The translations under genes were made by a program, and so were the position numbers. Below the pieces are notes generated by a model. That model made no database searches, was not told the DNA's origin, and was given only the letters and a program-made list of their open reading frames with translations. Source: Arenicellales bacterium (GTDB lineage Bacteria > Pseudomonadota > Gammaproteobacteria > Arenicellales > JAJDZL01). Taken from it: 64,000 nt of DNA. Positions 1 to 64,000 of the stretch are shown in pieces. The stretch spans positions 2,106,828 through 2,170,827 of the forward strand of contig OZ243928.1 of the NCBI GenBank assembly GCA_965213865.1, given 5' to 3'. Numbering within the stretch: the first letter of the stretch is position 1; each line of letters opens with the position of its first letter.

Positions 1-789
1 TCACCGGCGGCAGCGCCTTCAACATCAAGGCGGAATCCCTGCGGCTGGGGGATTTCACCGCGGCCGAGACCCGCGCCCTGCTGCTCCAGCACACCGAAGA
101 GACCGGACAGCCGTGGAGCGAGGCGGCCCTGGAAGAAGTGTGGAACTCCACCGCCGGCCAGCCGTGGCTGGTCAATGCGCTGGCAGACGAGGCGCTGGCA
201 AAGGTGAGGGACCGCAGTGTCACCCTCGGGCGCCATGATGTGATCGATGCCCGGGAGGCGCTGATCCGGCGCCGCGACACGCATCTGGACCAGCTGGCCG
301 ACAAGCTGCGCGAGGGACGCGTCAAGCGGGTCATCGAGCCTTTGGTCAGCGGCGCCGCGACCGGCGCTTTCCAGCCCGACGATGTGCAGTACTGCGTGGA
401 TCTGGGGCTGGTCACCGCGACCCCGCAGATCGCCGTTGCCAATGCCATCTACCGCGAGGTCATCCCGCGCGAGCTGATCGCGTCCAATGACCTGGCATTG
501 GCGTATCAGACCGCCTGGTTTGTCGAGGGCGGGAAACTGATCATGGACAAGCTGATGGCATCGTTCCAGGCGTTCTTCAGAGAGCGCTCCGAGCACTGGG
601 TGGAGCGCTTTGACTGCAAGGAGGCGGGGCCGCAGCTGGTGCTGCAGGCGTTCCTGCAGCGGGTGGTCAACGCCGGCGGGCGGCCATCTGGTGGTCTTCG
701 ACCGCTCGGAGCAGCGCTCCTGGGATGAGAAGGTGTTCCGGCGCGAGGCCTCAGCCGGCGGCCGCCAGGTGACCGTCTGGGGCATGTGA
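1..789 (+). pseudogene. AAA-ATPase-like / PD-(D/E)XK (PDDEXK_9-type) family protein, 5'-partial at window edge, internally deleted and frameshifted
   Basis: Frame 3 is open from the window edge through 728 (..FNIKAESLRLGDFT..GQPWLVNALA..LQAFLQRVVNAGG). The family-typical C-terminus HLVVFDRSEQRSWDEKVFRRE..VTVWGM* is present in frame 1, ending at 789. The nuclease core that normally separates these two parts is missing. Confidence 0.55.
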
Positions 790-1193
790 GAAAAGAAAAT
801 TGCAACGACTTGGGCGCCAATCTGAATCGCATGCTTTAATCTATTTGCTTTGACGCCAGCTGTGCCGCTCTGCCCAGTCCTGCGGGTGAAGATGCTTTCT
901 AGTCAAAATTTCTGAGCTTCCGAAGCCGGCATTATCAGAAACATTAGGAAATAAAAATCACAAGTAATTGATGATATTTAGGTATAAGATTTTTTTCTTC
1001 CAATAATGGAAGTTTCAGCAGTGCAGAGACGGTGACTGACAGGAGACATTTATCTGGCGCTGGAACCAGGGGATGGATACCTCCAAATCGTCCCGTACGC
1101 CCTATTCAGAGAACAGGGAAATCGCTATTCAGCGTATCAATTGTGGTAACATTAGCCGCCTAATTACGAACCTCATTCTTGGTGGTGAAATTC

Positions 1194-1598
1194 ATGGAAT
1201 TTTTTATTGCTGATGCATTGGCACAAACGGGTGGAGAAGCCGGTGGCGGCTTCATCAGCTTGATTCCACTCGTTCTGATATTTGTTCTGTTTTATTTTCT
1301 GTTAATCCGTCCGCAGCAGAAAAAAACGAAAATGCATAAACAAATGGTCGAATCGCTGCAAACCGGCGATGAGGTTGTGACCAATGGCGGCACTTTAGGC
1401 AAAATCAAATCCGTTGACGATAATTTCATCGGCCTTGAGGTGGCTGCCGGTGTAGTCGTTCAGGTACAGCGCATGGCGATTGCGCAAGTGGTGCCGCAAG
1501 ACACATTGAAATCACCTAATGCCCCCGCATCCGGCGGCAGGAAGAAAAGAAAAAAAGCTCTGACATCAGACTCCGACTCCGCATCAGACTCCGAATAG
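1194..1598 (+). CDS. yajC: preprotein translocase subunit YajC with an unusual basic/Ser-Asp C-terminal tail
   Basis: Contains the YajC core LIPLVLIFVLFYFLLIRPQQKK..GDEVVTNGG..GKI and lies immediately upstream of secD. The ATG at 1194 is preferred over the TTG at 1179. The tail reads GGRKKRKKALTSDSDSASDSE. Confidence 0.85.
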   Translation: MEFFIADALAQTGGEAGGGFISLIPLVLIFVLFYFLLIRPQQKKTKMHKQMVESLQTGDEVVTNGGTLGKIKSVDDNFIGLEVAAGVVVQVQRMAIAQVVPQDTLKSPNAPASGGRKKRKKALTSDSDSASDSE

Positions 1599-3485
1599 AT
1601 GAATCTGAATCACTGGTGGCGATATCTGATTATCGCTGCCGTAATCGTTCCGGGCATTCTCTACGCATTGCCGAATTTATTCGGCGATGATCCGGGTGTG
1701 CAAGTCCGCGCCGCGCGGACCACCGCAGTCAGCACATTCTTATTGTCCCAAGTTGAGCAGGTCCTTGAGCGGGAGCAGATCGAGACTCTCGGCACGATTG
1801 CCGACGACAAAGGGGTTCGCGTCCGTTTCGCAAATACCTCAGATCAACTCGCTGCCAGAGACAGGCTGCAGGAAACTTTGGGCAATCAGTACACGGTTGC
1901 TCTGACCTTGGTGCCGTCCTCTCCTGGCTGGATCAATTCGCTTGGCCTTGCGCCAATGTACTTGGGCCTGGATTTGCGTGGCGGAGTTCACTTTTTGATG
2001 GAAGTGGATCTGGATAGTGCGGTTGCGCGGGCCGAAGAACGCTATGTTGATACGCTGCGGAGCATCTTGCGCGAGCAGCGTGTGCGCTACGCATTTGTGC
2101 GCCGCAGCGAAGACGGCGGGATTGAGATCAAATTCAGAGACAATGCTCCGCTGAGCGCGGCTCAAGATGTCATTGATGATGAGCTCCCGGAATTAGAGAT
2201 TCGTGATTTCGAGCGGGACGGAGAGTTGTATCTCCAAGCGACGATTGCTGAAAGCGAAACGGATGAGCTGAAGCGTTTTGCAGTCGAGCAGAATATCGTC
2301 GCGCTGCGCAATCGGATTGATGAATTGGGTGTTGCCGAGCCGGTTGTCCAGCGCCAAGGCAATAATCGAATCGTAGTGCAATTGCCTGGAGTGCAGGATA
2401 CAGCGAGAGCCAAGCGCATTCTCGGCCGCACCGCTACATTGGAAATTCGCCTGGTCGATGAGGAGCATGATCATTCGGCCGCCGCCAGCGGCGCTGTCCC
2501 GCTGGGGTCAAAACTCTATTCGATGCGTGATGGCAGTCCGATCCTGCTGAAAAACTCCCTGGTCTATTCGGGTGAGAACATCGTTGATGCGGCCGCCAGC
2601 ATTGATACGCTGACCGGCGGCCCGATTGTCAGTATTACGCTGGATGCCCGCGGCGCTGCCATCAATCAGAAAGTAACCGGTGAGAACATAGGCCGCCGCA
2701 TGGGGGTCATTTATCTTGAAACCCGCTCCGAAGTTCAGCGTGATCAGCAAGGTCTGGCGGTACTTGACGACAATGGCAATCCGGTTCGAGTCAAAGAGGT
2801 GATCGAGGAAGTGATCACAGCGCCAGTCATCCGCGATCAGCTCGGCCGGCGCTTCCAGATTGAGGGACTGGACAGCGTGACCGAGGCGCGAGATCTGGCG
2901 CTGCTGCTGCGTGCCGGCGCTTTGGCCGCACCGATTGACATCATCGAGGAAAGGACTGTCGGTCCAAGTCTCGGGCAGCAAAACATTGCCAAGGGACTGC
3001 AGTCGGTGATTGTGGGCTTTTTGATCGTTTTGGTGTTCATGATCATTTACTATCGGGTGTTTGGTCTGGTAGCGAATCTTGCGCTGGGTTTGAATCTGGT
3101 GCTGATTGTCGCGGTCTTGTCCGGGCTGCAGGCAACTTTGACTCTGCCCGGTGTTGCCGGCATTGTTCTGACGGTCGGTATTGCGGTTGATGCGAACGTA
3201 CTGATTTTTGAGCGTATTCGTGAAGAGCTGCGGAATCGCAACACCCCGCAGACCAGCATCGCGGCAGGCTACGAAAAGGCATTCTCAACCATCGTTGATG
3301 CCAATATCACCACCTTGATTGCGGCCATTGTGCTGTTTAATTTCGGCACCGGACCGATTAAGGGTTTTGCCGTGACGCTGGCTATCGGCATCGTGACCTC
3401 AATGTTCACCGCGATCCTGGTAACGCGGACTGTTGTGAATCTGGTTTACGGCGGTCGTCGGCGGGTTGCAGAGCTGCGCATCTAG
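1599..3485 (+). CDS. secD: protein translocase subunit SecD
   Basis: 628 aa with a large periplasmic domain and a C-terminal six-helix bundle (GLQATLTLPGVAGIVLTVGIAVDANVLIFERIREE). Follows yajC in the conserved yajC-secD-secF order. Confidence 0.95.
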   Translation: MNLNHWWRYLIIAAVIVPGILYALPNLFGDDPGVQVRAARTTAVSTFLLSQVEQVLEREQIETLGTIADDKGVRVRFANTSDQLAARDRLQETLGNQYTVALTLVPSSPGWINSLGLAPMYLGLDLRGGVHFLMEVDLDSAVARAEERYVDTLRSILREQRVRYAFVRRSEDGGIEIKFRDNAPLSAAQDVIDDELPELEIRDFERDGELYLQATIAESETDELKRFAVEQNIVALRNRIDELGVAEPVVQRQGNNRIVVQLPGVQDTARAKRILGRTATLEIRLVDEEHDHSAAASGAVPLGSKLYSMRDGSPILLKNSLVYSGENIVDAAASIDTLTGGPIVSITLDARGAAINQKVTGENIGRRMGVIYLETRSEVQRDQQGLAVLDDNGNPVRVKEVIEEVITAPVIRDQLGRRFQIEGLDSVTEARDLALLLRAGALAAPIDIIEERTVGPSLGQQNIAKGLQSVIVGFLIVLVFMIIYYRVFGLVANLALGLNLVLIVAVLSGLQATLTLPGVAGIVLTVGIAVDANVLIFERIREELRNRNTPQTSIAAGYEKAFSTIVDANITTLIAAIVLFNFGTGPIKGFAVTLAIGIVTSMFTAILVTRTVVNLVYGGRRRVAELRI

Positions 3486-3487
3486 GG

Positions 3488-4489
3488 ATGAATTCGATGG
3501 AACTCATTAAAGCAAACTTGAATTTTGATTTTCTAAGCCGCAGACGGGTTGCTGCGATTGTCTCGTCTGTGATCATCGCAGCCGGCATCGGCTCGATGCT
3601 CATTCAAGGCATCAATTGGGGGCTTGACTTCACAGGCGGCACATTGGTCGAAGTGCGCTACGCTGAGCAAGTGGGTGTTGAAGAGCTTCGGCAGCAGCTG
3701 ACTGATTCAGGTTTCGAGAACGCAACCGTCCAGTATTTTGGCACCACGCGGGATGTCATGGTACGCATTCCAACCGCGGAGCGAAGCGGCAATGCCGCGC
3801 AGCTGAGCTCTGAGCTGGTCGAGTCGCTGCGGGCTCCATACTCAGAAACACTGATCGAGACCGCAGCTGAGAACGTACAGAACTGTCGGAAAGCTGATCA
3901 GTCTGTGGATGAGTGTTTTGTGCAAATGCGCCGAGTTGAGTTTGTCGGCCCCAAGGTCGGGCAGGAATTGACGGAGCAAGGCGGCTTGGCGATGATTTAT
4001 GCGCTGATCGGGATATTGATTTATGTCGCCTGGCGTTTTGAGTGGCGTTTTGCGGTCGGTGCAGTGGCTGCGCTGGTGCATGATGTGCTGGTTACGATTG
4101 GCATTTTTTCAATTTTTCAAATCGATTTTTCACTGGCCGTACTGGCCGCGCTGCTGGCAGTGATCGGGTACTCTCTCAACGACACTATTGTCGTTTTTGA
4201 CCGGATACGGGAAAACTTTCGGCGCAGCAAGCACGGAACTGCGATTGAGATCATGAACCGCTCGATCAACCAGACGCTGCGGCGAACGATATTGACATCG
4301 ATGACAACATTGTTCGTCGTTTTGACTCTGCTGATTTTCGGCAGCGAAGTGATCCGCGGCTTTTCTATCGCCTTGCTGGTCGGTGTGCTGGTTGGAACGT
4401 ATTCTTCCATATTCATTGCAAGTCCTGTGGTTCTGGGACTGCGCATCTCGCGCACAGATATGGCCATCACGGAGCAGACGCAGAATTAG
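3488..4489 (+). CDS. secF: protein translocase subunit SecF
   Basis: 333 aa containing GLDFTGGT and the motif YSLNDTIVVFDRIREN. Starts 3 nt after the secD stop. Confidence 0.95.
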   Translation: MNSMELIKANLNFDFLSRRRVAAIVSSVIIAAGIGSMLIQGINWGLDFTGGTLVEVRYAEQVGVEELRQQLTDSGFENATVQYFGTTRDVMVRIPTAERSGNAAQLSSELVESLRAPYSETLIETAAENVQNCRKADQSVDECFVQMRRVEFVGPKVGQELTEQGGLAMIYALIGILIYVAWRFEWRFAVGAVAALVHDVLVTIGIFSIFQIDFSLAVLAALLAVIGYSLNDTIVVFDRIRENFRRSKHGTAIEIMNRSINQTLRRTILTSMTTLFVVLTLLIFGSEVIRGFSIALLVGVLVGTYSSIFIASPVVLGLRISRTDMAITEQTQN

Positions 4490-4595
4490 ATAATCTCCCA
4501 GTCGGGCGCAGACGCAATCCACACTGGCACTTTGCCAGATCCAATTTGCGGACTGCGACTGGCGGCTGAAGGCGCTCCGGCCCTGTATTTCATCA

Positions 4596-5723
4596 ATGGC
4601 AAAAACTCAGGTGGATGTGTCGAGGGCCCAAATTGTGAATCAAACCGATCGCGAATATGCAAGGCGCGCACTCGCGCTTGCGAATGAGCCGCTGATCTCT
4701 CCGCACCCCAATCCACGTGTTGGCTGCGTCATCGTCAAGAATCGGCAGATCATCGGCGAGGGCTGTCACGCCAAGGCTGGCACCGCTCATGCTGAGATCA
4801 ATGCGCTTGATTGCTGTTCGGATATTTGTGACAATGCCACCATGTATGTGACCTTGGAGCCTTGCTCAATTACGGGTCGCACCCCGCCTTGCACCAGCCG
4901 CATCATTGAATCGAAAATCCGGCGTGTTGTCGCATGCACTTTAGATCCGAATCCGAAAATCAACGGCACTGGCATTGAAAGATTGCGCAATGCTGGCCTT
5001 GAGGTGGAGGTCGGTCTGTTGGAGCAGGATGCTGAAGAGCTGAATAAGGGTTTCTTCAAGCGGCAGCGGCGGGGCTTGCCGTGGATTACCATCAAAGTCG
5101 CTGCGTCTCTGGACGGGCGCATTGCAGTGAAATCGGGTCACAGCAAATGGATTACGAGCGCGGCATCAAGGCAGGATGCCCAGCGTCTGAGAGCGAGAGC
5201 GGCCGGATTGCTGACGGGAATCGGGACCGTTGCGGCAGACGACCCGCGTCTGAACTGCAGGGTTCCGGAAGCCGACAGTTCCCTGATTCGCATTGTTGCA
5301 GACAGCTCATTGAGGATATCTCCGCAAGCATCCATGTTTCGCTGTGAGGGTGATGTCCTGATTTTTGCGAAAGAGGGCGTTGATGCCAGGCGAAAATCTG
5401 CGCTGTCGGGACTGGCGAAGGTGATAGAAATCCCATCCGATCACACTGGACTGAGCTGTCTGCATATGATGACTGTATTGGCTGATCAGTTTGAGGTCAA
5501 CGAAGTGCTGGTTGAAGCAGGGCCAGCGCTGGCTGGCTCTTTGCTAGAGCAGCGACTTGCGGATGAAATGGTGATTTATATGTCTCCGTCATTGCTGGGT
5601 CACGAGGCAAAAGCGATGGCTGAGATTCCTGGTATTGAACATTTGGCAGATCGCATTCAAGGACATCTTTCTAATGTGCAGCGCATTGGCAGTGATCTGC
5701 GTATCACCGTTCGAATTAACTGA
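4596..5723 (+). CDS. ribD: bifunctional diaminohydroxyphosphoribosylaminopyrimidine deaminase / 5-amino-6-(5-phosphoribosylamino)uracil reductase
   Basis: Deaminase zinc motifs HAEINAL and TLEPCS..GRTPPC are followed by a reductase half (WITIKVAASLDGRIA). 375 aa. Confidence 0.9.
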   Translation: MAKTQVDVSRAQIVNQTDREYARRALALANEPLISPHPNPRVGCVIVKNRQIIGEGCHAKAGTAHAEINALDCCSDICDNATMYVTLEPCSITGRTPPCTSRIIESKIRRVVACTLDPNPKINGTGIERLRNAGLEVEVGLLEQDAEELNKGFFKRQRRGLPWITIKVAASLDGRIAVKSGHSKWITSAASRQDAQRLRARAAGLLTGIGTVAADDPRLNCRVPEADSSLIRIVADSSLRISPQASMFRCEGDVLIFAKEGVDARRKSALSGLAKVIEIPSDHTGLSCLHMMTVLADQFEVNEVLVEAGPALAGSLLEQRLADEMVIYMSPSLLGHEAKAMAEIPGIEHLADRIQGHLSNVQRIGSDLRITVRIN

Positions 5724-5958
5724 TTTCATGTATGGACTAACACAGTACAATAACTGATGAAAGGCCGTATATTTGCATCCGCATCCGTCGATTTCCCCCG
5801 ATCATCGCCGCATCATGCTGGTGCAATCAGGTTTTCATAGAGTCGCGAAGAAACGAACTAAATCTACAAAATGGTCAGTGGCAGAAGGCAGGCGGAATGC
5901 GAGGCTCAATTCAGGCGCATAGCGCTTGCGGGTCGATGGTCCCGGCGGTCGGTGAGGC

Positions 5959-7215
5959 ATGACTGACTGCAACGTCAAGAATCGGACAATTTTCTGCGAT
6001 GACAATCTGGAGGTCATGCAGGGCATCAATTCCGAGTGCATTGATCTGATCTATCTGGATCCGCCGTTCAGCAAGAACAAGAAATTCACTGCGCCGAGCG
6101 GCTCAAGCGCTGAGGGGGCGGAGTTCAGCGATATATTTCGGAATGAGGATGTCAAGGAAGAGTGGCTGATAACGATTTCAGAAGACCATGCAGAGCTTTA
6201 TCACTATCTCAATGGCGTTAAAGGCGTCGGCAAACCTTTTAATCTCGCCTATCTGGCCTACATGGCAATCCGGCTTATTGAATGCCATCGGGTATTGAAG
6301 TCTAGGGGCAGTGTTTATCTGCATTGTGGCCCGGCGATGAGTCATTATCTGAAGACGACTATGGATTGCATCTTCAGTGAGGGCAATTTTCGCAACGAGG
6401 TGATTTGGCACTATTACAACGGCACCTCAAACATTCGCAGAGCCTATGTGCGCAAGCACGATGTCATTCTTTTTTATGCAAAAGACGCGAAATCTGCGAG
6501 CTTTGATGAGGATGCCGCTCGGGAGCCTTATGCGGCTGACAGCAATTTCGTAAAAAATCCGTCATCTTACCAATCCGTATATTTGCCCAATCCGCTTGGC
6601 AAGCGAATGCATGACGTTTGGCGGATGCCAACCATTAACAACATGGCAAAGGAACGCGCTGGCTACCCCACCCAGAAGCCCCTGGCCCTGCTGGACCGCA
6701 TCATCCGGGCATCCAGCAGCGAGGGCGATATGGTGCTGGACCCGTTCTGCGGGTGCGCGACGACCTGCGTGGCCGCCGAGCGTCTGAATCGCCAGTGGAT
6801 CGGCATCGACGTATCGTTCAAGGCTGACGAGCTGGTCCGGGAGCGGCTGACGAGAGAGGCGGCGGATCCGGAGGACTTGCTCAAGTGCCAGAATGAGATC
6901 CACATGCGAACCGATCCGCCCAAGCGCACAGACTTGGATCAAGATCACCGAGAGACAAAATTTGTCTATGTCATATCGCATCCCAGTTATCCAGATGAGT
7001 ACAAGGCCGGCATCGCGAAGAACTGGAAATCCCGCCTGAATGCCTATCAGACTTCAGACCCTGGACGAGAATACAAAATCGAGTTCAAGCTGGAGACGCC
7101 GCTGTTTCGCGAGACTGAGAGGCATGTCCATGACATATTTCCCAACCGGCATGAGTGGGTGCAGGGCGATCTGAAGGATGTTGTCAAAGCAATCAATGAG
7201 TTCAAATCCGAGTGA
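5959..7215 (+). CDS. orphan beta-class N4/N6 DNA methyltransferase fused to a C-terminal T5orf172/MUG113 (GIY-YIG-like) domain
   Basis: Motif IV (DLIYLDPPFSKNKKF) comes first and the AdoMet motif I (VLDPFCGCATTCVAAERLNRQWIGIDVS) comes later, which is the beta-class order. The C-terminal ~90 aa read FVYVISHPSYPDEYKAGIAKNWKSRLNAYQTS..HEWVQGDL, typical of T5orf172. No adjacent restriction gene is present. Confidence 0.8.
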   Translation: MTDCNVKNRTIFCDDNLEVMQGINSECIDLIYLDPPFSKNKKFTAPSGSSAEGAEFSDIFRNEDVKEEWLITISEDHAELYHYLNGVKGVGKPFNLAYLAYMAIRLIECHRVLKSRGSVYLHCGPAMSHYLKTTMDCIFSEGNFRNEVIWHYYNGTSNIRRAYVRKHDVILFYAKDAKSASFDEDAAREPYAADSNFVKNPSSYQSVYLPNPLGKRMHDVWRMPTINNMAKERAGYPTQKPLALLDRIIRASSSEGDMVLDPFCGCATTCVAAERLNRQWIGIDVSFKADELVRERLTREAADPEDLLKCQNEIHMRTDPPKRTDLDQDHRETKFVYVISHPSYPDEYKAGIAKNWKSRLNAYQTSDPGREYKIEFKLETPLFRETERHVHDIFPNRHEWVQGDLKDVVKAINEFKSE

Positions 7216-7322
7216 TTCAGAGTAAAATTTCAAAAGAAAAAAAACCTGCTAGAACATTTATGGCTGTTCAGGTCAGTGTCCGTGGCTGGCAGCAGCCGCA
7301 ATTCGATGTGAATTGCCCTTGA

Positions 7323-7955
7323 ATGGCACAGACCACGATGTTTACAGGAATTATTGAGAGTGTCGCTCGCGTCTGTTCGGTGCACAGGTCGGACGGCGGG
7401 ATGAAGGTCGCGATTGCGGCAGCCGATATTGATGCGCAGAGCATCCGGCTCGGGGACAGCATCGCGGTCGATGGCGTGTGCCTGACTGTGACAGAATTAA
7501 ATTCTGACAGCATGGGTGTTTTTGTGTCTAATGAGACCATTGCCTGCTCGAGGTTTGAGGCCATGGAGGCTGGAAAGACAGTCAATATCGAGCACCCCCT
7601 GACAGTTGACAAAGGTTTGGGCGGACATATTGTGACGGGTCACGTTGACGGTCTGGCGCACTGTGTCGAAGCCAGGCCCGATGGAGATTCAACTTATCTC
7701 GCATTTGAAATCAGTGCAAGACAGAATCTTGGGAGGTTTATTGCCGCGAAGGGCTCGATCGCGATCGATGGAGTCAGCATGACAGTCAATCAGGTTCAGG
7801 ATGTGGCTGCCGGCGCTCGGTTTGCCGTCAATATGATTCCGTTCACTCGCAATTCAACGACCTTGGGGCGATTGCTGGCGGGCGATAAGGTGAATATTGA
7901 GGTCGACATTATGGCTCGCTATGCCCAGCGGGCACTCGCGATTTTGCACACGTAA
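7323..7955 (+). CDS. ribE: riboflavin synthase (alpha chain)
   Basis: Starts MFTGIIE, with the duplicated lumazine-binding halves GDSIAVDGVCLTV and GSIAIDGVSMTV. 210 aa. Confidence 0.9.
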   Translation: MAQTTMFTGIIESVARVCSVHRSDGGMKVAIAAADIDAQSIRLGDSIAVDGVCLTVTELNSDSMGVFVSNETIACSRFEAMEAGKTVNIEHPLTVDKGLGGHIVTGHVDGLAHCVEARPDGDSTYLAFEISARQNLGRFIAAKGSIAIDGVSMTVNQVQDVAAGARFAVNMIPFTRNSTTLGRLLAGDKVNIEVDIMARYAQRALAILHT

Positions 7956-7992
7956 AGACTTTTTCCGATCTAAACGCAGAAGGCTGCAAGAC

Positions 7993-9132
7993 ATGACAGG
8001 CACCCCCATTCCGTTTCCGTCCAGTACCGCAGCGGACATCAGTCCAATTGAAATGCTGATCAAGGATTTCAAACAAGGCAAGATGGTCATTCTTGCTGAC
8101 GATGAGCGACGTGAAAATGAGGGAGATCTGCTCATGGCTGCGCAGTGTGTTGCCCCCGACGATATTAATTTCATGGCGACTCACGGACGCGGATTGATTT
8201 GTCTGTCGATGACTGAGCGGCGGTGTCAGCAGCTGCGATTGCCATTGATGGTCCGCGACAACCAGTCTCGCTTTGCGACTGCATTTACGGTATCCATAGA
8301 GGCGGCTGAAAATGTCTCTACAGGAATTTCAGCAGCTGATCGTGCGACCACGATTCAGGCCGCGGTGGCCCCAGATGCCCAGCCGTCAGATATCGTGACC
8401 CCGGGTCATATCTTTCCGATTATTGCACAACCCGGCGGGGTCCTTACGCGGGCGGGCCATACCGAAGCCGGGACGGACCTTGCGCGGCTTTGCGGATTCG
8501 AGCCGGCCAGTGTATTGTGTGAGATTCTCAACCCTGATGGCTCTATGGCACGGCTTGACGATTTGATGGTGTTCGGCAAGCAGTATGGGATTCGAACTGG
8601 CACTATTGCAGACTTGATTCGATACCGAATGGAAACAGAATCGACTGTCACGCGCGCTCAGAAAAAAACGCTCGAAACCGAATACGGCTCCGTCACAGCG
8701 ATATCCTACAGCGATGAAGTGCGCGGCGCCACACACCTGGCTTTGGTTCACGGTGAAATCAAGCGTGATCAGGCGACTCTGCTGCGCGTCCAGATCTTCT
8801 CAGGGCTCTACGAAGTGATTGACTCTGTGACCCCGGGCAGAAATTCATGGTCCACCCGAAAAGCCTTGCAGAAAATCATTGAGCAAGGGGCCGGTGCGGT
8901 GATTATTCTGAATTATGAGCAGGATTACAGCAGCTTGTCTGATGTCTTTGGCGAGCGCCCGACCGAGCGCGACCGCGGCAACAGTCATGATATTCGCATT
9001 ATTGGCATTGGCAGTCAGATCGCTGTCGATCTGGGGTTCGGCAAGCTCAAGGTTCTGGGACATCCGCAAATTCTTCACGGTCTGGCGGGGTACGGGCTGG
9101 AAGTGACTGAATATATCCCCCCGCAGGATTAA
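7993..9132 (+). CDS. ribB: 3,4-dihydroxy-2-butanone-4-phosphate synthase fused to a degenerate GTP cyclohydrolase II-like domain (RibBX type)
   Basis: The DHBP synthase core is present (DDERRENEGDL..ATHGRGLICL..GHIFP..RAGHTEA). The C-terminal GCHII-like half lacks the three zinc-ligand cysteines. The ATG at 7993 is preferred over the 7897 start of the ORF track, which overlaps ribE. Confidence 0.88.
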   Translation: MTGTPIPFPSSTAADISPIEMLIKDFKQGKMVILADDERRENEGDLLMAAQCVAPDDINFMATHGRGLICLSMTERRCQQLRLPLMVRDNQSRFATAFTVSIEAAENVSTGISAADRATTIQAAVAPDAQPSDIVTPGHIFPIIAQPGGVLTRAGHTEAGTDLARLCGFEPASVLCEILNPDGSMARLDDLMVFGKQYGIRTGTIADLIRYRMETESTVTRAQKKTLETEYGSVTAISYSDEVRGATHLALVHGEIKRDQATLLRVQIFSGLYEVIDSVTPGRNSWSTRKALQKIIEQGAGAVIILNYEQDYSSLSDVFGERPTERDRGNSHDIRIIGIGSQIAVDLGFGKLKVLGHPQILHGLAGYGLEVTEYIPPQD

Positions 9133-9645
9133 GTGCGGCCGATGATGAGCGAAGACAGCGCAGGCTTGCCGGCCGGCGAGATTGAAATGTACGGCAATCT
9201 CAGCGTCAGCATAGGGATTGTGATCGCTGATTTCTATTCTGAAATATCCGAGCGTCTGCTGGGCGGTGCGGTTGAGGTTCTTAACGCGCATCCAAAAGTC
9301 TCCTACGAAACGTTTCGCGTCTCTGGAGCCTGGGAATTGCCAGTCATCACCAAGTCGCTCATGCAGAGCAGCCGCTTTCATGGCATGATTGCCATCGGCT
9401 GCGTGATTCGCGGCGAGACAGATCATTATGAATACATTTGCCAGCAGGCCGCCAGCGGTCTGATGGCAGTGAGTTTGGAGTACACCCTGCCCGTCGGGCT
9501 TGCATTGCTGACCGTTGGCAGCGAAGAACAGGCCTTGGCGCGCAGCCTTCAAAAGAATCGGCCGCACTGCAATAAAGGCGCAGAGGCCGCCGAGGCGGTC
9601 CTGCGTTCCATTTATTGCCACGCTGAAATTCGCCAGGAAAGCTGA
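9133..9645 (+). CDS. ribH: 6,7-dimethyl-8-ribityllumazine synthase
   Basis: Contains VSGAWELPV..IAIGCVIRGETDHYEYI..LTV..EQA and sits in the ribBA-ribH-nusB position. The start is uncertain; in-frame ATGs occur at 9142, 9145 and 9187. Confidence 0.8.
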   Translation: MRPMMSEDSAGLPAGEIEMYGNLSVSIGIVIADFYSEISERLLGGAVEVLNAHPKVSYETFRVSGAWELPVITKSLMQSSRFHGMIAIGCVIRGETDHYEYICQQAASGLMAVSLEYTLPVGLALLTVGSEEQALARSLQKNRPHCNKGAEAAEAVLRSIYCHAEIRQES

Positions 9646-9656
9646 CACTGAGCCAG

Positions 9657-11075
9657 ATGGCCATCTCTGCTCGACACTTTGCCCGCTTGGGCGCTGTGCA
9701 GTTTTTGTACAGCTGGGATATCCAGAAAGATTCTCTGGAAACCGTCGATGATCGCCAGTGTCTGATTGATAAAGATGTCTTCTTGCGCGGTGATCTGAAA
9801 TATTTCAAGACGTTATTGGAGAAGATTCCGCCGAAGGTGCCCTTGATTGACGAGGCCATTGCCGCTGCGGCGCGCCGCGAACTCTCAGAAATCGATGCAG
9901 TTGCACTGGCGATCTTGCGTCTTGGAGCTTACGAGATGCTGTACCGGCCGGATGTTCCGTTTCGGGTGGTGGCCAACGAATGTATCGAGTTATCCAGGGA
10001 TTTCGGCAACCTGGACAGCTATCGGTTTATCAATGGCACTCTGGACAAGCTCGCATCGCGACTGAAAAGTGATCATGATTCCTCGGCAGATGACGCAGAC
10101 GTTCCGGCATCGAGCGGCGAGTCGCGGATCATCAACGAGTATTTTTTGCGGCATTCCGCTGCATTCAGTGACACTGTCGTGGCTGGAATTGGCGATGATG
10201 CCGCGGTGTTGCGTGTCCCGACTGGAATGCAGCTTGTCATATCGTCGGACACATCCGCGGAAGATGTGCATTTCCCAGCGGGTGCCGCACCGGATGATAT
10301 CGGCTATCGGGCGCTTGCTGTTGCCATGAGTGATATCGCTGCGATGGGAGCGCGGCCGACACATGCGATGCTGAATCTGGCTGTCCCTCAATTTGCTGCT
10401 GCGTGGCTGCGGCAGTTCAGCGCCGGATTTTTTGAATTGATGGATCGTTATGAGATGTCACTGATCGGCGGCGATACTGTCAAGGGCCCTCTCAATATTG
10501 GTGTCACTGTCTTTGGCTTGGTGGAGTCGAATGCGTTCCTGACCCGTCATGGCGCTCAGGCAGAAGATGGCATTTACGTCACGGGCACACTCGGCGATGC
10601 CGGGCTGGGCTTGCAAAAAATCCATGCGAGACTATCGAAAAACTCATCGCTGCATTTTTTTCGCAATCGCTACCTGCGGCCAGCGCCTCGCATTGAAGCG
10701 GGTCTGGCGCTGGCAGCGCAGGCCAGCGCCGCGATTGATGTTTCTGACGGTTTGATCGCGGACCTGGGACACATTCTGACCGCCAGTTCCGTCGGTGCGG
10801 ACCTGTATCTGGAGCAGTTGCCGCTGTCAGACCCGTACAGGCGTCAGCTGGATAAGATCGGCTGGAATTTTGCACTGACCCATGGCGACGATTACGAGTT
10901 GTGCTTCACTTTGCCGCCGGGTAACGAGGATGCAGTCAATAAACTCAGCAGGCAGCTGGGGCTGCCGATTCAGCGCATCGGTACAATCAGCAATCAGTCC
11001 GGGCTGCGGATCTATGATGCTGCCGACCAGCTCGTGAACATCAGTCATACCGGCTTCTCTCACCTCTCGGATTAG
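9657..11075 (+). CDS. single ORF fusing transcription antitermination factor NusB (aa 1-~137) to thiamine-monophosphate kinase ThiL (aa ~155-472)
   Basis: The N-terminal part reads ARHFARLGAVQFLYSW..AILRLGAYEM..PFRVVANECIELSR..INGTLDKLA (NusB). A linker SDHDSSADDADVPASS follows. The rest reads GESRIINEYF..IGDDAAVL..SSDT..EDVHF and GGDT (ThiL/AIR-synthase fold). There is no stop codon and no in-frame start codon at the junction near 10060-10130. Confidence 0.8.
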   Translation: MAISARHFARLGAVQFLYSWDIQKDSLETVDDRQCLIDKDVFLRGDLKYFKTLLEKIPPKVPLIDEAIAAAARRELSEIDAVALAILRLGAYEMLYRPDVPFRVVANECIELSRDFGNLDSYRFINGTLDKLASRLKSDHDSSADDADVPASSGESRIINEYFLRHSAAFSDTVVAGIGDDAAVLRVPTGMQLVISSDTSAEDVHFPAGAAPDDIGYRALAVAMSDIAAMGARPTHAMLNLAVPQFAAAWLRQFSAGFFELMDRYEMSLIGGDTVKGPLNIGVTVFGLVESNAFLTRHGAQAEDGIYVTGTLGDAGLGLQKIHARLSKNSSLHFFRNRYLRPAPRIEAGLALAAQASAAIDVSDGLIADLGHILTASSVGADLYLEQLPLSDPYRRQLDKIGWNFALTHGDDYELCFTLPPGNEDAVNKLSRQLGLPIQRIGTISNQSGLRIYDAADQLVNISHTGFSHLSD

Positions 11076-11082
11076 CCAATCG

Positions 11083-11571
11083 ATGGCAGTGAGCGGCTTC
11101 AATCATCGAAACTTGGCAGCCAATCCGATTCATTGGATCAGCTGTGGCTTTGGGCTTGGGCTGGCGCCGAAAGCGCCCGGCACCTTTGGTACGCTGCTTG
11201 GCATTGCGATCGTATATTTCACTGCCCCGACTGGCCCTGTCAAGTTTGCCATTATCACTGCGGTTTTGTTTTTCGTCGGCATCGGTGTCTGCCAGGTCAC
11301 TGCCAGTGCGCTGGAACGGCGTGACCCCAGAGCGATTGTCTGGGATGAAGCGGTGGGTTACTGTGTTGCCATGCTCTTCGTTCCGGTCAGCGCAGTGACT
11401 CTGATACTGGGATTTTTGCTGTTCAGGTTTTTTGATATCTGGAAGCCATGGCCGATTTCGGCTGTTGACAGGCATGTGCACGGTGGATTTGGCATTATGC
11501 TCGACGATGCGATTGCCGGCATATTCACCTGCGTGCTGCTGCAGCTTGCGGTGTTTTTATGGCTTGCATGA
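11083..11571 (+). CDS. pgpA: phosphatidylglycerophosphatase A
   Basis: Contains FGLGLAPKAPGTFGTL and FRFFDIWKPWP, in the conserved thiL-pgpA order. Confidence 0.85.
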   Translation: MAVSGFNHRNLAANPIHWISCGFGLGLAPKAPGTFGTLLGIAIVYFTAPTGPVKFAIITAVLFFVGIGVCQVTASALERRDPRAIVWDEAVGYCVAMLFVPVSAVTLILGFLLFRFFDIWKPWPISAVDRHVHGGFGIMLDDAIAGIFTCVLLQLAVFLWLA

Positions 11572-11827
11572 ATTTGGAAGACGCGTCTTTGCGAAGCAAA
11601 AAAGCATATATTTCGATCGATTGAAAAGACTCGGATGACTAATTTCAGCTGAAATATCGGATTTATGAAATAATTCGCTAAAATGGGACTGTGGATGTCC
11701 ATATCAGCGATTTCGACTCAGTCAATTGCCATTTGACGCAGAATCTTAGTCTCAGGCGCTGGAGATCTGTTCGCTTCCATTTTGCGCAATGGGTGGCTGA
11801 ACACGAACAAAAAGCAAGGTAATATTA

Positions 11828-12214
11828 ATGAAAATTGGATACAAGCAGCTGCTTGAGAACGCGCTCAAAGAGATTGAGACAGTCAGTCTGGAACAGGCAG
11901 TCGAGATGCATGCGTCAGATGCTGTTCAGTTTGTTGATCTTCGCGACATCAGAGAACTCAAAAGCGAGGGAAAAATCCCTGATGCTTTCCACATGCCGCG
12001 CGGCATGCTGGAATTCTGGGTCGATCCGGAAAGTCCGTATTTCAAATCCGTTTTTGCACAAGATTTGAGATTCGTGTTTTATTGCAAGACCGGGTGGCGC
12101 TCAGCTTTGGCAACGCAGACTGCCCAGAACATGGGCCTGCGCAACGTGTGCCATATTGAGGGCGGTTACGATGCTTGGAAAGCGTCCGATGCAGACATTG
12201 AGTCGATCGACTGA
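11828..12214 (+). CDS. single-domain rhodanese-like sulfurtransferase
   Basis: 128 aa with the active-site loop YCKTGWRSALA (C-x4-R/S). Confidence 0.75.
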   Translation: MKIGYKQLLENALKEIETVSLEQAVEMHASDAVQFVDLRDIRELKSEGKIPDAFHMPRGMLEFWVDPESPYFKSVFAQDLRFVFYCKTGWRSALATQTAQNMGLRNVCHIEGGYDAWKASDADIESID

Positions 12215-12318
12215 ACTGGCGCGATTGGATAGGCATCATCCCCGTTGATCACTTGAGCCGATCAGACTCGAATTTCATTCGACTTCATATTACGAACTCC
12301 CGATTTCAAGGTTTTTGC

Positions 12319-13038
12319 ATGAAAATAATCGTATCTCTAGCCATGGCGACATTAGTTTTTGCCGCTGCGGCCATTGCGGATGAGCAAAAAGAAGCGCTGC
12401 AGGGCGCTTTGAGCGAATTGACATCAGCGGCGGTGTCCGGCGATGCATTGACGGCAACGCAAGCCAAGGGTGTGTATCTTTGGTCCAGCGGCGGCCGCGA
12501 CCACTATGTTGCGCTAGTCGACGGGCATCTGTTTGTGGGTGAGGTCTACGATCTCGGGCAGCAGAAAACACTGCGTGAAATCAGCACTCAGGCTGCATTG
12601 AAGGATGTTCTGAATGCCATGCCGCCCGAAGAGCTGATTGTATTTCCGGCCGCTGACTACCAAAGGCATATGACAGTCTTCACGGATATTGACTGCGGCT
12701 ATTGCCGCCGGCTGCATGCCGAAGTGCCGCTGCTGACGGCGGGCGGACTTGAGGTTCGATATGCCGCGTTCCCCAGAGCGGGGATCGGGTCTGCAAGCTA
12801 TGACAAGATTGTCACGGTCTGGTGCTCTGAAGACCAGCGCGATGCGATGACACGCTCAAAGCTGGGAGAGCGTCTTGAGGATTTGTCCTGTGCCAATCCC
12901 GTTGCCGAGCATTATGCTGCTGGCAGTGAAGCCGGGATTTCCGGCACACCCACCCTGGTGATGGATGACGGCACGGTCATTGGCGGCTACATACCGGCTG
13001 AGGAACTGCTGGCGAGATTGGGTCTGGCGGCCAACTGA
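12319..13038 (+). CDS. dsbC: periplasmic thiol:disulfide interchange protein DsbC/DsbG family
   Basis: Has a signal peptide MKIIVSLAMATLVFAAAAIA, a thioredoxin-fold CxxC (FTDIDCGYCRRLH), a second Cys pair, and GTPT. Start set at the ATG at 12319. Confidence 0.85.
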   Translation: MKIIVSLAMATLVFAAAAIADEQKEALQGALSELTSAAVSGDALTATQAKGVYLWSSGGRDHYVALVDGHLFVGEVYDLGQQKTLREISTQAALKDVLNAMPPEELIVFPAADYQRHMTVFTDIDCGYCRRLHAEVPLLTAGGLEVRYAAFPRAGIGSASYDKIVTVWCSEDQRDAMTRSKLGERLEDLSCANPVAEHYAAGSEAGISGTPTLVMDDGTVIGGYIPAEELLARLGLAAN

Positions 13039-13148
13039 GGCTGCCGATTGCACGTATAACAAGAGTCTGAATTTGGCATATTAATTTTGGGAATTGCGAA
13101 ATTGGAAATGGGCGACCGATGCGCATCCCGGCAAAACAGGAAAAGCAA

Positions 13149-14183
13149 ATGGATGACAGCAAGAAAAAAGTATTAGAAGCGACTCTGAAGCAGATTAAGC
13201 AGCAGTTCGGACAGGCTTCCATCATGCGCTTGGGTGATGGTCAGGTCGATCGAAACGTAGAGGTTATACCTACCGGCTCGCTGGGTCTGGATTTGATCCT
13301 AGGTGTCGGCGGCTTGCCTCGAGGCCGCATTGTGGAGGTTTACGGACCTGAGGCGACTGGCAAGACGAGTCTGACCCTTTCGGTGGTTGCGCAGGCGCAG
13401 AAACTCGGCGGCACCGCGGCCTTCATCGATGCCGAGCATGCGCTGAATACGCCGCATGCGACTGCTTTGGGCGTGAATCTTGACGATCTGCTGATTTCAC
13501 AGCCGAGCAGCGGCGGCGAGGAAGCTCTCGAAATCGTGGATCATCTGGTTCGCTCCGCGGCTGTTGACGTTGTCGTGGTTGACTCTGTAGCGGCATTGAC
13601 GCCCAGAGCCGAGCTTGATGGTGAAATGGGCGACTCATTCATGGGCTTGCATGCGCGATTGATGTCGCAGGCGCTGCGCAAATTGACCGGCAGCATCAGC
13701 AAATCCAATACGCTGGTTATCTTCATCAACCAGATTCGCCAGAAAATCGGGCAAATCTACGGCAGTCCTGAAGTGACCACCGGCGGCAATGCGCTGAAGT
13801 TCTACGCCTCAGTACGGCTTGATATTCGAAAAATCGGGTGGATCAAGAAAAGCGATGAGACTATTGGCATCCAGACCCGGGTCAGAGTGGTCAAAAACAA
13901 GGTGGCCCCGCCGTTTAAGTTTTGCGAGTTTGACATGATCTTTGAGCAGGGCATTTCCAAAGAAGGAGAATTGCTTGACTTGGGTGTAGAGCACGGTATT
14001 GTCGACCGGGCTGGCGCCTGGTACAGCTTCAATGAGACGCGTATCGGCCAAGGACGAGACAATGCGCGAATATTTTTGCGGGAAAACGCCGATATTGCAG
14101 CTGAGATCGAAAGCGCGATCCGCCAGCGTCTGGCACGGGATGCGGCAGCCGAACCGGCTCCGGTTGCCGAAGAGGCCAGCTGA
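13149..14183 (+). CDS. recA: recombinase RecA
   Basis: Contains [12 protein letters not shown], Walker [11 protein letters not shown] and FIDAEHAL. Start at the ATG at 13149 ([11 protein letters not shown]). Confidence 0.97.
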
Positions 14184-14639
14184 TTGGATTCAACGCAGAT
14201 ACTCACACGCAAAGCAGTGCGTCTGCTGGCCAGACGGGAACATGGCAAAGCTGAGCTGACCGGCAAACTTGTCGCAAAAGGCGCTGATCCCGAGATGGCC
14301 AAGAGTGTGGTCGAGTCTCTGGCGATGACTGGCGCCGTCAGTGATGAGCGGTTTGCCGCAAGCTTTGCTGAAGGACGCAAGGCCAGGGGCTATGGCCCGC
14401 AGCGAATTGAGCGGGACCTGCGTCTGGCGGGCATTGACGAGGCCTTGATTGACTCGACCATCCGGCCGGGTGATGAGCAGTGGCGGCAAGTTTTGAAAAA
14501 AACGATCAGAAAAAAGTATGGCGATCGACCCGCCGACAGTTTCAGCGAGTGGGCCAAACGCGCCAATTTTCTGCGTGGTAAAGGATTTTCCAGCGAATTG
14601 GTGCATCAGGCTCTAGGGCGCTATGCGGGAGAGGAGTAA
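14184..14639 (+). CDS. recX: recombination regulator RecX
   Basis: 151 aa helical-repeat protein directly after recA, containing LLARREH and GYGPQRIERDL. Confidence 0.8.
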   Translation: MDSTQILTRKAVRLLARREHGKAELTGKLVAKGADPEMAKSVVESLAMTGAVSDERFAASFAEGRKARGYGPQRIERDLRLAGIDEALIDSTIRPGDEQWRQVLKKTIRKKYGDRPADSFSEWAKRANFLRGKGFSSELVHQALGRYAGEE

Positions 14640-14685
14640 TCATTTCGTGCTGTTTCCAGAACAATAGAAATTGAATCAAGAATCA

Positions 14686-17271
14686 ATGAAAACTATTGAG
14701 ATAAGAAAACTGTTTTTGGATTTCTTCGCGGAACATGGACATGAGGTTGTGCCAAGCAGTCCGCTGGTTCCCGGCCAGGACCCGACATTGCTGTTTACCA
14801 ATGCTGGCATGGTGCAGTTCAAAGATGTCTTTTTGGGGACAGACAAGCGGCCCTATGCGAGGGCGGTCACAGCGCAGCGCTGCGTTCGGGCTGGCGGCAA
14901 GCACAACGATCTGGAAAATGTCGGCTACACAGCGCGTCATCATACATTTTTTGAGATGCTGGGCAATTTCAGTTTCGGGGATTACTTCAAGCGTGATGCA
15001 ATCCGCTATGCCTGGCGTCTGCTGGTCGATCGAATAGGGCTTGAGCCCGACCGGCTCTGGGTTACGGTGTATGCTGAAGACGATGAGGCTGCGGATGTTT
15101 GGCACAATGACATTGGTGTGCCCGTTGAGCGTGTCATTCGCATCGCGAGCTCAGACAATTTCTGGAGCATGGGTGATACAGGTCCGTGCGGGCCTTGTTC
15201 TGAGATATTTTTTGATCACGGGCCGCAGATTGACGGCGGACCGCCAGGCTCAGAGGACCAGGATGGGGATCGTTACGTTGAGCTGTGGAATTTGGTTTTC
15301 ATGCAATACGAACGGTTTGCTGACGGCTCCATGGTGGCGCTGCCAAAACCTTCTGTGGATACCGGCATGGGGCTTGAGCGTATCGCCACCGTGCTGCAGA
15401 ATGTCCATAGCAATTACGAAATCGACCTGTTTCGCGCACTGATCGATGATGCGGCTGAGGTGATCGGCACGACCGACAAGGAGAGCCAGTCGCTGCGGGT
15501 GATTGCCGATCACATTCGGTCCGCGGCATTTTTGATTGTCGACGGTGTTGCGCCGTCGAATGAGGGGCGCGGCTATGTATTGCGGCGCATTGTGCGCCGT
15601 GCGATCCGCCACGGCTATCAGCTGGGATGCAAAACACCTTTCATGCATCGGCTCACCGGACAGCTGGCCGAGCAGATGGGGGATGCTTATCCAGAGTTAA
15701 GGCAGGCCCAGAGCAAGGTTGAAGGCGTATTGCGGCGTGAAGGCGAGCGCTTCGCGAAAACCTTGGATCAAGGGATCAAGATTCTGGAACGCGAAATCGA
15801 TGCGCAGCAAGGCGCCGAACTGCCCGGAGCTGTCGCGTTTCGGCTGTATGACACCTACGGTTTTCCGCTCGACTTGACCTCAGACTATCTGCGAGAGCGA
15901 AACATGACAGTGGATATCGAAGGCTACGAGCAGGCTATGCAAGAGCAGCGTGAGCGTGCCAAGTCGGCCAGCAGGTTTGATGCAGCCGCAGAAACCAGCG
16001 CCTATGTGGATGCTCAAGTCGAATTTACCGGCTATGTTTCCTTGGGCGGGGAGAGCAGAATAAGCGCAATCTTATGCGATGGCGAGCGCCGAGAGGCATT
16101 TGAGACGAATGAGCAGGCGATCCTGGTGCTGCAGTCTACGCCGTTTTATGCTGAAAGCGGCGGGCAGGTTGGCGACAGCGGTATCATTCGCCATGCGGAT
16201 GCCGAGTTCATTGTTGAGGATACGCAGTATCTGTCCAATAAAGTAACTGGTCATATCGGACGGGTGACAGCGGGTGCGTTTCGCATTGATGACGCTGTTG
16301 AATGTGAGGTCAATGCGGTCGACCGGGAATCAACCAAAAGAAATCACTCTGCAACCCATTTGCTTCATGCGGCGCTCAAATCTGTACTGGGCTCTCATGT
16401 TCAGCAGAGAGGCTCGCTGGTGTCACCGCAGCGGCTGCGTTTTGATTTCTCTCACGACAAGGCGCTGGAGGCCGCGGAGCTTCAGGCTATTGAGGCCATT
16501 GTCAATGCCAGCATTCGCACCAACCATGCGGTAACCAGCAGCTGGATGGAGCTGGAAGAGGCCAAGGCGCAAGGGGCGGAAGCGCTGTTTGGCGAGAAAT
16601 ATGACAATGAGGTGCGTGTGATTGAGATGGGTGACTGTTCGCTGGAACTGTGCGGCGGCACGCATGTTGACCGTACTGGCGATATTGGACTTTTCAAACT
16701 GCTGAGCGAATCGAGCATTGCCTCCGGCATTCGGCGTATTGAGGCGGTGACCGGCGAGCGGGCAGTGGGCCGCATGCAAGAGCAAACCGATCAATTGAGT
16801 CAGATTGCCAGCTTGCTGCACACGGCCGCAAGTGATGTGCAAGCGCGAATTGAGCAGCTGCTTGACAACAGCCGCAAGCTGGAGAAACAGATTGCAGAAC
16901 TCAAGACACAGCTGGCAGTCGGCGGCAGCGCTGCGGAGATGCCAGTCAGAACAGTCAATGGCATTGCGCTGGTGACTGCAAGGCACGACGGCATGGAATC
17001 CAAAGATTTGAAAAATATTCTGGCAGGCATGCAGCAGAAAATCAGGTCTGGCGTGGTCGTGCTTGGCTCGGCACACAAGGGCAAGGCGACTCTGATGTGT
17101 TCCGTTTCCAAGGATATTGCGGAGCGCGTTCACGCGGGCAGCCTCATCCGTGAGCTGTCCAGTATTGTCGGCGGCAGCGGCGGCGGCAAGCCGCACATGG
17201 CGCAAGGCGGAGGTCCGCAAACTGATAGAATAGATGATGCCTTGGCTGCTGTTGAGAATTTTCTCTCATAG
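14686..17271 (+). CDS. alaS: alanine--tRNA ligase
   Basis: Contains FTNAGMVQFK, RAGGKHNDLENVG, the editing-domain HxxxH (HSATHLLH) with CGGTH, and a C-terminal DHHA1 GGGKPHMAQGGG motif. Confidence 0.97.
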   Translation: MKTIEIRKLFLDFFAEHGHEVVPSSPLVPGQDPTLLFTNAGMVQFKDVFLGTDKRPYARAVTAQRCVRAGGKHNDLENVGYTARHHTFFEMLGNFSFGDYFKRDAIRYAWRLLVDRIGLEPDRLWVTVYAEDDEAADVWHNDIGVPVERVIRIASSDNFWSMGDTGPCGPCSEIFFDHGPQIDGGPPGSEDQDGDRYVELWNLVFMQYERFADGSMVALPKPSVDTGMGLERIATVLQNVHSNYEIDLFRALIDDAAEVIGTTDKESQSLRVIADHIRSAAFLIVDGVAPSNEGRGYVLRRIVRRAIRHGYQLGCKTPFMHRLTGQLAEQMGDAYPELRQAQSKVEGVLRREGERFAKTLDQGIKILEREIDAQQGAELPGAVAFRLYDTYGFPLDLTSDYLRERNMTVDIEGYEQAMQEQRERAKSASRFDAAAETSAYVDAQVEFTGYVSLGGESRISAILCDGERREAFETNEQAILVLQSTPFYAESGGQVGDSGIIRHADAEFIVEDTQYLSNKVTGHIGRVTAGAFRIDDAVECEVNAVDRESTKRNHSATHLLHAALKSVLGSHVQQRGSLVSPQRLRFDFSHDKALEAAELQAIEAIVNASIRTNHAVTSSWMELEEAKAQGAEALFGEKYDNEVRVIEMGDCSLELCGGTHVDRTGDIGLFKLLSESSIASGIRRIEAVTGERAVGRMQEQTDQLSQIASLLHTAASDVQARIEQLLDNSRKLEKQIAELKTQLAVGGSAAEMPVRTVNGIALVTARHDGMESKDLKNILAGMQQKIRSGVVVLGSAHKGKATLMCSVSKDIAERVHAGSLIRELSSIVGGSGGGKPHMAQGGGPQTDRIDDALAAVENFLS

Positions 17272-17337
17272 TTTCATTCCGGGCTCCTTTACTGACGGCG
17301 ATAGCGCTCGCTATCTGTCGATTCCTCAGGTGATTTG

Positions 17338-18558
17338 ATGTCTCTCATTGTCGAAAAATATGGCGGCACTTCTGTCGGTGATCTTGATCGAATCGACGCA
17401 GTGTCAAAACGTGTCGCGCAAGCGAAAGAGCAGGGCAACTGTGTTGTGGTTGTGCTCTCTGCCATGGCCGGAGAAACCACTCGTCTAATTGAATTGGGTC
17501 GGGCAGTCGATGCAGATGCGTCGCCGCGAGAGCTGGATATGCTGATTTCAACGGGTGAGCAGCAGACGATTGCACTGTTGAGCATCGCGCTGAATCGCCT
17601 CGGCTGCAAAGCTAAATCTTATGTAGGCAGTCAGGTTCCGATTGTGACCAGCGACCGGCATGGAAAAGCACGTGTCGAGGATATCGATACTGCCAGAATA
17701 CGAGGTGATTTGGAACAAGGATACATTGTTGTCGTAGCCGGATTCCAAGGGGTCAGCAAAGACAACGAAATCACCACGCTTGGCCGCGGCGGCTCCGATA
17801 CCACAGCAGTGGCCCTGGCGGCAGCGCTGAAGGCCGACGAATGCCGCATCTACACGGATGTTGACGGGGTGATGACTGCAGATCCGAGGATCGTTCCCGA
17901 TGCCCGGGTGCTGGAGCGCGTGACATCGGAGGAGATGCTGGAACTTTCAAGCCTTGGGGCCAAGGTTTTACAGATACGGGCAATGGAATTCGCACACAAA
18001 TATGGAGTCAAGCTGCGGGTTCTGTCCTCATTCAGCGACTCAACAGGCACCCTAGTCACAGCGGAGGAGAGGTCGATGGAACAGCCACTGATTACCGGCA
18101 TAGCATACAACACCAATGAAGCCAAATTGACCATTCGGGGTGTGCCGGACCGCCCCGGAATCGCATCGCAGGTATTCGGCTCGATCGCGGAAGCGCAAAT
18201 CAATGTTGACATGATCATACAGAATATCGGCAGCGACAACAATACGGACTTGACCTTTACGGTGGAGCGGGCGGATTTCAAGGTGAGTATTGACTTGCTT
18301 GAGAAAGTGCGGGTCAGTCTGGGTGCGGCAGACATTGTGGCGGCGGACGATATTGCCAAAATTTCTGTGGTCGGGGTGGGCATGCGCTCGCACTCGGGGA
18401 TTGCCACCAAAATGTTCCGAACGCTGGCCGGCGAAGGCATCAATATCCAAATGATCTCAACGTCAGAAATCAAGATTTCTGTGATTGTCGAGGAGAAATA
18501 CGTTGAATTGGGCGTGCGGGCGCTGCATCAAGCATTCGGCTTGGAGCGGACCGCTTAG
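17338..18558 (+). CDS. lysC: aspartate kinase
   Basis: Contains VEKYGGTSV, VVVLSAMAGETT and two C-terminal ACT domains. The last ~108 codons are duplicated at 25287-25610. Confidence 0.95.
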   Translation: MSLIVEKYGGTSVGDLDRIDAVSKRVAQAKEQGNCVVVVLSAMAGETTRLIELGRAVDADASPRELDMLISTGEQQTIALLSIALNRLGCKAKSYVGSQVPIVTSDRHGKARVEDIDTARIRGDLEQGYIVVVAGFQGVSKDNEITTLGRGGSDTTAVALAAALKADECRIYTDVDGVMTADPRIVPDARVLERVTSEEMLELSSLGAKVLQIRAMEFAHKYGVKLRVLSSFSDSTGTLVTAEERSMEQPLITGIAYNTNEAKLTIRGVPDRPGIASQVFGSIAEAQINVDMIIQNIGSDNNTDLTFTVERADFKVSIDLLEKVRVSLGAADIVAADDIAKISVVGVGMRSHSGIATKMFRTLAGEGINIQMISTSEIKISVIVEEKYVELGVRALHQAFGLERTA

Positions 18559-18831
18559 CTCTGGGCATGAAATCTGCATGTTTTGGAGTTGTTTCTGCGG
18601 CTTTTCCATTGGCCTGAGATCCTTGTTGTGACTGAATCTGCGGGGGGGGGTGAATTTTTTCCTTGTCCCGCCAGCGCCGCTCGCTGGAATACTCTCCTGA
18701 AAGGGGCTTTTCACCCCGATTCCGAAAGTCGCCTGATCCAGGCGGCTTTTTTCTTTAGTGGTTTTTTTTATCATAAATCACCCCCCTGCCGGTGCATTAT
18801 CACGGCCATTGCCAAAACTCGGCACACAAAA
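18235..18831 (+). repeat. left copy of a 597-bp direct repeat (lysC 3' end plus 273-bp 3'UTR)
   Basis: Near-identical to 25287-25883. The differences I found are three synonymous changes in the first 16 nt, one synonymous GGG/GGC change, G9 versus G11, T8 versus T6, and one T/C change. Confidence 0.95.
18728..18753 (+). terminator. rho-independent terminator at the end of the lysC 3'UTR
   Basis: The sequence gtcgcctg-atc-caggcggc forms an 8-bp stem and is followed by TTTTTTC. It is repeated in the second copy near 25780-25806. Confidence 0.7.
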
Positions 18832-19139
18832 GAGGCGATTCACGAAAACTGATATTCAATGCGACCTGTTCTGGCATGAATTTTTAGTAATTAAAATTTT
18901 AAATATTTGATAAATATTGTAAAAATATTTTTTCTTTCATGACGGCATCCCCGCTGATCGGGGTTGACTGCTATTATAAGCACAGCGATCTGGGCCGGCT
19001 GCACGGTGTGCTGCGGCGCAATCCGTCGCTGATTCTGATGCTCGGCTTCGAGCTTCAAGGGGGTGCGAGTCGACGATCCGACCGACTGCCGCTGCAAGGT
19101 GCTGGCAGCCAGCTACTTCACGCGCCTAAAGGCGCCCCT

Positions 19140-19445
19140 TTCCGTGAAGTTTGGAGGAATGAAGCTTTAGATTTTACGCCGGAGTTTGAAGAAAATACTG
19201 TGGTCATCAACGAGGTGAGGGGACTGTCGCCTGAGAATACTGAAAGGGAGAGAAGTGCCGAATCTCTCAACGTTGATATTGTTGCAGAGGATAGCGGACA
19301 GATAGCCGCAATCAAGAATCAACTAGAGCGAAGCGACCACCTAGGGGAAACCAATTACCTACCTGACCGTGCTGGAAGCAAAAATCGGTATTTGGATTGT
19401 GTCCCCCCGGCCAGAGCGCGTAAAGGCTGTTTCCTGGCTGAATGA
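19140..19445 (+). pseudogene. remnant of a PD-(D/E)XK/DUF4268-like nuclease gene
   Basis: FREVWRNEALDFTPEF ... VDIVAEDSGQIAAIKNQLERSDHLGE resembles the conserved N-terminal half (vW.nE..dFTpWL ... DIlA.d....viENQle.tDH.HLG). It is truncated and divergent and has no credible start. Confidence 0.4.
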
Positions 19446-19817
19446 ATCTAGAACAGTTTGCTTTTATTTACTAAAGGTGTAAACGATCAAGATCGGAGAC
19501 TCTGCACCAGCATCGTTAGTCACCTATCACTTGGACATACTTGACCAAAGGTTCTGATCGATCAAGTTCATTTCACACATCGCTTCATATATTTGGACAC
19601 TGAACGCCAATCAGGGAATTATAACGGCAGTGTCTCAGCTTGAAAATGTCCTTGCAGGCTTGGGTCGATGCGGTTGCGGCGCATCCGCGAGCACTCCGTC
19701 CGTTCCGGGCTGTCGCCCTCGTGGCCAGCGGCACCCCTGGCGCCGGTCGTGAAAAAAGCGTAATCGCCGGCGGCCCCGACACCCAAGCGGCGGAGCGCCC
19801 GTGTCCGGCCCTGGCCG

Positions 19818-20475
19818 CTACCGGCATCCCCACCGGTTCAGTAAATCGGTGTTGTCCTGAGTTGAGCTGAACAGGGGCAGGGTGGTCTTGCGCCCGCACC
19901 AGCAGTTGCGGACATGCTGCTGGGTCAGGGGGCTGATCGAGAAGCACCCGCTGTTCTGGCCTTCAGTACCGGGCGCCACATTCATGGTGTAGGTGCCGCC
20001 CGTCATGAAGCAGCGGCGGGCAAACACAATGTCTTCATGACCTGATGAAGTCACATTAACTTCCAAATAATAAGACGTCTTCACAACCAAGTTACTTATG
20101 ACGTCGTTTTCGCTTGGGAGCATTGTCTCGCTAAGGAGTGGATTGGGTACTTCCGCCACTTTCTTATCTGTGCCGGCTTCCTTAACAATGTAAACTACTT
20201 GTGCTGAGGTTGGTGGTGTCGTATCGCCAAGCCGCCCGACGTATTCGTTCCATGTGATAGCCGGTGCCGTGTAGCTCACGCTGGTTGTGGATAGGGCCGT
20301 GATGGGCATATTCCCAGCATTGACCTCTTTCTTATCAAGGCAAGCCGTGGGGCCTTCTCGCCCGCTGCTGGTTACGGTCGTCTGCGCTGTTACGGCCGCT
20401 GGCAGCGCCAGCAACGCAAGCAGAAAGAAGGCTGCTAATTTATGAGGGGGGGGGTGAAAGTAAAATGCGTTTCAT
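19818..20475 (-). pseudogene. phase-variable-leader secreted protein, family member A (currently out of frame at a C9 tract)
   Basis: GGAGGA lies 6 nt upstream of the ATG at 20475. The reading frame MKRILLS + C9 (20446-20454 on the + strand as G9) runs into TAA. With C8 it continues PHKLAAFFLLALLALPAAVTA/QTT into the 198-aa ORF of the track. Confidence 0.55.
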
Positions 20476-20608
20476 GAGGAGTCCTCCAGTTGTTTTGATT
20501 CTCTTATTCTATAGTGTTTTCCGCCGAAAGACAAGTGCTGAATTTCATGGCGAGACACTGCTATTATAACCAATCCTAATCAAAATAATTAAGTGTCCCC
20601 CCCCCAAA

Positions 20609-21490
20609 AAATCGGCACGTTCAATGCTGAGGGCGAAGATGGCCCGCTGAATTCGTCGGTTCGACTTGCCCGGCCGCGTTCTCAGCGCCGCATTTTCCGT
20701 AAAACCGGCGGCTGTGGCGCGACTGCGTAGCTGGGCGGCCGCCGACCGGCAAATCAGCGCGCTGCTTGAGGCGGTGCGCAATCTGCTGCGCCGCTGCCGG
20801 CAAGGAGTGCTGATGCCTTGGACCTGCTGGTGTCTTTTCGGACTGCCCAGCGTGACCGGCATGCGTCTCGGCGAGGTGCGCACTCTGGGAATCGAAGACG
20901 CTGATCTCACCGAAGCGATATTGACCGTGCGTCATGCCAGGACATGGCCGCAGCCGTCTGCCGCCAGTGCACTTGCGAGTGGCTCAGGCAGCATGCGAAT
21001 CAGCACGAGCAACGCTGGAGAGGACGTGTGAAGTCGAATTGGTTCTTTGTCTCAGGCAGAGGATCAAGACTGGACCGGCGCACTGTCGATACCGCCTTTC
21101 GCAAACTCGCTTGCCAGCCGAGGTTGTGTCAGGCGGCGGACAGAACAGGCCCGCGAGTCCATGATCTCAGGCACACCTTCTGTGTCTGGACTTTGGAGCG
21201 ATGGCACCGCGGCGGCGAGGATCCGGAACTGCTGCTGCCGCAGCTGACACCCGGCTTGATGGCGCAAGCGATGGAGCGGTTTTTCATGCAGCCGCTGCAG
21301 GCCAGTATGCATGCCGCTTGCTCGTATCGCGACATGTTCCGACAGTTGCTGGAGCTCGCTGCCAGGCGATTTGACCGGTCCCCGGAGCGTATCGCATTCG
21401 AGCAGGTCGATGCCGCGCTGGCCAGTGACTTTCTCGCTCATCTCAAGCGCAGCCGCAACATCAGTCCCCGAACCCGCAATCTGCGGCGTG
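20609..21490 (+). pseudogene. two fused, frameshifted tyrosine-recombinase remnants (RIT-like adjacent integrases)
   Basis: VTGMRLGEVRTLGIEDADLTEAILTVRH, then GKSRL-like, then FFVSGRGSRLDRRTV..RVHDLRHTFCVWTLERW occur in three different frames. This is fused to the N-terminus of a second recombinase (SYRDMFRQLLELAA..FLAHLKRSRNISPRTRNLR). There is a premature TGA at codon 9. Confidence 0.7.
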
Positions 21491-21492
21491 TA

Positions 21493-21845
21493 CTAGGTCA
21501 GCACGCGAAGTGCTGCCGCGGGGTCCCTGTCAAGCACCCGCAACAAGGCACGCGCCGCGGCCGTCGGGCAACGCTTTCCCTGCTCTCAGTTGCGGATGGT
21601 ATCGGGGGAAACATGGATGCGGCGTGCAAATTCGCTCTGCGTAAGCCCGAGCCCCTGCCGGACTCGGCGCGCATAACGCGACGCATCCTTCATGTCTTCG
21701 TCAGCGGCATCCGCCACCGCGAAGTCGACCCCCTAGGGAAGGTTCCAGGGTCCTTGGGATCAACCTCACGCGAGATTATGCCAGCATCGCAGCGTCGGAA
21801 GGTACCAGGGTCCTTGGGATCAACCCTGACGCGCGTTTTGGTCAT
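21493..21845 (-). pseudogene. BrnA-like antitoxin remnant
   Basis: Starts MTKTRVRVDPKDPGTF and ends with an HTH tail GLGLTQSEFARRIHVSPDTIRN*EQGKRCPTAAARALLRVL, where TGA replaces the conserved Trp codon. It also carries a frameshift and a 29-bp direct repeat (near 21737 and near 21797). Confidence 0.6.
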
Positions 21846-22101
21846 GTCTTTTAACCTCCCTAAGGTCAGCCTTGCGGGCAGAAATAATGCGGAACAAATG
21901 TCCTTCCATGGTATAGACAACAACATAGCCCCGTTCTTCGATCATGCCGAGTACCTGATAGCGATTCTCGCCATAGTCCCGGCGGCGATCCCGAAAACTG
22001 ATCTTGTGCCGGTCGGAAAAGACACGAGTCGCATAGTTGAAATCAAAACCGCGATTTTCAAAACAAGCCTCACTTTTCTTCTCGTTCCGTTCGAATTCCG
22101 T
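21820..22101 (-). pseudogene. BrnT (DUF497) toxin remnant lacking a start codon
   Basis: EFERNEKKSEACFENRGFDFNYATRVFSD..GENRYQVLGMIEERGYVVVYTMEGHLFRIISARKADLREVKRH matches the BrnT pattern (RIISARKA). The frame is closed by a stop immediately upstream, at the junction with the tandem array. Confidence 0.65.
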
Positions 22102-22236
22102 TCAAAATATTGCAAGCCTTTGGCCTATATTTGTCCATCTATCTGTCTGCTGGGAGAATCTGATCCGCTGCCTGCTCCCGGCAAGATCTGCACAGTCGGC
22201 TTGAAAACCCGCCTGATGATCTTATAGAATGGGGGC

Positions 22237-22503
22237 ATGGAAGAATCCACGAGTCACGAACAGGCAAAAGACATTGCCGAGTTGAAGAAACAGCACGCTG
22301 TGATGGAGGAACGAATGAAGACACTGCAGGCCGACCTTCAGGGAACGCTTGAGCGTTTCCGGGCCGACATGGCCGACTTGAAAACCGACATGGCCAGGCG
22401 GGATACCGAAGCCGGAAAGCGGGAGAACCGACTGCTCATAACCATGATCGTGGTAGTCGGCGTGGCCACTGCGACACTGGGTGTGCTAATCACTGCGCAG
22501 TAG
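22237..22503 (+). CDS. small tail-anchored coiled-coil protein, array copy 1 (88 aa, no extra heptad)
   Basis: Has an acidic helical N-terminus (MEESTSHEQAKDIAELKKQHAVMEERMKTLQADLQGTLERFRADMADLKTDMARRDTEAGKRENR) and a C-terminal hydrophobic helix (LLITMIVVVGVATATLGVLITAQ). Confidence 0.6.
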   Translation: MEESTSHEQAKDIAELKKQHAVMEERMKTLQADLQGTLERFRADMADLKTDMARRDTEAGKRENRLLITMIVVVGVATATLGVLITAQ

Positions 22504-22807
22504 CCGCAAACTACTGCTGCCGCCGGCAGGCGGCGCCAACCGTCCTGCTCCTGGTCATCCGCAAATGATTAAGTCAGAAAAGACGCCTGGAGCAGGCGGC
22601 TTTCGGGGGTGGAGTGAAAAAACCGCTTTCAGCGGCCTGGGCCTCCGAAAAGCGGCTTTCAGGGGGGTATTCCGGCGGCGCTGCGGGGCAAAAAAAATTT
22701 CACCCCCTCGCAGGTCCAGTCATACCAAGGATTTCAGGCAATGGAAAAGCCTCCTGCTGGGAGAATCTGATCCGCTGCCTGCTCCCGGCAAGATCTGCAC
22801 AGTCGGC

Positions 22808-22837
22808 TTGAAAACCCGCCTGATGATCTTATAGAAT
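22808..22837 (+). promoter_or_regulatory. sigma70-like promoter in each array unit (also at 22201-22230, 23457-23486 and 24085-24114)
   Basis: TTGAAA - 18 nt - TAGAAT, with the -10 element ending 6 nt before the ATG of the small ORF. This implies a leaderless or near-leaderless mRNA. Confidence 0.5.
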
Positions 22838-22843
22838 GGGGGC

Positions 22844-23152
22844 ATGGAAGAATCCACGAGTCACGAACAGGCAAAAGACATTGCCGAGTTGAAGAAACAG
22901 CACGCTGTGATGGAGGAACGAATGAAGACACTGCAGGCCGACCTTCAGGGAACGCTTGAGCGTTTCCGGGCCGACATGGCCAGGCGGGATGCCGACATGG
23001 CCAGGCGGGATACCGACATGGCCGACTTGAAAACCGACATGGCCAGGCGGGATACCGAAGCCGGAAAGCGGGAGAACCGACTGCTCATAACCATGATCGT
23101 GGTAGTCGGCGTGGCCACTGCGACACTGGGTGTGCTAATCACTGCGCAGTAG
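22844..23152 (+). CDS. small tail-anchored coiled-coil protein, array copy 2 (102 aa, two extra ADMARRD heptads)
   Basis: Identical to copy 1 except for an in-frame 42-bp expansion. Confidence 0.6.
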   Translation: MEESTSHEQAKDIAELKKQHAVMEERMKTLQADLQGTLERFRADMARRDADMARRDTDMADLKTDMARRDTEAGKRENRLLITMIVVVGVATATLGVLITAQ

Positions 23153-23492
23153 CCGCAAACTACTGCTGCCGCCGGCAGGCGGCGCCAACCGTCCTGCTCC
23201 TGGTCATCCGCAAATGATTAAGTCAGAAAAGACGCCTGGAGCAGGCGGCTTTCGGGGGTGGAGTGAAAAAACCGCTTTCAGCGGCCTGGGCCTCCGAAAA
23301 GCGGCTTTCAGGGGGGTATTCCGGCGGCGCTGCGGGGCAAAAAAAATTTCACCCCCTCGCAGGTCCAGTCATACCAAGGATTTCAGGCAATGGAAAAGCC
23401 TCCTGCTGGGAGAATCTGATCCGCTGCCTGCTCCCGGCAAGATCTGCACAGTCGGCTTGAAAACCCGCCTGATGATCTTATAGAATGGGGGC

Positions 23493-23780
23493 ATGGAAGA
23501 ATCCACGAGTCACGAACAGGCAAAAGACATTGCCGAGTTGAAGAAACAGCACGCTGTGATGGAGGAACGAATGAAGACACTGCAGGCCGACCTTCAGGGA
23601 ACGCTTGAGCGTTTCCGGGCCGACATGGCCAGGCGGGATGCCGACATGGCCGACTTGAAAACCGACATGGCCAGGCGGGATACCGAAGCCGGAAAGCGGG
23701 AGAACCGACTGCTCATAACCATGATCGTGGTAGTCGGCGTGGCCACTGCGACACTGGGTGTGCTAATCACTGCGCAGTAG
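23493..23780 (+). CDS. small tail-anchored coiled-coil protein, array copy 3 (95 aa, one extra heptad)
   Basis: Identical to copy 1 except for an in-frame 21-bp expansion. Confidence 0.6.
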   Translation: MEESTSHEQAKDIAELKKQHAVMEERMKTLQADLQGTLERFRADMARRDADMADLKTDMARRDTEAGKRENRLLITMIVVVGVATATLGVLITAQ

Positions 23781-24120
23781 CCGCAAACTACTGCTGCCGC
23801 CGGCAGGCGGCGCCAACCGTCCTGCTCCTGGTCATCCGCAAATGATTAAGTCAGAAAAGACGCCTGGAGCAGGCGGCTTTCGGGGGTGGAGTGAAAAAAC
23901 CGCTTTCAGCGGCCTGGGCCTCCGAAAAGCGGCTTTCAGGGGGGTATTCCGGCGGCGCTGCGGGGCAAAAAAAATTTCACCCCCTCGCAGGTCCAGTCAT
24001 ACCAAGGATTTCAGGCAATGGAAAAGCCTCCTGCTGGGAGAATCTGATCCGCTGCCTGCTCCCGGCAAGATCTGCACAGTCGGCTTGAAAACCCGCCTGA
24101 TGATCTTATAGAATGGGGGC

Positions 24121-24408
24121 ATGGAAGAATCCACGAGTCACGAACAGGCAAAAGACATTGCCGAGTTGAAGAAACAGCACGCTGTGATGGAGGAACGAAT
24201 GAAGACACTGCAGGCCGACCTTCAGGGAACGCTTGAGCGTTTCCGGGCCGACATGGCCAGGCGGGATGCCGACATGGCCGACTTGAAAACCGACATGGCC
24301 AGGCGGGATACCGAAGCCGGAAAGCGGGAGAACCGACTGCTCATAACCATGATCGTGGTAGTCAGCGTGGCCACTGCGACACTGGGTGTGCTAATCACTG
24401 CGCAGTAG
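24121..24408 (+). CDS. small tail-anchored coiled-coil protein, array copy 4 (95 aa, one extra heptad, G->S in the TM segment)
   Basis: Same as copy 3 except for ggc->agc at 24363. A 3-nt microsatellite gain follows the stop. Confidence 0.6.
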   Translation: MEESTSHEQAKDIAELKKQHAVMEERMKTLQADLQGTLERFRADMARRDADMADLKTDMARRDTEAGKRENRLLITMIVVVSVATATLGVLITAQ

Positions 24409-24716
24409 CCGCAAACTACTACTACTGCCGCCGGCAGGCGGCGCCAACCGTCCTGCTCCTGGTCATCCGCTCACCAGTTCTATTTGAGGATTAACCCCAT
24501 CCATAAATAGAGAACACAAGAGTACCCGGGGCTTGCGTGGCGTGATTTTCGAGAGGCCTGCAGAATCACCCATTGGGTGATTTCAGGTCGAAGGCTGAAA
24601 TCCGCATCACATATGCCTTTCCGCCTAATGCCGAGAAATCTGTTCAAGGAGTCGGGAATTCTCCTGCTATTGCGCAGAGATGAAAATGCTGTACAATTTC
24701 TGTATCTCGTTCACCC

Positions 24717-25107
24717 TTGGAGAACCGGAATGAAGCTCTGAACGAAATTTACTCCCCCCCCCTCGCTAGACTGACGGCCTTTCTGGGTGCTGTTCTCGCC
24801 CTGCCTGCCGGGCCGGTGATGGCCGAGCAGTGCGGTATATCTCATATCACGATGAGCAAAACCTACCCGAATGAGGACTTTATAGTAGAAGGTGTTCCTA
24901 GTGGAGCAATAGTCTCTTTCTCACTGGAAGAGTCAGGCTGCGACAATCTCGGTAGTCCTGGTACTCCTCGGGAATACGCAATTCCCTTTTGCGACTGCCT
25001 TAATAGTTCCGTACGACAACGACTTCGTGGACGACATGGAGAATTCCATTCATGTCATCTTTAGACATGGTACGAAATACCAGCACTTAAGGATCCCCAT
25101 CCATGAT
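24717..25107 (+). pseudogene. phase-variable-leader secreted protein, family member B (degraded paralog of member D)
   Basis: The C9 tract (24764-24772) is followed by LARLTAFLGAVLALPAGPVMA/EQCGISHITMSK..CDNLGSPGTPREYAIPFC. The mid-section present in D is deleted, and the conserved C-terminus VPYDNDFVDDMENSIHVIF..LRIPIHDDE* lies in another frame. The ATG at 24730 runs into TGA after 3 codons. Confidence 0.5.
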
Positions 25108-25286
25108 GATGAGTGACCGAACATAAGGGGATTCGAGAGACGCGAAACGAAGATATGCATCATTCCCCATTGCCTCTTGCCTCATCTGACCGCAGGGATG
25201 ATCAGATGAGGATTGCAGGCCGCCCTTGAACCGAGTGTCTAACGGCGCAGTTCCTGGTCGCTGGCATGCGATGACCTGTTCCAGAG

Positions 25287-25883
25287 GACAACAATACAGA
25301 TCTGACCTTTACGGTGGAGCGGGCGGATTTCAAGGTGAGTATTGACTTGCTTGAGAAAGTGCGGGTCAGTCTGGGTGCGGCAGACATTGTGGCGGCGGAC
25401 GATATTGCCAAAATTTCTGTGGTCGGCGTGGGCATGCGCTCGCACTCGGGGATTGCCACCAAAATGTTCCGAACGCTGGCCGGCGAAGGCATCAATATCC
25501 AAATGATCTCAACGTCAGAAATCAAGATTTCTGTGATTGTCGAGGAGAAATACGTTGAATTGGGCGTGCGGGCGCTGCATCAAGCATTCGGCTTGGAGCG
25601 GACCGCTTAGCTCTGGGCATGAAATCTGCATGTTTTGGAGTTGTTTCTGCGGCTTTTCCATTGGCCTGAGATCCTTGTTGTGACTGAATCTGCGGGGGGG
25701 GGGGTGAATTTTTTCCTTGTCCCGCCAGCGCCGCTCGCTGGAATACTCTCCTGAAAGGGGCTTTTCACCCCGATTCCGAAAGTCGCCTGATCCAGGCGGC
25801 TTTTTTCTTTAGTGGTTTTTTATCATAAATCACCCCCCTGCCGGTGCATTATCACGGCCATTGCCAAAACCCGGCACACAAAA
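25287..25883 (+). repeat. right copy of the 597-bp direct repeat; it contains a displaced lysC 3' fragment (25287-25610)
   Basis: Encodes DNNTDLTFTVERADFKV...GLERTA*, identical in amino-acid sequence to the lysC C-terminus but with no 5' part. It is followed by the same 3'UTR and terminator. Confidence 0.95.
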
Positions 25884-26070
25884 AAATGCTCTAACGAAAC
25901 TGCCTCACTTTTTGGCTTTAATGACATTTGATTTGTTTTTTCGTGGTAAAATTAAAAAAAAAGCATCTTTTAGTTAAAGAAAAAATTTAGCACCCCGTCG
26001 CTTTGTACTGATTAGTTTCAGTCTGTCTGCCGGGCTAAGCTAGTGAATAAATTGAAAGGGGATTGTAAGC

Positions 26071-26253
26071 GTGTTGATATTGACCCGAAAGATTGGCGAA
26101 TCTATAAGGATTGAAGATAATATCTCGGTTTCAGTGCTGGATATAAAGGGGAATCAAGTGCGAATCGGTGTAGAGGCGCCCAAGCAGATAGCTGTTCATC
26201 GAGAAGAGATTTATCAGAGTTTGAAAAGCAAAAAAACCAAGGATAATTTTTAA
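26071..26253 (+). CDS. csrA: carbon storage regulator CsrA/RsmA
   Basis: Reads (V)[50 protein letters not shown] start preceded by AAGGGGA. Confidence 0.9.
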
Positions 26254-26892
26254 TTTTTGCTCAGAGCCTGCGTCTGCAGCGAGAAGTTTGTGAAAAACTT
26301 TCTGCTCTGCAGCTCGCCAGCTCGCTCGGATATTGTCAGGCAGACTTGTCCTTTATTTCTGATCCTTGGAGACGAGCGAATAAGGAGTGATTCACTCAAG
26401 CCAGTAATAGTTTCTTCTTGGGCGGCTGGTTCAAATTACGCAAGACTGTTTGCAATGCAGTTTGTAGTCCGGTCGCAGGATTAGTGTGTGGCCGTTTCTC
26501 GCTGGTTGTAGAATTGGCATAGGCTAGTTTTTAACTGCTTAAGCTGATTTCACAGCGTCAAGACGAAACAATCGTTTTGATCAAGTGGCAGTTCCTCGTC
26601 AAGTTGCCGCTCCAATCAGCACCGATAGGCCGATAGTTGTCTGCTTTTCTAACTTTTTGGCAAAAGTGTATTGTCTATAATTCTCAAAAGTATTGAACTG
26701 AATCGTAAAGAAAGATGCCCGAATGAGCAGTGATGCATCTCATCAAATTGCATACGCAGCAATTTGGAAAGAAACGCAGAGATATGAAAGCCATATGCTC
26801 GTTATCTGATGATGCCGCGGTTGGAAAGAGGCGTCTTGCTTGAATCATTACCTTCTCAATCACTTGAAATTGAGTTGAAGAGTTTTTCCTTT

Positions 26893-26981
26893 GGAGAGGT
26901 GGCCGAGTGGTTGAAGGCGTTCCCCTGCTAAGGGAATATGGGCAACCCCCATCGAGGGTTCGAATCCCTCCCTCTCCGCCA
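26893..26981 (+). tRNA. tRNA-Ser (anticodon GCT)
   Basis: GGAGAGGTGGCCGAGTGGTTGAAGGC ... CTGCTAA anticodon loop ... long variable arm ... GGTTCGAATCCCTCCCTCTCCGCCA. Confidence 0.9.
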
Positions 26982-27035
26982 ATGCCAGAAATCTGAAACT
27001 GCTCACTGACTGAACGACAACAGACTCAATAATTC

Positions 27036-27112
27036 GCGCCTGTAGCTCAGCTGGATAGAGTACTAGACTACGAATCTAGGGGTCGGGGGTTCGAATCCCT
27101 CCAGGCGCGCCA
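27036..27112 (+). tRNA. tRNA-Arg (anticodon ACG)
   Basis: GCGCCTGTAGCTCAGCTGGATAGAGT ... ACTACGAAT anticodon loop ... GGTTCGAATCCCTCCAGGCGCGCCA. Confidence 0.9.
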
Positions 27113-27150
27113 ATGAGTCAGTCAAATGATGATAGAACCGGATGTGACGC

Positions 27151-27963
27151 ATGTGCGGCCGTTTCAATATTCTGACTGGTGCCAGCGTACTGCGAAAAAC
27201 GTTTGGCATCATTGAGGACAATTGCTCGCTGTCAGATTACGAGCCGAGTTTCAATGTCAGCCCATCACCGAAGAATACACCGATCAATTCTCAGTCTATG
27301 CCAGATCTGACGCGGATTCCGATCGTCCGCATCAGCAGTGAGAGTGACAGAATGCTGCAGCTTGCGATTTGGCCGCTGATCCCGACTTGGGCGAGCAATT
27401 GTGTGCCGAATTACTCAACCGCCAATGCGAGAGCGGAGACAGCGGCGGCAAAACCGAGTTTTCGCAATGTTTGGAGGCGGTCGCAGCGCTGCCTGATACC
27501 AGCTGATGGTTTTTATGAGTGGCAGAACGTTGAGTTCCAAAAAAACAAGCAGCCCTGGCACATCCGGCACAAGAAATACAGCATCATGAGCTTCGCTGGA
27601 ATTTGGGAAGCGGGTCAGACAGATCAAGGTGAGTCTTTCATTTCATGCGCAGTCATGACCGCACCCGCCAATGCTCTTATGCGGCGCATTCATAACTCAA
27701 ACCATCGTATGCCGGTCATTATCGATCCGGAAAATTACGATCAATGGCTGTGCGGGAATCAAGCAGCCGCTGCCGCTCTGGCCGTAACCTACGAAGACGG
27801 ACGTTTGGCTGCGATACCTGTATCAGAAAAGATCAATAACCCGAAATACGCCGGCAGTGATTGCATTGATCCGCTGGAAAGCGCACTTCTTGCCGACTGG
27901 CAGGAAGCCGCAGTGACGCAAGAAAATTATCTGAATCTGTCTGTCCGGCTGCTTGATTCGTGA
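27151..27963 (+). CDS. SOS response-associated peptidase (SRAP/YedK family, abasic-site DNA-protein crosslink enzyme)
   Basis: Has the N-terminal MCGRF (catalytic Cys2), FNVSPS, ADGFYEW and HRMPVII. Confidence 0.85.
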   Translation: MCGRFNILTGASVLRKTFGIIEDNCSLSDYEPSFNVSPSPKNTPINSQSMPDLTRIPIVRISSESDRMLQLAIWPLIPTWASNCVPNYSTANARAETAAAKPSFRNVWRRSQRCLIPADGFYEWQNVEFQKNKQPWHIRHKKYSIMSFAGIWEAGQTDQGESFISCAVMTAPANALMRRIHNSNHRMPVIIDPENYDQWLCGNQAAAAALAVTYEDGRLAAIPVSEKINNPKYAGSDCIDPLESALLADWQEAAVTQENYLNLSVRLLDS

Positions 27964-29981
27964 ATAGGACATCCCGGTCGCGGCCGCCAAGGAAAAAAAC
28001 GGCTGCGGCAACAAAGTCGGGAGTCATCGATTTTGTCAGCCATGCGAAAACCCGTGTTCGCACAAGAAGCGGCGAGATGTTTTTGCTATCTGAAGATGCC
28101 CGTCAATTCAGTCTCTTGCCAGGTGACAATATTGAGTTTGAGCTGCGCTCCCGTGCGCGAAGATCACACCGTTCAGCAGACAAGCAAGCGCATGTTGTCG
28201 GTGTGGAACGTGCTCCTGAGCATATTGCCGTGGTCCAGATCATCCGTTCTGTCCGACGCTCCTCAAATGCAGTTGAGCTGTTGCCAGTCGGGCTGCCGGG
28301 GGTTGGCAGTATCCAGATTTCATCGAAACCTTTGCCGCCCGATTGGCATGCGAAATATGCATTTGTAAAGATTTCGCTCGCGCCAGTAAATCGGACTAAA
28401 GCCATTGTGTGGCATTTGGTTGAGATCATCTCTGCATTGGATGCCCCCGCAGAAGTTGCGAATGCTGTGGCGCTGTCGCGTTACGGACTGAGCAATGACT
28501 GGCCAGCAGCCGTTTTGGAGGAAGTGAAGCGCATTTCACCAAAGATTCAGCAGGATGCCCTGACGAAAAGACAGGATTTTCGAAATATTCCGTTTGTCAC
28601 GATTGATCCGCCTGGCGCTCAAGATCATGATGACGCAATCTACTGTGAGACAGTCTCTGCGGATGTCTATCGATTGGTCGTGGCGATCGCGGACGTCAGC
28701 GACTATGTTGCAGCATCCTCAAAGATCAATGACGAGGCCCATCGGCGCAGCACATCAATCTATCTGCAGGACACTTCGCTTCCGATGCTGCCAGCAAGAC
28801 TGTCTGGCGATCTATGCTCGCTGCGCCCAGGCCTTGATCGTCTGGCTTTGTCGTGCGATATGAAAATCAACTCGAGCGGTGATATCGTTTCCTTTGAATT
28901 TGCGGCCGCTGTCATCCGGTCCCGATTGCGGCTGAGCTACGATGAGGTCAGTCCTGAGAAGACTGAAAAGTACGCTGCGGATATTCAATCGAGCTTGCGC
29001 AGTCTATTTGACTTGCATCAATGCCTGGCCGCCAATCGCAGAAACCGAAATGTCCTTGATCTTGAAATCCCTCAGCCCGTGCTGCATTTCAATGCCAATG
29101 CAGAGATAGCGGCCATTGATTGTTCGAAACGGCAAATATCACATAGCCTGGTTGAAGAGGCGATGCTGGCAGCGAATGTCTGTGCGGCCCGTTTTATCAG
29201 CAAAAACTATCCGCAAGAAGCCATGTATCGGGTGCACGATGCACCGACGAGCCGCAGCGCCGAGGATTTTGGAGCGCTGGTCAGCGGGCTTGGGTTGAGC
29301 GTGAATCAGCAAAATGACTTCACTCTAGGCGACTATGCTCACATTCTTGATCAAATTCATGATAACAGCGATTTAGCTGCTGCGGTTCATATTCACTTGC
29401 TCAGAAGCTTGTCCACGGCGGTCTATTCACCTCAAAGAGCGCCTCATTTCGCACTCAATTACCCTCTATACACGCACTTTACCTCGCCCATTCGGCGTTA
29501 TCCAGACTTGATTGTTCATCGCATGATCAAAAATCTGCTGAGGAAAAATGATCGCTACCATCCAGCCGCTGCGCTGAGCACGATTGCCGCTGACGCATCA
29601 TATCGTGAAAGACGTGCCGAAGCTTGCGCCCGAGAGGCAGAAAAGTGGCTTGTCACCGGCTATATGAAGAACTTCATCGGCCAAGTGTTTGCGGGTGTCG
29701 TGGTCGATGTGAAGCGTTTTGGGCTATTTGTACAGCTGGATGCCCCTTATGTGGACGGTTTGGTCGCTATTGAGGGATTGGGCAGTGAATACTTTGGGTA
29801 CGATGATTCCAAAAGACAGCTGCTGGGTGAGAAATCCGGACGAACTTACCGTATTGGCATGCGTGTTGAAGTTTGGCTGACTGGAGTCGATCAGGAGCTC
29901 GGGCATATTGATTTTGAACTGACCGATGTGCCGCAGGCTAGTGGCAGTCGCCGCCGCAGAAAACGCAGAAGAAAAAGATGA
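27960..29981 (+). CDS. rnr: ribonuclease R (RNB family 3'-5' exoribonuclease)
   Basis: Has the RNB motif FVTIDPPGAQDHDDAIY, HFALNYPLYTHFTSPIRRYPDLIVHR, a C-terminal S1 domain and an RRRRKRRRK tail. Followed by rlmB. Confidence 0.85.
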   Translation: MNRTSRSRPPRKKTAAATKSGVIDFVSHAKTRVRTRSGEMFLLSEDARQFSLLPGDNIEFELRSRARRSHRSADKQAHVVGVERAPEHIAVVQIIRSVRRSSNAVELLPVGLPGVGSIQISSKPLPPDWHAKYAFVKISLAPVNRTKAIVWHLVEIISALDAPAEVANAVALSRYGLSNDWPAAVLEEVKRISPKIQQDALTKRQDFRNIPFVTIDPPGAQDHDDAIYCETVSADVYRLVVAIADVSDYVAASSKINDEAHRRSTSIYLQDTSLPMLPARLSGDLCSLRPGLDRLALSCDMKINSSGDIVSFEFAAAVIRSRLRLSYDEVSPEKTEKYAADIQSSLRSLFDLHQCLAANRRNRNVLDLEIPQPVLHFNANAEIAAIDCSKRQISHSLVEEAMLAANVCAARFISKNYPQEAMYRVHDAPTSRSAEDFGALVSGLGLSVNQQNDFTLGDYAHILDQIHDNSDLAAAVHIHLLRSLSTAVYSPQRAPHFALNYPLYTHFTSPIRRYPDLIVHRMIKNLLRKNDRYHPAAALSTIAADASYRERRAEACAREAEKWLVTGYMKNFIGQVFAGVVVDVKRFGLFVQLDAPYVDGLVAIEGLGSEYFGYDDSKRQLLGEKSGRTYRIGMRVEVWLTGVDQELGHIDFELTDVPQASGSRRRRKRRRKR

Positions 29982-30730
29982 ATCAGGTATTTGGGATTCA
30001 CGCAGTGCGAACGGTATTGTGTCAACATTCCTCGAATGTGAAAACTGTATTGCTGAGCGAGAATCGGAAGGATGGCCGATTGATGGAGCTTGAGCAATTG
30101 GCGCAGGGTCGCGGTATCGCTGTACAGAAAGTCGCTGTCAGACAGCTGAATGAGCTCGCTTGCGGATTGCGCCACCAAGGGGCGGTTGCGATGTGTCATG
30201 CAGTCGCGCGGGCCGATGAAAAAATCAAGATTGCCGAGTGGTGTGAGGCGTTAGGTGAAAGTCCATTGATTGTGGCGCTGGATTCTATTCAGGATCCCCG
30301 TAACTTGGGCGCTTGTATCCGAAGCGCGAATTGTGCAGGTGCGGCGGTCGTGATTCCCAAGCGAAAAGGAGCGCCGATAACTGAAACCGTATCAAGAACT
30401 GCGGCAGGTGCGGTCGAGTCAACACCTATTTACGAGTCGACCAACCTGGCCCGAGATCTCGATTTGCTGAAGCAAAAAGGATTTTGGGTGATTGGCCTGG
30501 ATGCGAAAGCGCGGCAATCGGTCTACGCGACCGATTTGCAGGATGCATGTGTGCTGGTGTTCGGCAGCGAAGATCAAGGCTTGCGCCGCCAGACAGCTGT
30601 CAAGTGCGACGTACTTGTGCAGGTGCCGCTCGCAGGCTGTATTGAAAGTTTGAACGTATCCGTGGCAGTCGGTGTTGTCGCCTTTGAAGCGCGGCGCCAG
30701 CGCCAGGCCGCGACTGCATCAAGCGAGTGA
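29978..30730 (+). CDS. rlmB: 23S rRNA (guanosine-2'-O-)-methyltransferase RlmB (SpoU/TrmH family)
   Basis: Contains LDSIQDPRNLGACIRSA, LVFGSEDQGL and ESLNVSVA. Its start overlaps the rnr stop by 4 nt. Confidence 0.85.
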   Translation: MNQVFGIHAVRTVLCQHSSNVKTVLLSENRKDGRLMELEQLAQGRGIAVQKVAVRQLNELACGLRHQGAVAMCHAVARADEKIKIAEWCEALGESPLIVALDSIQDPRNLGACIRSANCAGAAVVIPKRKGAPITETVSRTAAGAVESTPIYESTNLARDLDLLKQKGFWVIGLDAKARQSVYATDLQDACVLVFGSEDQGLRRQTAVKCDVLVQVPLAGCIESLNVSVAVGVVAFEARRQRQAATASSE

Positions 30731-31741
30731 GCCAGTACAGCTGCTGCCGCTTCCCGCCGTGCAGCCAAAGCAGTGAGAGCCGACTGCGATGACTTCATCA
30801 AGGATATTGTCCATTTCAACATCCCAAAGGAATCGTGGCTGCCTCCAGCCCGCATGCATCCCCAGCATCTGATTGAAGTCGCAATCAAAGATTCTGCCAA
30901 GCCAATCAACACTGATGATGTGCCGGCACATCAGTCCGTCAATGGTCGCCGGATTAAAATTATCGCTTAGCAAATCAAGATAAGTGTCATATTGGCTGTT
31001 GCTTCTCAGATAGTGGCTGAAGCGGCTGATCGGCAGGTTGGTCAGGGTGAACAGCTGGTTGAACTGGATTTGAAAATCTTCACTCAAGCGGCGCTTGTAG
31101 GCTGCCTCAAGCTCGCTTTGAGCGGGTGGAAGAAATGCGCCATTCGGGTTGTAAACAAGATCCAGCGTCAGTTCGGGGTCGATTCCATAGCCGTTCTGAT
31201 TGAGCTGCTGCAGACCTCGAATGCTCAGTTCGAATACACCTTTGCCGCGCTGCGCTTCCAGATTTTCTTTGGTATAGCAAGGCAGCGAGCAAATGAGCTT
31301 GACGCGATTGGCCGCGTACCACGAGGCAAGGTCGTCTTGATCGGGCTCAAACAGCACTGTCAGGTTGCAGCGTGAGATCACTTCAGCCCCGGTCGATCGC
31401 AATGATTCAACAAAATCTCGGAAACCAGGCACCATTTCGGGTGCGCCGCCGGTAATGTCGATCGTTTTGATTTCGTTTTTCAATACCCATTGAATGATAT
31501 TGAACATGGTTTCTCGGGACATAATCTCAGTTCTTTTCGGTCCCGCGTCCACATGGCAGTGATTGCAGGCCTGGTTGCAAAGCTTGCCGACATTGATCTG
31601 CAGATCTCTGATTTGCTCCCGTCGCAGCTGATTGACACCGCTTCTGCGCAAAGCGGCAGTGAAATTATGTTTGGTGTTATGGGTCTCGCGGATGCCGTTT
31701 GAGGCGGCATCCGCGATGACAACAGCAGCCAGATCGCTCAT
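30719..31741 (-). CDS. radical SAM / Cys-rich C-terminal domain protein, ArsS-like (arsenosugar-biosynthesis rSAM family)
   Basis: Has the CNQACNHCH (Cx3Cx2C) cluster motif, ITGGAPE, LTNLPISRF and a C-terminal HCFGCTAGSGSSCTG. Co-directional with the doxX gene and 24 bp downstream of it. Confidence 0.7.
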   Translation of the reverse strand: MSDLAAVVIADAASNGIRETHNTKHNFTAALRRSGVNQLRREQIRDLQINVGKLCNQACNHCHVDAGPKRTEIMSRETMFNIIQWVLKNEIKTIDITGGAPEMVPGFRDFVESLRSTGAEVISRCNLTVLFEPDQDDLASWYAANRVKLICSLPCYTKENLEAQRGKGVFELSIRGLQQLNQNGYGIDPELTLDLVYNPNGAFLPPAQSELEAAYKRRLSEDFQIQFNQLFTLTNLPISRFSHYLRSNSQYDTYLDLLSDNFNPATIDGLMCRHIISVDWLGRIFDCDFNQMLGMHAGWRQPRFLWDVEMDNILDEVIAVGSHCFGCTAGSGSSCTGSLA

Positions 31742-31765
31742 CCTTCACTCCATGTGACGGGTAAT

Positions 31766-32248
31766 TTATGCAAAGTATTTCTTGCGAACAAAGTAATCAA
31801 TCGATATGCGGCCGGGTCCTCTTAAGGCCAGTACCAGCAGCATCAGGCCCCAAAGCTGGTGCTGCTCGACCCCCGCGGCATTGAGAGTCGGATAGGAAAT
31901 GACCGCCATGGCATTGAAAAGGAAAAGGGCGCCGGCTGATATTCTGCCTGCGAGCCCGAAAGCCAGGAGCACAGGCAGTACTAATTCTGCGCCGATGGCC
32001 ATGTAGGCTGCGACCTGATACGGCAAGATGGGCACAGCATATTCATACTGAAACAAAAACAGTGTCGTGTCAACATTCGCAATTTTCGTGAGTCCAGCTT
32101 TCCAGAAGATGTTCGCAACCCAGAGGCGCAGCAGCAAATCGCCGACCGGCGCGGCACAATCCAAATAGCACACTGCTTTGTGCCATAACTTTCCAATAGT
32201 TGAATCTTTTAACATTTTTATCCTGCCTGGCAAATAAAGATAAATCAT
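31766..32248 (-). CDS. DoxX family membrane protein (fourth gene of the bufferin-type operon)
   Basis: Four TM helices with RLWVANIFWKAGLTK. The ATG overlaps the upstream stop (ATGA). Confidence 0.75.
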   Translation of the reverse strand: MIYLYLPGRIKMLKDSTIGKLWHKAVCYLDCAAPVGDLLLRLWVANIFWKAGLTKIANVDTTLFLFQYEYAVPILPYQVAAYMAIGAELVLPVLLAFGLAGRISAGALFLFNAMAVISYPTLNAAGVEQHQLWGLMLLVLALRGPGRISIDYFVRKKYFA

Positions 32249-33030
32249 ATCGATGACGAACCGATCGATATACCTGCTATTGTACGAAGTGAGAAGAGTC
32301 GATGCAGTCCTAACTGCAAATCATAATGTGGATCGTTTTCCAAAAGCTGTGTGACCGCATCGCCTAGAACGGTTCCATTGACGAGCAGACGGGCGAATTC
32401 ATACAGAGTCTTCTCCATGCGAAACACGTTGGTTTCATCATGCTGGCGCAACACCATCACGCATTGCGGCGCAGACTCCGGATCCGGTGCGGGATGCTCG
32501 CTATCCGGCTGTTTTGCAAATCGCCAGATATCGAATACAGGATAGCGTGATTGCAGCAAGCGCACTGAGGGATGCAGCTGCAGCCTCAGATCTGCATGCT
32601 GCTCCGGGGCAAATGAACCGAGTTGCGAGATGTCGCAGGGATCGGCTGAGTCCGAATGAAAAGCCTCGTGTGTGAACCAGTCTACCTTTGAGACATCTGC
32701 AAGGTATGGCAGACTGCTCAGCTGTGGAAATGACGAGATGAACTCTGGCAGGCAGGCGCCCACATCCAGAATATTGCCGCTTTCGGGCGGATGCGTCTCA
32801 AGATAGCGCTTGGCCAAATGCTTGAAAAAATCACCGCCGACAAGTGCGTATGTGGCCGGATAAATGTCTTGCAGGGCTTCGCGCAGGGTGAATCTGATGT
32901 TATTGCGATACACTTGCAGTCTGCGGGCGGGCTCAAGGCCTCTGCCAACGACATCGGAAGCAATGGCGGAGCTGATATTTTCGCGCAGCACAGCACTTGC
33001 GAACTGGCGCTGCAATTCATGCAACTGCAT
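32245..33030 (-). CDS. DUF2063 family protein (BufC-like partner of the MNIO enzyme)
   Basis: 261 aa containing LQRQFASAVL..RRLQVYRNNIR..L..IYPATYALVGGDFF. Overlaps the DUF692 gene by 14 nt. Confidence 0.7.
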   Translation of the reverse strand: MQLHELQRQFASAVLRENISSAIASDVVGRGLEPARRLQVYRNNIRFTLREALQDIYPATYALVGGDFFKHLAKRYLETHPPESGNILDVGACLPEFISSFPQLSSLPYLADVSKVDWFTHEAFHSDSADPCDISQLGSFAPEQHADLRLQLHPSVRLLQSRYPVFDIWRFAKQPDSEHPAPDPESAPQCVMVLRQHDETNVFRMEKTLYEFARLLVNGTVLGDAVTQLLENDPHYDLQLGLHRLFSLRTIAGISIGSSSI

Positions 33031-33871
33031 TGCTTTTGATACCGGTTAGATAACTGCGTGCAATGGCGGCTTCGTCAAGCAAAACAGAGAATTCAGGCAA
33101 ATCTTTATCCCACTCAATCAGTGTGGGTGCCGCAATGCGCTGGCCTATCGCATATTCATACAAATCCCACACTTGATTACATACCCGCTGGTCATGGGTA
33201 TCAATCCGAATCTCGCCTTCTGGAAACTGTTTCAGGGTGTGACCTGCCAAGTGGATCTCGCCTACTGCCTGTGCATTGACGCGATCAATAAACGCGGTTG
33301 CCGAGAATTGATGATTGCTGGCGTTCACGAAGATATTATTGATGTCGAGCAGCAATCCACATCCGCTTCTCGCACAAACCTCATTCACGAATTCCCATTC
33401 CGGCATCTGCGAATGGGAAAATTCAAGGTAGGTCGAAGCATTTTCGACAAGAATCTGGCACCCTAGATAGTCTTGGGTCTCAATGATGCGCGCACTGAGG
33501 TGCTGAATCGCTTCCTCAGTCATCGGCAGCGGCAGCAGATCATGCAGGAAAACGCCGTCAACTGAGCTCCAGGACAGGTGCTCTGAAACCAATGCAGGCT
33601 GATATTGCTCAATCAGCTGTCTCAAGCGGCGCAGGTGATTGCGATCAAGCGGGTCGGCTGAGCCGAGCGAGAGTCCAACTCCGTGGAAACTTAAAGGATA
33701 GTTTTTGCGGATCTGTGTCAGGTGGCTATGAGGTGTTCCGCCGAGTCCGAAATAGTTTTCGCTGTGAACTTCATACCAGTCGACGGGGTGTCGTTTTGAA
33801 ACAGCTTCCTGGCAGTGCTCGCCACGCAGCCCGATTCCAATCGCGTCTGATGGAATCGGGCCGGTGGACAT
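33017..33871 (-). CDS. DUF692 / multinuclear non-heme iron oxidase (MNIO, MbnB/BufB-like)
   Basis: Contains IGIGLRGEH..WYEVHSENYF..SFHGVGLSLGS..VSEHLSW..VENAS..LLLDINN..EIHLAGH. Confidence 0.85.
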   Translation of the reverse strand: MSTGPIPSDAIGIGLRGEHCQEAVSKRHPVDWYEVHSENYFGLGGTPHSHLTQIRKNYPLSFHGVGLSLGSADPLDRNHLRRLRQLIEQYQPALVSEHLSWSSVDGVFLHDLLPLPMTEEAIQHLSARIIETQDYLGCQILVENASTYLEFSHSQMPEWEFVNEVCARSGCGLLLDINNIFVNASNHQFSATAFIDRVNAQAVGEIHLAGHTLKQFPEGEIRIDTHDQRVCNQVWDLYEYAIGQRIAAPTLIEWDKDLPEFSVLLDEAAIARSYLTGIKSNAVA

Positions 33872-33893
33872 TACTTCATGCGTAAGGGATCAA

Positions 33894-34154
33894 TTACGAC
33901 ATTTTTTCGGTGCTTCCACCAACTAATTTGTCGCACAGTCCTTTCGGGACCAATACCCAGGCATCCCCCTGATTGTCGGCTGTTGACGTGCCTGCACAAG
34001 AACTGTTGGCGGTCTGGCAGTCGTTGTGGCCGGCTTTGGCTACACCGTAGCATTTTTCCATTTCTTCAGCGCTGGCAGTGGTTGCGATGGACAGAGTGCC
34101 AAGGGCAAGTGCGCCAGAAATAGCAGCAGAAACAAGAGCTTTTTGAGTTTTCAT
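33894..34154 (-). CDS. DUF2282 / BufA1-type signal-peptide-bearing RiPP precursor (bufferin family)
   Basis: 86 aa. A Sec signal peptide (..TTASA) is followed by EKCYGVAKAGHNDCQTANSSCAGTS..WVLVPKGLCDKLVGG with four conserved Cys. Confidence 0.8.
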   Translation of the reverse strand: MKTQKALVSAAISGALALGTLSIATTASAEEMEKCYGVAKAGHNDCQTANSSCAGTSTADNQGDAWVLVPKGLCDKLVGGSTEKMS

Positions 34155-34316
34155 TTGGAATCTCTCCTAAAATTTATAAAAATAATTCCCCGTCTTTGAC
34201 AGAGCGATAGTTGATTTGTTTGCTGGAAAGCGATTTTATTTCGTTGCTTGTTTTCCTCCAGCTGAGAAGGAATTATAGATTGTTGTATTGGCGGCAATCG
34301 GCAAAATGCCGGTCCC

Positions 34317-34520
34317 AAATCGGCACGTTCAATGCTGAGGGCGAAGACGGGGCGCCGAATGCGTCGATTCGACCTGCCCGGCCGCACCGGATTCCGTTCC
34401 GGCCGCGCCTTCAGCGTCGCATTTTCCACCAAACCTGCAGATGCGACGCGGTCGCGCTGCTTCTCGCCTCCGGCCAGCAGCGCCACCCAGCGCTGCAGGG
34501 CGAATTTTTGTTCGGCCTAT
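34317..34520 (+). repeat. copy R2 of a recombinase-5'-end repeat family (R1 at 20609, R3 at 43798 on the - strand)
   Basis: All three copies start at the same nucleotide string ccaaatcggcacgttcaatgc(t/c)gagggcga..., while the sequence outside that point is unrelated. Confidence 0.75.
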
Positions 34521-34599
34521 GAGTATGAAATGAAATCAATATCAGCGGATTCTGGACTTTTGCCGCTGCTTTGCGCATATTGCCGCCATCGATGATCAA

Positions 34600-35744
34600 G
34601 CTGGACGGTGACGGATGAATCTGTCAGAGCTGGCCATTGTGCCGGTCGCCCGCGATGAAGAGGCTGAATTCCGGTCTCTGATGCGGCGGCATCACTGCCT
34701 CGGGGCACCCTGCAAGATCGGCGAGAGCGCGTTCTATGCCGCGGTCTGGCGGGGCGAGCGGCCGCCCTGAAAAGCGCGACCCGTGACCGCCAGCCAAGGC
34801 TGCACCTGATCACCAGCCAGAGCCGGTTCCTGGCTCTTCGGCGGATGGCGAATCTGGCCTCGCGGCCGGCGCGGGCGGCGCTGCCGCCTGGAGACGCTGC
34901 TGGCCATCGCGGCGGCCACGCTGTGCGGCGCCAAAGGGTATCTGGAGATCAACCGAATGGATCGAGGCGCAGTCCGACCGGGTGCCGCGAAAGTATTTCA
35001 AGGCCGGCCTGCGCCGCGGCCGGGTCCAGCGCCCGAGCACGTACTGCATCCGCAATGCGCTGATCCACACGGACACCCGGCAGATCGATGCCGCGCTGCG
35101 GCGGTGGAGCCGGTCGGCTGACGGCGGCGAGGCGATTGCCATTGACGACAAGACGATGCGAAAGGCGATGGATGACAACGGCCGCCAGATTCATGTGCTC
35201 GGCGTCTGCGGGCATGACACGCGCATGCATCTGGGTAAAAAAAGATGCAGCTCGACCCGGGCGCCGCCAATCAGGTTAAATACACCAATGAGATCGCCTC
35301 AATGGCCATGTCCGATTCCCTCATGTCGGGTTGGCGTTCGCGGTGAAAAGACAGGTTCATCACTTAAACGGCAAAAAGCCCGACACCGTTGAGATTGCCT
35401 TTGGCGCGACCTCTGTACATAACAGTTCAGCAACCGCTGAGGAAATACTCTCGACAAACCGAAACCACTGGTCAGTTGAAGCGGCTCACAACGTATTGAA
35501 CAATCGAAATGGATTCGATGAGGATGCGTGCAAGGCTCGAAGCGACAATGGGCCTGAAAACTTAGCCTGCATGAGACGCTTTGCGCTGACTGTGTCTAGA
35601 CATTGTCAGAAGATCAATGACAGGCCGATCGCCGAACAGCTGCAGCATCTGAGTATGAATCCCAGGCGAGTGATGGATATCTTGAGACTCACGGGCAATA
35701 CCAAACCGAAGTTATGCCAGCGCGAATGGCTGCTTGCAGCTTGA
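34600..35744 (+). mobile_element. degraded transposase gene: DUF4338-like N-terminal part plus ISAs1-family DDE part (multiple frameshifts)
   Basis: ELAIVPVARDEEAEFRSLMRRHHCLG (DUF4338-like), then AIAIDDKTMRKAMDDNGRQIHVLG, then NRNHWSVEAAHNVLNNRNGFDEDACKARSDNGPENLACMRRFAL (ISAs1 DDE C-terminus). These lie in different frames. Confidence 0.6.
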
Positions 35745-36015
35745 CAAGGCAAACCAATAGCTCTTCGATTCCATGCTGCCTTGAGTGCGGCAGGTGTCAG
35801 CACGTGCTGAGTTTGAAATAGACGATGAAACGAATAGAAAAATCCGCTTGGCGGCATAAAAATGACAGCTCAGTGAAACGCAATTCGAGGATCAATCCGC
35901 CTTGTCAAAAAAACACCCTCAAACTGGGGCACCTTACTCCGTCCAAAAAAAGAATAAATTCACCTTGATTTTTATTATAATCCAAAAATTATAATCTGAC
36001 TTTAAGGATAAAACT

Positions 36016-36606
36016 ATGAAACAATCCCAGAATCCCCCCCCCCTCGCTAGACTGGCAGCCCTTCTATTGCTTCTAGCAATGGCAATCCCGGCGGGGGCTC
36101 AGACGACGATCCGGGAGGGGAATGATATACTAGTAAATATGGAAATTCAGAATAATAAAATGGGAACTGAGGCGCGAGTTGCCGCCGCACTCGCGGCAAG
36201 AAACAGCATCCCTGTAGGTTGTGGCGTGGCAGGGAGTGACGCTTGCTTCACTATTGAGAGAGTCTGGCCATCTGCCGCATACATTCGGATAACAGCCGTC
36301 GCGGACGATTGTAGAAACGGTACTGCAGCGAGACAGGTGACAGTCGACAGCACAACCTATCAACATCAGGATGATGATTGGTATCCGAGGTATACATGCG
36401 CAAATCCACAAGTTATGACCAAGTATAACCAAGACTATAGACATGGATATAGAGATACTTGCAGGGCGCATGAAATATCTAGTGGTCAAGAGTGCTTAGC
36501 CAAGTGTCTTGATACACAGATTTGGCGTGAAGCAGGTTGGATCCCACTAGGCGGAACCGAAATAAGCAGGGTGGGAGCTAATGGTGCCTGCGAAACTTGG
36601 AAGTAA
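36016..36606 (+). CDS. phase-variable-leader secreted Cys-rich protein, family member C (in frame, C10 tract)
   Basis: MKQSQN + C10 (36034-36043) reads through as PPPLARLAALLLLLAMAIPAGA/QTT. The mature part is ~170 aa with 8 Cys. A TATAAT-like element lies ~35 nt upstream, and a hairpin follows the stop. Confidence 0.6.
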   Translation: MKQSQNPPPLARLAALLLLLAMAIPAGAQTTIREGNDILVNMEIQNNKMGTEARVAAALAARNSIPVGCGVAGSDACFTIERVWPSAAYIRITAVADDCRNGTAARQVTVDSTTYQHQDDDWYPRYTCANPQVMTKYNQDYRHGYRDTCRAHEISSGQECLAKCLDTQIWREAGWIPLGGTEISRVGANGACETWK

Positions 36607-38103
36607 AGGTCACTGGACAAATACTCCATAGAGATACACCGATCTTAAACAAGACAACGGGGCGGCTTTGGCCCCCCTTGTGTCTTGGATTTTGCTTATC
36701 ATTTTTTCCCTTGCGTCAATTGTAAAATCACTCCATTCCGGGCGAGATTTATCTGGAAATTCCGCTCGCTGTTCCGATGTGGGTGAGCGCTTAGAGCCGC
36801 AATTCTCTCCGAGCTTGATGGACGCGTGATAGCCGTATATATCTTATTTGGAGGGAGTGTCAAATTCAGAAGGAGTCATTCATCCTTGAATATGTGAGCG
36901 GTTCTTAAAAATGGCAAACCAATCTTGTCATACATCTGGGCGATGAAGATGCCTTTATTGAAGATAAGTGTGTGGCCTAGGTACCACCCTTCAGCAGCAT
37001 GCTCCAATAGGTGAGGGTATTGCTGGTAGAGGGCGCAAAAACCTGAATTTTGAGACGAAATCCCCGTTACCGGGATCTAGACATCATCGGCAAGCGCAAG
37101 CACAGCGAGGACGCTCTTTGACTGCGCCTGCACAGCTTGCTAGTAGCGGCTGAAAAGACATCCCGATCGGCCTGGCGGTTGCTAGCGTTGGAAATAATGG
37201 GACGAGAAATCCTGGAACTGCCTTCGGAAGTCCTGATTTCAAACTCGAAATCGTAGTACTGGATCATCTTGATCAGGCCTGCTCCAAACTCCGCCCAACA
37301 GCCTGGATAGCGTCACGCTGACCATAGCCATGTTTTAAGGATACATAGAACGTAAATAGTGTCTGTCAAAAAACTCTATTTCCTTATCAAAATAATTGTT
37401 TTTGTCAATAATATTTCAATACCGATTTTCCGAAGATTCAGCTTTGAACACCGTTTAGAATTGATTTCGACAGCATCTTGCGTCTGAAAGCCTCGTTTCC
37501 GAAAATCTTCGTTTTCAGATCTGGTTTTCAACCCATTGTTATAATTGATTTATGTCGCTATATATGACTTTTCTGCCAGACACTAAATATCACATCTCTC
37601 CCAGATACAAATTTCATCTGGATCAGGTATTACATACAAAGCAGAAGTCTACGGACTAATTGAAGGAATCAATCTTGGCAGCGCCAAATGACTGGCACCA
37701 AAATGGTTTCATGCCGATTTATGTTTAGACAAGAATTGTGGCTAATAGGCAGGATATGCCTCACTTAAATTTACTGAATAATGTCTTTAAACCACCGATC
37801 AGCCGCAAAATGGAGATTTCTGACAGACACTAGATTGAATAGAATGGGTGAATCAGCAATGGAGAAAATCGATGAAACAGCTGGCGCTAGGCAATATGAA
37901 GGTATGGCTGGACGAGCAGAATCTCATGTGCTCGATGGCAATGCTCGAAGCGCTGAAACAAGGTGCCTATATCGACGAAAACGCATGGCTATTTTTCCCG
38001 CTTGACACGATCAGGTTGCATTTAGATTCTTTTATCAGCCCACAGCTGATTTCGAAGAATATTTTTTCTGTCGTAAAAGCAGTGATGCATGCAAGTCGCT
38101 GCA

Positions 38104-38556
38104 TCAGGTGCGATGAGGGGCGCTGTCTGGCTGCACATCCAAGGCCAGCCGCATACTGCTGAGCAGTTTCTCGCCGTCAATTTGCTTGAGGTCGAAAACT
38201 TCTTCTTGAACCAGCCAGTCAAAGATGATCGTCATCATTCTGTGCTGGGCTTCGTGCTTGTCGCCGGCTTTCACAACGAGTTGATCATAAAGCCGCCGCA
38301 CGCCAGGAGGCTGATCGGAACTGATCATTTCGATCAGGATTGAGTGGAAGGCCAGATGCATGAATGCCTCAGTATCAATGTCTGTCAGGTTCGCCGAGGA
38401 ACTCAAGGTCGCCTCAATCAATTCGTGAACTTGAGGGTGCATTTCAATGATCTTGCGTATCTGGGTTTCCAGCGAGTCAAGTTTTTCTCCGCGGAGATGC
38501 TTTTCCCATGCGGAAAAGAAAATTTCGTAATCGACAATGGATGAGGTATCTTTCAC
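38104..38556 (-). CDS. DUF1841-like protein
   Basis: Contains FFSAWEKHLRGEKLDSLE..MHPQVHELIE..FMHLAFHSILIEMISSDQPPGVRRLYDQL..GDKHEAQHRMM. GTG at 38556 with GGAG 8 nt upstream is preferred over the 38631 start, which overlaps nth. Confidence 0.5.
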   Translation of the reverse strand: MKDTSSIVDYEIFFSAWEKHLRGEKLDSLETQIRKIIEMHPQVHELIEATLSSSANLTDIDTEAFMHLAFHSILIEMISSDQPPGVRRLYDQLVVKAGDKHEAQHRMMTIIFDWLVQEEVFDLKQIDGEKLLSSMRLALDVQPDSAPHRT

Positions 38557-38587
38557 TTTTGCAGCTCCAGTTCGCTGTACTGCAAAA

Positions 38588-39262
38588 TCAGCGGCTAGGC
38601 TGCGCAGTTTTTGGGGCGCTGTCCGCTGCAATTTTCAATTTGTCAGGAAACTCGCATAAGTCAGATATCAAGCACGAATGACACAAGGGTTTGCGCGCGG
38701 TACAGGTGTAGCGTCCATGCAGAATCAGCCAGTGATGCGCGTCGACCAAAAACTCTTCGGGCACAGTCTTCAGCAGTTTGCGCTCAACTTCGTCAACATT
38801 TTTGCCGGGTGCCAGTCGGATGCGATTGCAGATTCTGAAGATATGCGTATCGACCGCGATGGTCGGCTGGCCAAAAGCGGTATTCAAGATAACGTTCGCT
38901 GTCTTTCTCCCAACACCGGGCAAAGCCATCAGCGCGTCGCGACTGTCCGGCACCTGGCCGTCATGCTTGCGCACAATCATTTCACTCAGGTTGATGATGT
39001 TTCTGGCTTTATTGTTGAAAAGACCTATCGTCTTCACCAGCTCTCGGACCTGCTCAAAACCAAGATCAAGCATTGACAGCGCATCTGGCGCGGCGCGGAA
39101 CAGGCGCCCAGTTGCAGCGTTGACCGCTTTATCGGTTGACTGCGCGGAGAGGACGACGGCAATCAGCAGCTGGAAATGGCTGCCATATCGAAGCTCGGTT
39201 GTCGGGTTCGGATTGGCTCCGCGCAGACGCGCAAATATCTGATATCGTTTCTGCGCGTTCAT
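38588..39262 (-). CDS. nth: endonuclease III
   Basis: Contains LIAVVLSAQSTDKAVN, the HhH-GPD motif LPGVGRKTANVIL, and the C-terminal 4Fe-4S motif CTARKPLCHSCLISDLC. Confidence 0.93.
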   Translation of the reverse strand: MNAQKRYQIFARLRGANPNPTTELRYGSHFQLLIAVVLSAQSTDKAVNAATGRLFRAAPDALSMLDLGFEQVRELVKTIGLFNNKARNIINLSEMIVRKHDGQVPDSRDALMALPGVGRKTANVILNTAFGQPTIAVDTHIFRICNRIRLAPGKNVDEVERKLLKTVPEEFLVDAHHWLILHGRYTCTARKPLCHSCLISDLCEFPDKLKIAADSAPKTAQPSR

Positions 39263-39939
39263 CCGCTCAGCCGTTTCAGTGGAGTATGGATTTCGCGCTT
39301 GCGCCTGTTTTTCCAGCGCTTTTGCCGCTCACGATTCACAGCGTCCCGAATCTGCTGCTGGATGCCCGAGGCGCTGAGGTCTGCAGTACTGCCGTTTTCT
39401 GCGGACAGCTGGCTTTGGCGGCGCTGTCGGCGTTTGTACGCAAGCTGACGCCAATGATTTGTCTCGCACGTTTCGTAGTGCGACCACCTGTCGCCAGCGA
39501 TTTGCGGCTGGCAGGGGAGCATCGAAATACAGTCGACCGGACAGTCATCAACACACAGTCCGCAGCCGGTGCAGTTGATTGCGATGACGCTATGCATATG
39601 CTTGGCGCTCCCCACAATCGCATCGGTCGGACACGGTGCAATGCAAAGTGTGCAGCCGATGCATTGAGCCTCGTCGATTTTGGCGATTGCTCTCCCTGTG
39701 AATGGCGCGCAGTCATCGGCCGCCGCGAGCGGCTCAACGCTGAAAATCTGCGCCAGTGCATGGATCGTTGCTGTGCCGCCTGGAGGGCAGCGATTAATGT
39801 CCGCCGCCCGATGCTCAAGCGCGTCTGCGTAGGCAATGCAGCTTGGGTAGCCGCATTGTGTGCATTGCGTCTGCGGCAAATACTGGTCAAGGGTGTATTT
39901 GTCAGCTCGCACTGCTGTTGATTTGGCGCTGCCAGTCAA
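39259..39939 (-). CDS. RnfB-related soluble ferredoxin (Fe-S cluster domain plus 2x[4Fe-4S]) with a basic C-terminal tail
   Basis: Contains CTQCGYPSCIAYADAL..INRCPPGG, then CIGCTLCIAPCPTDAI and CTGCGLCVDDCPVDCI. It has no N-terminal membrane anchor. Confidence 0.7.
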   Translation of the reverse strand: MTGSAKSTAVRADKYTLDQYLPQTQCTQCGYPSCIAYADALEHRAADINRCPPGGTATIHALAQIFSVEPLAAADDCAPFTGRAIAKIDEAQCIGCTLCIAPCPTDAIVGSAKHMHSVIAINCTGCGLCVDDCPVDCISMLPCQPQIAGDRWSHYETCETNHWRQLAYKRRQRRQSQLSAENGSTADLSASGIQQQIRDAVNRERQKRWKNRRKREIHTPLKRLSG

Positions 39940-39949
39940 TTTCGTCTTG

Positions 39950-41971
39950 CTAGCTGACTTTTGTTCCAGGTAAAGCGTCGCTGCCCGGGTCTAGCAGCCA
40001 AAGCCCAGCGTCGCCGCCTGCGGCCAGTACCATGCCCTCAGAGGTTCCGAATTTCATCTGGCGCGGCGTCAGGTTGGCAACGATCACAACATTTCTGCCG
40101 ACCAGTGATTCGAGCTCATAAAACCCTTTGATCCCAGCAATGATCTGGCGAGTGTCGTTTCCAAGGTCAACTTTAAGCCGAATCAGTTTGTTTGAACCCT
40201 CGATAGGACTGGCCTCAATGATGCGGGCGGTGCGCAAATCGATCTTGGCAAAATCATCGATCGATATAGTTTCGCTGCGCGGCGCAGATTCGGCCTGTGA
40301 CCGCTCTTTTTCGACGGAAGCGGCAACCATTGCCGCCACATCTTTTGGCTGCACTCTTTGCATGAGATGCTCAAACCCTGAAATTTTATGGTTCAGCAAG
40401 GGCGAGTCAATTTGGACGAACCGCGTCAATGCCTCATTGAGAAACCGAGCTGCAGACGCGCTCAGATTCGGCACCGCAGGCGACAGATAAATAATGAGCA
40501 TGCGGAACATGTTGATGCCTTGCGTGCACACCGCATGCAGCTTGTCTCGGCCGTCAGCTTCCTTGGCGATCACCCAGGGTTTTTCGTCGTTGATATACTG
40601 GTTGGCGCGGTCGGCGAGCGCCATGATCTGCCGCATTGCATAGCTGAAACGGCGCTCTTCGTAAGCCTGCTCAATGGCGGTTCGGGCTTGCGCCAATTCG
40701 CAGTACAAGTCTGGAGCATCAAGGCAATCGCCGAGCTGACCGCTGAATTTTCCAGTGATGAACTTCGCGCAGCGGCTTGCGATGTTGACTACTTTGCCCA
40801 CCAGGTCGGAATTGATGCGAGCGATGAAATCCTCCAGATTCAGATCGATATCCTCAATCCTCTCATTGAGTTTTGCAGCGTAGTAATAGCGCAGGCAATC
40901 GGGATCAAGGTGCGCCAGATACGTGCTGGCCATGATGAAAGTTCCGCGTGACTTGGACATTTTCTTGCCATTGACGGTCAGGAAGCCGTGGGCAAACACA
41001 TCGGTCGGCTTGCGAAAACCTGAGCCGTGCAGCATTGCAGGCCAGAACAGGGTATGGAAATAAAGGATATCCTTGCCGATAAAGTTGTAGAGCTCGGTGG
41101 ACTGGTCGTCTTGCCAGTAGGTTTCGAAGTCAATGCCTTCGCGGTCGCACAAGTTCTTGAAGCTCGCCATATATCCAATCGGCGCGTCCAGCCACACGTA
41201 AAAGTACTTGCCTTTTTCCCCAGGGATCTCAAATCCGAAATAAGGCGCATCGCGGGATATGTCCCAGTCTGCCAGCCCGATGTCAAACCATTCCTGCAGT
41301 TTGTTCTGCGCTTCGTTTTGCGACAGCACGGTCGCAATCCATTGCTTGAGCATCGGCTCAAAGTCACCCAGCCTGACGAATAAGTGCTCCGACTCACGCA
41401 GCTGCGGCGGCTTGCCGGACAGAACCGAGACCGGATTGATCAAATCGGACGGGGCATAGGTTGCGCCGCAGCTCTCGCAGCTGTCGCCATACTGGTCTTC
41501 GGTTCCGCAGCGCGGACACTGTCCTTTGACAAAGCGATCCGGCAGGAACAGGTTCTCATCGGCATCGTACGCTTGCGAGATGACTTTGCGCACAATATGC
41601 CCGTTTTCTCTCAGCTTTTCATAAACGTGCTCGGACAGCTCGCGATTTTCCGGCGAGTGCGTGGTATGAAAGTTGTCAAAGTCAATGCTAAATCCCGCAT
41701 AGTCAAGCTCATGGTCGCGCTGGTAATTTGCGATCAGCTTTTCAGGAGCAATGCCTTCGTTGCGGGCGCACAGCATGATCGGGGTGCCATGGGCGTCATC
41801 GGCACAGACGTAGTAGCATAGATTGCCCCGCATTTTCTGTGCGCGCACCCAAATGTCGGTTTGGATTGCCTCGACCATATGCCCTAAGTGAATCGGGCCG
41901 TTGGCATATGGAAGCGCGCTGGTGACTAATATTTTTCTTGGCATTACGTTATCGGCTATCGCATCAGCCAT
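39950..41971 (-). CDS. metG: methionine--tRNA ligase
   Basis: Contains ALPYANGPIHLGH, a zinc knuckle CPRCGTEDQYGDSCESCG, KMSKS and a C-terminal tRNA-binding (EMAP-like) domain. Confidence 0.96.
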   Translation of the reverse strand: MADAIADNVMPRKILVTSALPYANGPIHLGHMVEAIQTDIWVRAQKMRGNLCYYVCADDAHGTPIMLCARNEGIAPEKLIANYQRDHELDYAGFSIDFDNFHTTHSPENRELSEHVYEKLRENGHIVRKVISQAYDADENLFLPDRFVKGQCPRCGTEDQYGDSCESCGATYAPSDLINPVSVLSGKPPQLRESEHLFVRLGDFEPMLKQWIATVLSQNEAQNKLQEWFDIGLADWDISRDAPYFGFEIPGEKGKYFYVWLDAPIGYMASFKNLCDREGIDFETYWQDDQSTELYNFIGKDILYFHTLFWPAMLHGSGFRKPTDVFAHGFLTVNGKKMSKSRGTFIMASTYLAHLDPDCLRYYYAAKLNERIEDIDLNLEDFIARINSDLVGKVVNIASRCAKFITGKFSGQLGDCLDAPDLYCELAQARTAIEQAYEERRFSYAMRQIMALADRANQYINDEKPWVIAKEADGRDKLHAVCTQGINMFRMLIIYLSPAVPNLSASAARFLNEALTRFVQIDSPLLNHKISGFEHLMQRVQPKDVAAMVAASVEKERSQAESAPRSETISIDDFAKIDLRTARIIEASPIEGSNKLIRLKVDLGNDTRQIIAGIKGFYELESLVGRNVVIVANLTPRQMKFGTSEGMVLAAGGDAGLWLLDPGSDALPGTKVS

Positions 41972-42173
41972 CTAGCATCGGCGGGCCGACAGAAACAATC
42001 GGGCTGAGAGGTGTCATCAGAGCGTGTATTCATGTCAATGCTTAAATGGGTGAAAATCCAAATAACGCTCGCTGGGCTGCCGGCATGATGCTGATACTGG
42101 TTGCATCCGGCACAATATTTTTACCCCTGCGCGAACCGCACACAGTGCATTTGCCTGAGGATTCTCTGAAACA

Positions 42174-43148
42174 CTAGCCGTCTTGCCGGCCCGAGGCGCC
42201 ATTCATCTTTCCCTGCAGCACTTCGATCTGCTCCCGGCTGAGCTCAGTCAAGGCCGCAACTCTATCTGACTCCATACCCGCCTGCAGCAGATTTAACGCA
42301 ACTTTCTCCAGACCTTCCATACGGCCTCTCTCCAAGCCTCTCTCCAAGCCCTCCACGCGGCCTTCCTCGCGAAACGCATCTACAGCTGAAATCACCATCT
42401 CTCTATCCTCCTCGGTCGCGGTTTTAACATTCAGCACATCCTGCGGCTCAATGTCTTTATTGTACTTGCAAATGTAATCGATCACCAGCTGCAGCATGCG
42501 CCTGCGGCGTCCATGATCTACATGCCAGATGCGGCCGATCAGATCTGGCCACTCGCTGCGTTCAAAGTCGCGCACCACCGCCATCGCCCGTACCGCAATG
42601 TCAATGCCGGTTGCAGCCGCGCCGCCGGCGCGATCCAACTCATGAATATCAATCAGCACACATCTGAAATCCAGCGCATAGGCCATCAGCACCTCAAGAT
42701 GAGGCGGCGAGACGCTGCTGAACAGATCGCGGAAGCGAATCGAGGTGCGGGGATCTGCCGCATTCTGGCGCACCACGATGGGAATGACCAGCGATTGGAA
42801 GTCATCTTGGAGATACCACAGGAACTGATTGCGTGCCAATTGTTTCTCCAGCTCTCGGCTTTGGAAACTTTTGTGCTCGAACAGCAGCACCACACGGGCG
42901 GAGCCGCCGCCGCAAAGCTTTGCTGAATACACCAGGTCTGCGGTGCGGGCTGTCAGTCGGTCGACGGCAATCCGCGCCGGCTCAAGCCGCAGGGTGGACC
43001 ACTCAACAATGTCGAACAGCGCTTGCGGGCATCGGGCGCGGATCAGCATGATGATGTTCTCAGGCACCTCAAACACATCGCGGAAAAACTCATCGTGGAT
43101 GTTGGCAGCTATTTTTTCACTGGCAGATGAGACTTTTGGTTTTGGCAT
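42174..43148 (-). CDS. Rpn/YhgA-like PD-(D/E)XK recombination-promoting nuclease / putative transposase
   Basis: Contains HDEFFRDVF, ADLVYSAKL....VVLLFEHKS and a C-terminal EGRVEGLERGLERGRMEGLEKVALNLLQAGM repeat tail. Start set at MPKPKV (43148). Confidence 0.7.
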   Translation of the reverse strand: MPKPKVSSASEKIAANIHDEFFRDVFEVPENIIMLIRARCPQALFDIVEWSTLRLEPARIAVDRLTARTADLVYSAKLCGGGSARVVLLFEHKSFQSRELEKQLARNQFLWYLQDDFQSLVIPIVVRQNAADPRTSIRFRDLFSSVSPPHLEVLMAYALDFRCVLIDIHELDRAGGAAATGIDIAVRAMAVVRDFERSEWPDLIGRIWHVDHGRRRRMLQLVIDYICKYNKDIEPQDVLNVKTATEEDREMVISAVDAFREEGRVEGLERGLERGRMEGLEKVALNLLQAGMESDRVAALTELSREQIEVLQGKMNGASGRQDG

Positions 43149-43285
43149 GATTTCACCTTGTGAAACAGAGAAAAAACGGATGGAAAAAGACTGTGCCGCA
43201 ACTTGCCGCGGCACGGTGTGCGACTCAGTCAGAGGCTTTTTCTTAGTATATCACGGGACAATAATTGACTGGTCATGTCCCGCGA

Positions 43286-43540
43286 CCTTGATCGGCAGGC
43301 TGCCGCTGCACTTTGACGGGAAAGCCTTGCAATGAAATGGATGCCTCTCGGGTGACTGACGGCATCATCATGTGCCGGACTGAAATGGTTCAGTCCGACA
43401 GGAGCATCCGGATGAGGAAGATGCAAAAAATCCGCCAGGCCGGTGCGGATCGGGCCCAGAGCGTGATTCAGATCCATGCGGCTGGCCAAGCAGGTTGCAA
43501 GGTGATGAGCAGTCGGTTTTCAAGAGCCAAGGCGCTGGAG
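43286..43540 (-). repeat. IR-L, left arm of a ~250-bp inverted repeat
   Basis: Its reverse complement aligns with 45945-46214 with scattered mismatches and a 13-bp indel. It contains the perfect palindrome ccggactgaa..ttcagtccgg. It is contiguous with repeat R3 (43541-43798). Confidence 0.8.
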
Positions 43541-43798
43541 CCGATGAGTCCGCGCGCGCAGGCGATCAATGCGATGAGCTGGCGCTGTGCGGAGTCTGGT
43601 GCGGCGCCCGAGGGAGGCTGCAATGCGGGCGTACGCCTGCTGTGCGGTGAGAAGCGCGCGCCATCGCGCCGCGCCGGTCGGCTTTGTGGAAAATGCGGCG
43701 CTGAAAGCGCGGCCGGACCGCAATCCGGTGCGGCCGGGCAGGTCGAGTCAACGCATTCGGCGGCCCGCCCTCGCCCTCGGCATTGAACGTGCCGATTT
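43541..43798 (-). repeat. copy R3 of the recombinase-5'-end repeat family
   Basis: Its reverse complement begins ccaaatcggcacgttcaatgccgagggcga, as in R1 and R2. Confidence 0.75.
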
Positions 43799-43925
43799 GG
43801 GAATCCCTAAATCCGCTTTAGAGAAGCCAAAGACAAGAAAAGCCCTGCCAGTGTGATAGGCTGGAACTTAACCCCGTCTCCCCCATTGGGTGAGACATAA
43901 CCCAAGCACAGACAGGACCAGACGG

Positions 43926-45057
43926 ATGGAAATTGTACCGCATCGCCGCGAATCGACCGGCGCGAATTCACCTCCCGAGCCGGGCTGACGGCATTTGCGC
44001 ATTTCATGAGCAGGCTGGGCTTGAGCGAGCGGTGCGAGCCGCTGTTTCCGGCTGTCGGCAGCCGCCGGGGCTGTCGGGCCAGCGAGTATCTCCATGTGCT
44101 TGTGCTGCTGCTCATGGAGGGCGGGCAGTGTCTGGAGGATGTGCGCCATCTGCATGCCGAGCGGGGCTTGATGCCGCTGCCGGGCATCCGGCGGATGCCC
44201 CAAGCCGATGCCCTGGGCCCTGGCTGGGGCGCTGCGGCTCAGGCCCTGGAGCGGCTGAATGCGAGAGTCATACAGATGGCGCTGGGCGACCGGCGGCAGG
44301 TGAGCTGGATCTTGATGCGACCGCGGCGCTGTGCGGCAAAAGGCCTGCGAGGCGCACTTGTCTTGGACAGCGCGGCTGGATGCCGATGGTCGGCCGCATC
44401 GCGGCGACCGGGCCGGTGGCGGCGAGTGATTTTCGGCGCGGCAATCGCCCGCCGAACGATGACAATTCAGGTTTTATCAAGCGCTGCATCAGGGCCTTGC
44501 CGCCGGGGGTGAAGGTGACCCGGGTGCGCATTGATGCAGCCGGCTGGTCCAAGCCGGTCATCAGGCATTGCCAGGATCACGGCATTGGCTGTGCGATCCG
44601 GGCGAGAAGCGGCGCTCGCTGTAGTGATCCAGCGCCGCCTGAAAGACGAGGCCGATGACGGCGGTGCGGGGCGGACGATCAGACGATTGACTGCGACCGG
44701 CAGGTGTATCGCGCGATCGGGACCCGTCTGGATGCATTGGACGGCTGGGGCGACAGCGGCATTGTGCACTGGCACAGCCGGCGCGGCGGCCGCAGCGAGA
44801 ATCGGCTCCGGGAGCTGAGGCAGGATTTTGCCGGCGGGCGGATGCCGTGCAGCGATCATCAGGCCAATGCGCTGTGGCTGTCGCTCAGTGCGCTTGCATA
44901 CAGCGTGTCTGTGCTGTTTCGGCACACGCTGCCGCAGGAGCTTGGGAGCGCCCGCGCCTCGACGGTGCGCTGCCGGCCGCTGGCGATCAGCGGCCGATTC
45001 CCGATTTTTCTCACCGCTGCCGGCCGCCCCGCCAAAATCGGGCTCGAAAAAGGCTGA
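43926..45057 (+). mobile_element. IS1380-family transposase pseudogene (several frameshifts)
   Basis: EFTSRAGLTAFAHFMSRLGL..YLHVLVLLLMEGGQCLEDVRHL, then LDLDATAA..., then FRRGNRPPNDDNSGFI..ALPPGV..RIDAAGW, then RRGGRSENRLRELRQDFAGGRMPCSDHQANALWLSLSALAYS. These are spread over three frames. Confidence 0.65.
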
Positions 45058-45184
45058 AATCGACCGATTGATGCGAAAATGTCGCTCTAACGCGGACTTA
45101 GGGGGAATGCCGATAAACGAGCATGCCTGCCGGGATGTGGTATAATGCCAGGCATCACTCGCATTCCAGGAGAGGATAAAGAAA

Positions 45185-45711
45185 ATGAAACCGGCATCAG
45201 CATTCACCCCCCCCCGCTAAAATTAGCAGCGTTCCTGCTTCTGGCAGGCTTGGCGATGCCGGCCGGCCCGGCAGTGGCCGAGCAGTGCAATGCCTCCCAT
45301 ATTGAGATAACCAAAGTCTTCCCGACTACGGCATTTGTCAGCGAAAACCAGTCGCCTGGCGTGGTCCTCCGGTTCAAGCTAACGCGCTGCGACAATCTCG
45401 GCAGCAGCGGCACTCCCCGGGAATACCAGATTCCCTTCTGCGCCGAGTTCTTCGACACCACCCCGTGCGATGCCAACGCTACAGGCTGCCTGAGCAACAA
45501 TGTTGCCGGCGCTCGCGGTGTTGCAGCCGCCGACTGGCCGGTTGCCGGCGCGTTCAAGCGGTGCTCCTAAATTATTGAGACTCAGAACTTCCGAAATGCA
45601 CTCGTAGCCCCGTACAACAACGGCTTCCGGGACGACGGGGAGAATTCCCTGTACGTCATCATGCACAACCCAACCCGTCATCTGCGCATTCCCATTCGGG
45701 ACGATGACTGA
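45185..45711 (+). pseudogene. phase-variable-leader secreted protein, family member D (out of frame at C9; also an in-frame TAA at 45568)
   Basis: AGGAG precedes the ATG at 45185. MKPASAFT + C9 (45207-45215) runs into TAA. With C10 it reads PPPLKLAAFLLLAGLAMPAGPAVA/EQCNASHIEITK..CDNLGSSGTPREYQIPFC. The conserved C-terminal block APYNNGFRDDGENSLYVIMH..LRIPIRDDD* continues in the same frame after the TAA. Confidence 0.5.
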
Positions 45712-45944
45712 TCCTGCACCCGGCAATCAAGGAATCAAGCCATGATCGAAACGCAAGAAGAAGCGAGACCGATTCGGATGTACGCCGGTTTCGGTTGCTC
45801 GTCGGCGCGCGGCCTGCTCAGCTGATCCCTGACCCGATGCGCCAGCATCATCCTGACCTCATCCCAGGCCCATCAGGATGCGGCCCCCGCTGTGCGCCCC
45901 GCGGCCAGCCTCAAGGCCCGTCACGCGCGGACCCACCTTCTCAA

Positions 45945-46214
45945 GTACCTCCAGCGCCCGGCTCTTGAAAACCGGCGGCTCATCACCTTCCTGCCTGCTT
46001 GGCCGGCCGCATGGATCTGAGTCACGCTCTGGCCCGATCCGCACCGGCCTGGCGGATTTTTTGCATCTTCCTCATCCGGATGCTCCTGATCAAGGTTTCT
46101 GCCGGACTGAACCATTTCAGTCCGGCACATGATAATGCCGTCAGTCACCCGAGGGGCAGCCATTTCATTGCAGGGCTTTCCTGCCAAAGTACAGCGGCAG
46201 CCTGCCGATCAAGG
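45945..46214 (+). repeat. IR-R, right arm of the ~250-bp inverted repeat
   Basis: See IR-L. The two arms bracket 43541-45944. Confidence 0.8.
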
Positions 46215-46498
46215 CGCTAGAATCAGATCATGACTTCACCTTGTTCTGTCAATTTTGAAAAATTATGACGCATCTCAGCGTTTTCACGAACGCTTTGAAG
46301 AAGATTTGGTACTCGGCGGCATGTTACAATAACGGACAATGAACGAACCGATCGGAAATGGTGGCCATGATCTCATGCCAGGGCTCATCAGGCCTCTATT
46401 TTAGAATTCTCACTATACTTTTTCAGTTGCGAGCTGAACTGTTCTGTCCCGGATGCCGCAACTCGCGCATGGATGACTAGCCAGAGCGGACTTGCCCT

Positions 46499-47590
46499 AT
46501 GAGTGTCGTTGACAAGCAAATCGTTGAGACGGCTTTAGCCGGCGTGACCGACCCCCACACGGAATCTTCGCTGCTGGCCGACAAGAAAATCAGAAATATC
46601 TCAATCGACGGGAGCCGTGCTCAGCTGACTGTGTCACTTGGCTATCCAGCCAAAAGCTGGCTGCCGCGTCTGACTGAGCAGATTCAATCCATTGTAACCG
46701 CATTGGATGGAGTATCTGCTGTACAGGTTGATGTTGACCGCAAGATCCATTCGCATACGGTCCAAAAAGGCGTATCGCCGATCGCAAATGTAAAGAACAT
46801 GATCGCCGTTGCGTCGGGCAAAGGCGGTGTCGGCAAGTCGACCGTCTCCGCCAACCTGGCGCTGGCGCTGTCGGTTGAAGGAGCGCAAGTCGGGGTCTTG
46901 GATGCGGACATTTACGGCCCGAGCCAGCCGCGCATGCTCGGTGTGCGCGGCAAGCCGCAATCGAAAGACGGCAAAACCATGCAGCCGGTGCAGAGCTATC
47001 ATTTGCAGACCATGTCTATCGGATTCCTGATTGAGGAGGAGACGCCGATGATCTGGCGCGGCCCGATGGTCACCCAGGCGCTTGAGCAGCTCCTGAACCA
47101 AACCGCTTGGACGGAGCTGGATTACCTGATTATCGATCTGCCCCCGGGCACAGGCGATACGCAGCTGACCCTCGCGCAGCGGGTGCCCGTCAGCGGCGCT
47201 GTGATTGTCACCACCCCTCAGGACATTGCGCTTCTGGATGCGAGAAAAGCCTATCGCATGTTCGAGAAAGTCGAGATTGATGTGTTGGGCGTGGTTGAAA
47301 ACATGAGCATGCATATTTGCAGTCAGTGCGGGCACGAAGAGCATATATTCGGGCAGGGCGGCGGACAGAAGATGGCTGAGGAATACGGTGTCAGCTACTT
47401 GGGCGGCGTGCCGCTGGACATCCGCATTCGAAGTGATGCAGACAATGGCAGGCCGACCGTGATCAATGATCCTGACGGAAAAATATCCATGATTTACCGC
47501 GAGATCGCGCGGACTGCTGCAGCTAAATTGTCGCGTCGCAAGAAAGATTTTTCCAGCGATTTTCCGTCTATTGTTATTCAGAATACTTGA
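46499..47590 (+). CDS. apbC: iron-sulfur cluster carrier ATPase ApbC/Mrp
   Basis: Has an N-terminal DUF59-like part, the deviant Walker A VASGKGGVGKST, and CSQCGHEEHIFG. Confidence 0.92.
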   Translation: MSVVDKQIVETALAGVTDPHTESSLLADKKIRNISIDGSRAQLTVSLGYPAKSWLPRLTEQIQSIVTALDGVSAVQVDVDRKIHSHTVQKGVSPIANVKNMIAVASGKGGVGKSTVSANLALALSVEGAQVGVLDADIYGPSQPRMLGVRGKPQSKDGKTMQPVQSYHLQTMSIGFLIEEETPMIWRGPMVTQALEQLLNQTAWTELDYLIIDLPPGTGDTQLTLAQRVPVSGAVIVTTPQDIALLDARKAYRMFEKVEIDVLGVVENMSMHICSQCGHEEHIFGQGGGQKMAEEYGVSYLGGVPLDIRIRSDADNGRPTVINDPDGKISMIYREIARTAAAKLSRRKKDFSSDFPSIVIQNT

Positions 47591-47633
47591 ATTCAATCGC
47601 TAGGGAAAGAACGGTTGCGAGGGAGTTTGTGCG

Positions 47634-48200
47634 ATGCCTGTGATGTCTGACTATTGGATCCGAAAGATGGCGGCTGAGGCAGGCATGATTGAGCCGTTTG
47701 AGGCTGATCAGGTCAGTCGGATTGACGGCAGGCCGGTGATTTCATACGGCACCTCGAGTTATGGATATGACATTCGCTGCTCGCGCGAATTCAAGATATT
47801 TACCAATATCAATGCCGCAGTCGTCGATCCCAAATCGTTCTCTGAGGACAGTTTTATCGACTTTGAGGGCGATGTCTGCGTCATACCGCCGAACTCATTT
47901 GCCTTGGCGCGCACCATGGAGTATTTTCGCATCCCCCGCAATGTGCTGACGATCTGTCTGGGGAAATCGACCTATGCCCGCTGTGGAATCATCGTCAATG
48001 TCACGCCGTTTGAGCCTGAATGGGAAGGGCATGCGACCCTTGAGTTTTCCAATACAACGCCGCTGCCGGCTAAGATTTATGCTGCAGAGGGTGTTGCACA
48101 GGTTGTTTTCTTCGCAGGCGAACAAGAGTGTGCAACCTCCTACAGCGACAGAAAAGGCAAGTACCAAAAACAGATCAGCGTCACACTGCCCATGACGTAA
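47634..48200 (+). CDS. dcd: dCTP deaminase
   Basis: Contains [26 protein letters not shown] and the EFSN motif. The start could be the ATG at 47643. Confidence 0.92.
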
Positions 48201-48247
48201 GGGGTATCGAAACCCAAGCTGCATATCGATCTGAGAGGCTATCGCAA

Positions 48248-49411
48248 ATGTCTGGCAATACATTCGGGTCAGTTTTTACGCTGACCACCTTTGGCGAGAG
48301 TCACGGTCCGGCGATCGGCTGCATTGTCGATGGCTGTCCGCCGGGGATGGAGCTTGCCGCAGAGGACATTCAGCGTGACTTGGACCGGCGGCGGCCGGGC
48401 ACGTCAAAGTTCACGACCCAGCGCCGCGAGGCCGATCAGGTTGAGATTCTCTCAGGAGTCTTCGAGGGCAGGACCACCGGGGTGCCGATCGGACTGATGA
48501 TTCGCAACACGGATCAAAGATCGCGCGATTACTTGAAAATTGCCGATCGCTTCCGCCCCGGGCACGCTGACTACACCTACGCGAGAAAATACGGGCACCG
48601 CGACTATCGCGGCGGCGGTCGCTCTTCGGCGCGTGAGACTGCGCTGCGGGTTGCCGCTGGCGCTATCGCAAAAAAATACCTGGCCGAGAAATATGGTGTC
48701 GCCGTGCGCGGCTGTGTCAGTCAGATTGGCAGGATCAAAGCCGAGTGCCTGAATTGGGATACAGTGGCAGGCAATTCGTTTTTCTGGCCCAGCCCAGCCC
48801 AGCTCGGTGAGCTTGAAAGCCTTATCGCTCAGCTGCGCAAGGCGGGTGACTCAGTGGGCGCCTGTCTGACGGCGGAAGCGCACAATGTGCCTTCGGGCTG
48901 GGGGGAACCGCTCTACCAGCGCCTGGATGCTCAGATTGCGACTGCGATGATGGGCATCAACGCAGTCAAGGGCGTGGAAATTGGAGCTGGGTTTGACTGT
49001 GTTGCCATGCGGGGGTCTGCGTTTCGTGACGCCATGACACCGCAGGGTTTTGTGTCCAACAACGCCGGCGGCATCGCCGGCGGCATCTCGACCGGGCAGC
49101 CGGTTACGGTTAGAGTGGCATTCAAGCCGACATCAAGCATCGTTGCGCCCGGCACGACTATCGATCGCGAGGGCAACGCAGTTGAAATATCGGTCACTGG
49201 CCGCCATGATCCCTGCGTAGGCTTGCGGGCTGTGCCGATTGTTGAGGCAATGCTGGCTCTGGTGCTGATGGACCTGGCGCTGCGGCATCGGGCGCAAAAC
49301 GCGGATGTGGTGCCGGCGGCGCCGGCTGTTGCCGGGCAGCTCGAGCAGAGTGAGGCAGCCGCACAAAGCGGTCAGCTGCCGGCATCTTTCGAAGTGCCGG
49401 GTGATGATTGA
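48248..49411 (+). CDS. aroC: chorismate synthase (with a ~30-aa Ala/Gln-rich C-terminal extension)
   Basis: Contains [33 protein letters not shown] and [10 protein letters not shown]. The ATG at 48248 is preferred over the upstream 48128 start, which overlaps dcd. Confidence 0.93.
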
Positions 49412-49416
49412 GGCGG

Positions 49417-49857
49417 TCAGCCGATTCTGGTGATCTTGGTGTTCGAGCGACCGTGCTGCGGTATCGGCGATGCGCTGTCCAGGCTTGCCGGCAGCGAGGC
49501 ATTGCGCTTGAAGTAATCGGCTGCGCTTTCGCCGATATCATGCAGCAGCCTGATTTGATCAATATCTGCGGTGTCTGAGTGTGTGAGCTCAAAGTGAATC
49601 TTGCCCAGTGCATCAAACGTTGTCGTAAAAGCAACGGGTGCGTTCAAGTGGTAGCAGTGATTGGCCTTGTAAACGGATCGGAATACTTTTTTGACCAGCT
49701 CATAGTGGACTGCATCCGAGCAGACAAACAGGCGCAGATGATCGGCGCTGTCAACAAGTGGAATCTGATGCTCCCCGAGTGATTCCGCCAGCGTCAGCGC
49801 GAGCTGGCGGAAAGTCGTTTTTGGCTTCCCGATTTTTGTGGCGGTCACGCGGGCCAT
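49417..49857 (-). CDS. hypothetical protein (146 aa)
   Basis: ORF of plausible composition between aroC and leuB. I recognise no family motif. Confidence 0.35.
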   Translation of the reverse strand: MARVTATKIGKPKTTFRQLALTLAESLGEHQIPLVDSADHLRLFVCSDAVHYELVKKVFRSVYKANHCYHLNAPVAFTTTFDALGKIHFELTHSDTADIDQIRLLHDIGESAADYFKRNASLPASLDSASPIPQHGRSNTKITRIG

Positions 49858-49992
49858 AATTTGCTGTTTAACTGCACCGCAGGTGTTTCAAAGCATATAA
49901 AATAAGCGTTTTCCATCAAGCTGACGAAAGAATTGCTTGCCAACAATATACACAGAAAAAAAGACTGACTGAAAAATAATTGGAGTCCATGA

Positions 49993-51084
49993 ATGTCGAA
50001 TAAGCTGCTTCTGATTCCGGGCGATGGCATCGGGCCGGAAATTGTGGCCCAGGCTGCGCTGGTTATTGAGGAGTTGCAAGGCTTGGCGGGGCTTGATGTG
50101 ACTTGCGAGTACGCTGATCTTGGCGGCCGGGCGTATGATGAGACTGGCAGTCCGCTGCCGGAGTCGACGCTGCGTCTGGCGAAAGAGTCGGATGCGATCC
50201 TGTTCGGCGCCGTCGGCGGCAGTCAGTGGGATACGCTGCCGCGCCAGGACCGTCCGGAGACCGCATTGCTGCGGCTGCGGCGCGAGCTTGATCTGTTTGC
50301 CAATCTGAGACCGGCGATTCTGCTTCCGGCGCTGGCCTCCAGCTCATCACTGAAAGACGAGCTCGTTTCGGGACTTGATATTCTGATCGTGCGCGAACTG
50401 ACCAGCGGCATCTACTTCGGCGAGCCGCGCGGCGTTCAGACGGATGCGGCGGGCCGGCGAAAGGGCATCAATACCTTGGTGTACCACGAGGAAGAGATCG
50501 TCCGGGTGGCGGACGCAGCTTTCAGGATTGCGCGCAAGCGCGGCAATCGATTATGCTCGGTCGACAAGGCCAATGTGCTTGAGACAACAGAATTCTGGCG
50601 CGAGGTGGTTGCCGGCGTTGGCGAGCGCCATTATCCCGATGTCGAGCTTTCGCACATGCTGGTCGACAATGCGGCCATGCAGCTGGTGCGCAGGCCAAAG
50701 CAGTTCGATGTCATTGTCACGACGAATATGTTCGGGGATATTCTCTCGGATATTTCTGCCATGCTGACCGGCTCGATCGGCATGCTGCCGTCTGCATCGC
50801 TTGGCGCGACCCAGCTGGGGCTTTATGAGCCGGTCCACGGAACCGCGCCGGACATTGCTGGATTGAATCAGGCCAATCCATTGGCAACAATTCTGTCGCT
50901 GGCGATGCTTCTGCGCTATTCACTCAATTTGCCCGAGCTGGCCGGAAATGTTGAGCAGGCTGTATCCAATGTACTCGAAAAAGGTTTTCGAACCCCGGAT
51001 ATCCACAGTGTCGGCTGCGAGCTCGTCGGCACCGCGCAAATGGGCAGTGAAGTGATCGCTGAGCTGCGCACAATAATGAGCTGA
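49993..51084 (+). CDS. leuB: 3-isopropylmalate dehydrogenase
   Basis: Contains [23 protein letters not shown] and NMFGDILSD. Confidence 0.95.
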
Positions 51085-51114
51085 TGCCAATTCACGCAGC
51101 TTGGAATTACAGCT

Positions 51115-52134
51115 ATGATGGCCAATTCATATGATGTCGCAGTCGTCGGCGCCTCTGGCATGATCGGCGAGGCGATGCTGTCGATATTGGAAGAGCGGCA
51201 ATTTCCAGTGCGCCAGCTGTTCCCTTTGGGAAGCGAGCGCTCAGCCGGCTCGACGATCACGTTTGGAGGCGCGCCGGTCACAATCGGCCAGCTGTCCGAT
51301 TTTGATTTTTCCGCCGCTGATTATGCGCTTTTTTCAGCGGGGGCCAGCGTTTCTGATGTCTATGCTCCGCAGGCGGTTGCTGCCGGCTGCACGGTCATCG
51401 ACAATACGTCAAGATTTCGCTATGACGCGAATGTGCCCCTGGTCATTCCAGAGGTGAACAGTCATGCGCTGGCGAATCACAGCGGACTGATTGCCAATCC
51501 CAACTGCTCGACTATTCAGATGCTGGTCGCGCTCAAGCCGATTTATGATGCCGTAGGAATCCGCCGCATCAACGTGGCGACCTACCAGTCGGTCTCAGGA
51601 GCGGGACGCTCCGCGGTGAGCGAGCTGGCGGATCAAAGCGCTGCTTTGCTCAGCGGCAAAGAAGCGCAGATCAGCGTCGCACCCAAACAGATTGCCTTCA
51701 ACGCGATTCCCCATATTGACGTATTTTTGGAAAACGGATACAGCAAGGAGGAAATGAAGATGGTGTGGGAAACCCGGAAAATCCTCGGTGACGAGACCAT
51801 CCGGGTGAATCCGACCGCGGTGCGCATTCCGGTATTTTTTTCCCATTCTGAAGCCTTGCATATCGAGACCGAGCAAAAAATCAATGCCCAGCAGGCCAAA
51901 GAACTGCTCTCGACTGCACCCGGCGTGACTGTTGTTGATGATCTTGGCGCGCTGGAGTATCCGACTGCGGCAACGCATGGCTCCAACCGGGATGACGTAT
52001 TTGTCGGCCGGATTCGTGAAGACTTGTCCCATGAGCTTGGACTCAATCTATGGGTTGTGTCCGACAACGTCAGAAAAGGCGGCGCCCTCAACAGCATTCA
52101 AATTGCTGAACACTTGATCAATGGCGAGAACTGA
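51115..52134 (+). CDS. asd: aspartate-semialdehyde dehydrogenase (short, ~340-aa type)
   Basis: Contains VAVVGASGMIG, the active site NPNCSTIQM and a FSHSEA histidine region. Confidence 0.9.
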   Translation: MMANSYDVAVVGASGMIGEAMLSILEERQFPVRQLFPLGSERSAGSTITFGGAPVTIGQLSDFDFSAADYALFSAGASVSDVYAPQAVAAGCTVIDNTSRFRYDANVPLVIPEVNSHALANHSGLIANPNCSTIQMLVALKPIYDAVGIRRINVATYQSVSGAGRSAVSELADQSAALLSGKEAQISVAPKQIAFNAIPHIDVFLENGYSKEEMKMVWETRKILGDETIRVNPTAVRIPVFFSHSEALHIETEQKINAQQAKELLSTAPGVTVVDDLGALEYPTAATHGSNRDDVFVGRIREDLSHELGLNLWVVSDNVRKGGALNSIQIAEHLINGEN

Positions 52135-53140
52135 CAGGCGCAATCGCGCTTTCGCAGCGGCTGCAAGCGTGCTGCTCTGCTGTCTTTCGATCAAGGTTTC
52201 AGAGGCTGCAGCCGATGTGGCCGCGCCAGACGAGCCGGTGCCGTGTGTCTCCTGTCCAGAGCCGCCGGAACTGGACCCGCAGACCCGTTACCGCGGCGCC
52301 AGCGGCGGGGTCAGCGGCATCGTCAATGATGCAGTTTTTTTGCTGGCGGTGGTGGCGGACGAAGTTCGGCAGATTCAGGGCGCATCAATCGCAGCGCTGT
52401 TGCCGTCCATTGAAAATCGAATGGCATCGGACCGCACCGCCCGTGTCATCTGGCTGCTGATTTTTGCCGCGGTGGCAACGAGTGGACTGTTCTTGCTGTC
52501 CGCCTTGTATGGCTTTGTTTTCCGAGCCCCAGTACTGGAACCGCCAGCCTCGGCGGCGCAGTCGCCGCCGCAATCGGTTGCGTATCGACGCGAAACTGAT
52601 CGGGCATCAAAGCCACTGAGCACGTCTGCGGGCACCCCATCGCTTGGCGAGCTTGTTCAATCTGGCAGGTATGAGAAAGCCGAGGCCGCGTTTCGCGCCA
52701 GCCTGAAGCACCGCCCAGAGGAAATCGGCGCCTATTTGTATCTTTTTGCCTGCACTGCCTTGGCTGATGACGCTGGCCAGTACACTGCGCTGGCTGCAGA
52801 AATTTTTCCGGATGGACTGGATGCCTCCAAACAGCTCCATCTGCATATCGCAGACATAGGCAGGGCGGTTTCGCCGGAGGATTTTCCTTTGACATCATAC
52901 CCGCTGCCGGCAGAGCCTTATGAACTGAAAGCTGAGCTGGTGGATGATTCTCTGGGGGCGATTGCAGAGTTTGGCGATGTACAGACCCTGCTTGATCTGA
53001 TCAAAGCCTACATTGAGATGCAGCAGCCCAATCAGGCCCGGCACATGATTGTTGAAGTTCTGGTGCGCGGTACGGCGAGCCAGCGCAGACAGGCGCTGAA
53101 AATGGCAAGAAGCCTGGCTGGTGTCAATGGAGCGAGCTAG
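52121..53140 (+). CDS. short FimV/HubP-like protein (signal/TM regions plus a FimV C-terminal motif; no LysM domain seen)
   Basis: The C-terminal LDLIKAYIEMQQPNQARHMIVEVLVRGTASQRRQALKMARSL matches the FimV C-terminal domain pattern. It occupies the fimV slot of the leuB-asd-fimV-truA order. Confidence 0.55.
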   Translation: MARTDRRNRAFAAAASVLLCCLSIKVSEAAADVAAPDEPVPCVSCPEPPELDPQTRYRGASGGVSGIVNDAVFLLAVVADEVRQIQGASIAALLPSIENRMASDRTARVIWLLIFAAVATSGLFLLSALYGFVFRAPVLEPPASAAQSPPQSVAYRRETDRASKPLSTSAGTPSLGELVQSGRYEKAEAAFRASLKHRPEEIGAYLYLFACTALADDAGQYTALAAEIFPDGLDASKQLHLHIADIGRAVSPEDFPLTSYPLPAEPYELKAELVDDSLGAIAEFGDVQTLLDLIKAYIEMQQPNQARHMIVEVLVRGTASQRRQALKMARSLAGVNGAS

Positions 53141-53172
53141 CGCGGCAAAACGAGCTGTGATTTTGCTCAGCG

Positions 53173-54012
53173 CTAAGCTTGCCTCAGTGCTGTGGAAACA
53201 CTTCGCACGAAGTTCACGACAGCCTCTACTGCAGAAGCTTCAGGCTTGTGATGCTCGTCGAGATGTTGCCCGACGATGTCGACGATCGCCGATCCGATCA
53301 CAATGCCATCGGCTTTGGCGGCGATGGATTGCGCCTGCTCAGGCGATCTGATGCCAAAGCCAACAGCAACGGGCAGGGTGGTATGCTGTTTGAGACGGCC
53401 GACAGCGGTCTCGACCTGGTCGGTGACGGCGCTGCGCGTTCCGGTTACACCCAGTACGGAAATATAGTAAACGAAGCCGCTGACATTATGCAGCACTGAA
53501 CGGATGCGATTGTCGTCAGTCGATGGCGTGACCAGCCTGATCCAATGCAGTCCGGCAGTCAGTGCAGGGTCGCACAGTTCGTGATCTTCCTCAGGCGGCA
53601 AATCAACAATAATCAAGCCGTCCACGCCGCTGGCGACGCAATCTTGAACGAATTGCGCTGGACCATAGCGGTAGATCGGATTGTAATAGCCCATCAGAAC
53701 AATCGGTGTTGCTGCATCTTGCTGTCGAAACAGGCGGACCAGTTCCAGCGTCTTTGGAAGTGTCATGCCCGCTTTCAAGGCCCGCTGGCTGGATGCTTGG
53801 ATAGCAGGTCCGTCAGCCATTGGATCTGAAAAGGGCATGCCGATTTCAATGATGTCAGCGCCAGCGTCGGGCAGGGCGCAGATCAATTCCTTGGAACAGT
53901 CAAAATCGGGGTCGCCCGCTGTCAAGAAAGCGACAAATGCCTTTTGCTGGTTTTTGGCAAGCGTCGCAAACTTGCGCGTAATGCGTGAGTTGGAAAGGCT
54001 TGGCGTGCTCAA
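53173..54012 (-). CDS. trpA: tryptophan synthase alpha chain
   Basis: Contains [26 protein letters not shown] and VGFGI. Confidence 0.93.
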
Positions 54013-55241
54013 AGCTTTGCACCGAGCGCTTCTGCGACCGAGAATACATCTTTGTCACCGCGGCCGCATAAATTCATCACCAGAATGTCATGCCTGGCAT
54101 ACTCGCTGGCGATCTTCTCAACATGTGCAAGCGCATGAGCCGGTTCCAGCGCAGGAATGATGCCTTCAGTGCTGCAGCAAAGCTGAAATGCCCGGAGAGC
54201 TTCCTGATCGGTGACGGAGACATACTCAACGCGGCCGGTATCGTGCAGCCACGAGTGCTCGGGTCCGATGCCCGGATAGTCAAGTCCGGCTGAGATAGAG
54301 TGGGCGTCGACAATCTGGCCGTCATCGGTCTGCAGCAGATAAGTACGATTGCCATGCAAGACGCCGGGCTTTCCACCGCTGATCGAGGCGGCATGCTTGC
54401 CGGTCTCAATGCCGAGACCGGCGGCTTCAACGCCGATGATGCGGAGGTTCTTATGCTCCAGGAAGGGATGAAAAAGTCCCATCGCGTTTGAACCGCCGCC
54501 AATGCAGGCAACGAGACAGTCCGGCAGCCGGCCCTCGGCTTCAAGAATCTGCTGCTCAGTCTCCCGGCCGATGACAGACTGAAAGTCACGCACCATCATG
54601 GGATAAGGATGCGGGCCGGCGACGGTGCCGATGATGTAAAAGGTCGAATCGACGTTGGCTACCCAATCTCTCAAAGCTTCATTCATAGCGTCCTTGAGGG
54701 TGCCGGTGCCGGAGGTCACGGGTACGATTTCGGCGCCCAGAAGCCGCATGCGAAAGACATTTGGCGCTTGGCGCTCAATATCGGTCTCGCCCATATAGAC
54801 AACACAGGGAAGATTGAACAGCGCACAGACAGTCGCTGTCGCGACGCCGTGCTGCCCGGCGCCGGTTTCGGCAATAATGCGAGTTTTCCGCATGCGGCGG
54901 GCGAGCAGAATCTGCCCCATTGTATTGTTGATTTTGTGTGCGCCGGTATGATTCAGCTCATCCCTTTTGAAGTATATTTTGGGTCCGCCCAAGTGCTTGC
55001 TCAGGCGGGCGGCATGATAAAGCGGACTGGGCCGACCGATGTAGTGCTTCGCATAGTAGTCGAATTCGCTCTGAAATGCAGGGTCGCTGCGCGCCTCTTC
55101 GTAAGCGTTTTCCACCTTGAGAATCAGCGGCATCAGCGTCTCAGCAACAAACCGCCCGCCATATCGGCCGAAGTGGCCTGACGAGTCCGGCGCTGAGTGA
55201 TAGGATTCGACAGCCGGCGGCGTGAAATTGTCCAATTGCAT
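54009..55241 (-). CDS. trpB: tryptophan synthase beta chain
   Basis: Contains [24 protein letters not shown] and GGGSNAMG. The ATG at 55241 (MQLDNF) is preferred over the 508-aa track ORF. Confidence 0.95.
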
Positions 55242-55319
55242 GGGTCTTGATTTGACTGATTTTTGAATGTCGTGATTATACTCAATGAAAACATATGCCA
55301 AGAGGACCAAAAGGCAGGA

Positions 55320-56096
55320 ATGAAATTTGCGCTTTGCATTGAATACGACGGCTCGCTGTTTCACGGCTGGCAAGCTCAGAGCAATCAATCGACGGTTCAG
55401 GCGGCGGTTGAGAAAGCGCTGTCCACCGTGGCTGACCACGAGGTGGCTGCCTGCTGCGCGGGCCGTACGGATGCCGGCGTTCATGCCTGCGGCCAGATCG
55501 TGCATTTTGAGACGCTGAGTCAGCGTGACGAGCATGCCTGGCTGCTAGGCACGAACACTTATCTTCCCGAGGGTGTCAGTGTTTTGTGGATTTGCGCAGT
55601 GGAGGATTCGTTTCACGCTCGGTTCAGCGCTGTTCGACGATCCTATCGGTACATCATTCTCAATCGACGCGTCCGACCTGCTAATTTGCACCGAAACGTA
55701 AGCTGGCATCCGTTGCCGCTGAATGCCGAGGCCATGAGTGAAGCGGCGAAAGCGCTGGTCGGGACACATGATTTCAGTGCGTTTCGGTCTTCTCAATGCC
55801 AGAACAAAGAACCCACCAAAACTGTTGTGAAACTGCACGTTCGCCGCAAAGGAGACTGGGTATGGATTGACATTGTGGCTGACGGCTTTTTGCATCACAT
55901 GGTGCGCAATATTGTCGGGTCGCTCAGAGAAATAGGCGGCAGCAAGGATGCGGCGTGGCTTGAGAGTGTTCTTCATTCCAAAGACAGGTCTCAAGCTGGC
56001 GTGACGGCCAGCCCGAATGGGCTGTATTTTTTGTCGGCGGCCTATCCCGATCGATATGCATTGCCGCCGATGCCGCCGCCCATTCGCTTCTGGTAG
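55320..56096 (+). CDS. truA: tRNA pseudouridine(38-40) synthase TruA
   Basis: Starts [20 protein letters not shown], with the catalytic Asp motif GRTDAGVHA. Start at 55320. Confidence 0.92.
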
Positions 56097-56986
56097 GCGC
56101 TCGCCGGCGCTGGTGCCCTGCCATGTATTTGAAAGCAACGAGAGTATTCAGCAAGAGCTGTGCGTGGCGACGGTCTCCGGGAAAATTGCATGTTCCAGCT
56201 GGCGGATGAAGACCGTCTTCGAGAAAGGCTTTGAGACGAGCTGCTCGGCATGAGATAGCATCTAACCCCAGCAATGTCGACTGGGCCGATAACCCAGTCG
56301 AGTCGCGCCAGCCCAAGATCATCGAGCTCAGCGTGACATTTCAAAAAACGCCAGCGATTGAGAGAATAGTATTACTGTAAATTATTGACATAACAGAAAA
56401 ATGCCAAAATTGAGATAAGTGTCTATCTGTGGATGAAGCAGCTTGATAGGGCTCTAGATGCAGACACTTGCAAAGAGCCTGCTGTGTATCTGACAGGCTT
56501 GTCAGAGTTATCGACATCCCCCCGCTTCTGATTGTTTTTGCCGCAGGAGGGCATATCACGCCGATTTCATTGATGCTGGCAAGTCCATGGTGTATTTTGC
56601 GGGATGAGAGCTTTGATCCGCAATGAAGCAGCTGCCGATACAGCAGGGACTGCATCATCAGCGCGAGCAAATAGATGTACCCATGCCGCTAAATTCTCTG
56701 GTCTGTCCGGCATTGCAGTGAGCGAATCGCATGGAAGCTGGCAAGGCTTGGATTTCTCACGTAGACTGTGAGCTATCTTGCTTGAAAAAAAGCATATTTC
56801 TGTGAGGCATGGCTACTGCAAACCAGAGCCCCGATACCACGACAAGAAATCGAATCTAGTTGATTATCGATCAGGAAACAGCTATTGATAAATGGCTACT
56901 TGCCATCCTTGGGAAGAGTCGGTGGCAGCGGCATCCCGCCTGGTCGAGCGGGTTTGCCGCTCTCTTTGACTGCTCTTCTTGTTTTT

Positions 56987-57459
56987 TCAGGCGGCATATT
57001 TTTCACTCATTATTTGATATGCTTTCGACTCGCACTGTTCATTTAGTTTTCGATTCTCTCGAATATCTGCATCCCTCGCTCGCGTTGTTACTTCGGTCAG
57101 TCTCTTTGCCAGCTTTCGATTTCTCTCTCTTGCTGTCGCATCATCGTATTGATGATTATTGACATCGGCCCACAGGTCTATCCAATCGATTTCTAACAGG
57201 CTGCACTCTCTGCTAATCTCATGCAATACGGCTGCCTTTCTCGCATAGCTGGCCACAATATCCCATGCCGTCAACACTGCAAGCACTAGCGCAGCGAATG
57301 TTCCAATTATTTCCGGTTGAGGAAAAAATTCAACAGATCTAGCAGAGTAGCAGAGCCGACTACTGCTGAGAAAACCAATATGCCCCGTATGAGGCAGTAA
57401 TAGCGTCGCTGTTTATCGGCTAGTTCATAGTAACGGACTAAGCGCGCTGCATCTAACAT
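56987..57459 (-). pseudogene. two-TM membrane protein with a helical C-terminal domain, split by a frameshift at a T6 run
   Basis: The ATG at 57459 gives MLDAARLVRYYELADKQRRYYCLIRGILVFSAVVGSATLLDL..., stopping at 57307. The next frame continues VEFFPQPEIIGTFAALVLAVLTAWDIVASYARKAAVLHEI...KYAA* (the track ORF 56987-57286). A 1-nt slip in aattttttcc joins the two parts. Confidence 0.4.
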
Positions 57460-57708
57460 CTCATTTTCTGTATCTTAAAGTCAAAGTGGAAAAATCTTTT
57501 GAGTGGGACAAGAAACGGATACACTCGCAACCCATGGTATAACCAAACCTCATATAATCCGAATGCGCTGGTGACGCTGTTGATCTTTGCCTGTTTTGCG
57601 ATTGAGTCGAAGGTGCATCGATGCAACCTGCCGCATACTGAGTTCATAATTTCTGGCGACCTGAAGCAATTGTTATTTCATAGCAGCCATATTCCGTCAG
57701 AGCCGCAG

Positions 57709-58341
57709 TTGACAAAAATTAAAGTATGTGGCATCACTCGCTTGACAGACGCGCTGAGCGCTGCGGAGCACGGTGCCGATGCTTTGGGCTTCGTTTTCTA
57801 TCCTCCGAGCCCTCGCAATCTTGAAATTGGTCAGGCCAGAGCAATTCTTGATTATTTGCCGGAAAGCGTGTCATCTGTCGCAGTCATGGCTGACCCTGAT
57901 GATGCGCTGCTTGCCGCTGTTGTCAGCCAGGTTCGCCCCGATTATCTTCAGTTTCATGGTGTTGAGTCGCCCCTGCGCTGCCAAGCGTCGGGGTTGCCGT
58001 ATCTGAAAGGTTTTCGCGTCCGGCGCAAATCACAAATCAAGCAGGAAGCTGCAGCCTATATCGGCGCCCATGCGATTTTGCTGGATGCCTATGCGCCTGA
58101 CAAGGTCGGGGGCACAGGGGAGACCTTCGCCTGGGATCGGGTTCCAAGTCTCCGTCACAAAGTCATATTAGCCGGCGGTCTGAATGCAGGAAACGTGGAT
58201 CTTGCGATGCGTACGATCCGGCCTTATGCGGTCGATGTAAGCAGCGGTGTGGAATCAGCTCCCGGCATTAAGGATGCCAAGGCGATCGGTGAGTTTGTCA
58301 AGGCTGTCAGACGATCTGATCAGCTGCTTGACAGCGCGTGA
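57709..58341 (+). CDS. trpF: phosphoribosylanthranilate isomerase
   Basis: Contains KIKVCGITRLTDA, GADALGFVFYPPSPR and LAGGLN. A TTG start at 57709 is proposed because the upstream part of the track ORF has no TrpF similarity. Confidence 0.85.
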   Translation: MTKIKVCGITRLTDALSAAEHGADALGFVFYPPSPRNLEIGQARAILDYLPESVSSVAVMADPDDALLAAVVSQVRPDYLQFHGVESPLRCQASGLPYLKGFRVRRKSQIKQEAAAYIGAHAILLDAYAPDKVGGTGETFAWDRVPSLRHKVILAGGLNAGNVDLAMRTIRPYAVDVSSGVESAPGIKDAKAIGEFVKAVRRSDQLLDSA

Positions 58342-58359
58342 AACGCTTGCAATTCAATT

Positions 58360-59241
58360 ATGAACTGGTTTTCTAAACTGCTGCCGCCAAAGATTAAAGG
58401 CGGCGATGCCTTGAACAAGAAAGGTGTGCCGGAAGGGGTATGGGTTAAGTGCGGAGAGTGCACTGCGGTACTTTACCAGATTGAGCTGGGGCACAATCTC
58501 AATGTCTGCCCGAAGTGCGGCTATCACATGCGCATCGATGCCACGGAGCGCATTCAGTCTTTTTTGGATGAGAACTCGATGCGAATGCTCAAAGGCGATG
58601 TAAGGCCAGTTGACAAGCTTAAATTCAAGGATCAGAAAAAATACCGCGAGCGTCTCGCAGAGGCGCAAAAGAAAACAGGCAATTATGATGCGCTCGTGGC
58701 CGCCGCGGGCAGGCTTTATGAGATGCCTGTTGTGGTTGCCGCTTTTGAGTTTGCTTTCATGGGCGGATCGATGGGCTCGGTAGTGGGCGAGCGGTTTGTC
58801 AATGCCGTTGATGCCTGCATTGATGCCAATGCGCCTTTTGTCTGCTTTTCTGCCAGCGGCGGGGCGCGCATGCAGGAAGCTATGTATTCGCTGCTGCAGA
58901 TGGCAAAGACCACAGCAGCAATCAACCGGCTCAATGCACATCAGCTGCCCTATGTTTCGGTGCTGACCGACCCCACCATGGGGGGCGTCTCGGCCAGCCT
59001 CGGGATGCTCGGCGATATCATTATCGCAGAGCCCGGAGCGGTGGTCGGGTTCGCTGGCCGCAGAGTTGTTGAGCAGACTGTGCGCGAGGAGCTGCCAGAA
59101 AATTTTCAAAAAGCGGAATTTTTGCTTGAGCACGGTGCAATCGATATGATTGTTGATCGCAGAGAAATTCGCGATACAGTCAATCGCATCCTCACAATCC
59201 TCCTGACCAATCGTGCGGAAGCCGTGCAATATGCCGAATAA
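58360..59241 (+). CDS. accD: acetyl-CoA carboxylase carboxyltransferase beta subunit
   Basis: Has the zinc ribbon [18 protein letters not shown] and the [17 protein letters not shown] motifs. Confidence 0.93.
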
Positions 59242-60601
59242 GCGCAGCACATGCAGCCATGCTGTCAGTCTGCAGATGCGCTCGACGCACCATCCGCAGG
59301 TCGCAGATTGGATTGACTACATTCAGAGACTGCACTATCGAACAATGGATCTGACTTTGGACCGCGTTGACCGAGTCATCAGCCGCATCATCGGCGCGAC
59401 TGTTCCATTCACTGTGATCAGTGTGGCCGGCACCAATGGCAAAGGTTCTCTGGCGACCCTGCTGGAGTCTATCTTTCGGTGCGCTGGACTGAGGACCGGA
59501 CTGTATACTTCCCCGCATCTGGTGCGCTTTAACGAACGGCTGGCGGTCAGCGGCACCCCGGTTACAGACGCTGAGCTGCTGGCTGCATTTGAGCAGGTGG
59601 AGCAGTTGCGCGGCACCACGCCGCTGACATTCTTTGAGTATTCGACGGCGCTTGCCATACATTACTTTCAAGCGCGACAAGTGGATGTTGCGATCCTGGA
59701 AGTCGGATTAGGCGGGCGCAAAGATGCGGTGAATGTGCTGGATGCGGATATCGCCTGCATCACCTCGATTGGCACTGATCACTCGCAGTGGCTGGGTCCT
59801 GACCGTGAGAGAATTGGCGCTGAAAAGGCGGGAATTTTGCGCAGCCGGCAGCTGGCGGTGTGCACCGATATCGATTTGCCAGACAGCATCCGAGACAAAA
59901 TTCGCCGGCTCAAGGTGCAGGCTATGATCAACGGCGAGCAGTTCCGCTCGTCATGGGGTGAAGATACCTGGTCGGTCAAGCTGTCACAATTGGGAATGAC
60001 ACAGACAATCGATAACATTCCCAAACCTGGGATTCAAGGGGCTTGCCAGCGTCATAATGCGGCCGGTGCGGTGACCGCCTCGATCCTGGCGCGCAAGTAT
60101 TTTGACATTTCCGACAGGGCGATTCGGTCGGGCATCCAGTCGGCATCGCTGAGCGGCCGGCTGCAAATCATGCAAGAACAGCCGGCAGTATTGCTGGATG
60201 TTGCCCACAATGTGGAATCGGTCGCTGAGCTGCGGCAATACTTGCGCTCGCATCCATGCAAAGGACGTCAGATTGCGCTGCTGTCGGCGCTTGCCGACAA
60301 GCCCATTGAGCAGATGGTTGCCCAAGTCGGCGATGTGTTTGATGAGTGGCATCTTTGCAGTATCGATGATGCGCGCGGCATGACGGCGCGAAATCTCTGC
60401 CGACGAGTGCAGCGGGTTGTGGCGGATGCACAGCCGATCAGCTTGCATTGCGATGTCCCGCAAGCTTTTGCCGCGATTTCCAAGCGGGCAGACAAGGATG
60501 ATCGCATCGTAGTTTTCGGCTCTTTCATTACGGTCGGACAGATCCTGCGATTGCTTTCAGTGAACAACGACGAACAGAGGAAACACCAGAGCAATGTATA
60601 A
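59231..60601 (+). CDS. folC: bifunctional folylpolyglutamate synthase / dihydrofolate synthase
   Basis: Contains VAGTNGKGS and [14 protein letters not shown]. The start is ambiguous (59213, 59231 or 59276). Confidence 0.88.
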
Positions 60602-61649
60602 GATTACAGACAACGCGGCTTTAGCCAGAGCCATTGTGTCGGGCGGGGTCGTATGGATTATTGCGATACTCGTCGTGTTCTTTTACGTCATTGACCTTCC
60701 AACTTTCGATGCTCGGGATGCAGTGACTGAAACCGAAGTTGCGACCGAACCGGAGCCAGCCGCCCAGGTCGGCAGTGAGCCGCAGAGTCAGCCGCCGGCA
60801 CTGGATACAGCCGCGGCGCCCGCGCCTGAGCGAATGCCAGATGCTGCCGATGAGCCGCTGCCGCTCAGCTCGCAGCCTCAGGCCGAGCCAGCCGCCGGGG
60901 AAGCGGTCTCCGCTGAGCCAGTGCGCCTGCCCGATGCTGTACCGCAGACCGCTGCAATTGATGACGCGGTTCAGACTGTGGAGACACTCAGGCCGGGCTG
61001 GTATATTCAAGTCGGTGCATACAGCAGTGAAGTCAATGCCAGAGTCGAGCGCCTCCGATACGAAAACGCAGATTTCCCAACGCAGCTTGAATCCGGCGCT
61101 GAAGGCGTGGTTCGAATTTTAGTGGGCCCCTATCTGTCGGAAATCGAGGCGGTCAAATCTCAAGGCGAGGTCACTGATGAGATGAAGGCTGGAAAAACCT
61201 TCATTCGCAGTGTCGGCATTGATGTCTCAGCTGCCGCGGCAGCTGAGACACAGTCAGCCGCTGAGCCGGCATCCTATGATCAGACTGCATTGAATAATCT
61301 GGTGCAGGAAATTGTATCGGAAGGGGCGGGCACCGCGGTGAGCGGGAGTGGCGCAGCTCTTGCCGAGCCGCAGCCGCCGGCGGCCGGCAGTCAAGAGGTC
61401 CTGACCACTTTGAGTGAATCCGGCTGGTACGTGCAGGTGGGCGCCTACAAGAGTCTCACAAATGCCGAGATACATCGCATGAAGTTTGCCGTTTTGAAAT
61501 TGCCTGTCGCGATCGAGCACGGCACAGACGATGTCCGGCGGGTCATGATCGGCCCTTTTAGATCACGCGCAGAGGCCGAGGCAGCGAACTCAAAGATTGC
61601 ATTGGAGCAAAACGTTCGAGACGGAATTATCCGCGAGGTTACCTTGTAA
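60594..61649 (+). CDS. SPOR-domain cell-division protein (DedD-like) with two SPOR repeats
   Basis: Has an N-terminal TM helix and a Pro/Ala/Glu-rich linker. Two SPOR repeats follow: GWYIQVGAYSSEVNA...ILVGPY and GWYVQVGAYKSLTNA...VMIGPF. Confidence 0.8.
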   Translation: MYKITDNAALARAIVSGGVVWIIAILVVFFYVIDLPTFDARDAVTETEVATEPEPAAQVGSEPQSQPPALDTAAAPAPERMPDAADEPLPLSSQPQAEPAAGEAVSAEPVRLPDAVPQTAAIDDAVQTVETLRPGWYIQVGAYSSEVNARVERLRYENADFPTQLESGAEGVVRILVGPYLSEIEAVKSQGEVTDEMKAGKTFIRSVGIDVSAAAAAETQSAAEPASYDQTALNNLVQEIVSEGAGTAVSGSGAALAEPQPPAAGSQEVLTTLSESGWYVQVGAYKSLTNAEIHRMKFAVLKLPVAIEHGTDDVRRVMIGPFRSRAEAEAANSKIALEQNVRDGIIREVTL

Positions 61650-61766
61650 GCGATCGGCGCGGCCTGCGGCGGTGAAAACAGAATCGCAAGTGAGTGTGAG
61701 CTCGCAGTCGTTATAATCGCGCCCCATGCGGAGGCAAAGCGGCGGTATTGTTGGAGGTATTCAGGC

Positions 61767-64000
61767 ATGATTCCGAGCGGTGAATTCAGCCCGCAGCATC
61801 AATTGCGCGAGCCGGGGCTTGGGAGCCATTGGCTAGGGCGTGAGCGATACCCGGTACGGGGGCGCTCTGTGGTCGCTTTTCCCTTGTTCGAGGGTGATGA
61901 GGTCAATCTGGTCGACCCTGAAGGACTTCAATGCGCACACCTTGTAGCGATCAATGCGGCCGGAGAATCATGCACCGCCCAGCTGGGCTTGACACCCAAT
62001 GTCAGCGCTCGGCAGATTTGTGAATTGCTTGCCCGCGCCGACCGGAGTGCGGCCAAGTTTCGAGCCAGACTCAAATCCATTGGCGCTGATCTGTCTGGCT
62101 GGCAAGCCGCACAGATCCTGGCCGGACGCACTCAGGCCGGCGCCTCTATTGCGTTTGCCGCTGAGACTGACTGCATTGTGATGATTGCGGCCCCCGGCAC
62201 TGCTATGGAGGTCGATCAGCAGGCGCCTGCGACAGACCTTGAAGCCTGGGTGACCCGCGCATCGCCACAAATCAATATCCGCCACGATGCGCCTGATCCG
62301 CTGGCCGATCCGGTTCAGGATTTTCGGATCCAGGCCGCCAGCGCGAGGAGTTATCTGGTTAGACAGGGCCAATATATTCAAGTGATTGATGTGGACGGCC
62401 GCCAATGCTCTGATTTTCAGTGCTTTGATATCAGCGAGCTGGACAAGGGCTTGGAGCGCTGTCTTGATGCGACTGCAACACGAACGATGGTGGGGTCTGC
62501 CTACCCGGCCCCGGGCCTGTATTCGAAGTTTTTTGATGTTCAGCTGGAGCCGGTGATTGAAGTCATTCAGGATACTTGCGGCCGGCATGACAGTTTCGGG
62601 CTGGCCTGCACGGCCAAGCACTACGAGGATCTCGGCTATCCGGGCCATGCGAACTGCTCTGATAATTTCAATCTTGCTTTGCAGCCTTATGCGGTCGCAG
62701 AGCGCAACGGGTGGATGGCGATCAATCTTTTTTTTAACTCATTTTTTGATGATTCCTATCAATTGTACTCGGATGAGCCATGGTCGCGTCCGGGCGACTA
62801 TGTCCTGCTGCGCGCGATGAGAGACTTGGTCTGCGTGACATCTTCGTGTGCCGATGACATCGATCCGGCTAACGCCTGGAATCCCACAGATATCCATTTG
62901 CGAGTTTATGATGAAAGTGAACTGTTCAAAACAGCGATTGCGATTCGCCCGACAACAGACGCGGAGCCCGTTATGACTCAGGAGACCGCTTTCCACAGCG
63001 AGACATCGAAACTGACACGTAACTATGTCGAATCTTCCGGCTGCTGGATACCAGGCGACTATATCAATCAGGGCGCAATTCAAGAGTATTGGGCTTGTCG
63101 CGAGGCAGCGGTGATCGCGGACCTGAGTGCTTTGCGAAAGTACGAGGTCATCGGACCCGATGCAGAGACATTGCTGCAAAGATGCTTGCCCCGAGATATT
63201 GCCAAGCTTGCGGTCGGGCAGGTGACTTATACGCCGATGTGCAATGAGTCTGGCGGCATGATTGACGACGGCACCCTGTTTCGGCTTGGACAGGACAACT
63301 TCAGATGGATCGGCGGCTGTGACGGCTCCGGGCTGTGGCTGCGTGAGAAAGCGCAGGAAATGAAATTGAAAGTATGGGTCAAGAATGCTACCGCGCAGCT
63401 GGCCAATTTACAGGTTCAGGGGCCGAAAAGCCGTGAGATTCTGCGCAAGATTATCTGGACTCGACCCGATCAGGCAACCCTGGAAGAGCTGGGATGGTTT
63501 CGATTCAGTATCGCAAGGATTGAAGATGCCAAGGGCATTGCTGTAATCGTGTCGCGCACGGGCTTTACCGGCGAGCTTGGCTATGAGGTTTTTTGTCACC
63601 CGAGCCACGGTCCGCAAGTATGGCGCGCGATCGCTGCGGCTGGCGCGTCTTTCAATTTGAAGCCTATGGGTCTGGAGGCATTGGATATATTGCGCATTGA
63701 AGCCGGTTTGATTCTGGCTGGAAACGAATTCTGCGAGCAGACTGATCCGTTTGAGGCAGGGATCGGATTCACTGTGCCGCTGGCGTCAAAATCTGATGGA
63801 TTCATCGGGCGCGAGGCTTTAGAGCGCCGCAATGCTGCGCCGCAGCGCAAGCTGATCGGCCTCGTTATCTCGGGTCGCGAAGCAGCAATGGCCGGAGATG
63901 GAGTCTACCGCGGCCGCTACAAAGTGGGCGAGATTACCAGTGCGACTTTTTCTCCGATTTTGGGCCAGAACATCGCGCTTTGCCGAATGAGCATTGAGTA
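61767..64000 (+). CDS. DUF1989 (urea-carboxylase-associated YcgI-like) domain fused to a GcvT-family aminomethyltransferase; 3'-partial at window edge
   Basis: Absent from the ORF track because no stop is reached. GGAGG lies 9 nt before the ATG at 61767, and the frame stays open to 64000. It contains GQYIQVIDVDGRQCSDFQCF..HDSFGLACT..NCSDNF..GDYVLLRAMRDLVCVTSSC (DUF1989), then DLSALRKYEV.GPDA..LQVQGPKSREIL..SRTGFTGELGYEVF..LGLEALDILRIEAG (GcvT). Confidence 0.75.
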   Translation, partial: MIPSGEFSPQHQLREPGLGSHWLGRERYPVRGRSVVAFPLFEGDEVNLVDPEGLQCAHLVAINAAGESCTAQLGLTPNVSARQICELLARADRSAAKFRARLKSIGADLSGWQAAQILAGRTQAGASIAFAAETDCIVMIAAPGTAMEVDQQAPATDLEAWVTRASPQINIRHDAPDPLADPVQDFRIQAASARSYLVRQGQYIQVIDVDGRQCSDFQCFDISELDKGLERCLDATATRTMVGSAYPAPGLYSKFFDVQLEPVIEVIQDTCGRHDSFGLACTAKHYEDLGYPGHANCSDNFNLALQPYAVAERNGWMAINLFFNSFFDDSYQLYSDEPWSRPGDYVLLRAMRDLVCVTSSCADDIDPANAWNPTDIHLRVYDESELFKTAIAIRPTTDAEPVMTQETAFHSETSKLTRNYVESSGCWIPGDYINQGAIQEYWACREAAVIADLSALRKYEVIGPDAETLLQRCLPRDIAKLAVGQVTYTPMCNESGGMIDDGTLFRLGQDNFRWIGGCDGSGLWLREKAQEMKLKVWVKNATAQLANLQVQGPKSREILRKIIWTRPDQATLEELGWFRFSIARIEDAKGIAVIVSRTGFTGELGYEVFCHPSHGPQVWRAIAAAGASFNLKPMGLEALDILRIEAGLILAGNEFCEQTDPFEAGIGFTVPLASKSDGFIGREALERRNAAPQRKLIGLVISGREAAMAGDGVYRGRYKVGEITSATFSPILGQNIALCRMSIE

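What the first reader, a model, noticed from the sequence alone, without database searches (positions are those of the whole stretch)
18235..25883. 6.5-kb decayed island inserted at the 3' end of lysC, bracketed by 597-bp direct repeats that regenerate the gene end
Segments 18235-18831 and 25287-25883 are direct repeats. Each covers the last ~108 codons of aspartate kinase plus 273 bp of 3'UTR and its terminator. The conserved neighbour csrA follows only the second copy.

At the left edge of the right copy, the first 16 nt differ at three positions that are all synonymous (ACG GAC TTG versus ACA GAT CTG). After that the copies are near-identical, apart from G9/G11, T8/T6 and two point changes. 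This is the pattern expected when an integrating element carries its own version of the target gene's 3' end, so that lysC stays intact.

The 6455 bp between the repeats contain only debris plus the tandem array and two phase-variable-leader genes. The debris comprises a nuclease remnant, frameshifted tyrosine recombinases and BrnT/BrnA remnants. No intact integrase remains, so the island is probably immobilised. I have not seen lysC described as an integration target, so this may be of interest, but I cannot verify that without a literature or database check.
Basis: partly seen in the sequence, partly recalled or inferred. Interest (0 to 1): 0.6.

Follow-up and report, generated by a model that had tools for sequence, protein, structure and literature searches.

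The report
Decayed island flanked by lysC-end repeats
About 7 kb of mostly dead mobile DNA sits between the aspartate kinase gene (lysC) and csrA, bracketed by two 597-base copies of the lysC end so the gene stays whole. It looks like an ordinary single-crossover insertion scar, not a new lysC-targeting mobile element.

Summary
Segments 18235-18831 and 25287-25883 are 597-nt direct repeats. They differ by 5 substitutions and 2 homopolymer lengths, and their edges are sharp.

The nearest relative found (LysC 94% identical, DNA about 85%) has an empty site, with lysC 193 bp from csrA. It shares only the lysC end plus 36 nt with the repeat. The other 237 nt of the supposed 3'UTR are specific to this lineage. 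They are an inverted copy of a module that ends three of the four units of the island's tandem array.

The recombinase fragments are the RitB C-terminal part and RitC N-terminal part of a recombinase-in-trio element, not an island integrase. Also present are a DUF4268 nuclease stub, near-intact but inactivated BrnT/BrnA, a 4-unit array and two genes with a poly-C leader.

Best reading: a circular DNA carrying a captured lysC-end segment inserted by one reciprocal crossover, probably by homologous recombination. Gene conversion then kept the repeats alike except at their edges. Three synonymous changes at one edge show that this copy came from another lysC allele.

No other genome, phage or provirus examined shows lysC used as an attachment site. 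Interest is low to moderate.

The parts
17338..18558 (+). lysC (aspartate kinase), intact, 406 aa. Its last 107 codons plus stop lie in the left repeat.
   Evidence: ORF. Pfam AA_kinase 3e-51 plus ACT domains. 100% identical to P0001 and 94% to P0121.
18235..18831 (+). Left direct repeat (597 nt): lysC codons 300-406 plus stop (18235-18558), a 36-nt conserved trailer (18559-18594), and module X (18595-18831).
   Evidence: Homology to L087 ends at 18594.
18595..18831 (+). Module X, absent from the nearest relative. It holds a G9 tract (18642-18650) and a terminator-like hairpin (18724-18750). Bases 18599-18750 are an inverted copy, about 80% identical, of the tail of the first three array units.
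18832..25286 (.). Unique 6455-nt interior of the insertion (Y), a mosaic of decayed mobile DNA.
   Evidence: No homology to L081, L082, L084 or L087. Pfam six-frame scans.
19134..19376 (+). N-terminal stub (about 75 aa) of a DUF4268 / putative endonuclease gene.
   Evidence: tblastn to plasmid genes annotated as DUF4268 or putative endonuclease, E 1e-12 to 1e-4. No Pfam hit.
19818..20476 (-). Secreted-protein gene with a poly-C (C9) tract in its leader (20447-20455 on the + strand). It is out of frame in this state.
   Evidence: No Pfam or plasmid match.
20609..20760 (+). Copy of a roughly 150-nt repeat also present at 34317-34470 and, inverted, at 43650-43798. It abuts the truncated ritB.
20705..21258 (+). 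ritB remnant (residues 94-280 of 314), with one frameshift near 20941-20968 and the C-terminal catalytic-Tyr region missing.
   Evidence: Pfam Phage_integrase. tblastn to the adjacent gene pair on pHG1.
21247..21486 (+). ritC remnant (residues 3-86 of 332).
21493..21730 (-). brnA-like HTH antitoxin remnant with an internal stop (IRN*EQG).
   Evidence: HTH_31 5e-08 spanning the stop in the six-frame scan. Also.
21820..22098 (-). brnT toxin gene. The full domain is in frame, but there is no ATG/GTG/TTG start (ACG follows an upstream TGA).
   Evidence: BrnT_toxin 4.7e-18, profile positions 2-77 of 77. Sequence.
22147..24568 (+). Tandem array of 4 units (607/649/628 nt). Each unit has a promoter-like site and a small coiled-coil plus transmembrane ORF of 88-102 aa; the first three also end in module M (22578-22751, 23227-23400, 23855-24028).
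   Evidence: The ORF family is restricted to this lineage.
24717..25064 (+). Second poly-C-leader secreted-protein gene (C9 at 24754-24762), a paralogue of 45145-45570.
25287..25883 (+). Right direct repeat (597 nt): an orphan lysC' fragment (25287-25610) with no in-frame upstream coding, the 36-nt trailer (25611-25646), and X' (25647-25883).
25884..25908 (+). 25 nt (Z) between the right repeat and the point where homology to the relative's lysC-csrA spacer resumes.
26071..26253 (+). csrA, the conserved right-hand neighbour, followed by tRNA-Ser(GCT) at 26893-26981 and tRNA-Arg(ACG) at 27036-27112.

Best explanation
A circular DNA molecule of about 7.05 kb recombined once, reciprocally, with the chromosome (a Campbell-type insertion). 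The circle consisted of the 6455-nt interior plus one 597-nt segment. That segment had been captured from an earlier host and comprised lysC codons 300-406, the stop, a 36-nt trailer and the 237-nt module X.

One crossover inside the shared segment duplicates it. The left copy completes lysC and supplies a terminator. The right copy is a promoterless orphan in front of csrA.

The shared segment is long, runs without regard to gene or signal boundaries, and has no cognate integrase. For these reasons the crossover was most likely RecA-dependent homologous recombination. Later gene conversion between the copies erased their differences except within about 16 nt of each edge.

The cargo is a junkyard typical of this genome: RIT remnant, BrnTA, nuclease stub, poly-C-leader genes and a small-ORF array. 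The island can now leave only by homologous deletion between the repeats.

Shown: the insertion, the repeats, the intact lysC, the edge-biased synonymous differences and the composition of the cargo. Inferred: the circular intermediate, the capture step, RecA dependence and gene conversion.
For: - Empty sites in four relatives, including L087 (LysC 94% identical, collinear at about 85% DNA identity), place the extra DNA at 18595-25908.
- The repeats are 597 nt with sharp, unrelated flanks.
- The repeat joins 360 nt shared with L087 to 237 nt that L087 lacks. It is therefore an arbitrary chromosomal stretch, not an attachment site.
- Four of five substitutions lie within 16 nt of an edge (p about 4e-5). 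All four coding changes are synonymous (p = 0.0035).
- L087 shares the left-copy bases at all three edge sites, so the right-copy edge derives from another functional allele.
- The only recombinase traces are central RitB/RitC fragments. The six-frame Pfam scans (which skipped the repeated array units 2-3, 22851-24399) found no other recombinase.
- The same spacer holds an unrelated restriction-modification pair in L081, so the spacer tolerates insertions.
Against: - No circular form, donor genome or same-species strain could be retrieved, so the intermediate and the capture step are hypothetical.
- If the donor copy was as diverged as its edge suggests (3 differences in 16 nt), RecA-mediated integration would have been inefficient. 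Nearly complete later homogenisation must then be assumed.
- The module M copies inside the array show that the locus has been rearranged, so the history may involve more steps.
- An integrase that has since been deleted cannot be excluded.
Confidence: 0.5

Rival explanations
1. A tyrosine-integrase element targets lysC near codon 300-305 and carries its own lysC 3' end, so that site-specific integration regenerates the gene. The integrase was later lost.
For: The direct repeats start inside lysC and keep it intact. The left 16 nt of the right copy differ at three synonymous sites, as expected for an element-borne arm. Tyrosine recombinase fragments exist in the island.
Against: The fragments are RitB/RitC of a recombinase-in-trio element, lie centrally, and are not known island integrases (PMC3414803). 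The repeat is 597 nt at about 99% identity and includes 237 nt of non-native, array-related DNA. No other lysC-end duplication was found in 80 GTDB loci or 5 relatives. No phage or provirus carries a lysC fragment as an attachment site. No literature record was found.
Confidence: 0.17
2. The duplication arose in place. The 597-nt segment was copied on the same chromosome, either as a long fill-in duplication at widely staggered breaks or by two template switches, in the same event that inserted the interior. Alternatively a tandem duplication was later split by an insertion.
For: The copies are almost identical, and both junctions are sharp with at most 2-4 nt of microhomology. Both copies carry the same lineage-specific module X.
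Against: Copies identical at birth do not explain three clustered substitutions, all synonymous, at one edge (p about 2e-4 for the clustering and about 0.014 for synonymy). An insertion landing exactly at a tandem junction would be a coincidence. No bacterial mechanism is known to me that makes 597-nt target duplications.
Confidence: 0.13
3. The structure is an assembly or consensus artefact. It could be a chimeric consensus of strains with and without the island, or a misjoin across a repeat.
For: The relatives come from metagenome assemblies (record names), so the source probably does too. The two homopolymer differences could be read errors.
Against: Five substitutions distinguish the copies, and each copy has unique flanks on both sides. 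Collapsing or duplicating a repeat would not create an in-frame, intact lysC plus an orphan copy with a distinct allele. The source contig is 3.29 Mb. No reads were available, so this could not be tested directly.
Confidence: 0.05

Closest known systems
Campbell-type single-crossover integration through a cloned or captured homology segment (suicide-vector insertion; lysogeny of specialised transducing lambda gal/bio through host homology). From my own knowledge.
   Same: One reciprocal crossover duplicates the shared segment as direct repeats around the inserted DNA. The target gene stays intact if the segment reaches its 3' end. Loss occurs by homologous recombination between the repeats.
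   Different: No replicon, phage or vector functions are recognisable, and the circle and capture step are inferred. The repeats appear to have been homogenised afterwards.
Prophages and islands that insert inside a gene and carry a replacement 3' end (phage 21 and e14 in icd; tRNA/tmRNA-targeting islands). From my own knowledge.
   Same: The flanking direct repeats include the 3' end of the target gene, so the gene is regenerated. One repeat edge carries synonymous differences.
   Different: Those use a cognate integrase next to the attachment site and short cores, with the element-borne copy visibly diverged throughout. Here the repeat is 597 nt at about 99% identity, has no integrase, and recurs in no other genome.
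Recombinase-in-trio (RIT) elements (Van Houdt et al. 2012, PMC3414803).
   Same: The island's recombinase fragments match adjacent ritB-ritC genes at 38-45% identity across the gene boundary.
   Different: Only about 0.8 kb of an element of about 3.5 kb remains. ritA is absent and both remaining genes are truncated. RITs are not known to create long direct repeats or to target lysC.
Variable 'hotspot' intervals between conserved genes that hold different cargo in different strains (for example the minimal mobile elements of Neisseria). From my own knowledge.
   Same: The lysC-csrA spacer is empty in L087, L082, L084 and L085. It holds a restriction-modification pair in L081 and this island in the window.
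   Different: Exchange at such hotspots by double crossover leaves no duplication of a flank. Here one flank is duplicated.

Membership tests
Integrase-mediated island/prophage regenerating a gene 3' end | Insertion relative to an empty site in relatives | tested here: met
   L087, L082, L084 and L085 have lysC about 70-250 bp from csrA.
Integrase-mediated island/prophage regenerating a gene 3' end | Flanking direct repeats that contain the target gene's 3' end and leave the gene intact | tested here: met
Integrase-mediated island/prophage regenerating a gene 3' end | Cognate integrase gene (or its remnant) adjacent to one attachment site | tested here: not met
   Six-frame Pfam scans covering both island ends (the repeated array units 2-3, 22851-24399, were left out) find only central RitB/RitC fragments at 20705-21486. 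Nothing is found within 1.8 kb of either end.
Integrase-mediated island/prophage regenerating a gene 3' end | Short identity core, with the element-borne copy otherwise diverged | tested here: not met
   597 nt with only 5 substitutions, including 273 nt of non-coding DNA.
Integrase-mediated island/prophage regenerating a gene 3' end | The same target is used repeatedly in other genomes or elements | tested here: not met
   No second lysC C-terminal copy in 80 GTDB loci or 5 relatives. INPHARED hits are host DNA. The 12 IMG/VR proviruses lie at tRNA-Ser(GCT).
Campbell-type homologous (RecA) insertion | Direct repeats equal one contiguous chromosomal segment, irrespective of gene or signal boundaries | tested here: met
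   The repeat runs from lysC codon 300 to a featureless point 81 nt past the terminator-like hairpin, and spans native plus non-native DNA.
Campbell-type homologous (RecA) insertion | Circular intermediate carrying one copy of the segment; dependence on RecA | not testable with these tools
   No reads and no same-species genomes. The source genome could not be retrieved.
RIT (recombinase in trio) element | Three adjacent, overlapping genes ritA-ritB-ritC | tested here: not met
   Only RitB residues 94-280 and RitC residues 3-86 are present, and no RitA match. It is a remnant, not a complete element.
RIT (recombinase in trio) element | Sequence homology to RitB and RitC across their gene junction | tested here: met
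   tblastn at 38-45% identity (top 15 of 446 matching plasmid records) covering about 90% of a 279-aa reconstruction in 80 of those records. The pHG1 trio was confirmed by its annotation.
BrnT/BrnA type II toxin-antitoxin | BrnT domain plus an adjacent HTH antitoxin, both as open genes | tested here: not met
   The domains are present (BrnT 4.7e-18; HTH_31 5e-08). However, brnT lacks a start codon and brnA has an internal stop.
tRNA-targeting island at the lysC-proximal tRNA-Ser/Arg genes | Insertion at a tRNA gene, with a duplicated tRNA 3' segment | tested here: not met
   The tRNAs lie 1 kb downstream of the right repeat, and there is no tRNA fragment in or beside the island.

The most novel reading that the evidence does not exclude
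The island may be an integrase-free 'hitch-hiker'. Its only mobility module would be a captured 597-nt piece of host chromosome (the lysC end plus module X). It would enter and leave genomes of this lineage by RecA-mediated recombination, always regenerating lysC, and the repeats would be kept matched by gene conversion. A stronger variant is that an undescribed recombinase family targets the lysC 3' end and its gene has been lost here.
Probability: 0.2. Interest if true: 0.45.

Novelty: new member of a known kind. Interest (0 to 1): 0.25.

Why it matters
This is a clean example of how a gene end can be duplicated around inserted DNA without any site-specific machinery. It shows how edge-restricted, synonymous differences can reveal both a foreign origin and later gene conversion.

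It also shows that an apparent native 3'UTR and terminator can itself be imported DNA. For annotation, the orphan 98-codon lysC fragment should not be called a gene, and the integrase hits should be labelled as RIT remnants.

It does not establish lysC as a new attachment site.

Tried and rejected
- **Source genome not retrievable.** Exact-protein look-ups for CsrA, LysC, SRAP and P0001 failed. No reads or same-species strains could be examined.
- **GTDB scan.** The scan with LysC gave only relatives at 66% identity or less. None has a second lysC C-terminal copy.
- **Intergenic comparison with L081 and L082.** DNA identity of about 70% was too low to place insertion points.
- **Homology beyond the repeat edges.** This was tested and rejected.
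- **Module X versus the native spacer.** The similarity is borderline (55 of 1000 shuffles score as well) and was not relied on.
- **INPHARED phages carrying lysC fragments.** The five hits were not phage-borne lysC fragments: the one opened (H20) is bacterial DNA labelled as phage, and the rest look like host or unverified sequence.
- **IMG/VR proviruses with lysC fragments.** All 12 are proviruses at tRNA-Ser(GCT) next to lysC, and lysC is only host flank.
- **Rfam.** No family matches module X/M. Folding of X is not significant (z = -1.2), and of M is marginal (z = -2.7).
- **JGI metagenome scan.** No match for the M core.
- **Contexts of the array's small ORF in relatives.** None lies near lysC and none is followed by M.
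- **Literature.** Searches for lysC or aspartate kinase as an attachment site returned nothing relevant.
- **Terminal inverted repeats of the interior.** None found. A 13-nt direct repeat near its ends is only marginal (p about 0.015).


Full report
**Observation**

The two segments 18235-18831 and 25287-25883 are direct repeats of 597 nt each, 7052 nt apart. A base-by-base comparison gives five substitutions: 18246 G/A, 18249 C/T, 18250 T/C, 18375 G/C and 18819 T/C. There are also two homopolymer differences, G9/G11 and T8/T6.

The 200 nt outside either end show no similarity beyond chance. The left copy is the end of an intact 406-aa aspartate kinase with AA_kinase plus ACT domains. It is preceded by alaS. 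The right copy is followed by csrA, tRNA-Ser(GCT), tRNA-Arg(ACG), an SRAP gene and RNase R.

The right copy has a stop codon in frame 12 nt upstream of its start, so it is an orphan fragment. All four coding differences are synonymous (p = 0.0035, given that 24% of possible changes there are synonymous). Three of the five substitutions fall in the first 16 nt (p about 2e-4). A fourth lies 13 nt from the right end.

**Relatives**

The source genome is a 3.29-Mb contig (P0001), but it could not be retrieved. Five related loci were fetched.

- **L087.** Its LysC is 94% identical and it is collinear with the window at about 85% DNA identity from 7.4 to 39 kb. It has lysC followed by csrA after 193 bp.
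- **L082, L084 and L085.** These have LysC 74-76% identical and are also empty.
- **L081.** With LysC 82% identical, it has a different 7.4-kb insertion in the same spacer: a ResIII helicase and an N6_N4 methyltransferase. It has no lysC duplication.
- **GTDB loci.** Among 80 more distant loci, the lysC-csrA gap is 55-333 bp wherever csrA is present, and none has a second lysC C-terminus.

So the region is an insertion, and the spacer has been hit at least twice in this clade.

**What the repeat is made of**

Homology between the window and L087 runs through lysC to 36 nt past the stop codon (18594, equivalent to 25646). It resumes at 25909. Relative to the empty site, the extra DNA is therefore 18595-25908 (7314 nt). 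It consists of:

- X (18595-18831)
- the unique interior Y (18832-25286)
- a lysC' fragment plus trailer (25287-25646)
- X' (25647-25883)
- 25 further nt (Z)

X is not ancestral lysC trailer. Bases 18599-18750 are an inverted copy, about 80% identical, of a module (M) that ends three of the four units of the island's tandem array. M was not found elsewhere in the window, in any related locus, in Rfam or in JGI metagenomes.

The 597-nt repeat is thus a composite: 360 nt shared with L087 plus 237 nt related to the island. That is what one expects of an arbitrary stretch of chromosome, not of an attachment site.

**Cargo**

Six-frame Pfam scans covering all of the interior except the repeated array units 2-3 (22851-24399), together with targeted searches, give the following.

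- **Nuclease stub.** An N-terminal fragment of about 75 aa from a DUF4268 / putative endonuclease gene.
- **First poly-C-leader gene.** A secreted-protein gene on the minus strand with a C9 tract in its leader.
- **150-nt repeat.** A copy of a repeat also present at 34.3 and 43.7 kb.
- **Recombinase fragments.** A 279-aa reconstruction matches, at 38-45% identity, the end of one gene and the start of the next on many plasmids. On pHG1 these are the second and third genes of a trio. The window retains RitB residues 94-280 and RitC residues 3-86. Such trios are the RIT elements of Van Houdt et al. (PMC3414803).
- **BrnT.** The full domain is in frame, but no start codon is present.
- **BrnA-like HTH gene.** It has an internal stop.
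- **Tandem array.** Four units. Each has a promoter-like site and a small coiled-coil plus transmembrane ORF; the first three also carry module M.
- **Second poly-C-leader gene**.

The small ORF belongs to a lineage-restricted multicopy family. In relatives it sits singly in variable cassettes, not near lysC and without M. No recombinase lies near either end of the island.

**Mechanism**

A single reciprocal crossover between the chromosome and a circle carrying one copy of the 597-nt segment accounts for the structure in one step. It explains the two repeats, the sharp junctions and the intact lysC.

Alternatives that start from a duplication on the same chromosome have two problems. They need an insertion exactly at a tandem junction, or staggered breaks 597 nt apart. 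They also do not explain the clustered synonymous changes.

The edge changes matter. At the three sites, L087 shares the left-copy bases (ACG GAC TTA) while the right copy has ACA GAT CTG.

The interior is nevertheless about 99.7% identical, and that includes non-coding X. The simplest reconciliation is gene conversion between the copies. Conversion needs homology on both sides, so it spares the outermost bases. That matches differences at 12-16 nt from one edge and 13 nt from the other. Conversion also reconciles near-identical repeats with heavily decayed cargo.

Whether the original crossover was made by RecA or by a lost integrase cannot be settled here. The length and composite nature of the repeat, the absence of an edge integrase and the lack of recurrence favour RecA.

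**Is lysC a known or recurrent target?**

- Literature searches found nothing.
- INPHARED phage hits to the LysC C-terminus are host or unverified sequence; the one opened is bacterial DNA carrying a complete lysC.
- Twelve IMG/VR proviruses contain lysC sequence. In every case tRNA-Ser(GCT) follows lysC within about 100-500 nt and lysC is host flank, so these use the tRNA site.
- In the window the tRNAs are 1 kb downstream of the right repeat, and no tRNA fragment is duplicated.

**Verdict**

The evidence does not support a lysC-specific integrating element. The feature is best filed as a Campbell-type insertion scar with homogenised long repeats in a spacer that tolerates insertions. It is a new instance of a known kind of structure, of low to moderate interest.

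The main unresolved items are the nature of module X/M and the identity of the donor. Both need the whole genome, its reads or conspecific strains.

Noticed in passing
window 18599-18750 and 25653-25804 versus 22578-22751, 23227-23400 and 23855-24028: A module of about 150-190 nt (M) downstream of lysC is an inverted copy, about 80% identical, of the tail of three tandem-array units. It has no Rfam family, no copy elsewhere in the window or in relatives, and no JGI metagenome match.
   Followed up: partly
window 20609-20760, 34317-34470 and 43650-43798 (reverse strand): A repeat of about 150 nt (84-90% identical) occurs three times. The two copies outside the island lie beside transposase debris; the island copy abuts the truncated ritB. 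Its nature is unknown.
   Followed up: partly
window 19818-20476 (-), 24717-25064, 36016-36606 and 45145-45570: A family of secreted-protein genes carries a poly-C tract in the signal-peptide region. Runs of 8 or more G/C give 17 matches in the window against 1.3 expected, which suggests slipped-strand switching.
   Followed up: partly
window 43286-43528 and 45960-46214: Long inverted repeats (89-100% complementary, about 240 nt) bracket 2.4 kb containing transposase fragments and a poly-C-leader gene. This may be a composite mobile unit.
   Followed up: no
window 34.1-38.1 kb and 42.1-46.3 kb: Two further blocks are absent from the collinear relatives (between mbnB/bufA and DUF1841, and after metG). 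They contain the same kinds of debris as the lysC island but have no flanking long direct repeats.
   Followed up: partly
L081 11222-18586: A relative with LysC 82% identical carries a ResIII helicase and an N6_N4 DNA methyltransferase (a restriction-modification pair resembling type III) in the same lysC-csrA spacer. There are no mobility genes and no lysC duplication.
   Followed up: partly
window 22971-23058, 23620-23686 and 24248-24314: 21-nt (7-aa, DMARRDA-like) repeats inside the array's small ORFs vary in copy number between units. This explains the unit lengths of 607, 649 and 628 nt.
   Followed up: no
window 21737-21765 and 21797-21825: Two 29-nt direct repeats, 60 nt apart, sit between the brnT and brnA remnants. 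They may be a small insertion that split the operon.
   Followed up: no
window 18859-18871 and 25266-25281: A 13-nt direct repeat, ATGC(GAT)GACCTGTTC, lies close to both ends of the unique interior (p about 0.015 by shuffling). It could be a relic of an older insertion event, or chance.
   Followed up: partly
L091-L102 (IMG/VR): Twelve proviral contigs begin or end with lysC followed within about 100-500 nt by tRNA-Ser(GCT). The tRNA next to lysC is therefore a recurrent provirus site in other proteobacteria.
   Followed up: yes
L087 11592-13385: In the closest relative, about 1.8 kb lies between csrA and a truncated SRAP gene (125 aa against 270 aa in the window). This is another local rearrangement next to the tRNA genes.
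   Followed up: no

Follow-up and report, generated by a model that had tools for sequence, protein, structure and literature searches.

Known small membrane-anchored proteins and tandem gene arrays

The DUF1640 family (PF07798) includes human MCUR1 and CCDC90B, yeast Put6 and Put7, and many small bacterial proteins. A comparable layout is found in Escherichia coli ElaB, YqjD, and YgaM (DUF883), stress-associated proteins of ~100 aa whose cytoplasmic part is helical and whose C terminus anchors them in the membrane, and in the Borrelia Bdr proteins, which are paralogous inner-membrane proteins with a C-terminal hydrophobic anchor and a helical center of short tandem peptide repeats. The Bdr repeats are of the 11-residue KID type and vary in number between paralogues; Bdr genes reside on Borrelia plasmids and are not known from chromosomal tandem arrays, and we know of no leaderless design for them. 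Tandem units of ~500 to 600 nt that carry their own promoters and small membrane-peptide genes are known from the ldr/rdl loci of E. coli, where the Ldr peptides are 35 aa long, toxic, and controlled by antisense RNA. DUF1640 has been described as an inward-facing (matrix-facing) membrane protein family (PMC7519068) whose stalk opens with a beta-layer neck of the pattern [aliphatic]-A-T-K-[polar]-[DE] (PMC4786415).

The locus presented here, part of a 64,000-nt stretch of an Arenicellales chromosome (the window), shares some features with each of these systems and differs from them in others. The window proteins are similar in size to those of the DUF883 group and are predicted to share their helical part and C-terminal membrane anchor, but ElaB, YqjD, and YgaM are not known to have internal repeats or tandem arrays and are made from ordinary leadered mRNAs, and DUF883 was not among the Pfam matches of the window proteins or of their family members. 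The resemblance to Bdr proteins is one of architecture, taken from the general description of an anchor plus a helical region of variable repeat number, whereas the window genes form a chromosomal tandem array with heptad repeats and a leaderless design. As in ldr/rdl, tandem units of ~600 nt each hold one promoter and one small membrane-protein gene, but the products here are 2 to 4 times longer and carry a charged stalk. XhlA (PF10779), a lysis-associated membrane protein of the PBSX and SPbeta prophages, likewise resembles the window proteins in its length of ~90 aa, its N-terminal coiled-coil-like helix, and its C-terminal transmembrane (TM) helix, but it is not known in multicopy arrays like these, which occur without a prophage or lysis cassette.

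A tandem array inside a decayed island

The array had initially been placed in a decayed island, and this proved correct: a 7-kb island with gene remnants lies between two ~600-nt direct repeats of the lysC 3' end, which are 7,052 nt apart and 99 to 100% identical. The left repeat (18235 to 18831, plus strand) contains the 3' end of the intact lysC (17335 to 18558) and a downstream terminator element, and the right repeat (25287 to 25883, plus strand) contains a duplicated lysC 3'-end fragment (25314 to 25610) and is followed by csrA (26071 to 26253). Within the island lie a companion gene from a family of secreted Cys-rich proteins without a Pfam match (19821 to 20471, minus strand), a frame-broken remnant of a tyrosine recombinase (integrase; 20666 to 21500, plus strand; PF00589, E = 3.4e-7 on 20944 to 21500), and remnants of a BrnT toxin and an HTH antitoxin (21586 to 22115, minus strand; PF04365, E = 7e-6; PF01381, E = 2e-5). 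An intact BrnT/HTH pair sits beside a family gene at another locus (L093). On the far side of the array is a truncated companion gene (24717 to 25064, plus strand) with a C9 tract at 24754 to 24762, and the region upstream of it (24490 to 24725) is conserved at three other loci (L012, L057, and L026).

The array itself consists of four units that start at 22147, 22754, 23403, and 24031 and end at 24470, with lengths of 607, 649, 628, and, for the final unit, 440 nt. These starts and periods, together with the ORFs of 88, 102, 95, and 95 aa, agree with the initial annotation of the locus, as does the number of extra 21-nt heptad units; relative to unit 1, unit 2 is longer by a 42-nt insertion and units 3 and 4 are each longer by one of 21 nt. 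The extra heptads had been taken to be identical, which does not hold for unit 2, where the second extra 21-mer ends in A and not G and gives RRDT in place of RRDA. Two further differences that had been noted, a Gly-to-Ser change in copy 4 and a 3-nt gain after its stop codon (here ACT), were recovered, and a G-to-A change beside the ACT gain had been missed. Tandem Repeats Finder located the 21-nt arrays at 22971 to 23058, 23620 to 23686, and 24248 to 24314.

The most fitting description of the array is a set of four gene modules of 416 to 458 nt, all on the plus strand, that are parted by three 191-nt spacers (22563 to 22753, 23212 to 23402, and 23840 to 24030, given on the plus strand) with 100% identity to each other. 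The first module (22147 to 22562) has a -35 hexamer at 22201 to 22206, a -10 hexamer at 22225 to 22230, an ORF without an extra heptad (22237 to 22503, 88 aa), and a hairpin after the stop codon (22519 to 22534). The second (22754 to 23211; promoter 22808 to 22837) encodes 102 aa with two extra 21-nt units (22844 to 23152), the third (23403 to 23839; promoter 23457 to 23486) encodes 95 aa with one extra unit (23493 to 23780), and the fourth (24031 to 24470; promoter 24085 to 24114) encodes the 95-aa Gly-to-Ser variant (24121 to 24408) and adjoins the ancestral right flank. Apart from the heptad insertions and the three small changes in copy 4, the modules are identical, and with identical spacers and near-identical modules the array is far beyond chance.

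An assembly artefact, in which the assembler linked strain variants of one gene that differ in heptad number or over-expanded a repeat, might be considered, given that the window comes from what, judging by its 3,291,220-bp contig, appears to be a metagenome-derived chromosome and that co-occurring strains do have different alleles of a related locus. Collapsed alleles would not be expected to be joined, as these units are, through three identical 191-nt spacers that are absent from the array flanks, and similar arrays occur at 21 loci of independent assemblies that include short-read MAGs (L037 and L076). For sister MAGs of the same project, assembly relied on PacBio HiFi reads and metaMDBG (PMC12859430), and HiFi reads far exceed 2.3 kb; if the genome of the window was built in the same way, as we infer, single reads would span the array. 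We therefore regard an artefact as highly unlikely.

The spacers derive, on homology, from the element 3' of lysC (18598 to 18751, minus strand; duplicated at 25650 to 25805), which contains the lysC intrinsic terminator and is ~80% homologous to the spacer in inverted orientation. This origin explains why the terminator-like hairpins of the spacer are directed to the minus strand. Simple tandem duplication does not account for the 191-nt spacer.

An undescribed multicopy family of sponge symbionts

The array ORFs yielded pN/pS values of 0.19 to 0.35 against their orthologues, which indicates that they are genuine genes. The family to which they belong is conserved at 30 to 45% protein identity across two proteobacterial classes, with proteins of 70 to 160 aa, and a search of 1.84 billion representatives of 50%-identity clusters returned 485 matching clusters at E <= 1e-3; the stricter limit of E <= 1e-10 left 126. 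The initial annotation had allowed for relatives that do not preserve the reading frame; the frame is preserved in 39 protein clusters and 150 genomic relatives. It is exceedingly unlikely that the array is a noncoding satellite or RNA element with accidental ORFs. ORFs arise easily in a GC-rich repeat, each unit also holds ORFs of 89 and 65 aa in other frames, and the spacer, read on its minus strand, has a better fold than shuffled sequence (z = -3.25). The pN/pS values, the conservation of the protein across two classes, and the in-frame indels of all close paralogues speak for coding sequence, while Rfam gave no match within the array and neither a homologue nor a domain was found for the alternative-frame ORF.

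The family has no above-threshold match in Pfam, NCBIfam, PHROGs, or PADLOC, yet it occupies 8 to 14 loci per genome in sponge-derived MAGs of at least two classes, the Gamma- and Alphaproteobacteria. It is an undescribed, uncurated multicopy family that comes so far only from marine-sponge bacteria, and it is a candidate niche-specific trait of marine-sponge symbionts. No recurrent neighboring domain was found among 104 flanking proteins, which marks the family gene, on genomic context, as a stand-alone gene.

Same-strand tandem arrays occur at 21 of the 74 family loci, and length variation is a trait of the family. Neighboring copies with 95 to 100% identity show length differences of 7, 14, 21, or 28 aa or of 4, 11, 18, 22, or 29 aa, with every indel between close paralogues in frame, and stalk length is biased modulo 7 (58 of 194 members fall in one class). 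In the window, 21-nt ADMARRD-type units are gained or lost in frame, and the protein lengthens or shortens by entire heptads; other members of the family have units of 12, 33, or 54 nt. Alleles of 81 and 113 aa were found at one locus in two strains of one sample. Several relatives are pseudogenes, for instance one that is frameshifted (L057) and one without a start codon (L091), which is consistent with birth-and-death turnover, and some copies may be dispensable.

A conserved leaderless gene design

The promoter reported initially, TTGAAA-18 nt-TAGAAT ending 6 nt before the ATG, is present in all four units, with 4 sites in the array against 1.3 ± 1.1 in shuffled sequence. Every array copy thus has its own promoter, with a predicted transcription start at or beside the A of the ATG, and the in-frame TAG within TAGAAT rules out an N-terminal extension of the array ORFs. 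The arrangement extends well beyond the window: among 103 distinct upstream regions of the family, 78 have a TAnnnT -10 hexamer that ends exactly 6 nt 5' of the ATG, and the full TTGnnn-N16-19-TAnnnT pattern at 5 to 8 nt from the ATG was found in 63 of the 103, compared with 7 of 1,015 control ORFs from the same loci. The 6 nt between the -10 hexamer and the ATG are not conserved across the family, and the 120 family genes analyzed have ATG at the aligned start position. With the -10 hexamer so placed, an ATG start, and no Shine-Dalgarno sequence at a functional distance, the genes have the features of leaderless genes, and the recurrence of this -10 position points to a leaderless design conserved family-wide. 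The earlier proposal of leaderless transcripts is thus strongly supported by comparative sequence data; the array mRNAs would be leaderless and translated without a Shine-Dalgarno sequence, and the family offers a clear comparative case of conserved leaderless gene design in Proteobacteria.

Small genes for proteins that end in a TM helix, arranged as ~600-nt tandem units with their own promoters and with toxin-antitoxin remnants next to the array, could also encode a small membrane toxin, holin, or XhlA-like lysis protein, or could form an ldr/rdl-like type I toxin-antitoxin repeat with an antisense RNA. The minus-strand direction of the terminator-like hairpins and weak PHROG matches (E ~0.04 to 0.05) to "hemolysin" (XhlA-type), holin, and spanin would accord with such a function. 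We consider it distinctly improbable. Along 117 family genes there is no conserved minus-strand promoter or positional peak, the hairpins are accounted for by the lysC-terminator origin of the spacer, and a toxic product would be hard to tolerate from four copies with near-consensus promoters. The proteins, at 70 to 160 aa with a long charged stalk, also contrast with type I toxins of <60 aa. The likeness to XhlA suggested at first was not sustained: the PF10779 model matched 1 of 82 members (E = 0.0033), and family relatives were absent from 2.9 million viral contigs, with no phage genes flanking the loci and no PADLOC match. An identity as XhlA was rejected on these grounds together with E values of 0.05 to 2.4 for XhlA-type PHROGs and the lack of prophage lysis-cassette neighbors, and an identity as ldr/rdl on the missing antisense promoter peak, the protein lengths, and the absence of an Rfam match in the array.

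Local amplification of a self-contained module

The closest orthologue (L001) is single copy, 86% identical at the DNA level, and has the right flank in common with the array. Together with the identical spacers and near-identical modules, this comparison indicates that the array arose recently by local amplification of a single self-contained ~420-nt gene module, in which an ORF lies between a sigma-70-type promoter and a 3' hairpin. Copy number would then shift by homologous recombination between units, and heptad number by slippage or unequal exchange inside the 21-nt repeats.

The module, with or without its spacer, might instead have been multiplied by site-specific recombination, as an integron-like mobile cassette or via small circles, with the array as a by-product. 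This possibility draws on the sharp ends of the module, the left one within ~4 nt of where homology to L001 starts, on a spacer foreign to the local flanks, on an integrase remnant 0.7 kb upstream, on the cassette-like unit size, and on the 8 to 14 loci per genome, which are often close to IS elements. We nevertheless think it unlikely. The region from 21500 to 25500 contains no inverted repeat or attC-like structure of at least 20 nt, what is left of the integrase is a fragment of generic Phage_integrase type in a state of decay, and every unit carries a promoter, whereas cassettes normally are promoterless; integron gene cassettes were rejected as an identity for the units on these observations. 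The flanks of dispersed copies are common only in the promoter and a ~90-nt 3' region, and purifying selection on the protein shows that the product matters whatever way it spread. Cassette-type mobility is, moreover, compatible with local amplification of the module and not exclusive of it.

A predicted tail-anchored helical rod

AlphaFold modeled the protein as a monomer with one unbroken helix over residues 2 to 94 (mean pLDDT, 81.5), and in 194 members the hydrophobic segment (the last ~23 residues) lies at the extreme C terminus, with a tail of about 0 to 8 residues (mean, ~8). Together with the length steps between paralogues, this model and the translations favor the membrane-anchored rod, changing by whole heptads, that was initially proposed. 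Tail anchoring is predicted because there is no signal peptide, the K/R-rich KRENR precedes the hydrophobic helix, and the tail is of 0 to 8 residues; the C-terminal helix would insert in the cytoplasmic membrane and leave the charged N-terminal 65 to 79 residues in the cytoplasm. This N-terminal part may form an alpha-helical coiled-coil stalk, probably oligomeric, and trimeric if the relationship to DUF1640/CCDC90B holds. A single stable helix in place of a coiled coil is possible, given Arg at some core positions of the ADMARRD heptad. Each heptad would shift the length of the stalk by ~1 nm, such that the array would supply three lengths together, of about 9.7, 10.7, and 11.7 nm.

The same layout, with ~60 to 90 helical residues and a C-terminal TM helix, is that of an R-SNARE, and a tail-anchored SNARE-like coiled coil could conceivably be delivered to sponge cells as a host-directed effector, for example, to block phagosome maturation. 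The restriction of the family to sponge-associated bacteria and the fact that leaderless mRNAs are translatable in any system would suit such a role. It is, however, very improbable: a secretion signal and a linked secretion system are both lacking, an anchor this hydrophobic would be expected to keep the protein in the inner membrane of the bacterium with its rod on the cytoplasmic side, the Pfam matches include no SNARE family, and the homology signal points to the inward-facing DUF1640 proteins.

A probable head-less relationship to DUF1640

An analogy to DUF1640 had been drawn initially, and comparison of profiles gives it quantitative support as a remote relationship. The window proteins had no match to PF07798 at E <= 10, and the model matched 3 of 82 family members below its cutoff (best E = 0.0018) and 0 of 10 further, mostly longer, members. 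Pairwise comparison with hhalign aligned family profile A1 with a profile of genuine members (A5) at 85% probability (E = 6e-6, 50 columns) and family profile A2 with A5 at 79%, a link of modest level, below 90% and free of database calibration, that covers the neck, stalk, and anchor alone. The scores of 33.0 (A1) and 30.1 (A2) exceed maxima of 23.4 and 26.0 in 100 segment-wise column shuffles, and reciprocal HMM matches between the family and DUF1640 reached 24 bits. The family has a putative neck, M-[KN]-T-x-Q-x-[DE]-L, in which M27 and T29 are near-invariant and are paired by hhalign with L-A-T-K-x-D-L; it is one residue longer than the DUF1640 neck, and the A of DUF1640 is replaced by K/N. 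An N-terminal head domain (FDTLxxxKxLxxAGFxxxQAEA in bacterial DUF1640 proteins) is present in 49 of 49 genuine members but missing in the window proteins and in their relatives, where the neck is preceded by no more than ~20 to 25 residues.

Several further features are shared. Both groups are small proteins with a coiled-coil stalk and one C-terminal TM anchor, with the N terminus on the cytoplasmic or matrix side, as predicted here, and with what may be a common conserved h-x-T-(K)-x-D-L neck; the position of the anchor after the predicted stalk is seen in the translations, the AlphaFold model, and the 194 members. Paralogues of the window genes also share a W-x-x-G...AQ-type anchor with DUF1640, and the window anchor, KRENR-LLITMIVVVG, is less DUF1640-like than the RDKDNLRW type of these paralogues. 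Based on these profile and motif comparisons, the family most likely descends from DUF1640/CCDC90-like proteins as a divergent branch without the head.

By analogy with DUF1640, whose mitochondrial members (MCUR1, Put6/7) are scaffolds and to which the family is tied at the profile level, the protein may act as a membrane-tethered scaffold or spacer whose conserved and acidic N-terminal tip is displayed at defined distances from the membrane, which is the weakest step of our explanation. Taken as a whole, an amplified leaderless module that encodes a tail-anchored, heptad-variable stalk of DUF1640-like descent with a scaffold or spacer role is in our judgment the probable account of the locus, and the natural 88-, 95-, and 102-aa copies provide an allelic series for the function of stalk length.

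A bolder extension, which we hold to be quite unlikely, is that these are contingency loci for a physical dimension, in which sponge symbionts, through recombination and 21-nt slippage, maintain and reshuffle graded membrane-anchored stalks and the module is suited to horizontal transfer. The stalk lengths would set the spacing at the inner membrane face, for example, for a partner structure or as a barrier against an invading element, and a leaderless, self-contained module would work after transfer between bacterial classes in one host. If true, this would represent a new kind of length-variable "molecular ruler" and the first functional handle on bacterial DUF1640-like proteins.

Tandem near-identical copies with varied repeat numbers also occur in bacterial DUF1640 itself, in a genuine PF07798 array (L094) whose paralogues, of 90, 134, 90, and 123 aa, vary in length in 11-aa units. 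Length-graded tandem copies in both the family and this array suggest that stalk length itself is under selection or rapid drift. The two differ in that the repeat unit is a heptad (ADMARRD or DMADWKT) here and an 11-mer in L094, that the family has been seen so far in sponge-derived bacteria only, and that the genes here are leaderless whereas those of L094 are preceded by a GAGGA Shine-Dalgarno sequence.

Array structure and coding status

The four tandem units proposed in the initial annotation are real, with the sequence itself, repeat finding and a four-way unit alignment in agreement on starts at 22147, 22754, 23403 and 24031, on lengths of 607, 649 and 628 nt and a final 440 nt, and on a repeat end at 24470. 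All four ORFs lie on the plus strand and encode 88 aa (copy 1, 22237-22503), 102 aa (copy 2, 22844-23152), 95 aa (copy 3, 23493-23780) and 95 aa (copy 4, 24121-24408). Relative to unit 1, the alignment gives unit 2 an additional 42 nt and units 3 and 4 an additional 21 nt each, with the second extra 21-mer of unit 2 ending in A rather than G, and Tandem Repeats Finder detects the 21-nt periodicity. Copy 4 had been described as differing by a Gly-to-Ser change (G to A) and a gain of ACT after its stop; we recovered both, together with an extra adjacent G-to-A change that had been missed.

A better description of the array is one of four gene modules, A (416-458 nt, comprising promoter, ORF and 3' hairpin), with three identical 191-nt spacers, s, between them at 22563-22753, 23212-23402 and 23840-24030. 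We note that the spacer at 22563-22753 carries an internal duplication of the motif gaaaagcggctttcagg. It is unlikely that the units were multiplied by an assembly artefact, given that the three identical spacers are foreign to the locus and that the same pattern was found in 21 independent loci.

The array ORFs are genuine protein-coding genes. A protein search recovered relatives in 39 clusters, none with a Pfam domain, and a profile search of 1.84 billion representatives returned 485 clusters (50% identity) at E <= 1e-3 and 126 at E <= 1e-10; the family is real but rare. The pN/pS of the window gene against its orthologues is 0.19 to 0.35, and every indel separating close paralogues preserves the reading frame; this pattern of selection excludes the reading of the array as a non-coding repeat. 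Decaying relatives do occur, one frameshifted (locus L057) and one with its start codon changed from ATG to ACG (locus L091).

Origin of the modules and the surrounding island

The closest relative in another species, at locus L001 in a Candidatus Poriferihabitans MAG, is a single module with 86% identity, in which homology begins within ~4 nt of position 22147 of the window. That module runs straight into the right flank of the window array, with the junction between ...catccgc and ccaccggttctatttgaggattaa, and the same right flank is also present in L057 and L091, indicating that the ancestral state was one module. The spacer shares ~80% identity, as an inverted copy, with an element downstream of lysC (18598-18751, with a duplicate at 25650-25805) that includes the lysC intrinsic terminator, and the terminator-like hairpins of the spacers therefore face the minus strand. 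Simple tandem duplication of local DNA was rejected as an explanation of how the array arose, since the spacer resembles neither local flank and the resulting order (X-A-s-A-s-A-s-A-Y) is more than plain duplication can provide. An integron-like cassette is opposed by the lack of attC-type inverted repeats (none of 20 nt or more in 21500-25500); the sharp module ends and foreign spacer nevertheless leave room for some site-specific or circle-mediated multiplication.

The description of the surroundings as a decayed island was correct. The array sits within a 7,052-bp island flanked by two direct repeats of ~600 nt, at 18235-18831 and 25287-25883, which are spaced 7052 nt apart, share 99-100% identity and consist of the lysC 3' end and the downstream terminator element, while lysC itself is intact at 17335-18558. 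Single-crossover integration of a circular element that bore part of lysC could have given rise to this arrangement. The island contains a frame-broken tyrosine-recombinase remnant and remnants of BrnT and HTH toxin-antitoxin genes, and the conserved neighbors recA, alaS, csrA, tRNA-Ser and tRNA-Arg all lie outside it. In the toxin-antitoxin remnant region there is also a direct repeat of 29 nt, GGAAGGTTCCAGGGTCCTTGGGATCAACC, whose copies at 21737-21765 and 21797-21825 are 97% identical and 60 nt apart. A related genome (L093:1-10267) has an island beside csrA in which an intact BrnT/BrnA pair shortly precedes a family gene; it carries three family genes in 6 kb, two of them near-identical at 99 and 88 aa, an 11-residue difference. 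Elsewhere in the window, GC content reaches a local peak of 0.677 at 44001-45000, compared with a window average of ~0.54.

Promoter geometry and predicted leaderless expression

As initially reported, every unit carries TTGAAA-18 nt-TAGAAT, ending 6 nt upstream of its ATG. These are the only promoter-like sites in 21900-24800 (shuffled sequence gave 1.3 +/- 1.1), and because TAGAAT contributes an in-frame stop codon, TAG, a start further upstream is impossible. We aligned 120 family genes, giving 103 distinct upstream regions, on the ATG of the family's first residue. A TAnnnT hexamer ends exactly 6 nt upstream of the ATG in 78 of these regions, and TTGnnn-N16-19-TAnnnT ending 5-8 nt before the ATG was found in 63 of 103, compared with 7 of 1015 control ORFs drawn from the same loci. 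The 6 nt between the -10 hexamer and the ATG are themselves variable (gggggc, ggccgc, ttttcc, aggagc and others). This geometry places the expected transcription start on or adjacent to the A of the ATG and, judged from sequence, is a signature of leaderless mRNA conserved in Gamma- and Alphaproteobacteria. The mRNA of each copy would then be translated leaderless.

Toxin, holin or type I toxin-antitoxin genes are an unlikely reading. The last of these supposes an antisense RNA, and we rejected that model for lack of a conserved minus-strand promoter along 117 family genes; the reading is also opposed by the absence of phage context and of above-threshold matches to such families.

Length-graded arrays across the family

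The window array is a typical, very recent case of a pattern that recurs across the family, in which 21 of 74 loci hold two to five same-strand copies spaced 350-1100 nt apart. Neighboring copies with 95-100% identity differ in length by steps of 7, 14, 21 or 28 aa, or of 4, 11, 18, 22 or 29 aa, as in L028 (91, 77 and 70 aa), L025 (80, 73 and 83 aa), L013 (99 and 92 aa) and L029 (100 and 86 aa). When core-to-anchor lengths are taken modulo 7, one residue class holds 58 of 194 members. Length also varies between two strains in one sponge metagenome, which carry alleles of 81 codons (L090:10037-10282) and 113 codons (L091:9923-10264) at the same syntenic locus, on contigs with 1268x and 403x coverage; the longer allele, which has lost its start, includes DLRT as a 4-residue "stutter" repeat. 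Among the paralogues, alternative N-termini, cores and anchors are combined in mosaic fashion, with L004 and L009b differing essentially in the central module, which points to recombination among copies. Copy number would change by homologous recombination, and heptad number by slippage or unequal exchange.

Predicted protein and probable relationship to DUF1640

A short, variable, acidic N-terminus is followed by the conserved core AVLEERM[KN]T.Q.DL...LER[FL]RADMA, a variable number of DMARRD[AT] or DMADWKT heptads, KRENR or RDKDNLRW, and one hydrophobic helix with a tail of 0-8 residues. Given the absence of a signal peptide and the positively charged juxtamembrane segment, the proteins are expected to be tail-anchored and N-in, with the rod in the cytoplasm. 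AlphaFold, supplied with the family alignment, predicts one helix spanning residues 2-94 (mean pLDDT 81.5); a Foldseek comparison of this model with the PDB gave no match, a lone helix being uninformative. At 1.5 Å per residue, cytoplasmic parts of 65, 72 and 79 residues would measure about 9.7, 10.7 and 11.7 nm, and the stalk would be an oligomeric coiled coil that grows by ~1 nm per heptad.

For the window proteins, Pfam, NCBIfam, PHROGs and PADLOC returned nothing beyond coiled-coil noise below threshold; Rfam had no match within the array; and the family profile matched only generic coiled coils (vimentin, Jun) among solved structures, at E >= 0.0025. Searches of the literature on the family, on Poriferihabitans and on tail-anchored repeat-variable bacterial proteins found nothing relevant. 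A suggested likeness to XhlA was not supported, with 1 of 82 members matching below threshold (E = 0.003). The accompanying analogy to DUF1640 (CCDC90-like, Pfam PF07798) fared better: 3 of 82 members match the Pfam model, again below threshold (E >= 0.0018), but profile comparison supports it.

For that comparison we aligned 49 genuine PF07798 proteins; the bait sequence served for retrieval only, and all retained sequences carried a precomputed PF07798 label. Using hhalign, two family alignments matched DUF1640 at 85% (50 columns) and 79% probability, with E-R-M-K-T.Q.D-L placed on e-L-A-T-K.D-L and the match continuing through the stalk to the anchor. The scores, 33.0 and 30.1, exceed those of all 100 controls in which DUF1640 head, stalk and anchor columns were each shuffled within their own segment (12.5 +/- 2.9, maximum 23.4, and 13.1 +/- 3.1, maximum 26.0, respectively). 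Reciprocal HMM searches gave as much as 24 bits, the best hits being paralogues with a RDKDNLRW.VG...AQ anchor. The near-invariant M27 and T29 align on the L-A-T-K neck motif, which marks the start of the DUF1640 stalk (PMC4786415), with one extra residue in the family studied here.

Length-graded arrays occur in both groups. A genuine DUF1640 array on a JGI metagenome contig (L094, 4612-6835) consists of four same-strand, near-identical paralogues of 90, 134, 90 and 123 aa, whose length gaps correspond to four and three repeats of an 11-residue unit, LRHDMKELETG. Each of these genes, however, has an ordinary Shine-Dalgarno sequence (GAGGA), whereas promoter placement gives the present family a predicted leaderless design. 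The family also falls outside the Pfam definition and lacks the DUF1640 head domain, and among the members examined for bridging forms, mostly the longer ones, none had a recognizable head. From the profile and array similarities we conclude that this is probably a divergent, head-less relation of DUF1640 with the same tendency to form length-graded arrays. If the relationship holds, the array represents a head-less, putatively leaderless form of DUF1640-like tail-anchored stalk proteins, within a multi-copy family. Mitochondrial DUF1640 proteins are matrix-facing, oligomeric scaffolds (PMC7519068), and by analogy the family may serve as a scaffold or spacer; we found nothing in support of a role as a host-directed SNARE-like effector. 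In two Desulfolutivibrio genomes (L096 and L097, 4001-4273), a 90-aa DUF1640 gene directly follows hrcA-grpE-dnaK in the same orientation, which may hint that bacterial DUF1640 is connected with stress or chaperones.

Distribution and genomic neighbors

Relatives were sought in one genome for each GTDB species, and 150 were identified. The best 78 loci are all in MAGs labeled Candidatus Poriferihabitans/Poriferihabitaceae, Arenicellales, Pseudomonadales, Cellvibrionales, Paracoccaceae/Rhodobacteraceae or other Alphaproteobacteria, and the source was a sponge wherever it could be checked: the GM7 bins derive from Lamellodysidea (PMC7313196) and the Poriferihabitaceae MAGs from Sanger sponge assemblies built from PacBio HiFi reads with metaMDBG (PMC12859430). 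In the JGI/WGS metagenome collection, 7 of 11 matches fall in the LXNI and MKWU sponge metagenomes. So far, then, the family has been seen only in sponge-associated bacteria. Single genomes contain 8-14 family loci, and the window holds just the four array genes. Viral contigs yielded no relative in a scan whose sensitivity was limited to one peptide pattern. One contig labeled Candidatus Saccharibacteria (L069, VXPC01000053.1) has family genes and promoters nearly in the style of Poriferihabitaceae (e.g., L059); this probably reflects mis-binning and not a transfer into Saccharibacteria.

No recurrent Pfam domain that would mark a conserved operon partner was found among 104 flanking proteins, and all-against-all BLAST of the flanks returned mostly spurious GC-rich frames and IS transposases. 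Giant RTX-type proteins with the GGxGxD nonapeptide repeat adjoin family genes at four Rhodobacteraceae loci (L015:7771-12192, L035, L062:4700-5100 and L075).

We also observed another uncurated family, whose members are secreted and Cys-rich, measure ~200-235 aa and match nothing in Pfam. The window encodes copies at 19821-20471 (minus strand) and at 24717-25064, 35995-36603 and 45091-45567 (plus strand), two of them within the island, and others occur at L090:8969-9676 and near position ~6700 of L004. In 16 of 93 loci such a gene is found a few kb or less from the tail-anchored genes, in one orientation or the other. A poly-C tract, C9 at 24754-24762 and about 25 C in L004, runs through the sequence coding for the N-terminus (...SPPPPLARL...), and this 5' homopolymer looks like a slipped-strand on/off switch.

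Follow-up and report, generated by a model that had tools for sequence, protein, structure and literature searches.

An ArsS-family radical SAM gene behind a bufferin-1 cluster in uncultured marine Gammaproteobacteria

Within a 64,000-nucleotide stretch of DNA from an Arenicellales bacterium (hereafter the window), a radical SAM (rSAM) gene directly follows a cluster of bufferin type. The initial annotation of this DNA had suggested that the product of this gene, if co-transcribed, could perform either an extra bufferin tailoring step or a step related to metals or metalloids. The question raised by the locus is whether the gene belongs to bufferin biosynthesis or only shares a transcript with it.

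The bufferin-1 cluster and its fifth gene

Recomputed open reading frames agree with the initial annotation on both the coordinates and the spacings of five genes, all on the minus strand and separated by 22, -14, -4 and 24 bp. The first, bufA (33894..34154), encodes a bufferin-1 precursor of 86 aa (PF10048 DUF2282/BufA1, 87 bits). It is followed by bufB (33017..33871), encoding a MNIO (DUF692) bufferin maturase of 284 aa (PF05114, 357 bits; NF050167 MNIO_BufB, 385 bits against a cut-off of 310), bufC (32245..33030), encoding a DUF2063 partner protein of 261 aa (PF09836, 83 bits), doxX or bufD (31766..32248), encoding a DoxX-family membrane protein (PF07681, 56 bits) of 160 aa in its longest open reading frame, and finally the rSAM gene (30719..31741), encoding a protein of 340 aa. 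The -4 bp (ATGA) bufC/doxX overlap is valid for that longest frame only: homologous DoxX proteins are 149 aa long and their first residue corresponds to Met12 (window position 32215), a start that leaves a 29-nt gap after bufC both here and in the 91%-identical relative L164. On its 3' side, the putative operon is bounded by the plus-strand gene rlmB (29978..30730; TIGR00186 RlmB, 211 bits), which is convergent with the rSAM gene and overlaps its 3' end by 12 bp, as already described.

The family assignments obtained by profile search were all well above curated cut-offs, which upholds the DUF2282/DUF692/DUF2063/DoxX cluster recognized earlier. With a precursor of the appropriate family, a BufB-type MNIO gene 22 bp after bufA, and DUF2063 and DoxX genes in canonical order, the first four genes are, judged by their sequences, a genuine cluster of the bufferin-1 type. 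The signal sequence and the four cysteines previously ascribed to the precursor are both present: the cysteines stand in the conserved contexts EKCYG, NDCQ, SSCAG and GLCDK, and the putative Sec-type signal, identified by eye, has a K-rich n-region and a hydrophobic core and ends at ASA/EE. In an alignment with 13 further BufA sequences, one of them from an rSAM-free operon, the precursor showed no distinctive changes.

The cluster resembles buf1ABCD of Caulobacter vibrioides (PMC11626156, PMC12452194) in the identity and order of its four families and in having a Sec-signal precursor with four conserved cysteines, a BufB above the MNIO_BufB cut-off and a bufB/bufC overlap. Unlike the Caulobacter cluster, it has no SigF/NrsF regulator genes nearby, lies in a fixed housekeeping locus rather than in a variable region, and continues 24 nt after doxX with a co-directional ArsS-family rSAM gene, which is not reported among bufferin cluster genes. 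HvfABCX and other oxazolin-type MNIO clusters (Haemophilus, Neisseria and others) share the enzyme, partner and DoxX architecture, and their products are likewise periplasmic Cys-derived metallophores; the window precursor, however, is of the DUF2282/BufA1 type rather than the EGKCG-repeat type, and the HvfB, HvfC and HvfX models scored below their cut-offs on the window proteins (262 vs 360, 39 vs 142 and 56 vs 80 bits). The cysteines of bufferin 1 are converted to 5-thiooxazoles, and the protein binds copper in the periplasm and protects against copper stress (PMC11626156); by analogy, the window product may do the same. In Caulobacter, BufB1 and BufC1 are necessary and sufficient for maturation and DoxX is dispensable for maturation and function (PMC11626156).

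The fifth gene had been described as an ArsS-family rSAM gene with a CNQACNHCH motif and a Cys-rich tail, and this identification holds: its product scores 437 bits with TIGR04167 ArsS (cut-off 300) and also matches PF12345 DUF3641 (180 bits) and PF04055. The motif CNQACNHCH occupies residues 55-63, the CxxxCxxC cysteines being C55, C59 and C62, and the Cys-rich tail HCFGCTAGSGSSCTG spans residues 323-337; the cysteines of the DUF3641 C-terminal domain are C272, C287, C324, C327 and C335. The protein retains 80 of the 80 family-invariant positions (those at least 95% conserved among 142 other family members). It carries only five lineage-specific substitutions, four of which are common to relatives not linked to buf genes, and the family alignment revealed no substitution specific to buf-linked loci. 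The rSAM core, the DUF3641 domain and the equivalog score thus all place it in the ArsS family, whose characterised cyanobacterial members act with ArsM; ArsS adds 5'-dA to an organoarsenical (bioRxiv 10.64898/2026.04.29.721666). Unlike ArsS, the window protein has Cys rather than Sec in its C-terminal motif, no selenocysteine being found in the gene, and it follows a RiPP operon instead of standing near arsenosugar-associated genes. Among 79 loci elsewhere, ArsS-like genes have arsM as a neighbour in 19, TIGR04282/3 glycosyltransferase genes in 25, TIGR04169 in 8 and MTAP in 4. None of these was detected by tblastn, either across the 64 kb of the window or in the ~10 kb around each buf-linked locus, which leaves the supply of an arsenosugar-type substrate unaccounted for; such genes do adjoin the sister-clade orthologues L004-L006 and L169. 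The enzyme, of putative ArsS-type activity, could have a substrate that differs from the dimethylarsenite of ArsS, and the name ArsS may be over-extended here.

An AF2 model (pLDDT 78.5) predicts a generic twitch/SPASM-like rSAM fold, which matches at TM ~0.5 the RiPP maturases SkfB, SuiB and anSME and equally BlsE, DesII and BtrN. The protein shares with the three maturases a Cys-rich C-terminal extension after the core. The sequence similarity to such maturases is confined to the core (E = 1.6e-4 for SkfB), maturase profiles match residues ~40-190 only and far under their cut-offs, and profile searches of the product found no RRE or SPASM match outside the core. Neither of the two marks of a RiPP-tailoring rSAM enzyme was observed: there was no such RRE/SPASM profile match, and orthologues also occur where no precursor gene is present.

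Recurrence, origin and expression of the five-gene arrangement

We directly inspected bufABCD followed by the rSAM gene in 15 distinct loci: the window, L001, L002, L003, L011, L082, L083, L161, L163, L164, L165, L166, L167, L172 and L173. The rSAM proteins of these loci are 54-91% identical, and 19 further contigs appear to carry both BufB and an ArsS-like protein, as deduced from top hits of the two proteins on contigs of identical length. The initial annotation was prepared to abandon the link if, among other things, the adjacency failed to recur in other genomes; it does recur, so this ground for abandoning it falls away. The five-gene layout is found in one group of uncultured marine Gammaproteobacteria. 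Its 3' flanks vary between rlmB-rnr, flavin reductase, dnaK/grpE and other genes: rlmB-rnr is convergent as in the window in L003, L011, L161, L164-L167 and L173, and the block is intact despite differing 3' flanks in L001, L002, L082, L083, L163 and L172. The earlier remark that no ArsS-like enzyme was known from bufferin clusters agrees with the literature that we searched, in which no report of this layout was found. The supplements of the MNIO landscape paper (PMC12452194) have no Radical_SAM/DUF3641 entry; that survey added unrelated genes only if they lay at most 10 bp from a core gene, and a 24-bp gap would therefore be missed.

The conserved order of the locus is metG-rnfB-nth-(FIST)-DUF1841, a variable slot, and the rSAM gene. 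In the window, this upstream anchor occupies 38104..41971 on the minus strand, with metG at 39950-41971, a rnfB-like ferredoxin gene at 39259-39939, nth at 38588-39262 and the DUF1841 gene at 38104-38631, as identified from open reading frames and Pfam matches. The order metG-rnfB-nth-DUF1841 is found ahead of the rSAM gene whether or not a relative has buf genes. The rSAM gene itself appears to be a vertically inherited anchor in a clade of Gammaproteobacteria comprising the Arenicellales and their neighbours; the trees in this analysis are neighbour-joining trees drawn without bootstrap. In sister lineages the slot holds doxX alone, an ECF sigma/anti-sigma pair, or nothing: L004-L006 have FIST-DUF1841-doxX-rSAM followed by convergent TIGR04282/TIGR04283 genes, L007-L010, L014 and L168 have FIST-rSAM without buf genes, and in L169 an ECF sigma and a zinc-finger anti-sigma factor gene stand 5' of the rSAM gene with DUF2064/GT2 on its 3' side. 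The direction of the evolutionary events at the slot is our inference from these arrangements. A window-specific insertion of ~3.8 kb (34313..38100) separates DUF1841 from the bufA promoter region; relatives have only ~190-400 bp at this place. It contains IS remnants, with a weak match to a DDE transposase fragment, as well as an orphan gene whose product is a secreted Cys-rich protein. A repeat arm of 145 nt spans 34313-34457, and GC reaches 0.63 at 34500-34999. In an unrelated Opitutales MAG (L074), an ArsS-family gene lies directly 5' of a BufA2-like precursor-MNIO-DUF2063 cluster, which hints at a recurrent and possibly functional ArsS/bufferin association.

The 24-nt doxX-rSAM junction (31742..31765, minus strand), attacccgtcacatGGAGtgaagg, contains a GGAG ribosome-binding site and leaves no room for a terminator. 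A pattern scan found no promoter-like or terminator-like match in it and no terminator-like site between the five genes, and crude sigma-70 consensus matching found no promoter-like match on the minus strand inside doxX. Across the related loci, the doxX-rSAM distance ranges from -14 to about +70 bp, and the two genes overlap in L161 (by 1 bp) and in L166 (by 14 bp). A candidate operon promoter and leader lie upstream of bufA (34155..34345, minus strand) in a region that aligns with that of the closest relative L164; the sequence TATAAT occurs there without mismatch at 34272-34277, and folding of the leader gave no significant result (z = -1.26). The five genes run in one direction, their spacers are short or negative, no terminator-like site lies between them and the arrangement is conserved in 15 loci, all of them properties of a five-gene operon; judged by the spacing, bufA to rSAM are very probably co-transcribed. 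Such tight doxX-rSAM spacing would place the rSAM gene under the buf promoter wherever bufABCD fills the slot.

Possible relations between the rSAM enzyme and the bufferin

The reading that we judge somewhat more probable than its negation is that a canonical bufferin-1 operon has become transcriptionally fused to a resident ArsS-family gene, the two being co-regulated but biochemically separate. The activities of both parts are predicted ones, that of the bufferin part from family membership. In the cytoplasm, BufB and BufC would turn BufA cysteines into 5-thiooxazoles; the peptide would then leave by the Sec pathway, and the mature small protein would buffer periplasmic copper. The rSAM enzyme would stay in the cytoplasm, cleave SAM reductively and pass the 5'-deoxyadenosyl radical on to a small substrate with a trivalent metalloid, the type of reaction used to make arsenosugars, without acting on the BufA peptide. 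Where bufABCD fills the slot, as it does in many lineages, a copper-chelating peptide and a metalloid enzyme would share one metal(loid)-stress transcript with no common pathway. Against this reading, the five-gene block has been kept, with overlapping or nearly overlapping doxX and rSAM genes, through deep divergence and despite changes in its flanks, which is more than passive synteny requires.

The adjacency might also have no regulatory meaning, with an rSAM promoter inside doxX and a recurrence that reflects nothing beyond general conservation of the metG-nth-...-rlmB-rnr order within one bacterial order. In most buf-linked loci, synteny extends over the whole neighbourhood with its housekeeping genes, so that recurrence alone is no proof of linkage, and rSAM orthologues that lack preceding buf genes evidently have expression signals of their own. 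We nevertheless consider this improbable, given the short or overlapping junctions with a ribosome-binding site and no terminator match, the lack of a promoter-like match in the crude scan of doxX, and the block that stays intact where the 3' flanks differ. Still less probable is that the rSAM protein acts as a fifth bufferin biosynthetic enzyme, which would modify BufA before export (by 5'-deoxyadenosylation, a C-S or C-C cross-link, or epimerisation) or make a metalloid ligand for the peptide. Operon-like coupling conserved in at least 15 lineages, the separate co-localisation in the Opitutales and a predicted fold resembling peptide maturases would all suit such an enzyme, but orthologues occupy the same locus with doxX only or with neither precursor nor MNIO gene, no substitutions mark the buf-linked rSAM proteins, and BufA has no residues that set it apart from the BufA of the rSAM-free operon L171. 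Moreover, no RRE/SPASM match lies outside the core, the fold fits small-molecule enzymes (BlsE, DesII, BtrN) equally well, and BufB and BufC suffice in the model system (PMC11626156). The extra tailoring step proposed in the initial annotation thus finds no support, and its alternative of a metal- or metalloid-related step fits better.

DoxX offers another possible connection: as a membrane redox protein, it could form a functional pair with the rSAM enzyme, delivering or withdrawing electrons or handling a thiol or metalloid intermediate for it. doxX at this locus would then belong at least equally with the rSAM gene, and the pair could connect the rSAM product with the bufferin system. The doxX-rSAM unit is kept without bufABC, at gaps of 8-53 bp, in three species (L004, L005 and L006), where dN/dS values of 0.13-0.20 show purifying selection on DoxX. 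The closest tree neighbours of these DoxX proteins come from the buf-linked loci L082 and L083, a grouping also seen in the rSAM tree; the overlaps in L161 and L166 and the dispensability of DoxX for the Caulobacter bufferin point the same way. These three loci form one clade, however, and hence count as a single evolutionary event, DoxX is a neighbour in 0 of the other ~140 ArsS-family loci, and sister lineages keep the rSAM gene without doxX. In addition, a 59%-identical DoxX is the ordinary fourth protein (BufD) of the canonical rSAM-free bufABCD in L171, and another, 60% identical, is encoded by a gene on its own. We therefore regard such a pairing as rather unlikely, if a little less so than an adjacency of no regulatory meaning.

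There is, finally, a small chance that the rSAM enzyme, possibly together with DoxX, is a true functional part of this bufferin subfamily, either modifying the thiooxazole peptide (5'-deoxyadenosylation, cross-link) or making an organometalloid or redox product handled via DoxX and the bufferin. The Opitutales co-localisation and the doxX-rSAM unit kept after loss of bufABC would then be the first traces of this role. If true, it would assign a function to DoxX, so far enigmatic, and connect copper-RiPP with metalloid chemistry.

Five consecutive genes and the region upstream of bufA

Five consecutive open reading frames were found on the minus strand exactly where the initial annotation had placed them, and each of the encoded proteins scored well over curated thresholds in profile searches. 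The precursor gene bufA (33894-34154) matches PF10048 (DUF2282/BufA1, 87 bits), the MNIO enzyme gene bufB (33017-33871) matches PF05114 (357 bits) and NF050167 MNIO_BufB (385 bits, cut-off 310), the partner gene bufC (32245-33030) matches PF09836 (DUF2063, 83 bits) and doxX (31766-32248 as the longest ORF) matches PF07681 (DoxX, 56 bits). The fifth gene, hereafter rSAM (30719-31741), matches PF12345 (DUF3641, 180 bits) and TIGR04167 (437 bits, cut-off 300), a model named 'arsenosugar biosynthesis radical SAM (seleno)protein ArsS'. Its 3' end overlaps the convergent rlmB gene (29978-30730) by 12 bp, and the sequence motifs quoted previously were recovered in the window proteins.

The intergenic spacers of 22, -14, -4 and 24 bp held for the ORFs as called. 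The -4 bp ATGA overlap between bufC and doxX applies to the longest ORF only, because DoxX homologues are 149 aa long, their start corresponding to Met12 (window position 32215), which gives a gap of 29 nt that is also present in the closest relative. The doxX start is therefore ambiguous between these two positions. The doxX-rSAM spacer (attacccgtcacatGGAGtgaagg) carries a ribosome-binding site, and scanning it with the sigma-70 and intrinsic-terminator consensus sequences gave no promoter-like or terminator-like match.

The minus-strand order of the window is metG (39950-41971), an rnfB-like ferredoxin gene, nth, DUF1841 (38104-38631), an insertion of ~3.8 kb and bufABCD-rSAM. The insertion (34313-38100), specific to the window, lies between DUF1841 and the promoter region of bufA, where relatives have ~190-400 bp. 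It includes an orphan gene, frameshifted transposase-like fragments with a weak DDE_Tnp_1 match (35331-35744) and a GC spike of 0.63 (34500-34999). From ~190 bp upstream of bufA onwards the sequence is again homologous to the closest relative, so that a TATAAT element (34272-34277) is retained; a terminator-like hairpin at 34188-34204 is weak. A regulatory RNA upstream of bufA was considered and rejected, Rfam giving no match there and the leader folding no better than shuffled sequences (z = -1.26); the sole Rfam gathering-score matches in the window were tRNA-Ser(GCT) (26893-26981) and tRNA-Arg(ACG) (27036-27112), both on the plus strand upstream of rnr. One arm of a 145-nt inverted repeat pair (34313-34457 and 43658-43802, 86% complementary) lies at the insertion edge beside bufA, and inverted repeats of ~240 nt (43286-43528 and 45960-46214, 89-100%) bracket a segment of 2.4-2.9 kb; both sets look like mobile-element ends or MITE-like repeats. 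Inside or beside these repeat-bounded segments are two plus-strand ORFs (36016-36606 and 45145-45570) with signal-peptide-like N-termini and many cysteines, neither of which matched a Pfam or NCBIfam family. A minus-strand gene for a YhgA-like putative transposase/nuclease (Transposase_31, Rpn-type, 42174-43214, 62 bits) adjoins metG.

Recurrence of the five-gene block at a conserved locus

Two samples of 80 loci each were collected, one by scanning GTDB, at a single genome per species, with aligned rSAM homologues and the other by scanning JGI metagenomes with the window rSAM protein, and all 160 were searched by tblastn and with HMMs made from the window Buf proteins. The full bufABCD-rSAM block was found in L001, L002, L003 and L011, which belong to Arenicellales and unclassified gammaproteobacterial MAGs, and in L082 and L083/L084; additional homologues, their neighbourhoods annotated with Pfam, contributed L161, L163, L164, L165, L166, L167, L172 and L173. 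The JGI scan returned mostly distant relatives (at most 60% identity), only 3 of its 80 loci being buf-linked. With the window included, these amount to 15 distinct loci whose rSAM proteins are 54-91% identical to that of the window. The distance between doxX and rSAM ranges from -14 to about +70 bp in buf-linked loci, with overlaps of 1 bp in L161 and 14 bp in L166. The 3' flank of the block is rlmB-rnr in most loci, a flavin reductase gene in L163, dnaK/grpE in L172 and yet others in L001, L002, L082 and L083. Nineteen further contigs, seven of them no longer than 25 kb, were common to the best-120 rSAM and best-120 BufB lists, equal contig size serving here as a proxy for the same contig. 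Contig 27469, an apparent exception with BufB and DoxX among the best matches and rSAM unlisted, proved on inspection to carry rSAM.

The rSAM gene is the constant element that anchors a conserved stretch of the chromosome. The order metG-rnfB-nth-(FIST)-DUF1841 also precedes rSAM in relatives that have no buf genes, and the position between DUF1841 and rSAM is variable in content. FIST is followed by rSAM and no buf genes are present in L007-L010, L014 and L168; L004-L006 have FIST-DUF1841-doxX-rSAM and no bufABC; L082, L083 and L172 have the full FIST-(DUF1841)-bufABCD-rSAM form. In L169 (4020-5969 of that locus) this position is taken by genes for an ECF sigma factor and for a small anti-sigma factor of the zinc-finger type (HxxxCxxC), the latter with its true start near 4699; the ArsS-like gene follows directly, which suggests that rSAM is under stress-responsive control in this lineage. 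In a neighbour-joining tree, unbootstrapped like all trees used here, the core rSAM clade comprised the window protein and ~45 sequence clusters, with 11 of 11 inspected loci buf-linked, and its sister clade mixed buf-linked, doxX-only and unlinked loci.

Neighbours were counted within four genes of rSAM in 79 genome loci, using crude longest-ORF gene calls. Glycosyltransferase families TIGR04282/3 were found in 25 loci, arsM in 19, a pyridine-nucleotide disulfide oxidoreductase in 11, TIGR04169 in 8 and MTAP in 4, and none of these occurs in the 64-kb window or near buf-linked loci. In many ArsS-family loci (L012-L160) only TIGR04282/3 or the disulfide oxidoreductase is nearby, and the equivalog-level name 'arsenosugar' may extend further than the evidence warrants. 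A second, independent co-localisation of ArsS and bufferin-like genes is L074, from an Opitutales MAG, where one strand (1696-8981) encodes ArsM, a thioredoxin/HEAT-like protein, ArsS, a BufA2-like lipoprotein precursor (5323-5622; NF050166, 47 bits, below cut-off), an MNIO enzyme, a DUF2063 protein, a protein of unknown function and MTAP. This order places a bufferin-like cluster inside one of arsenosugar type, in this one instance only, no such arrangement being found in the other ~10 Verrucomicrobiota loci. L074 could reflect mere clustering of genes for metal and metalloid stress, yet it leaves room for a functional link.

Relationship between rSAM and the bufferin genes

The initial annotation had asked how often an ArsS-like gene adjoins buf genes, and the adjacency is indeed recurrent, since the block was found in 15 distinct loci in addition to the 19 candidate contigs. 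We consider it rather improbable that rSAM is transcribed independently and that its position is meaningless. The suggestion that rSAM provides an extra bufferin-tailoring step fared less well. Among 142 family members from outside the gammaproteobacterial clade, 80 positions reach a conservation of at least 95%, and the window rSAM is unchanged at every one of them; consistent differences were confined to five positions (D123S, F141W, L142Y, A151C and V161L), and four of these substitutions are common to the sister clade, buf-less loci included. Alignment of BufA from 13 rSAM-linked operons with that of L171, a canonical bufABCD operon that lacks rSAM and has a DoxX 59% identical to that of the window, revealed no distinguishing residue, and profiles of RiPP radical SAM maturases matched the rSAM core only, far under their cut-offs. 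These residue, BufA and profile comparisons thus gave no sign of specialisation for bufferin. Structure could not serve as a discriminator: there was no close solved structure, SkfB being the only PDB sequence match (E = 1.6e-4), and an AlphaFold2 model (pLDDT 78.5) matched twitch/SPASM-like enzymes of peptide and small-molecule types alike in Foldseek (TM about 0.5). Both thiooxazoles of the Caulobacter peptide require BufB1 and BufC1, which together suffice to form them, and DoxX can be dispensed with (PMC11626156). We regard a genuine fifth enzyme of peptide tailoring as very unlikely, and new chemistry at the window locus is probably not to be expected.

That DoxX and rSAM form a functional pair also appears unlikely, although doxX is retained beside rSAM, at 8-53 bp, in the three loci without bufABC (L004, 5113-7186; L005, 8720-10948; L006, 963-2643), where it is intact and under purifying selection (dN/dS 0.13-0.20). 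Their DoxX proteins cluster with those of the buf-linked L082 and L083, mirroring the rSAM tree. The most economical interpretation is an ancestral bufABCD-rSAM block from which bufABC disappeared while doxX stayed, so that DoxX would be useful without the peptide. Insertion of bufABC upstream of a pre-existing doxX-rSAM pair is less parsimonious, because doxX normally stands fourth among the bufferin genes and close relatives of DoxX are ordinary BufD; the unbootstrapped neighbour-joining trees still leave some room for it. These doxX-only loci are compatible with a partnership, for which they offer limited evidence: they represent a single evolutionary event, a DoxX neighbour is absent from every other ArsS-family locus of the 160, and close relatives of DoxX are ordinary BufD or stand-alone proteins. 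Downstream of rSAM, these loci and L169 carry TIGR04282/TIGR04283 'arsenosugar biosynthesis glycosyltransferases' or DUF2064/GT2 genes, convergent in L004-L006. We favour, with moderate confidence, a standard bufferin-1 operon that would be joined on one transcript by a resident ArsS-family gene; the pathway to the peptide and the reaction of rSAM would be co-regulated but biochemically separate. Co-transcription and the activities of bufferin and rSAM are here inferred.

An apparently overlooked arrangement and its significance

Of the RiPP families modified by MNIOs, bufferins are the largest, and their core cluster is regarded as complete with four genes. The component families are known; their conserved five-gene arrangement is, in agreement with the initial annotation, without description in the literature searched. 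It is conserved throughout a clade of Gammaproteobacteria from marine and sediment habitats and was apparently overlooked until now because published neighbourhood rules demanded at most 10 bp between genes. The MNIO landscape study, which states that further conserved genes are extremely rare in bufferin clusters, took in unrelated genes only within 10 bp of a core gene and hence left out the 24-bp doxX-rSAM junction; its supplements hold no radical SAM, DUF3641 or ArsS entry (PMC12452194). Apart from a survey of DUFs in metagenomes, literature searches found nothing on DUF3641, and they found nothing linking MNIO/DUF692 with arsenic or DoxX with TIGR04167.

The annotation 'ArsS / arsenosugar' calls for caution, as it is given to many genes that have no arsM nearby. 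The retention of doxX beside rSAM after the presumed loss of bufABC is a natural experiment on DoxX. If the link between the bufferin genes and rSAM is only regulatory, the block would be a modest case of copper and metalloid functions on one transcript.
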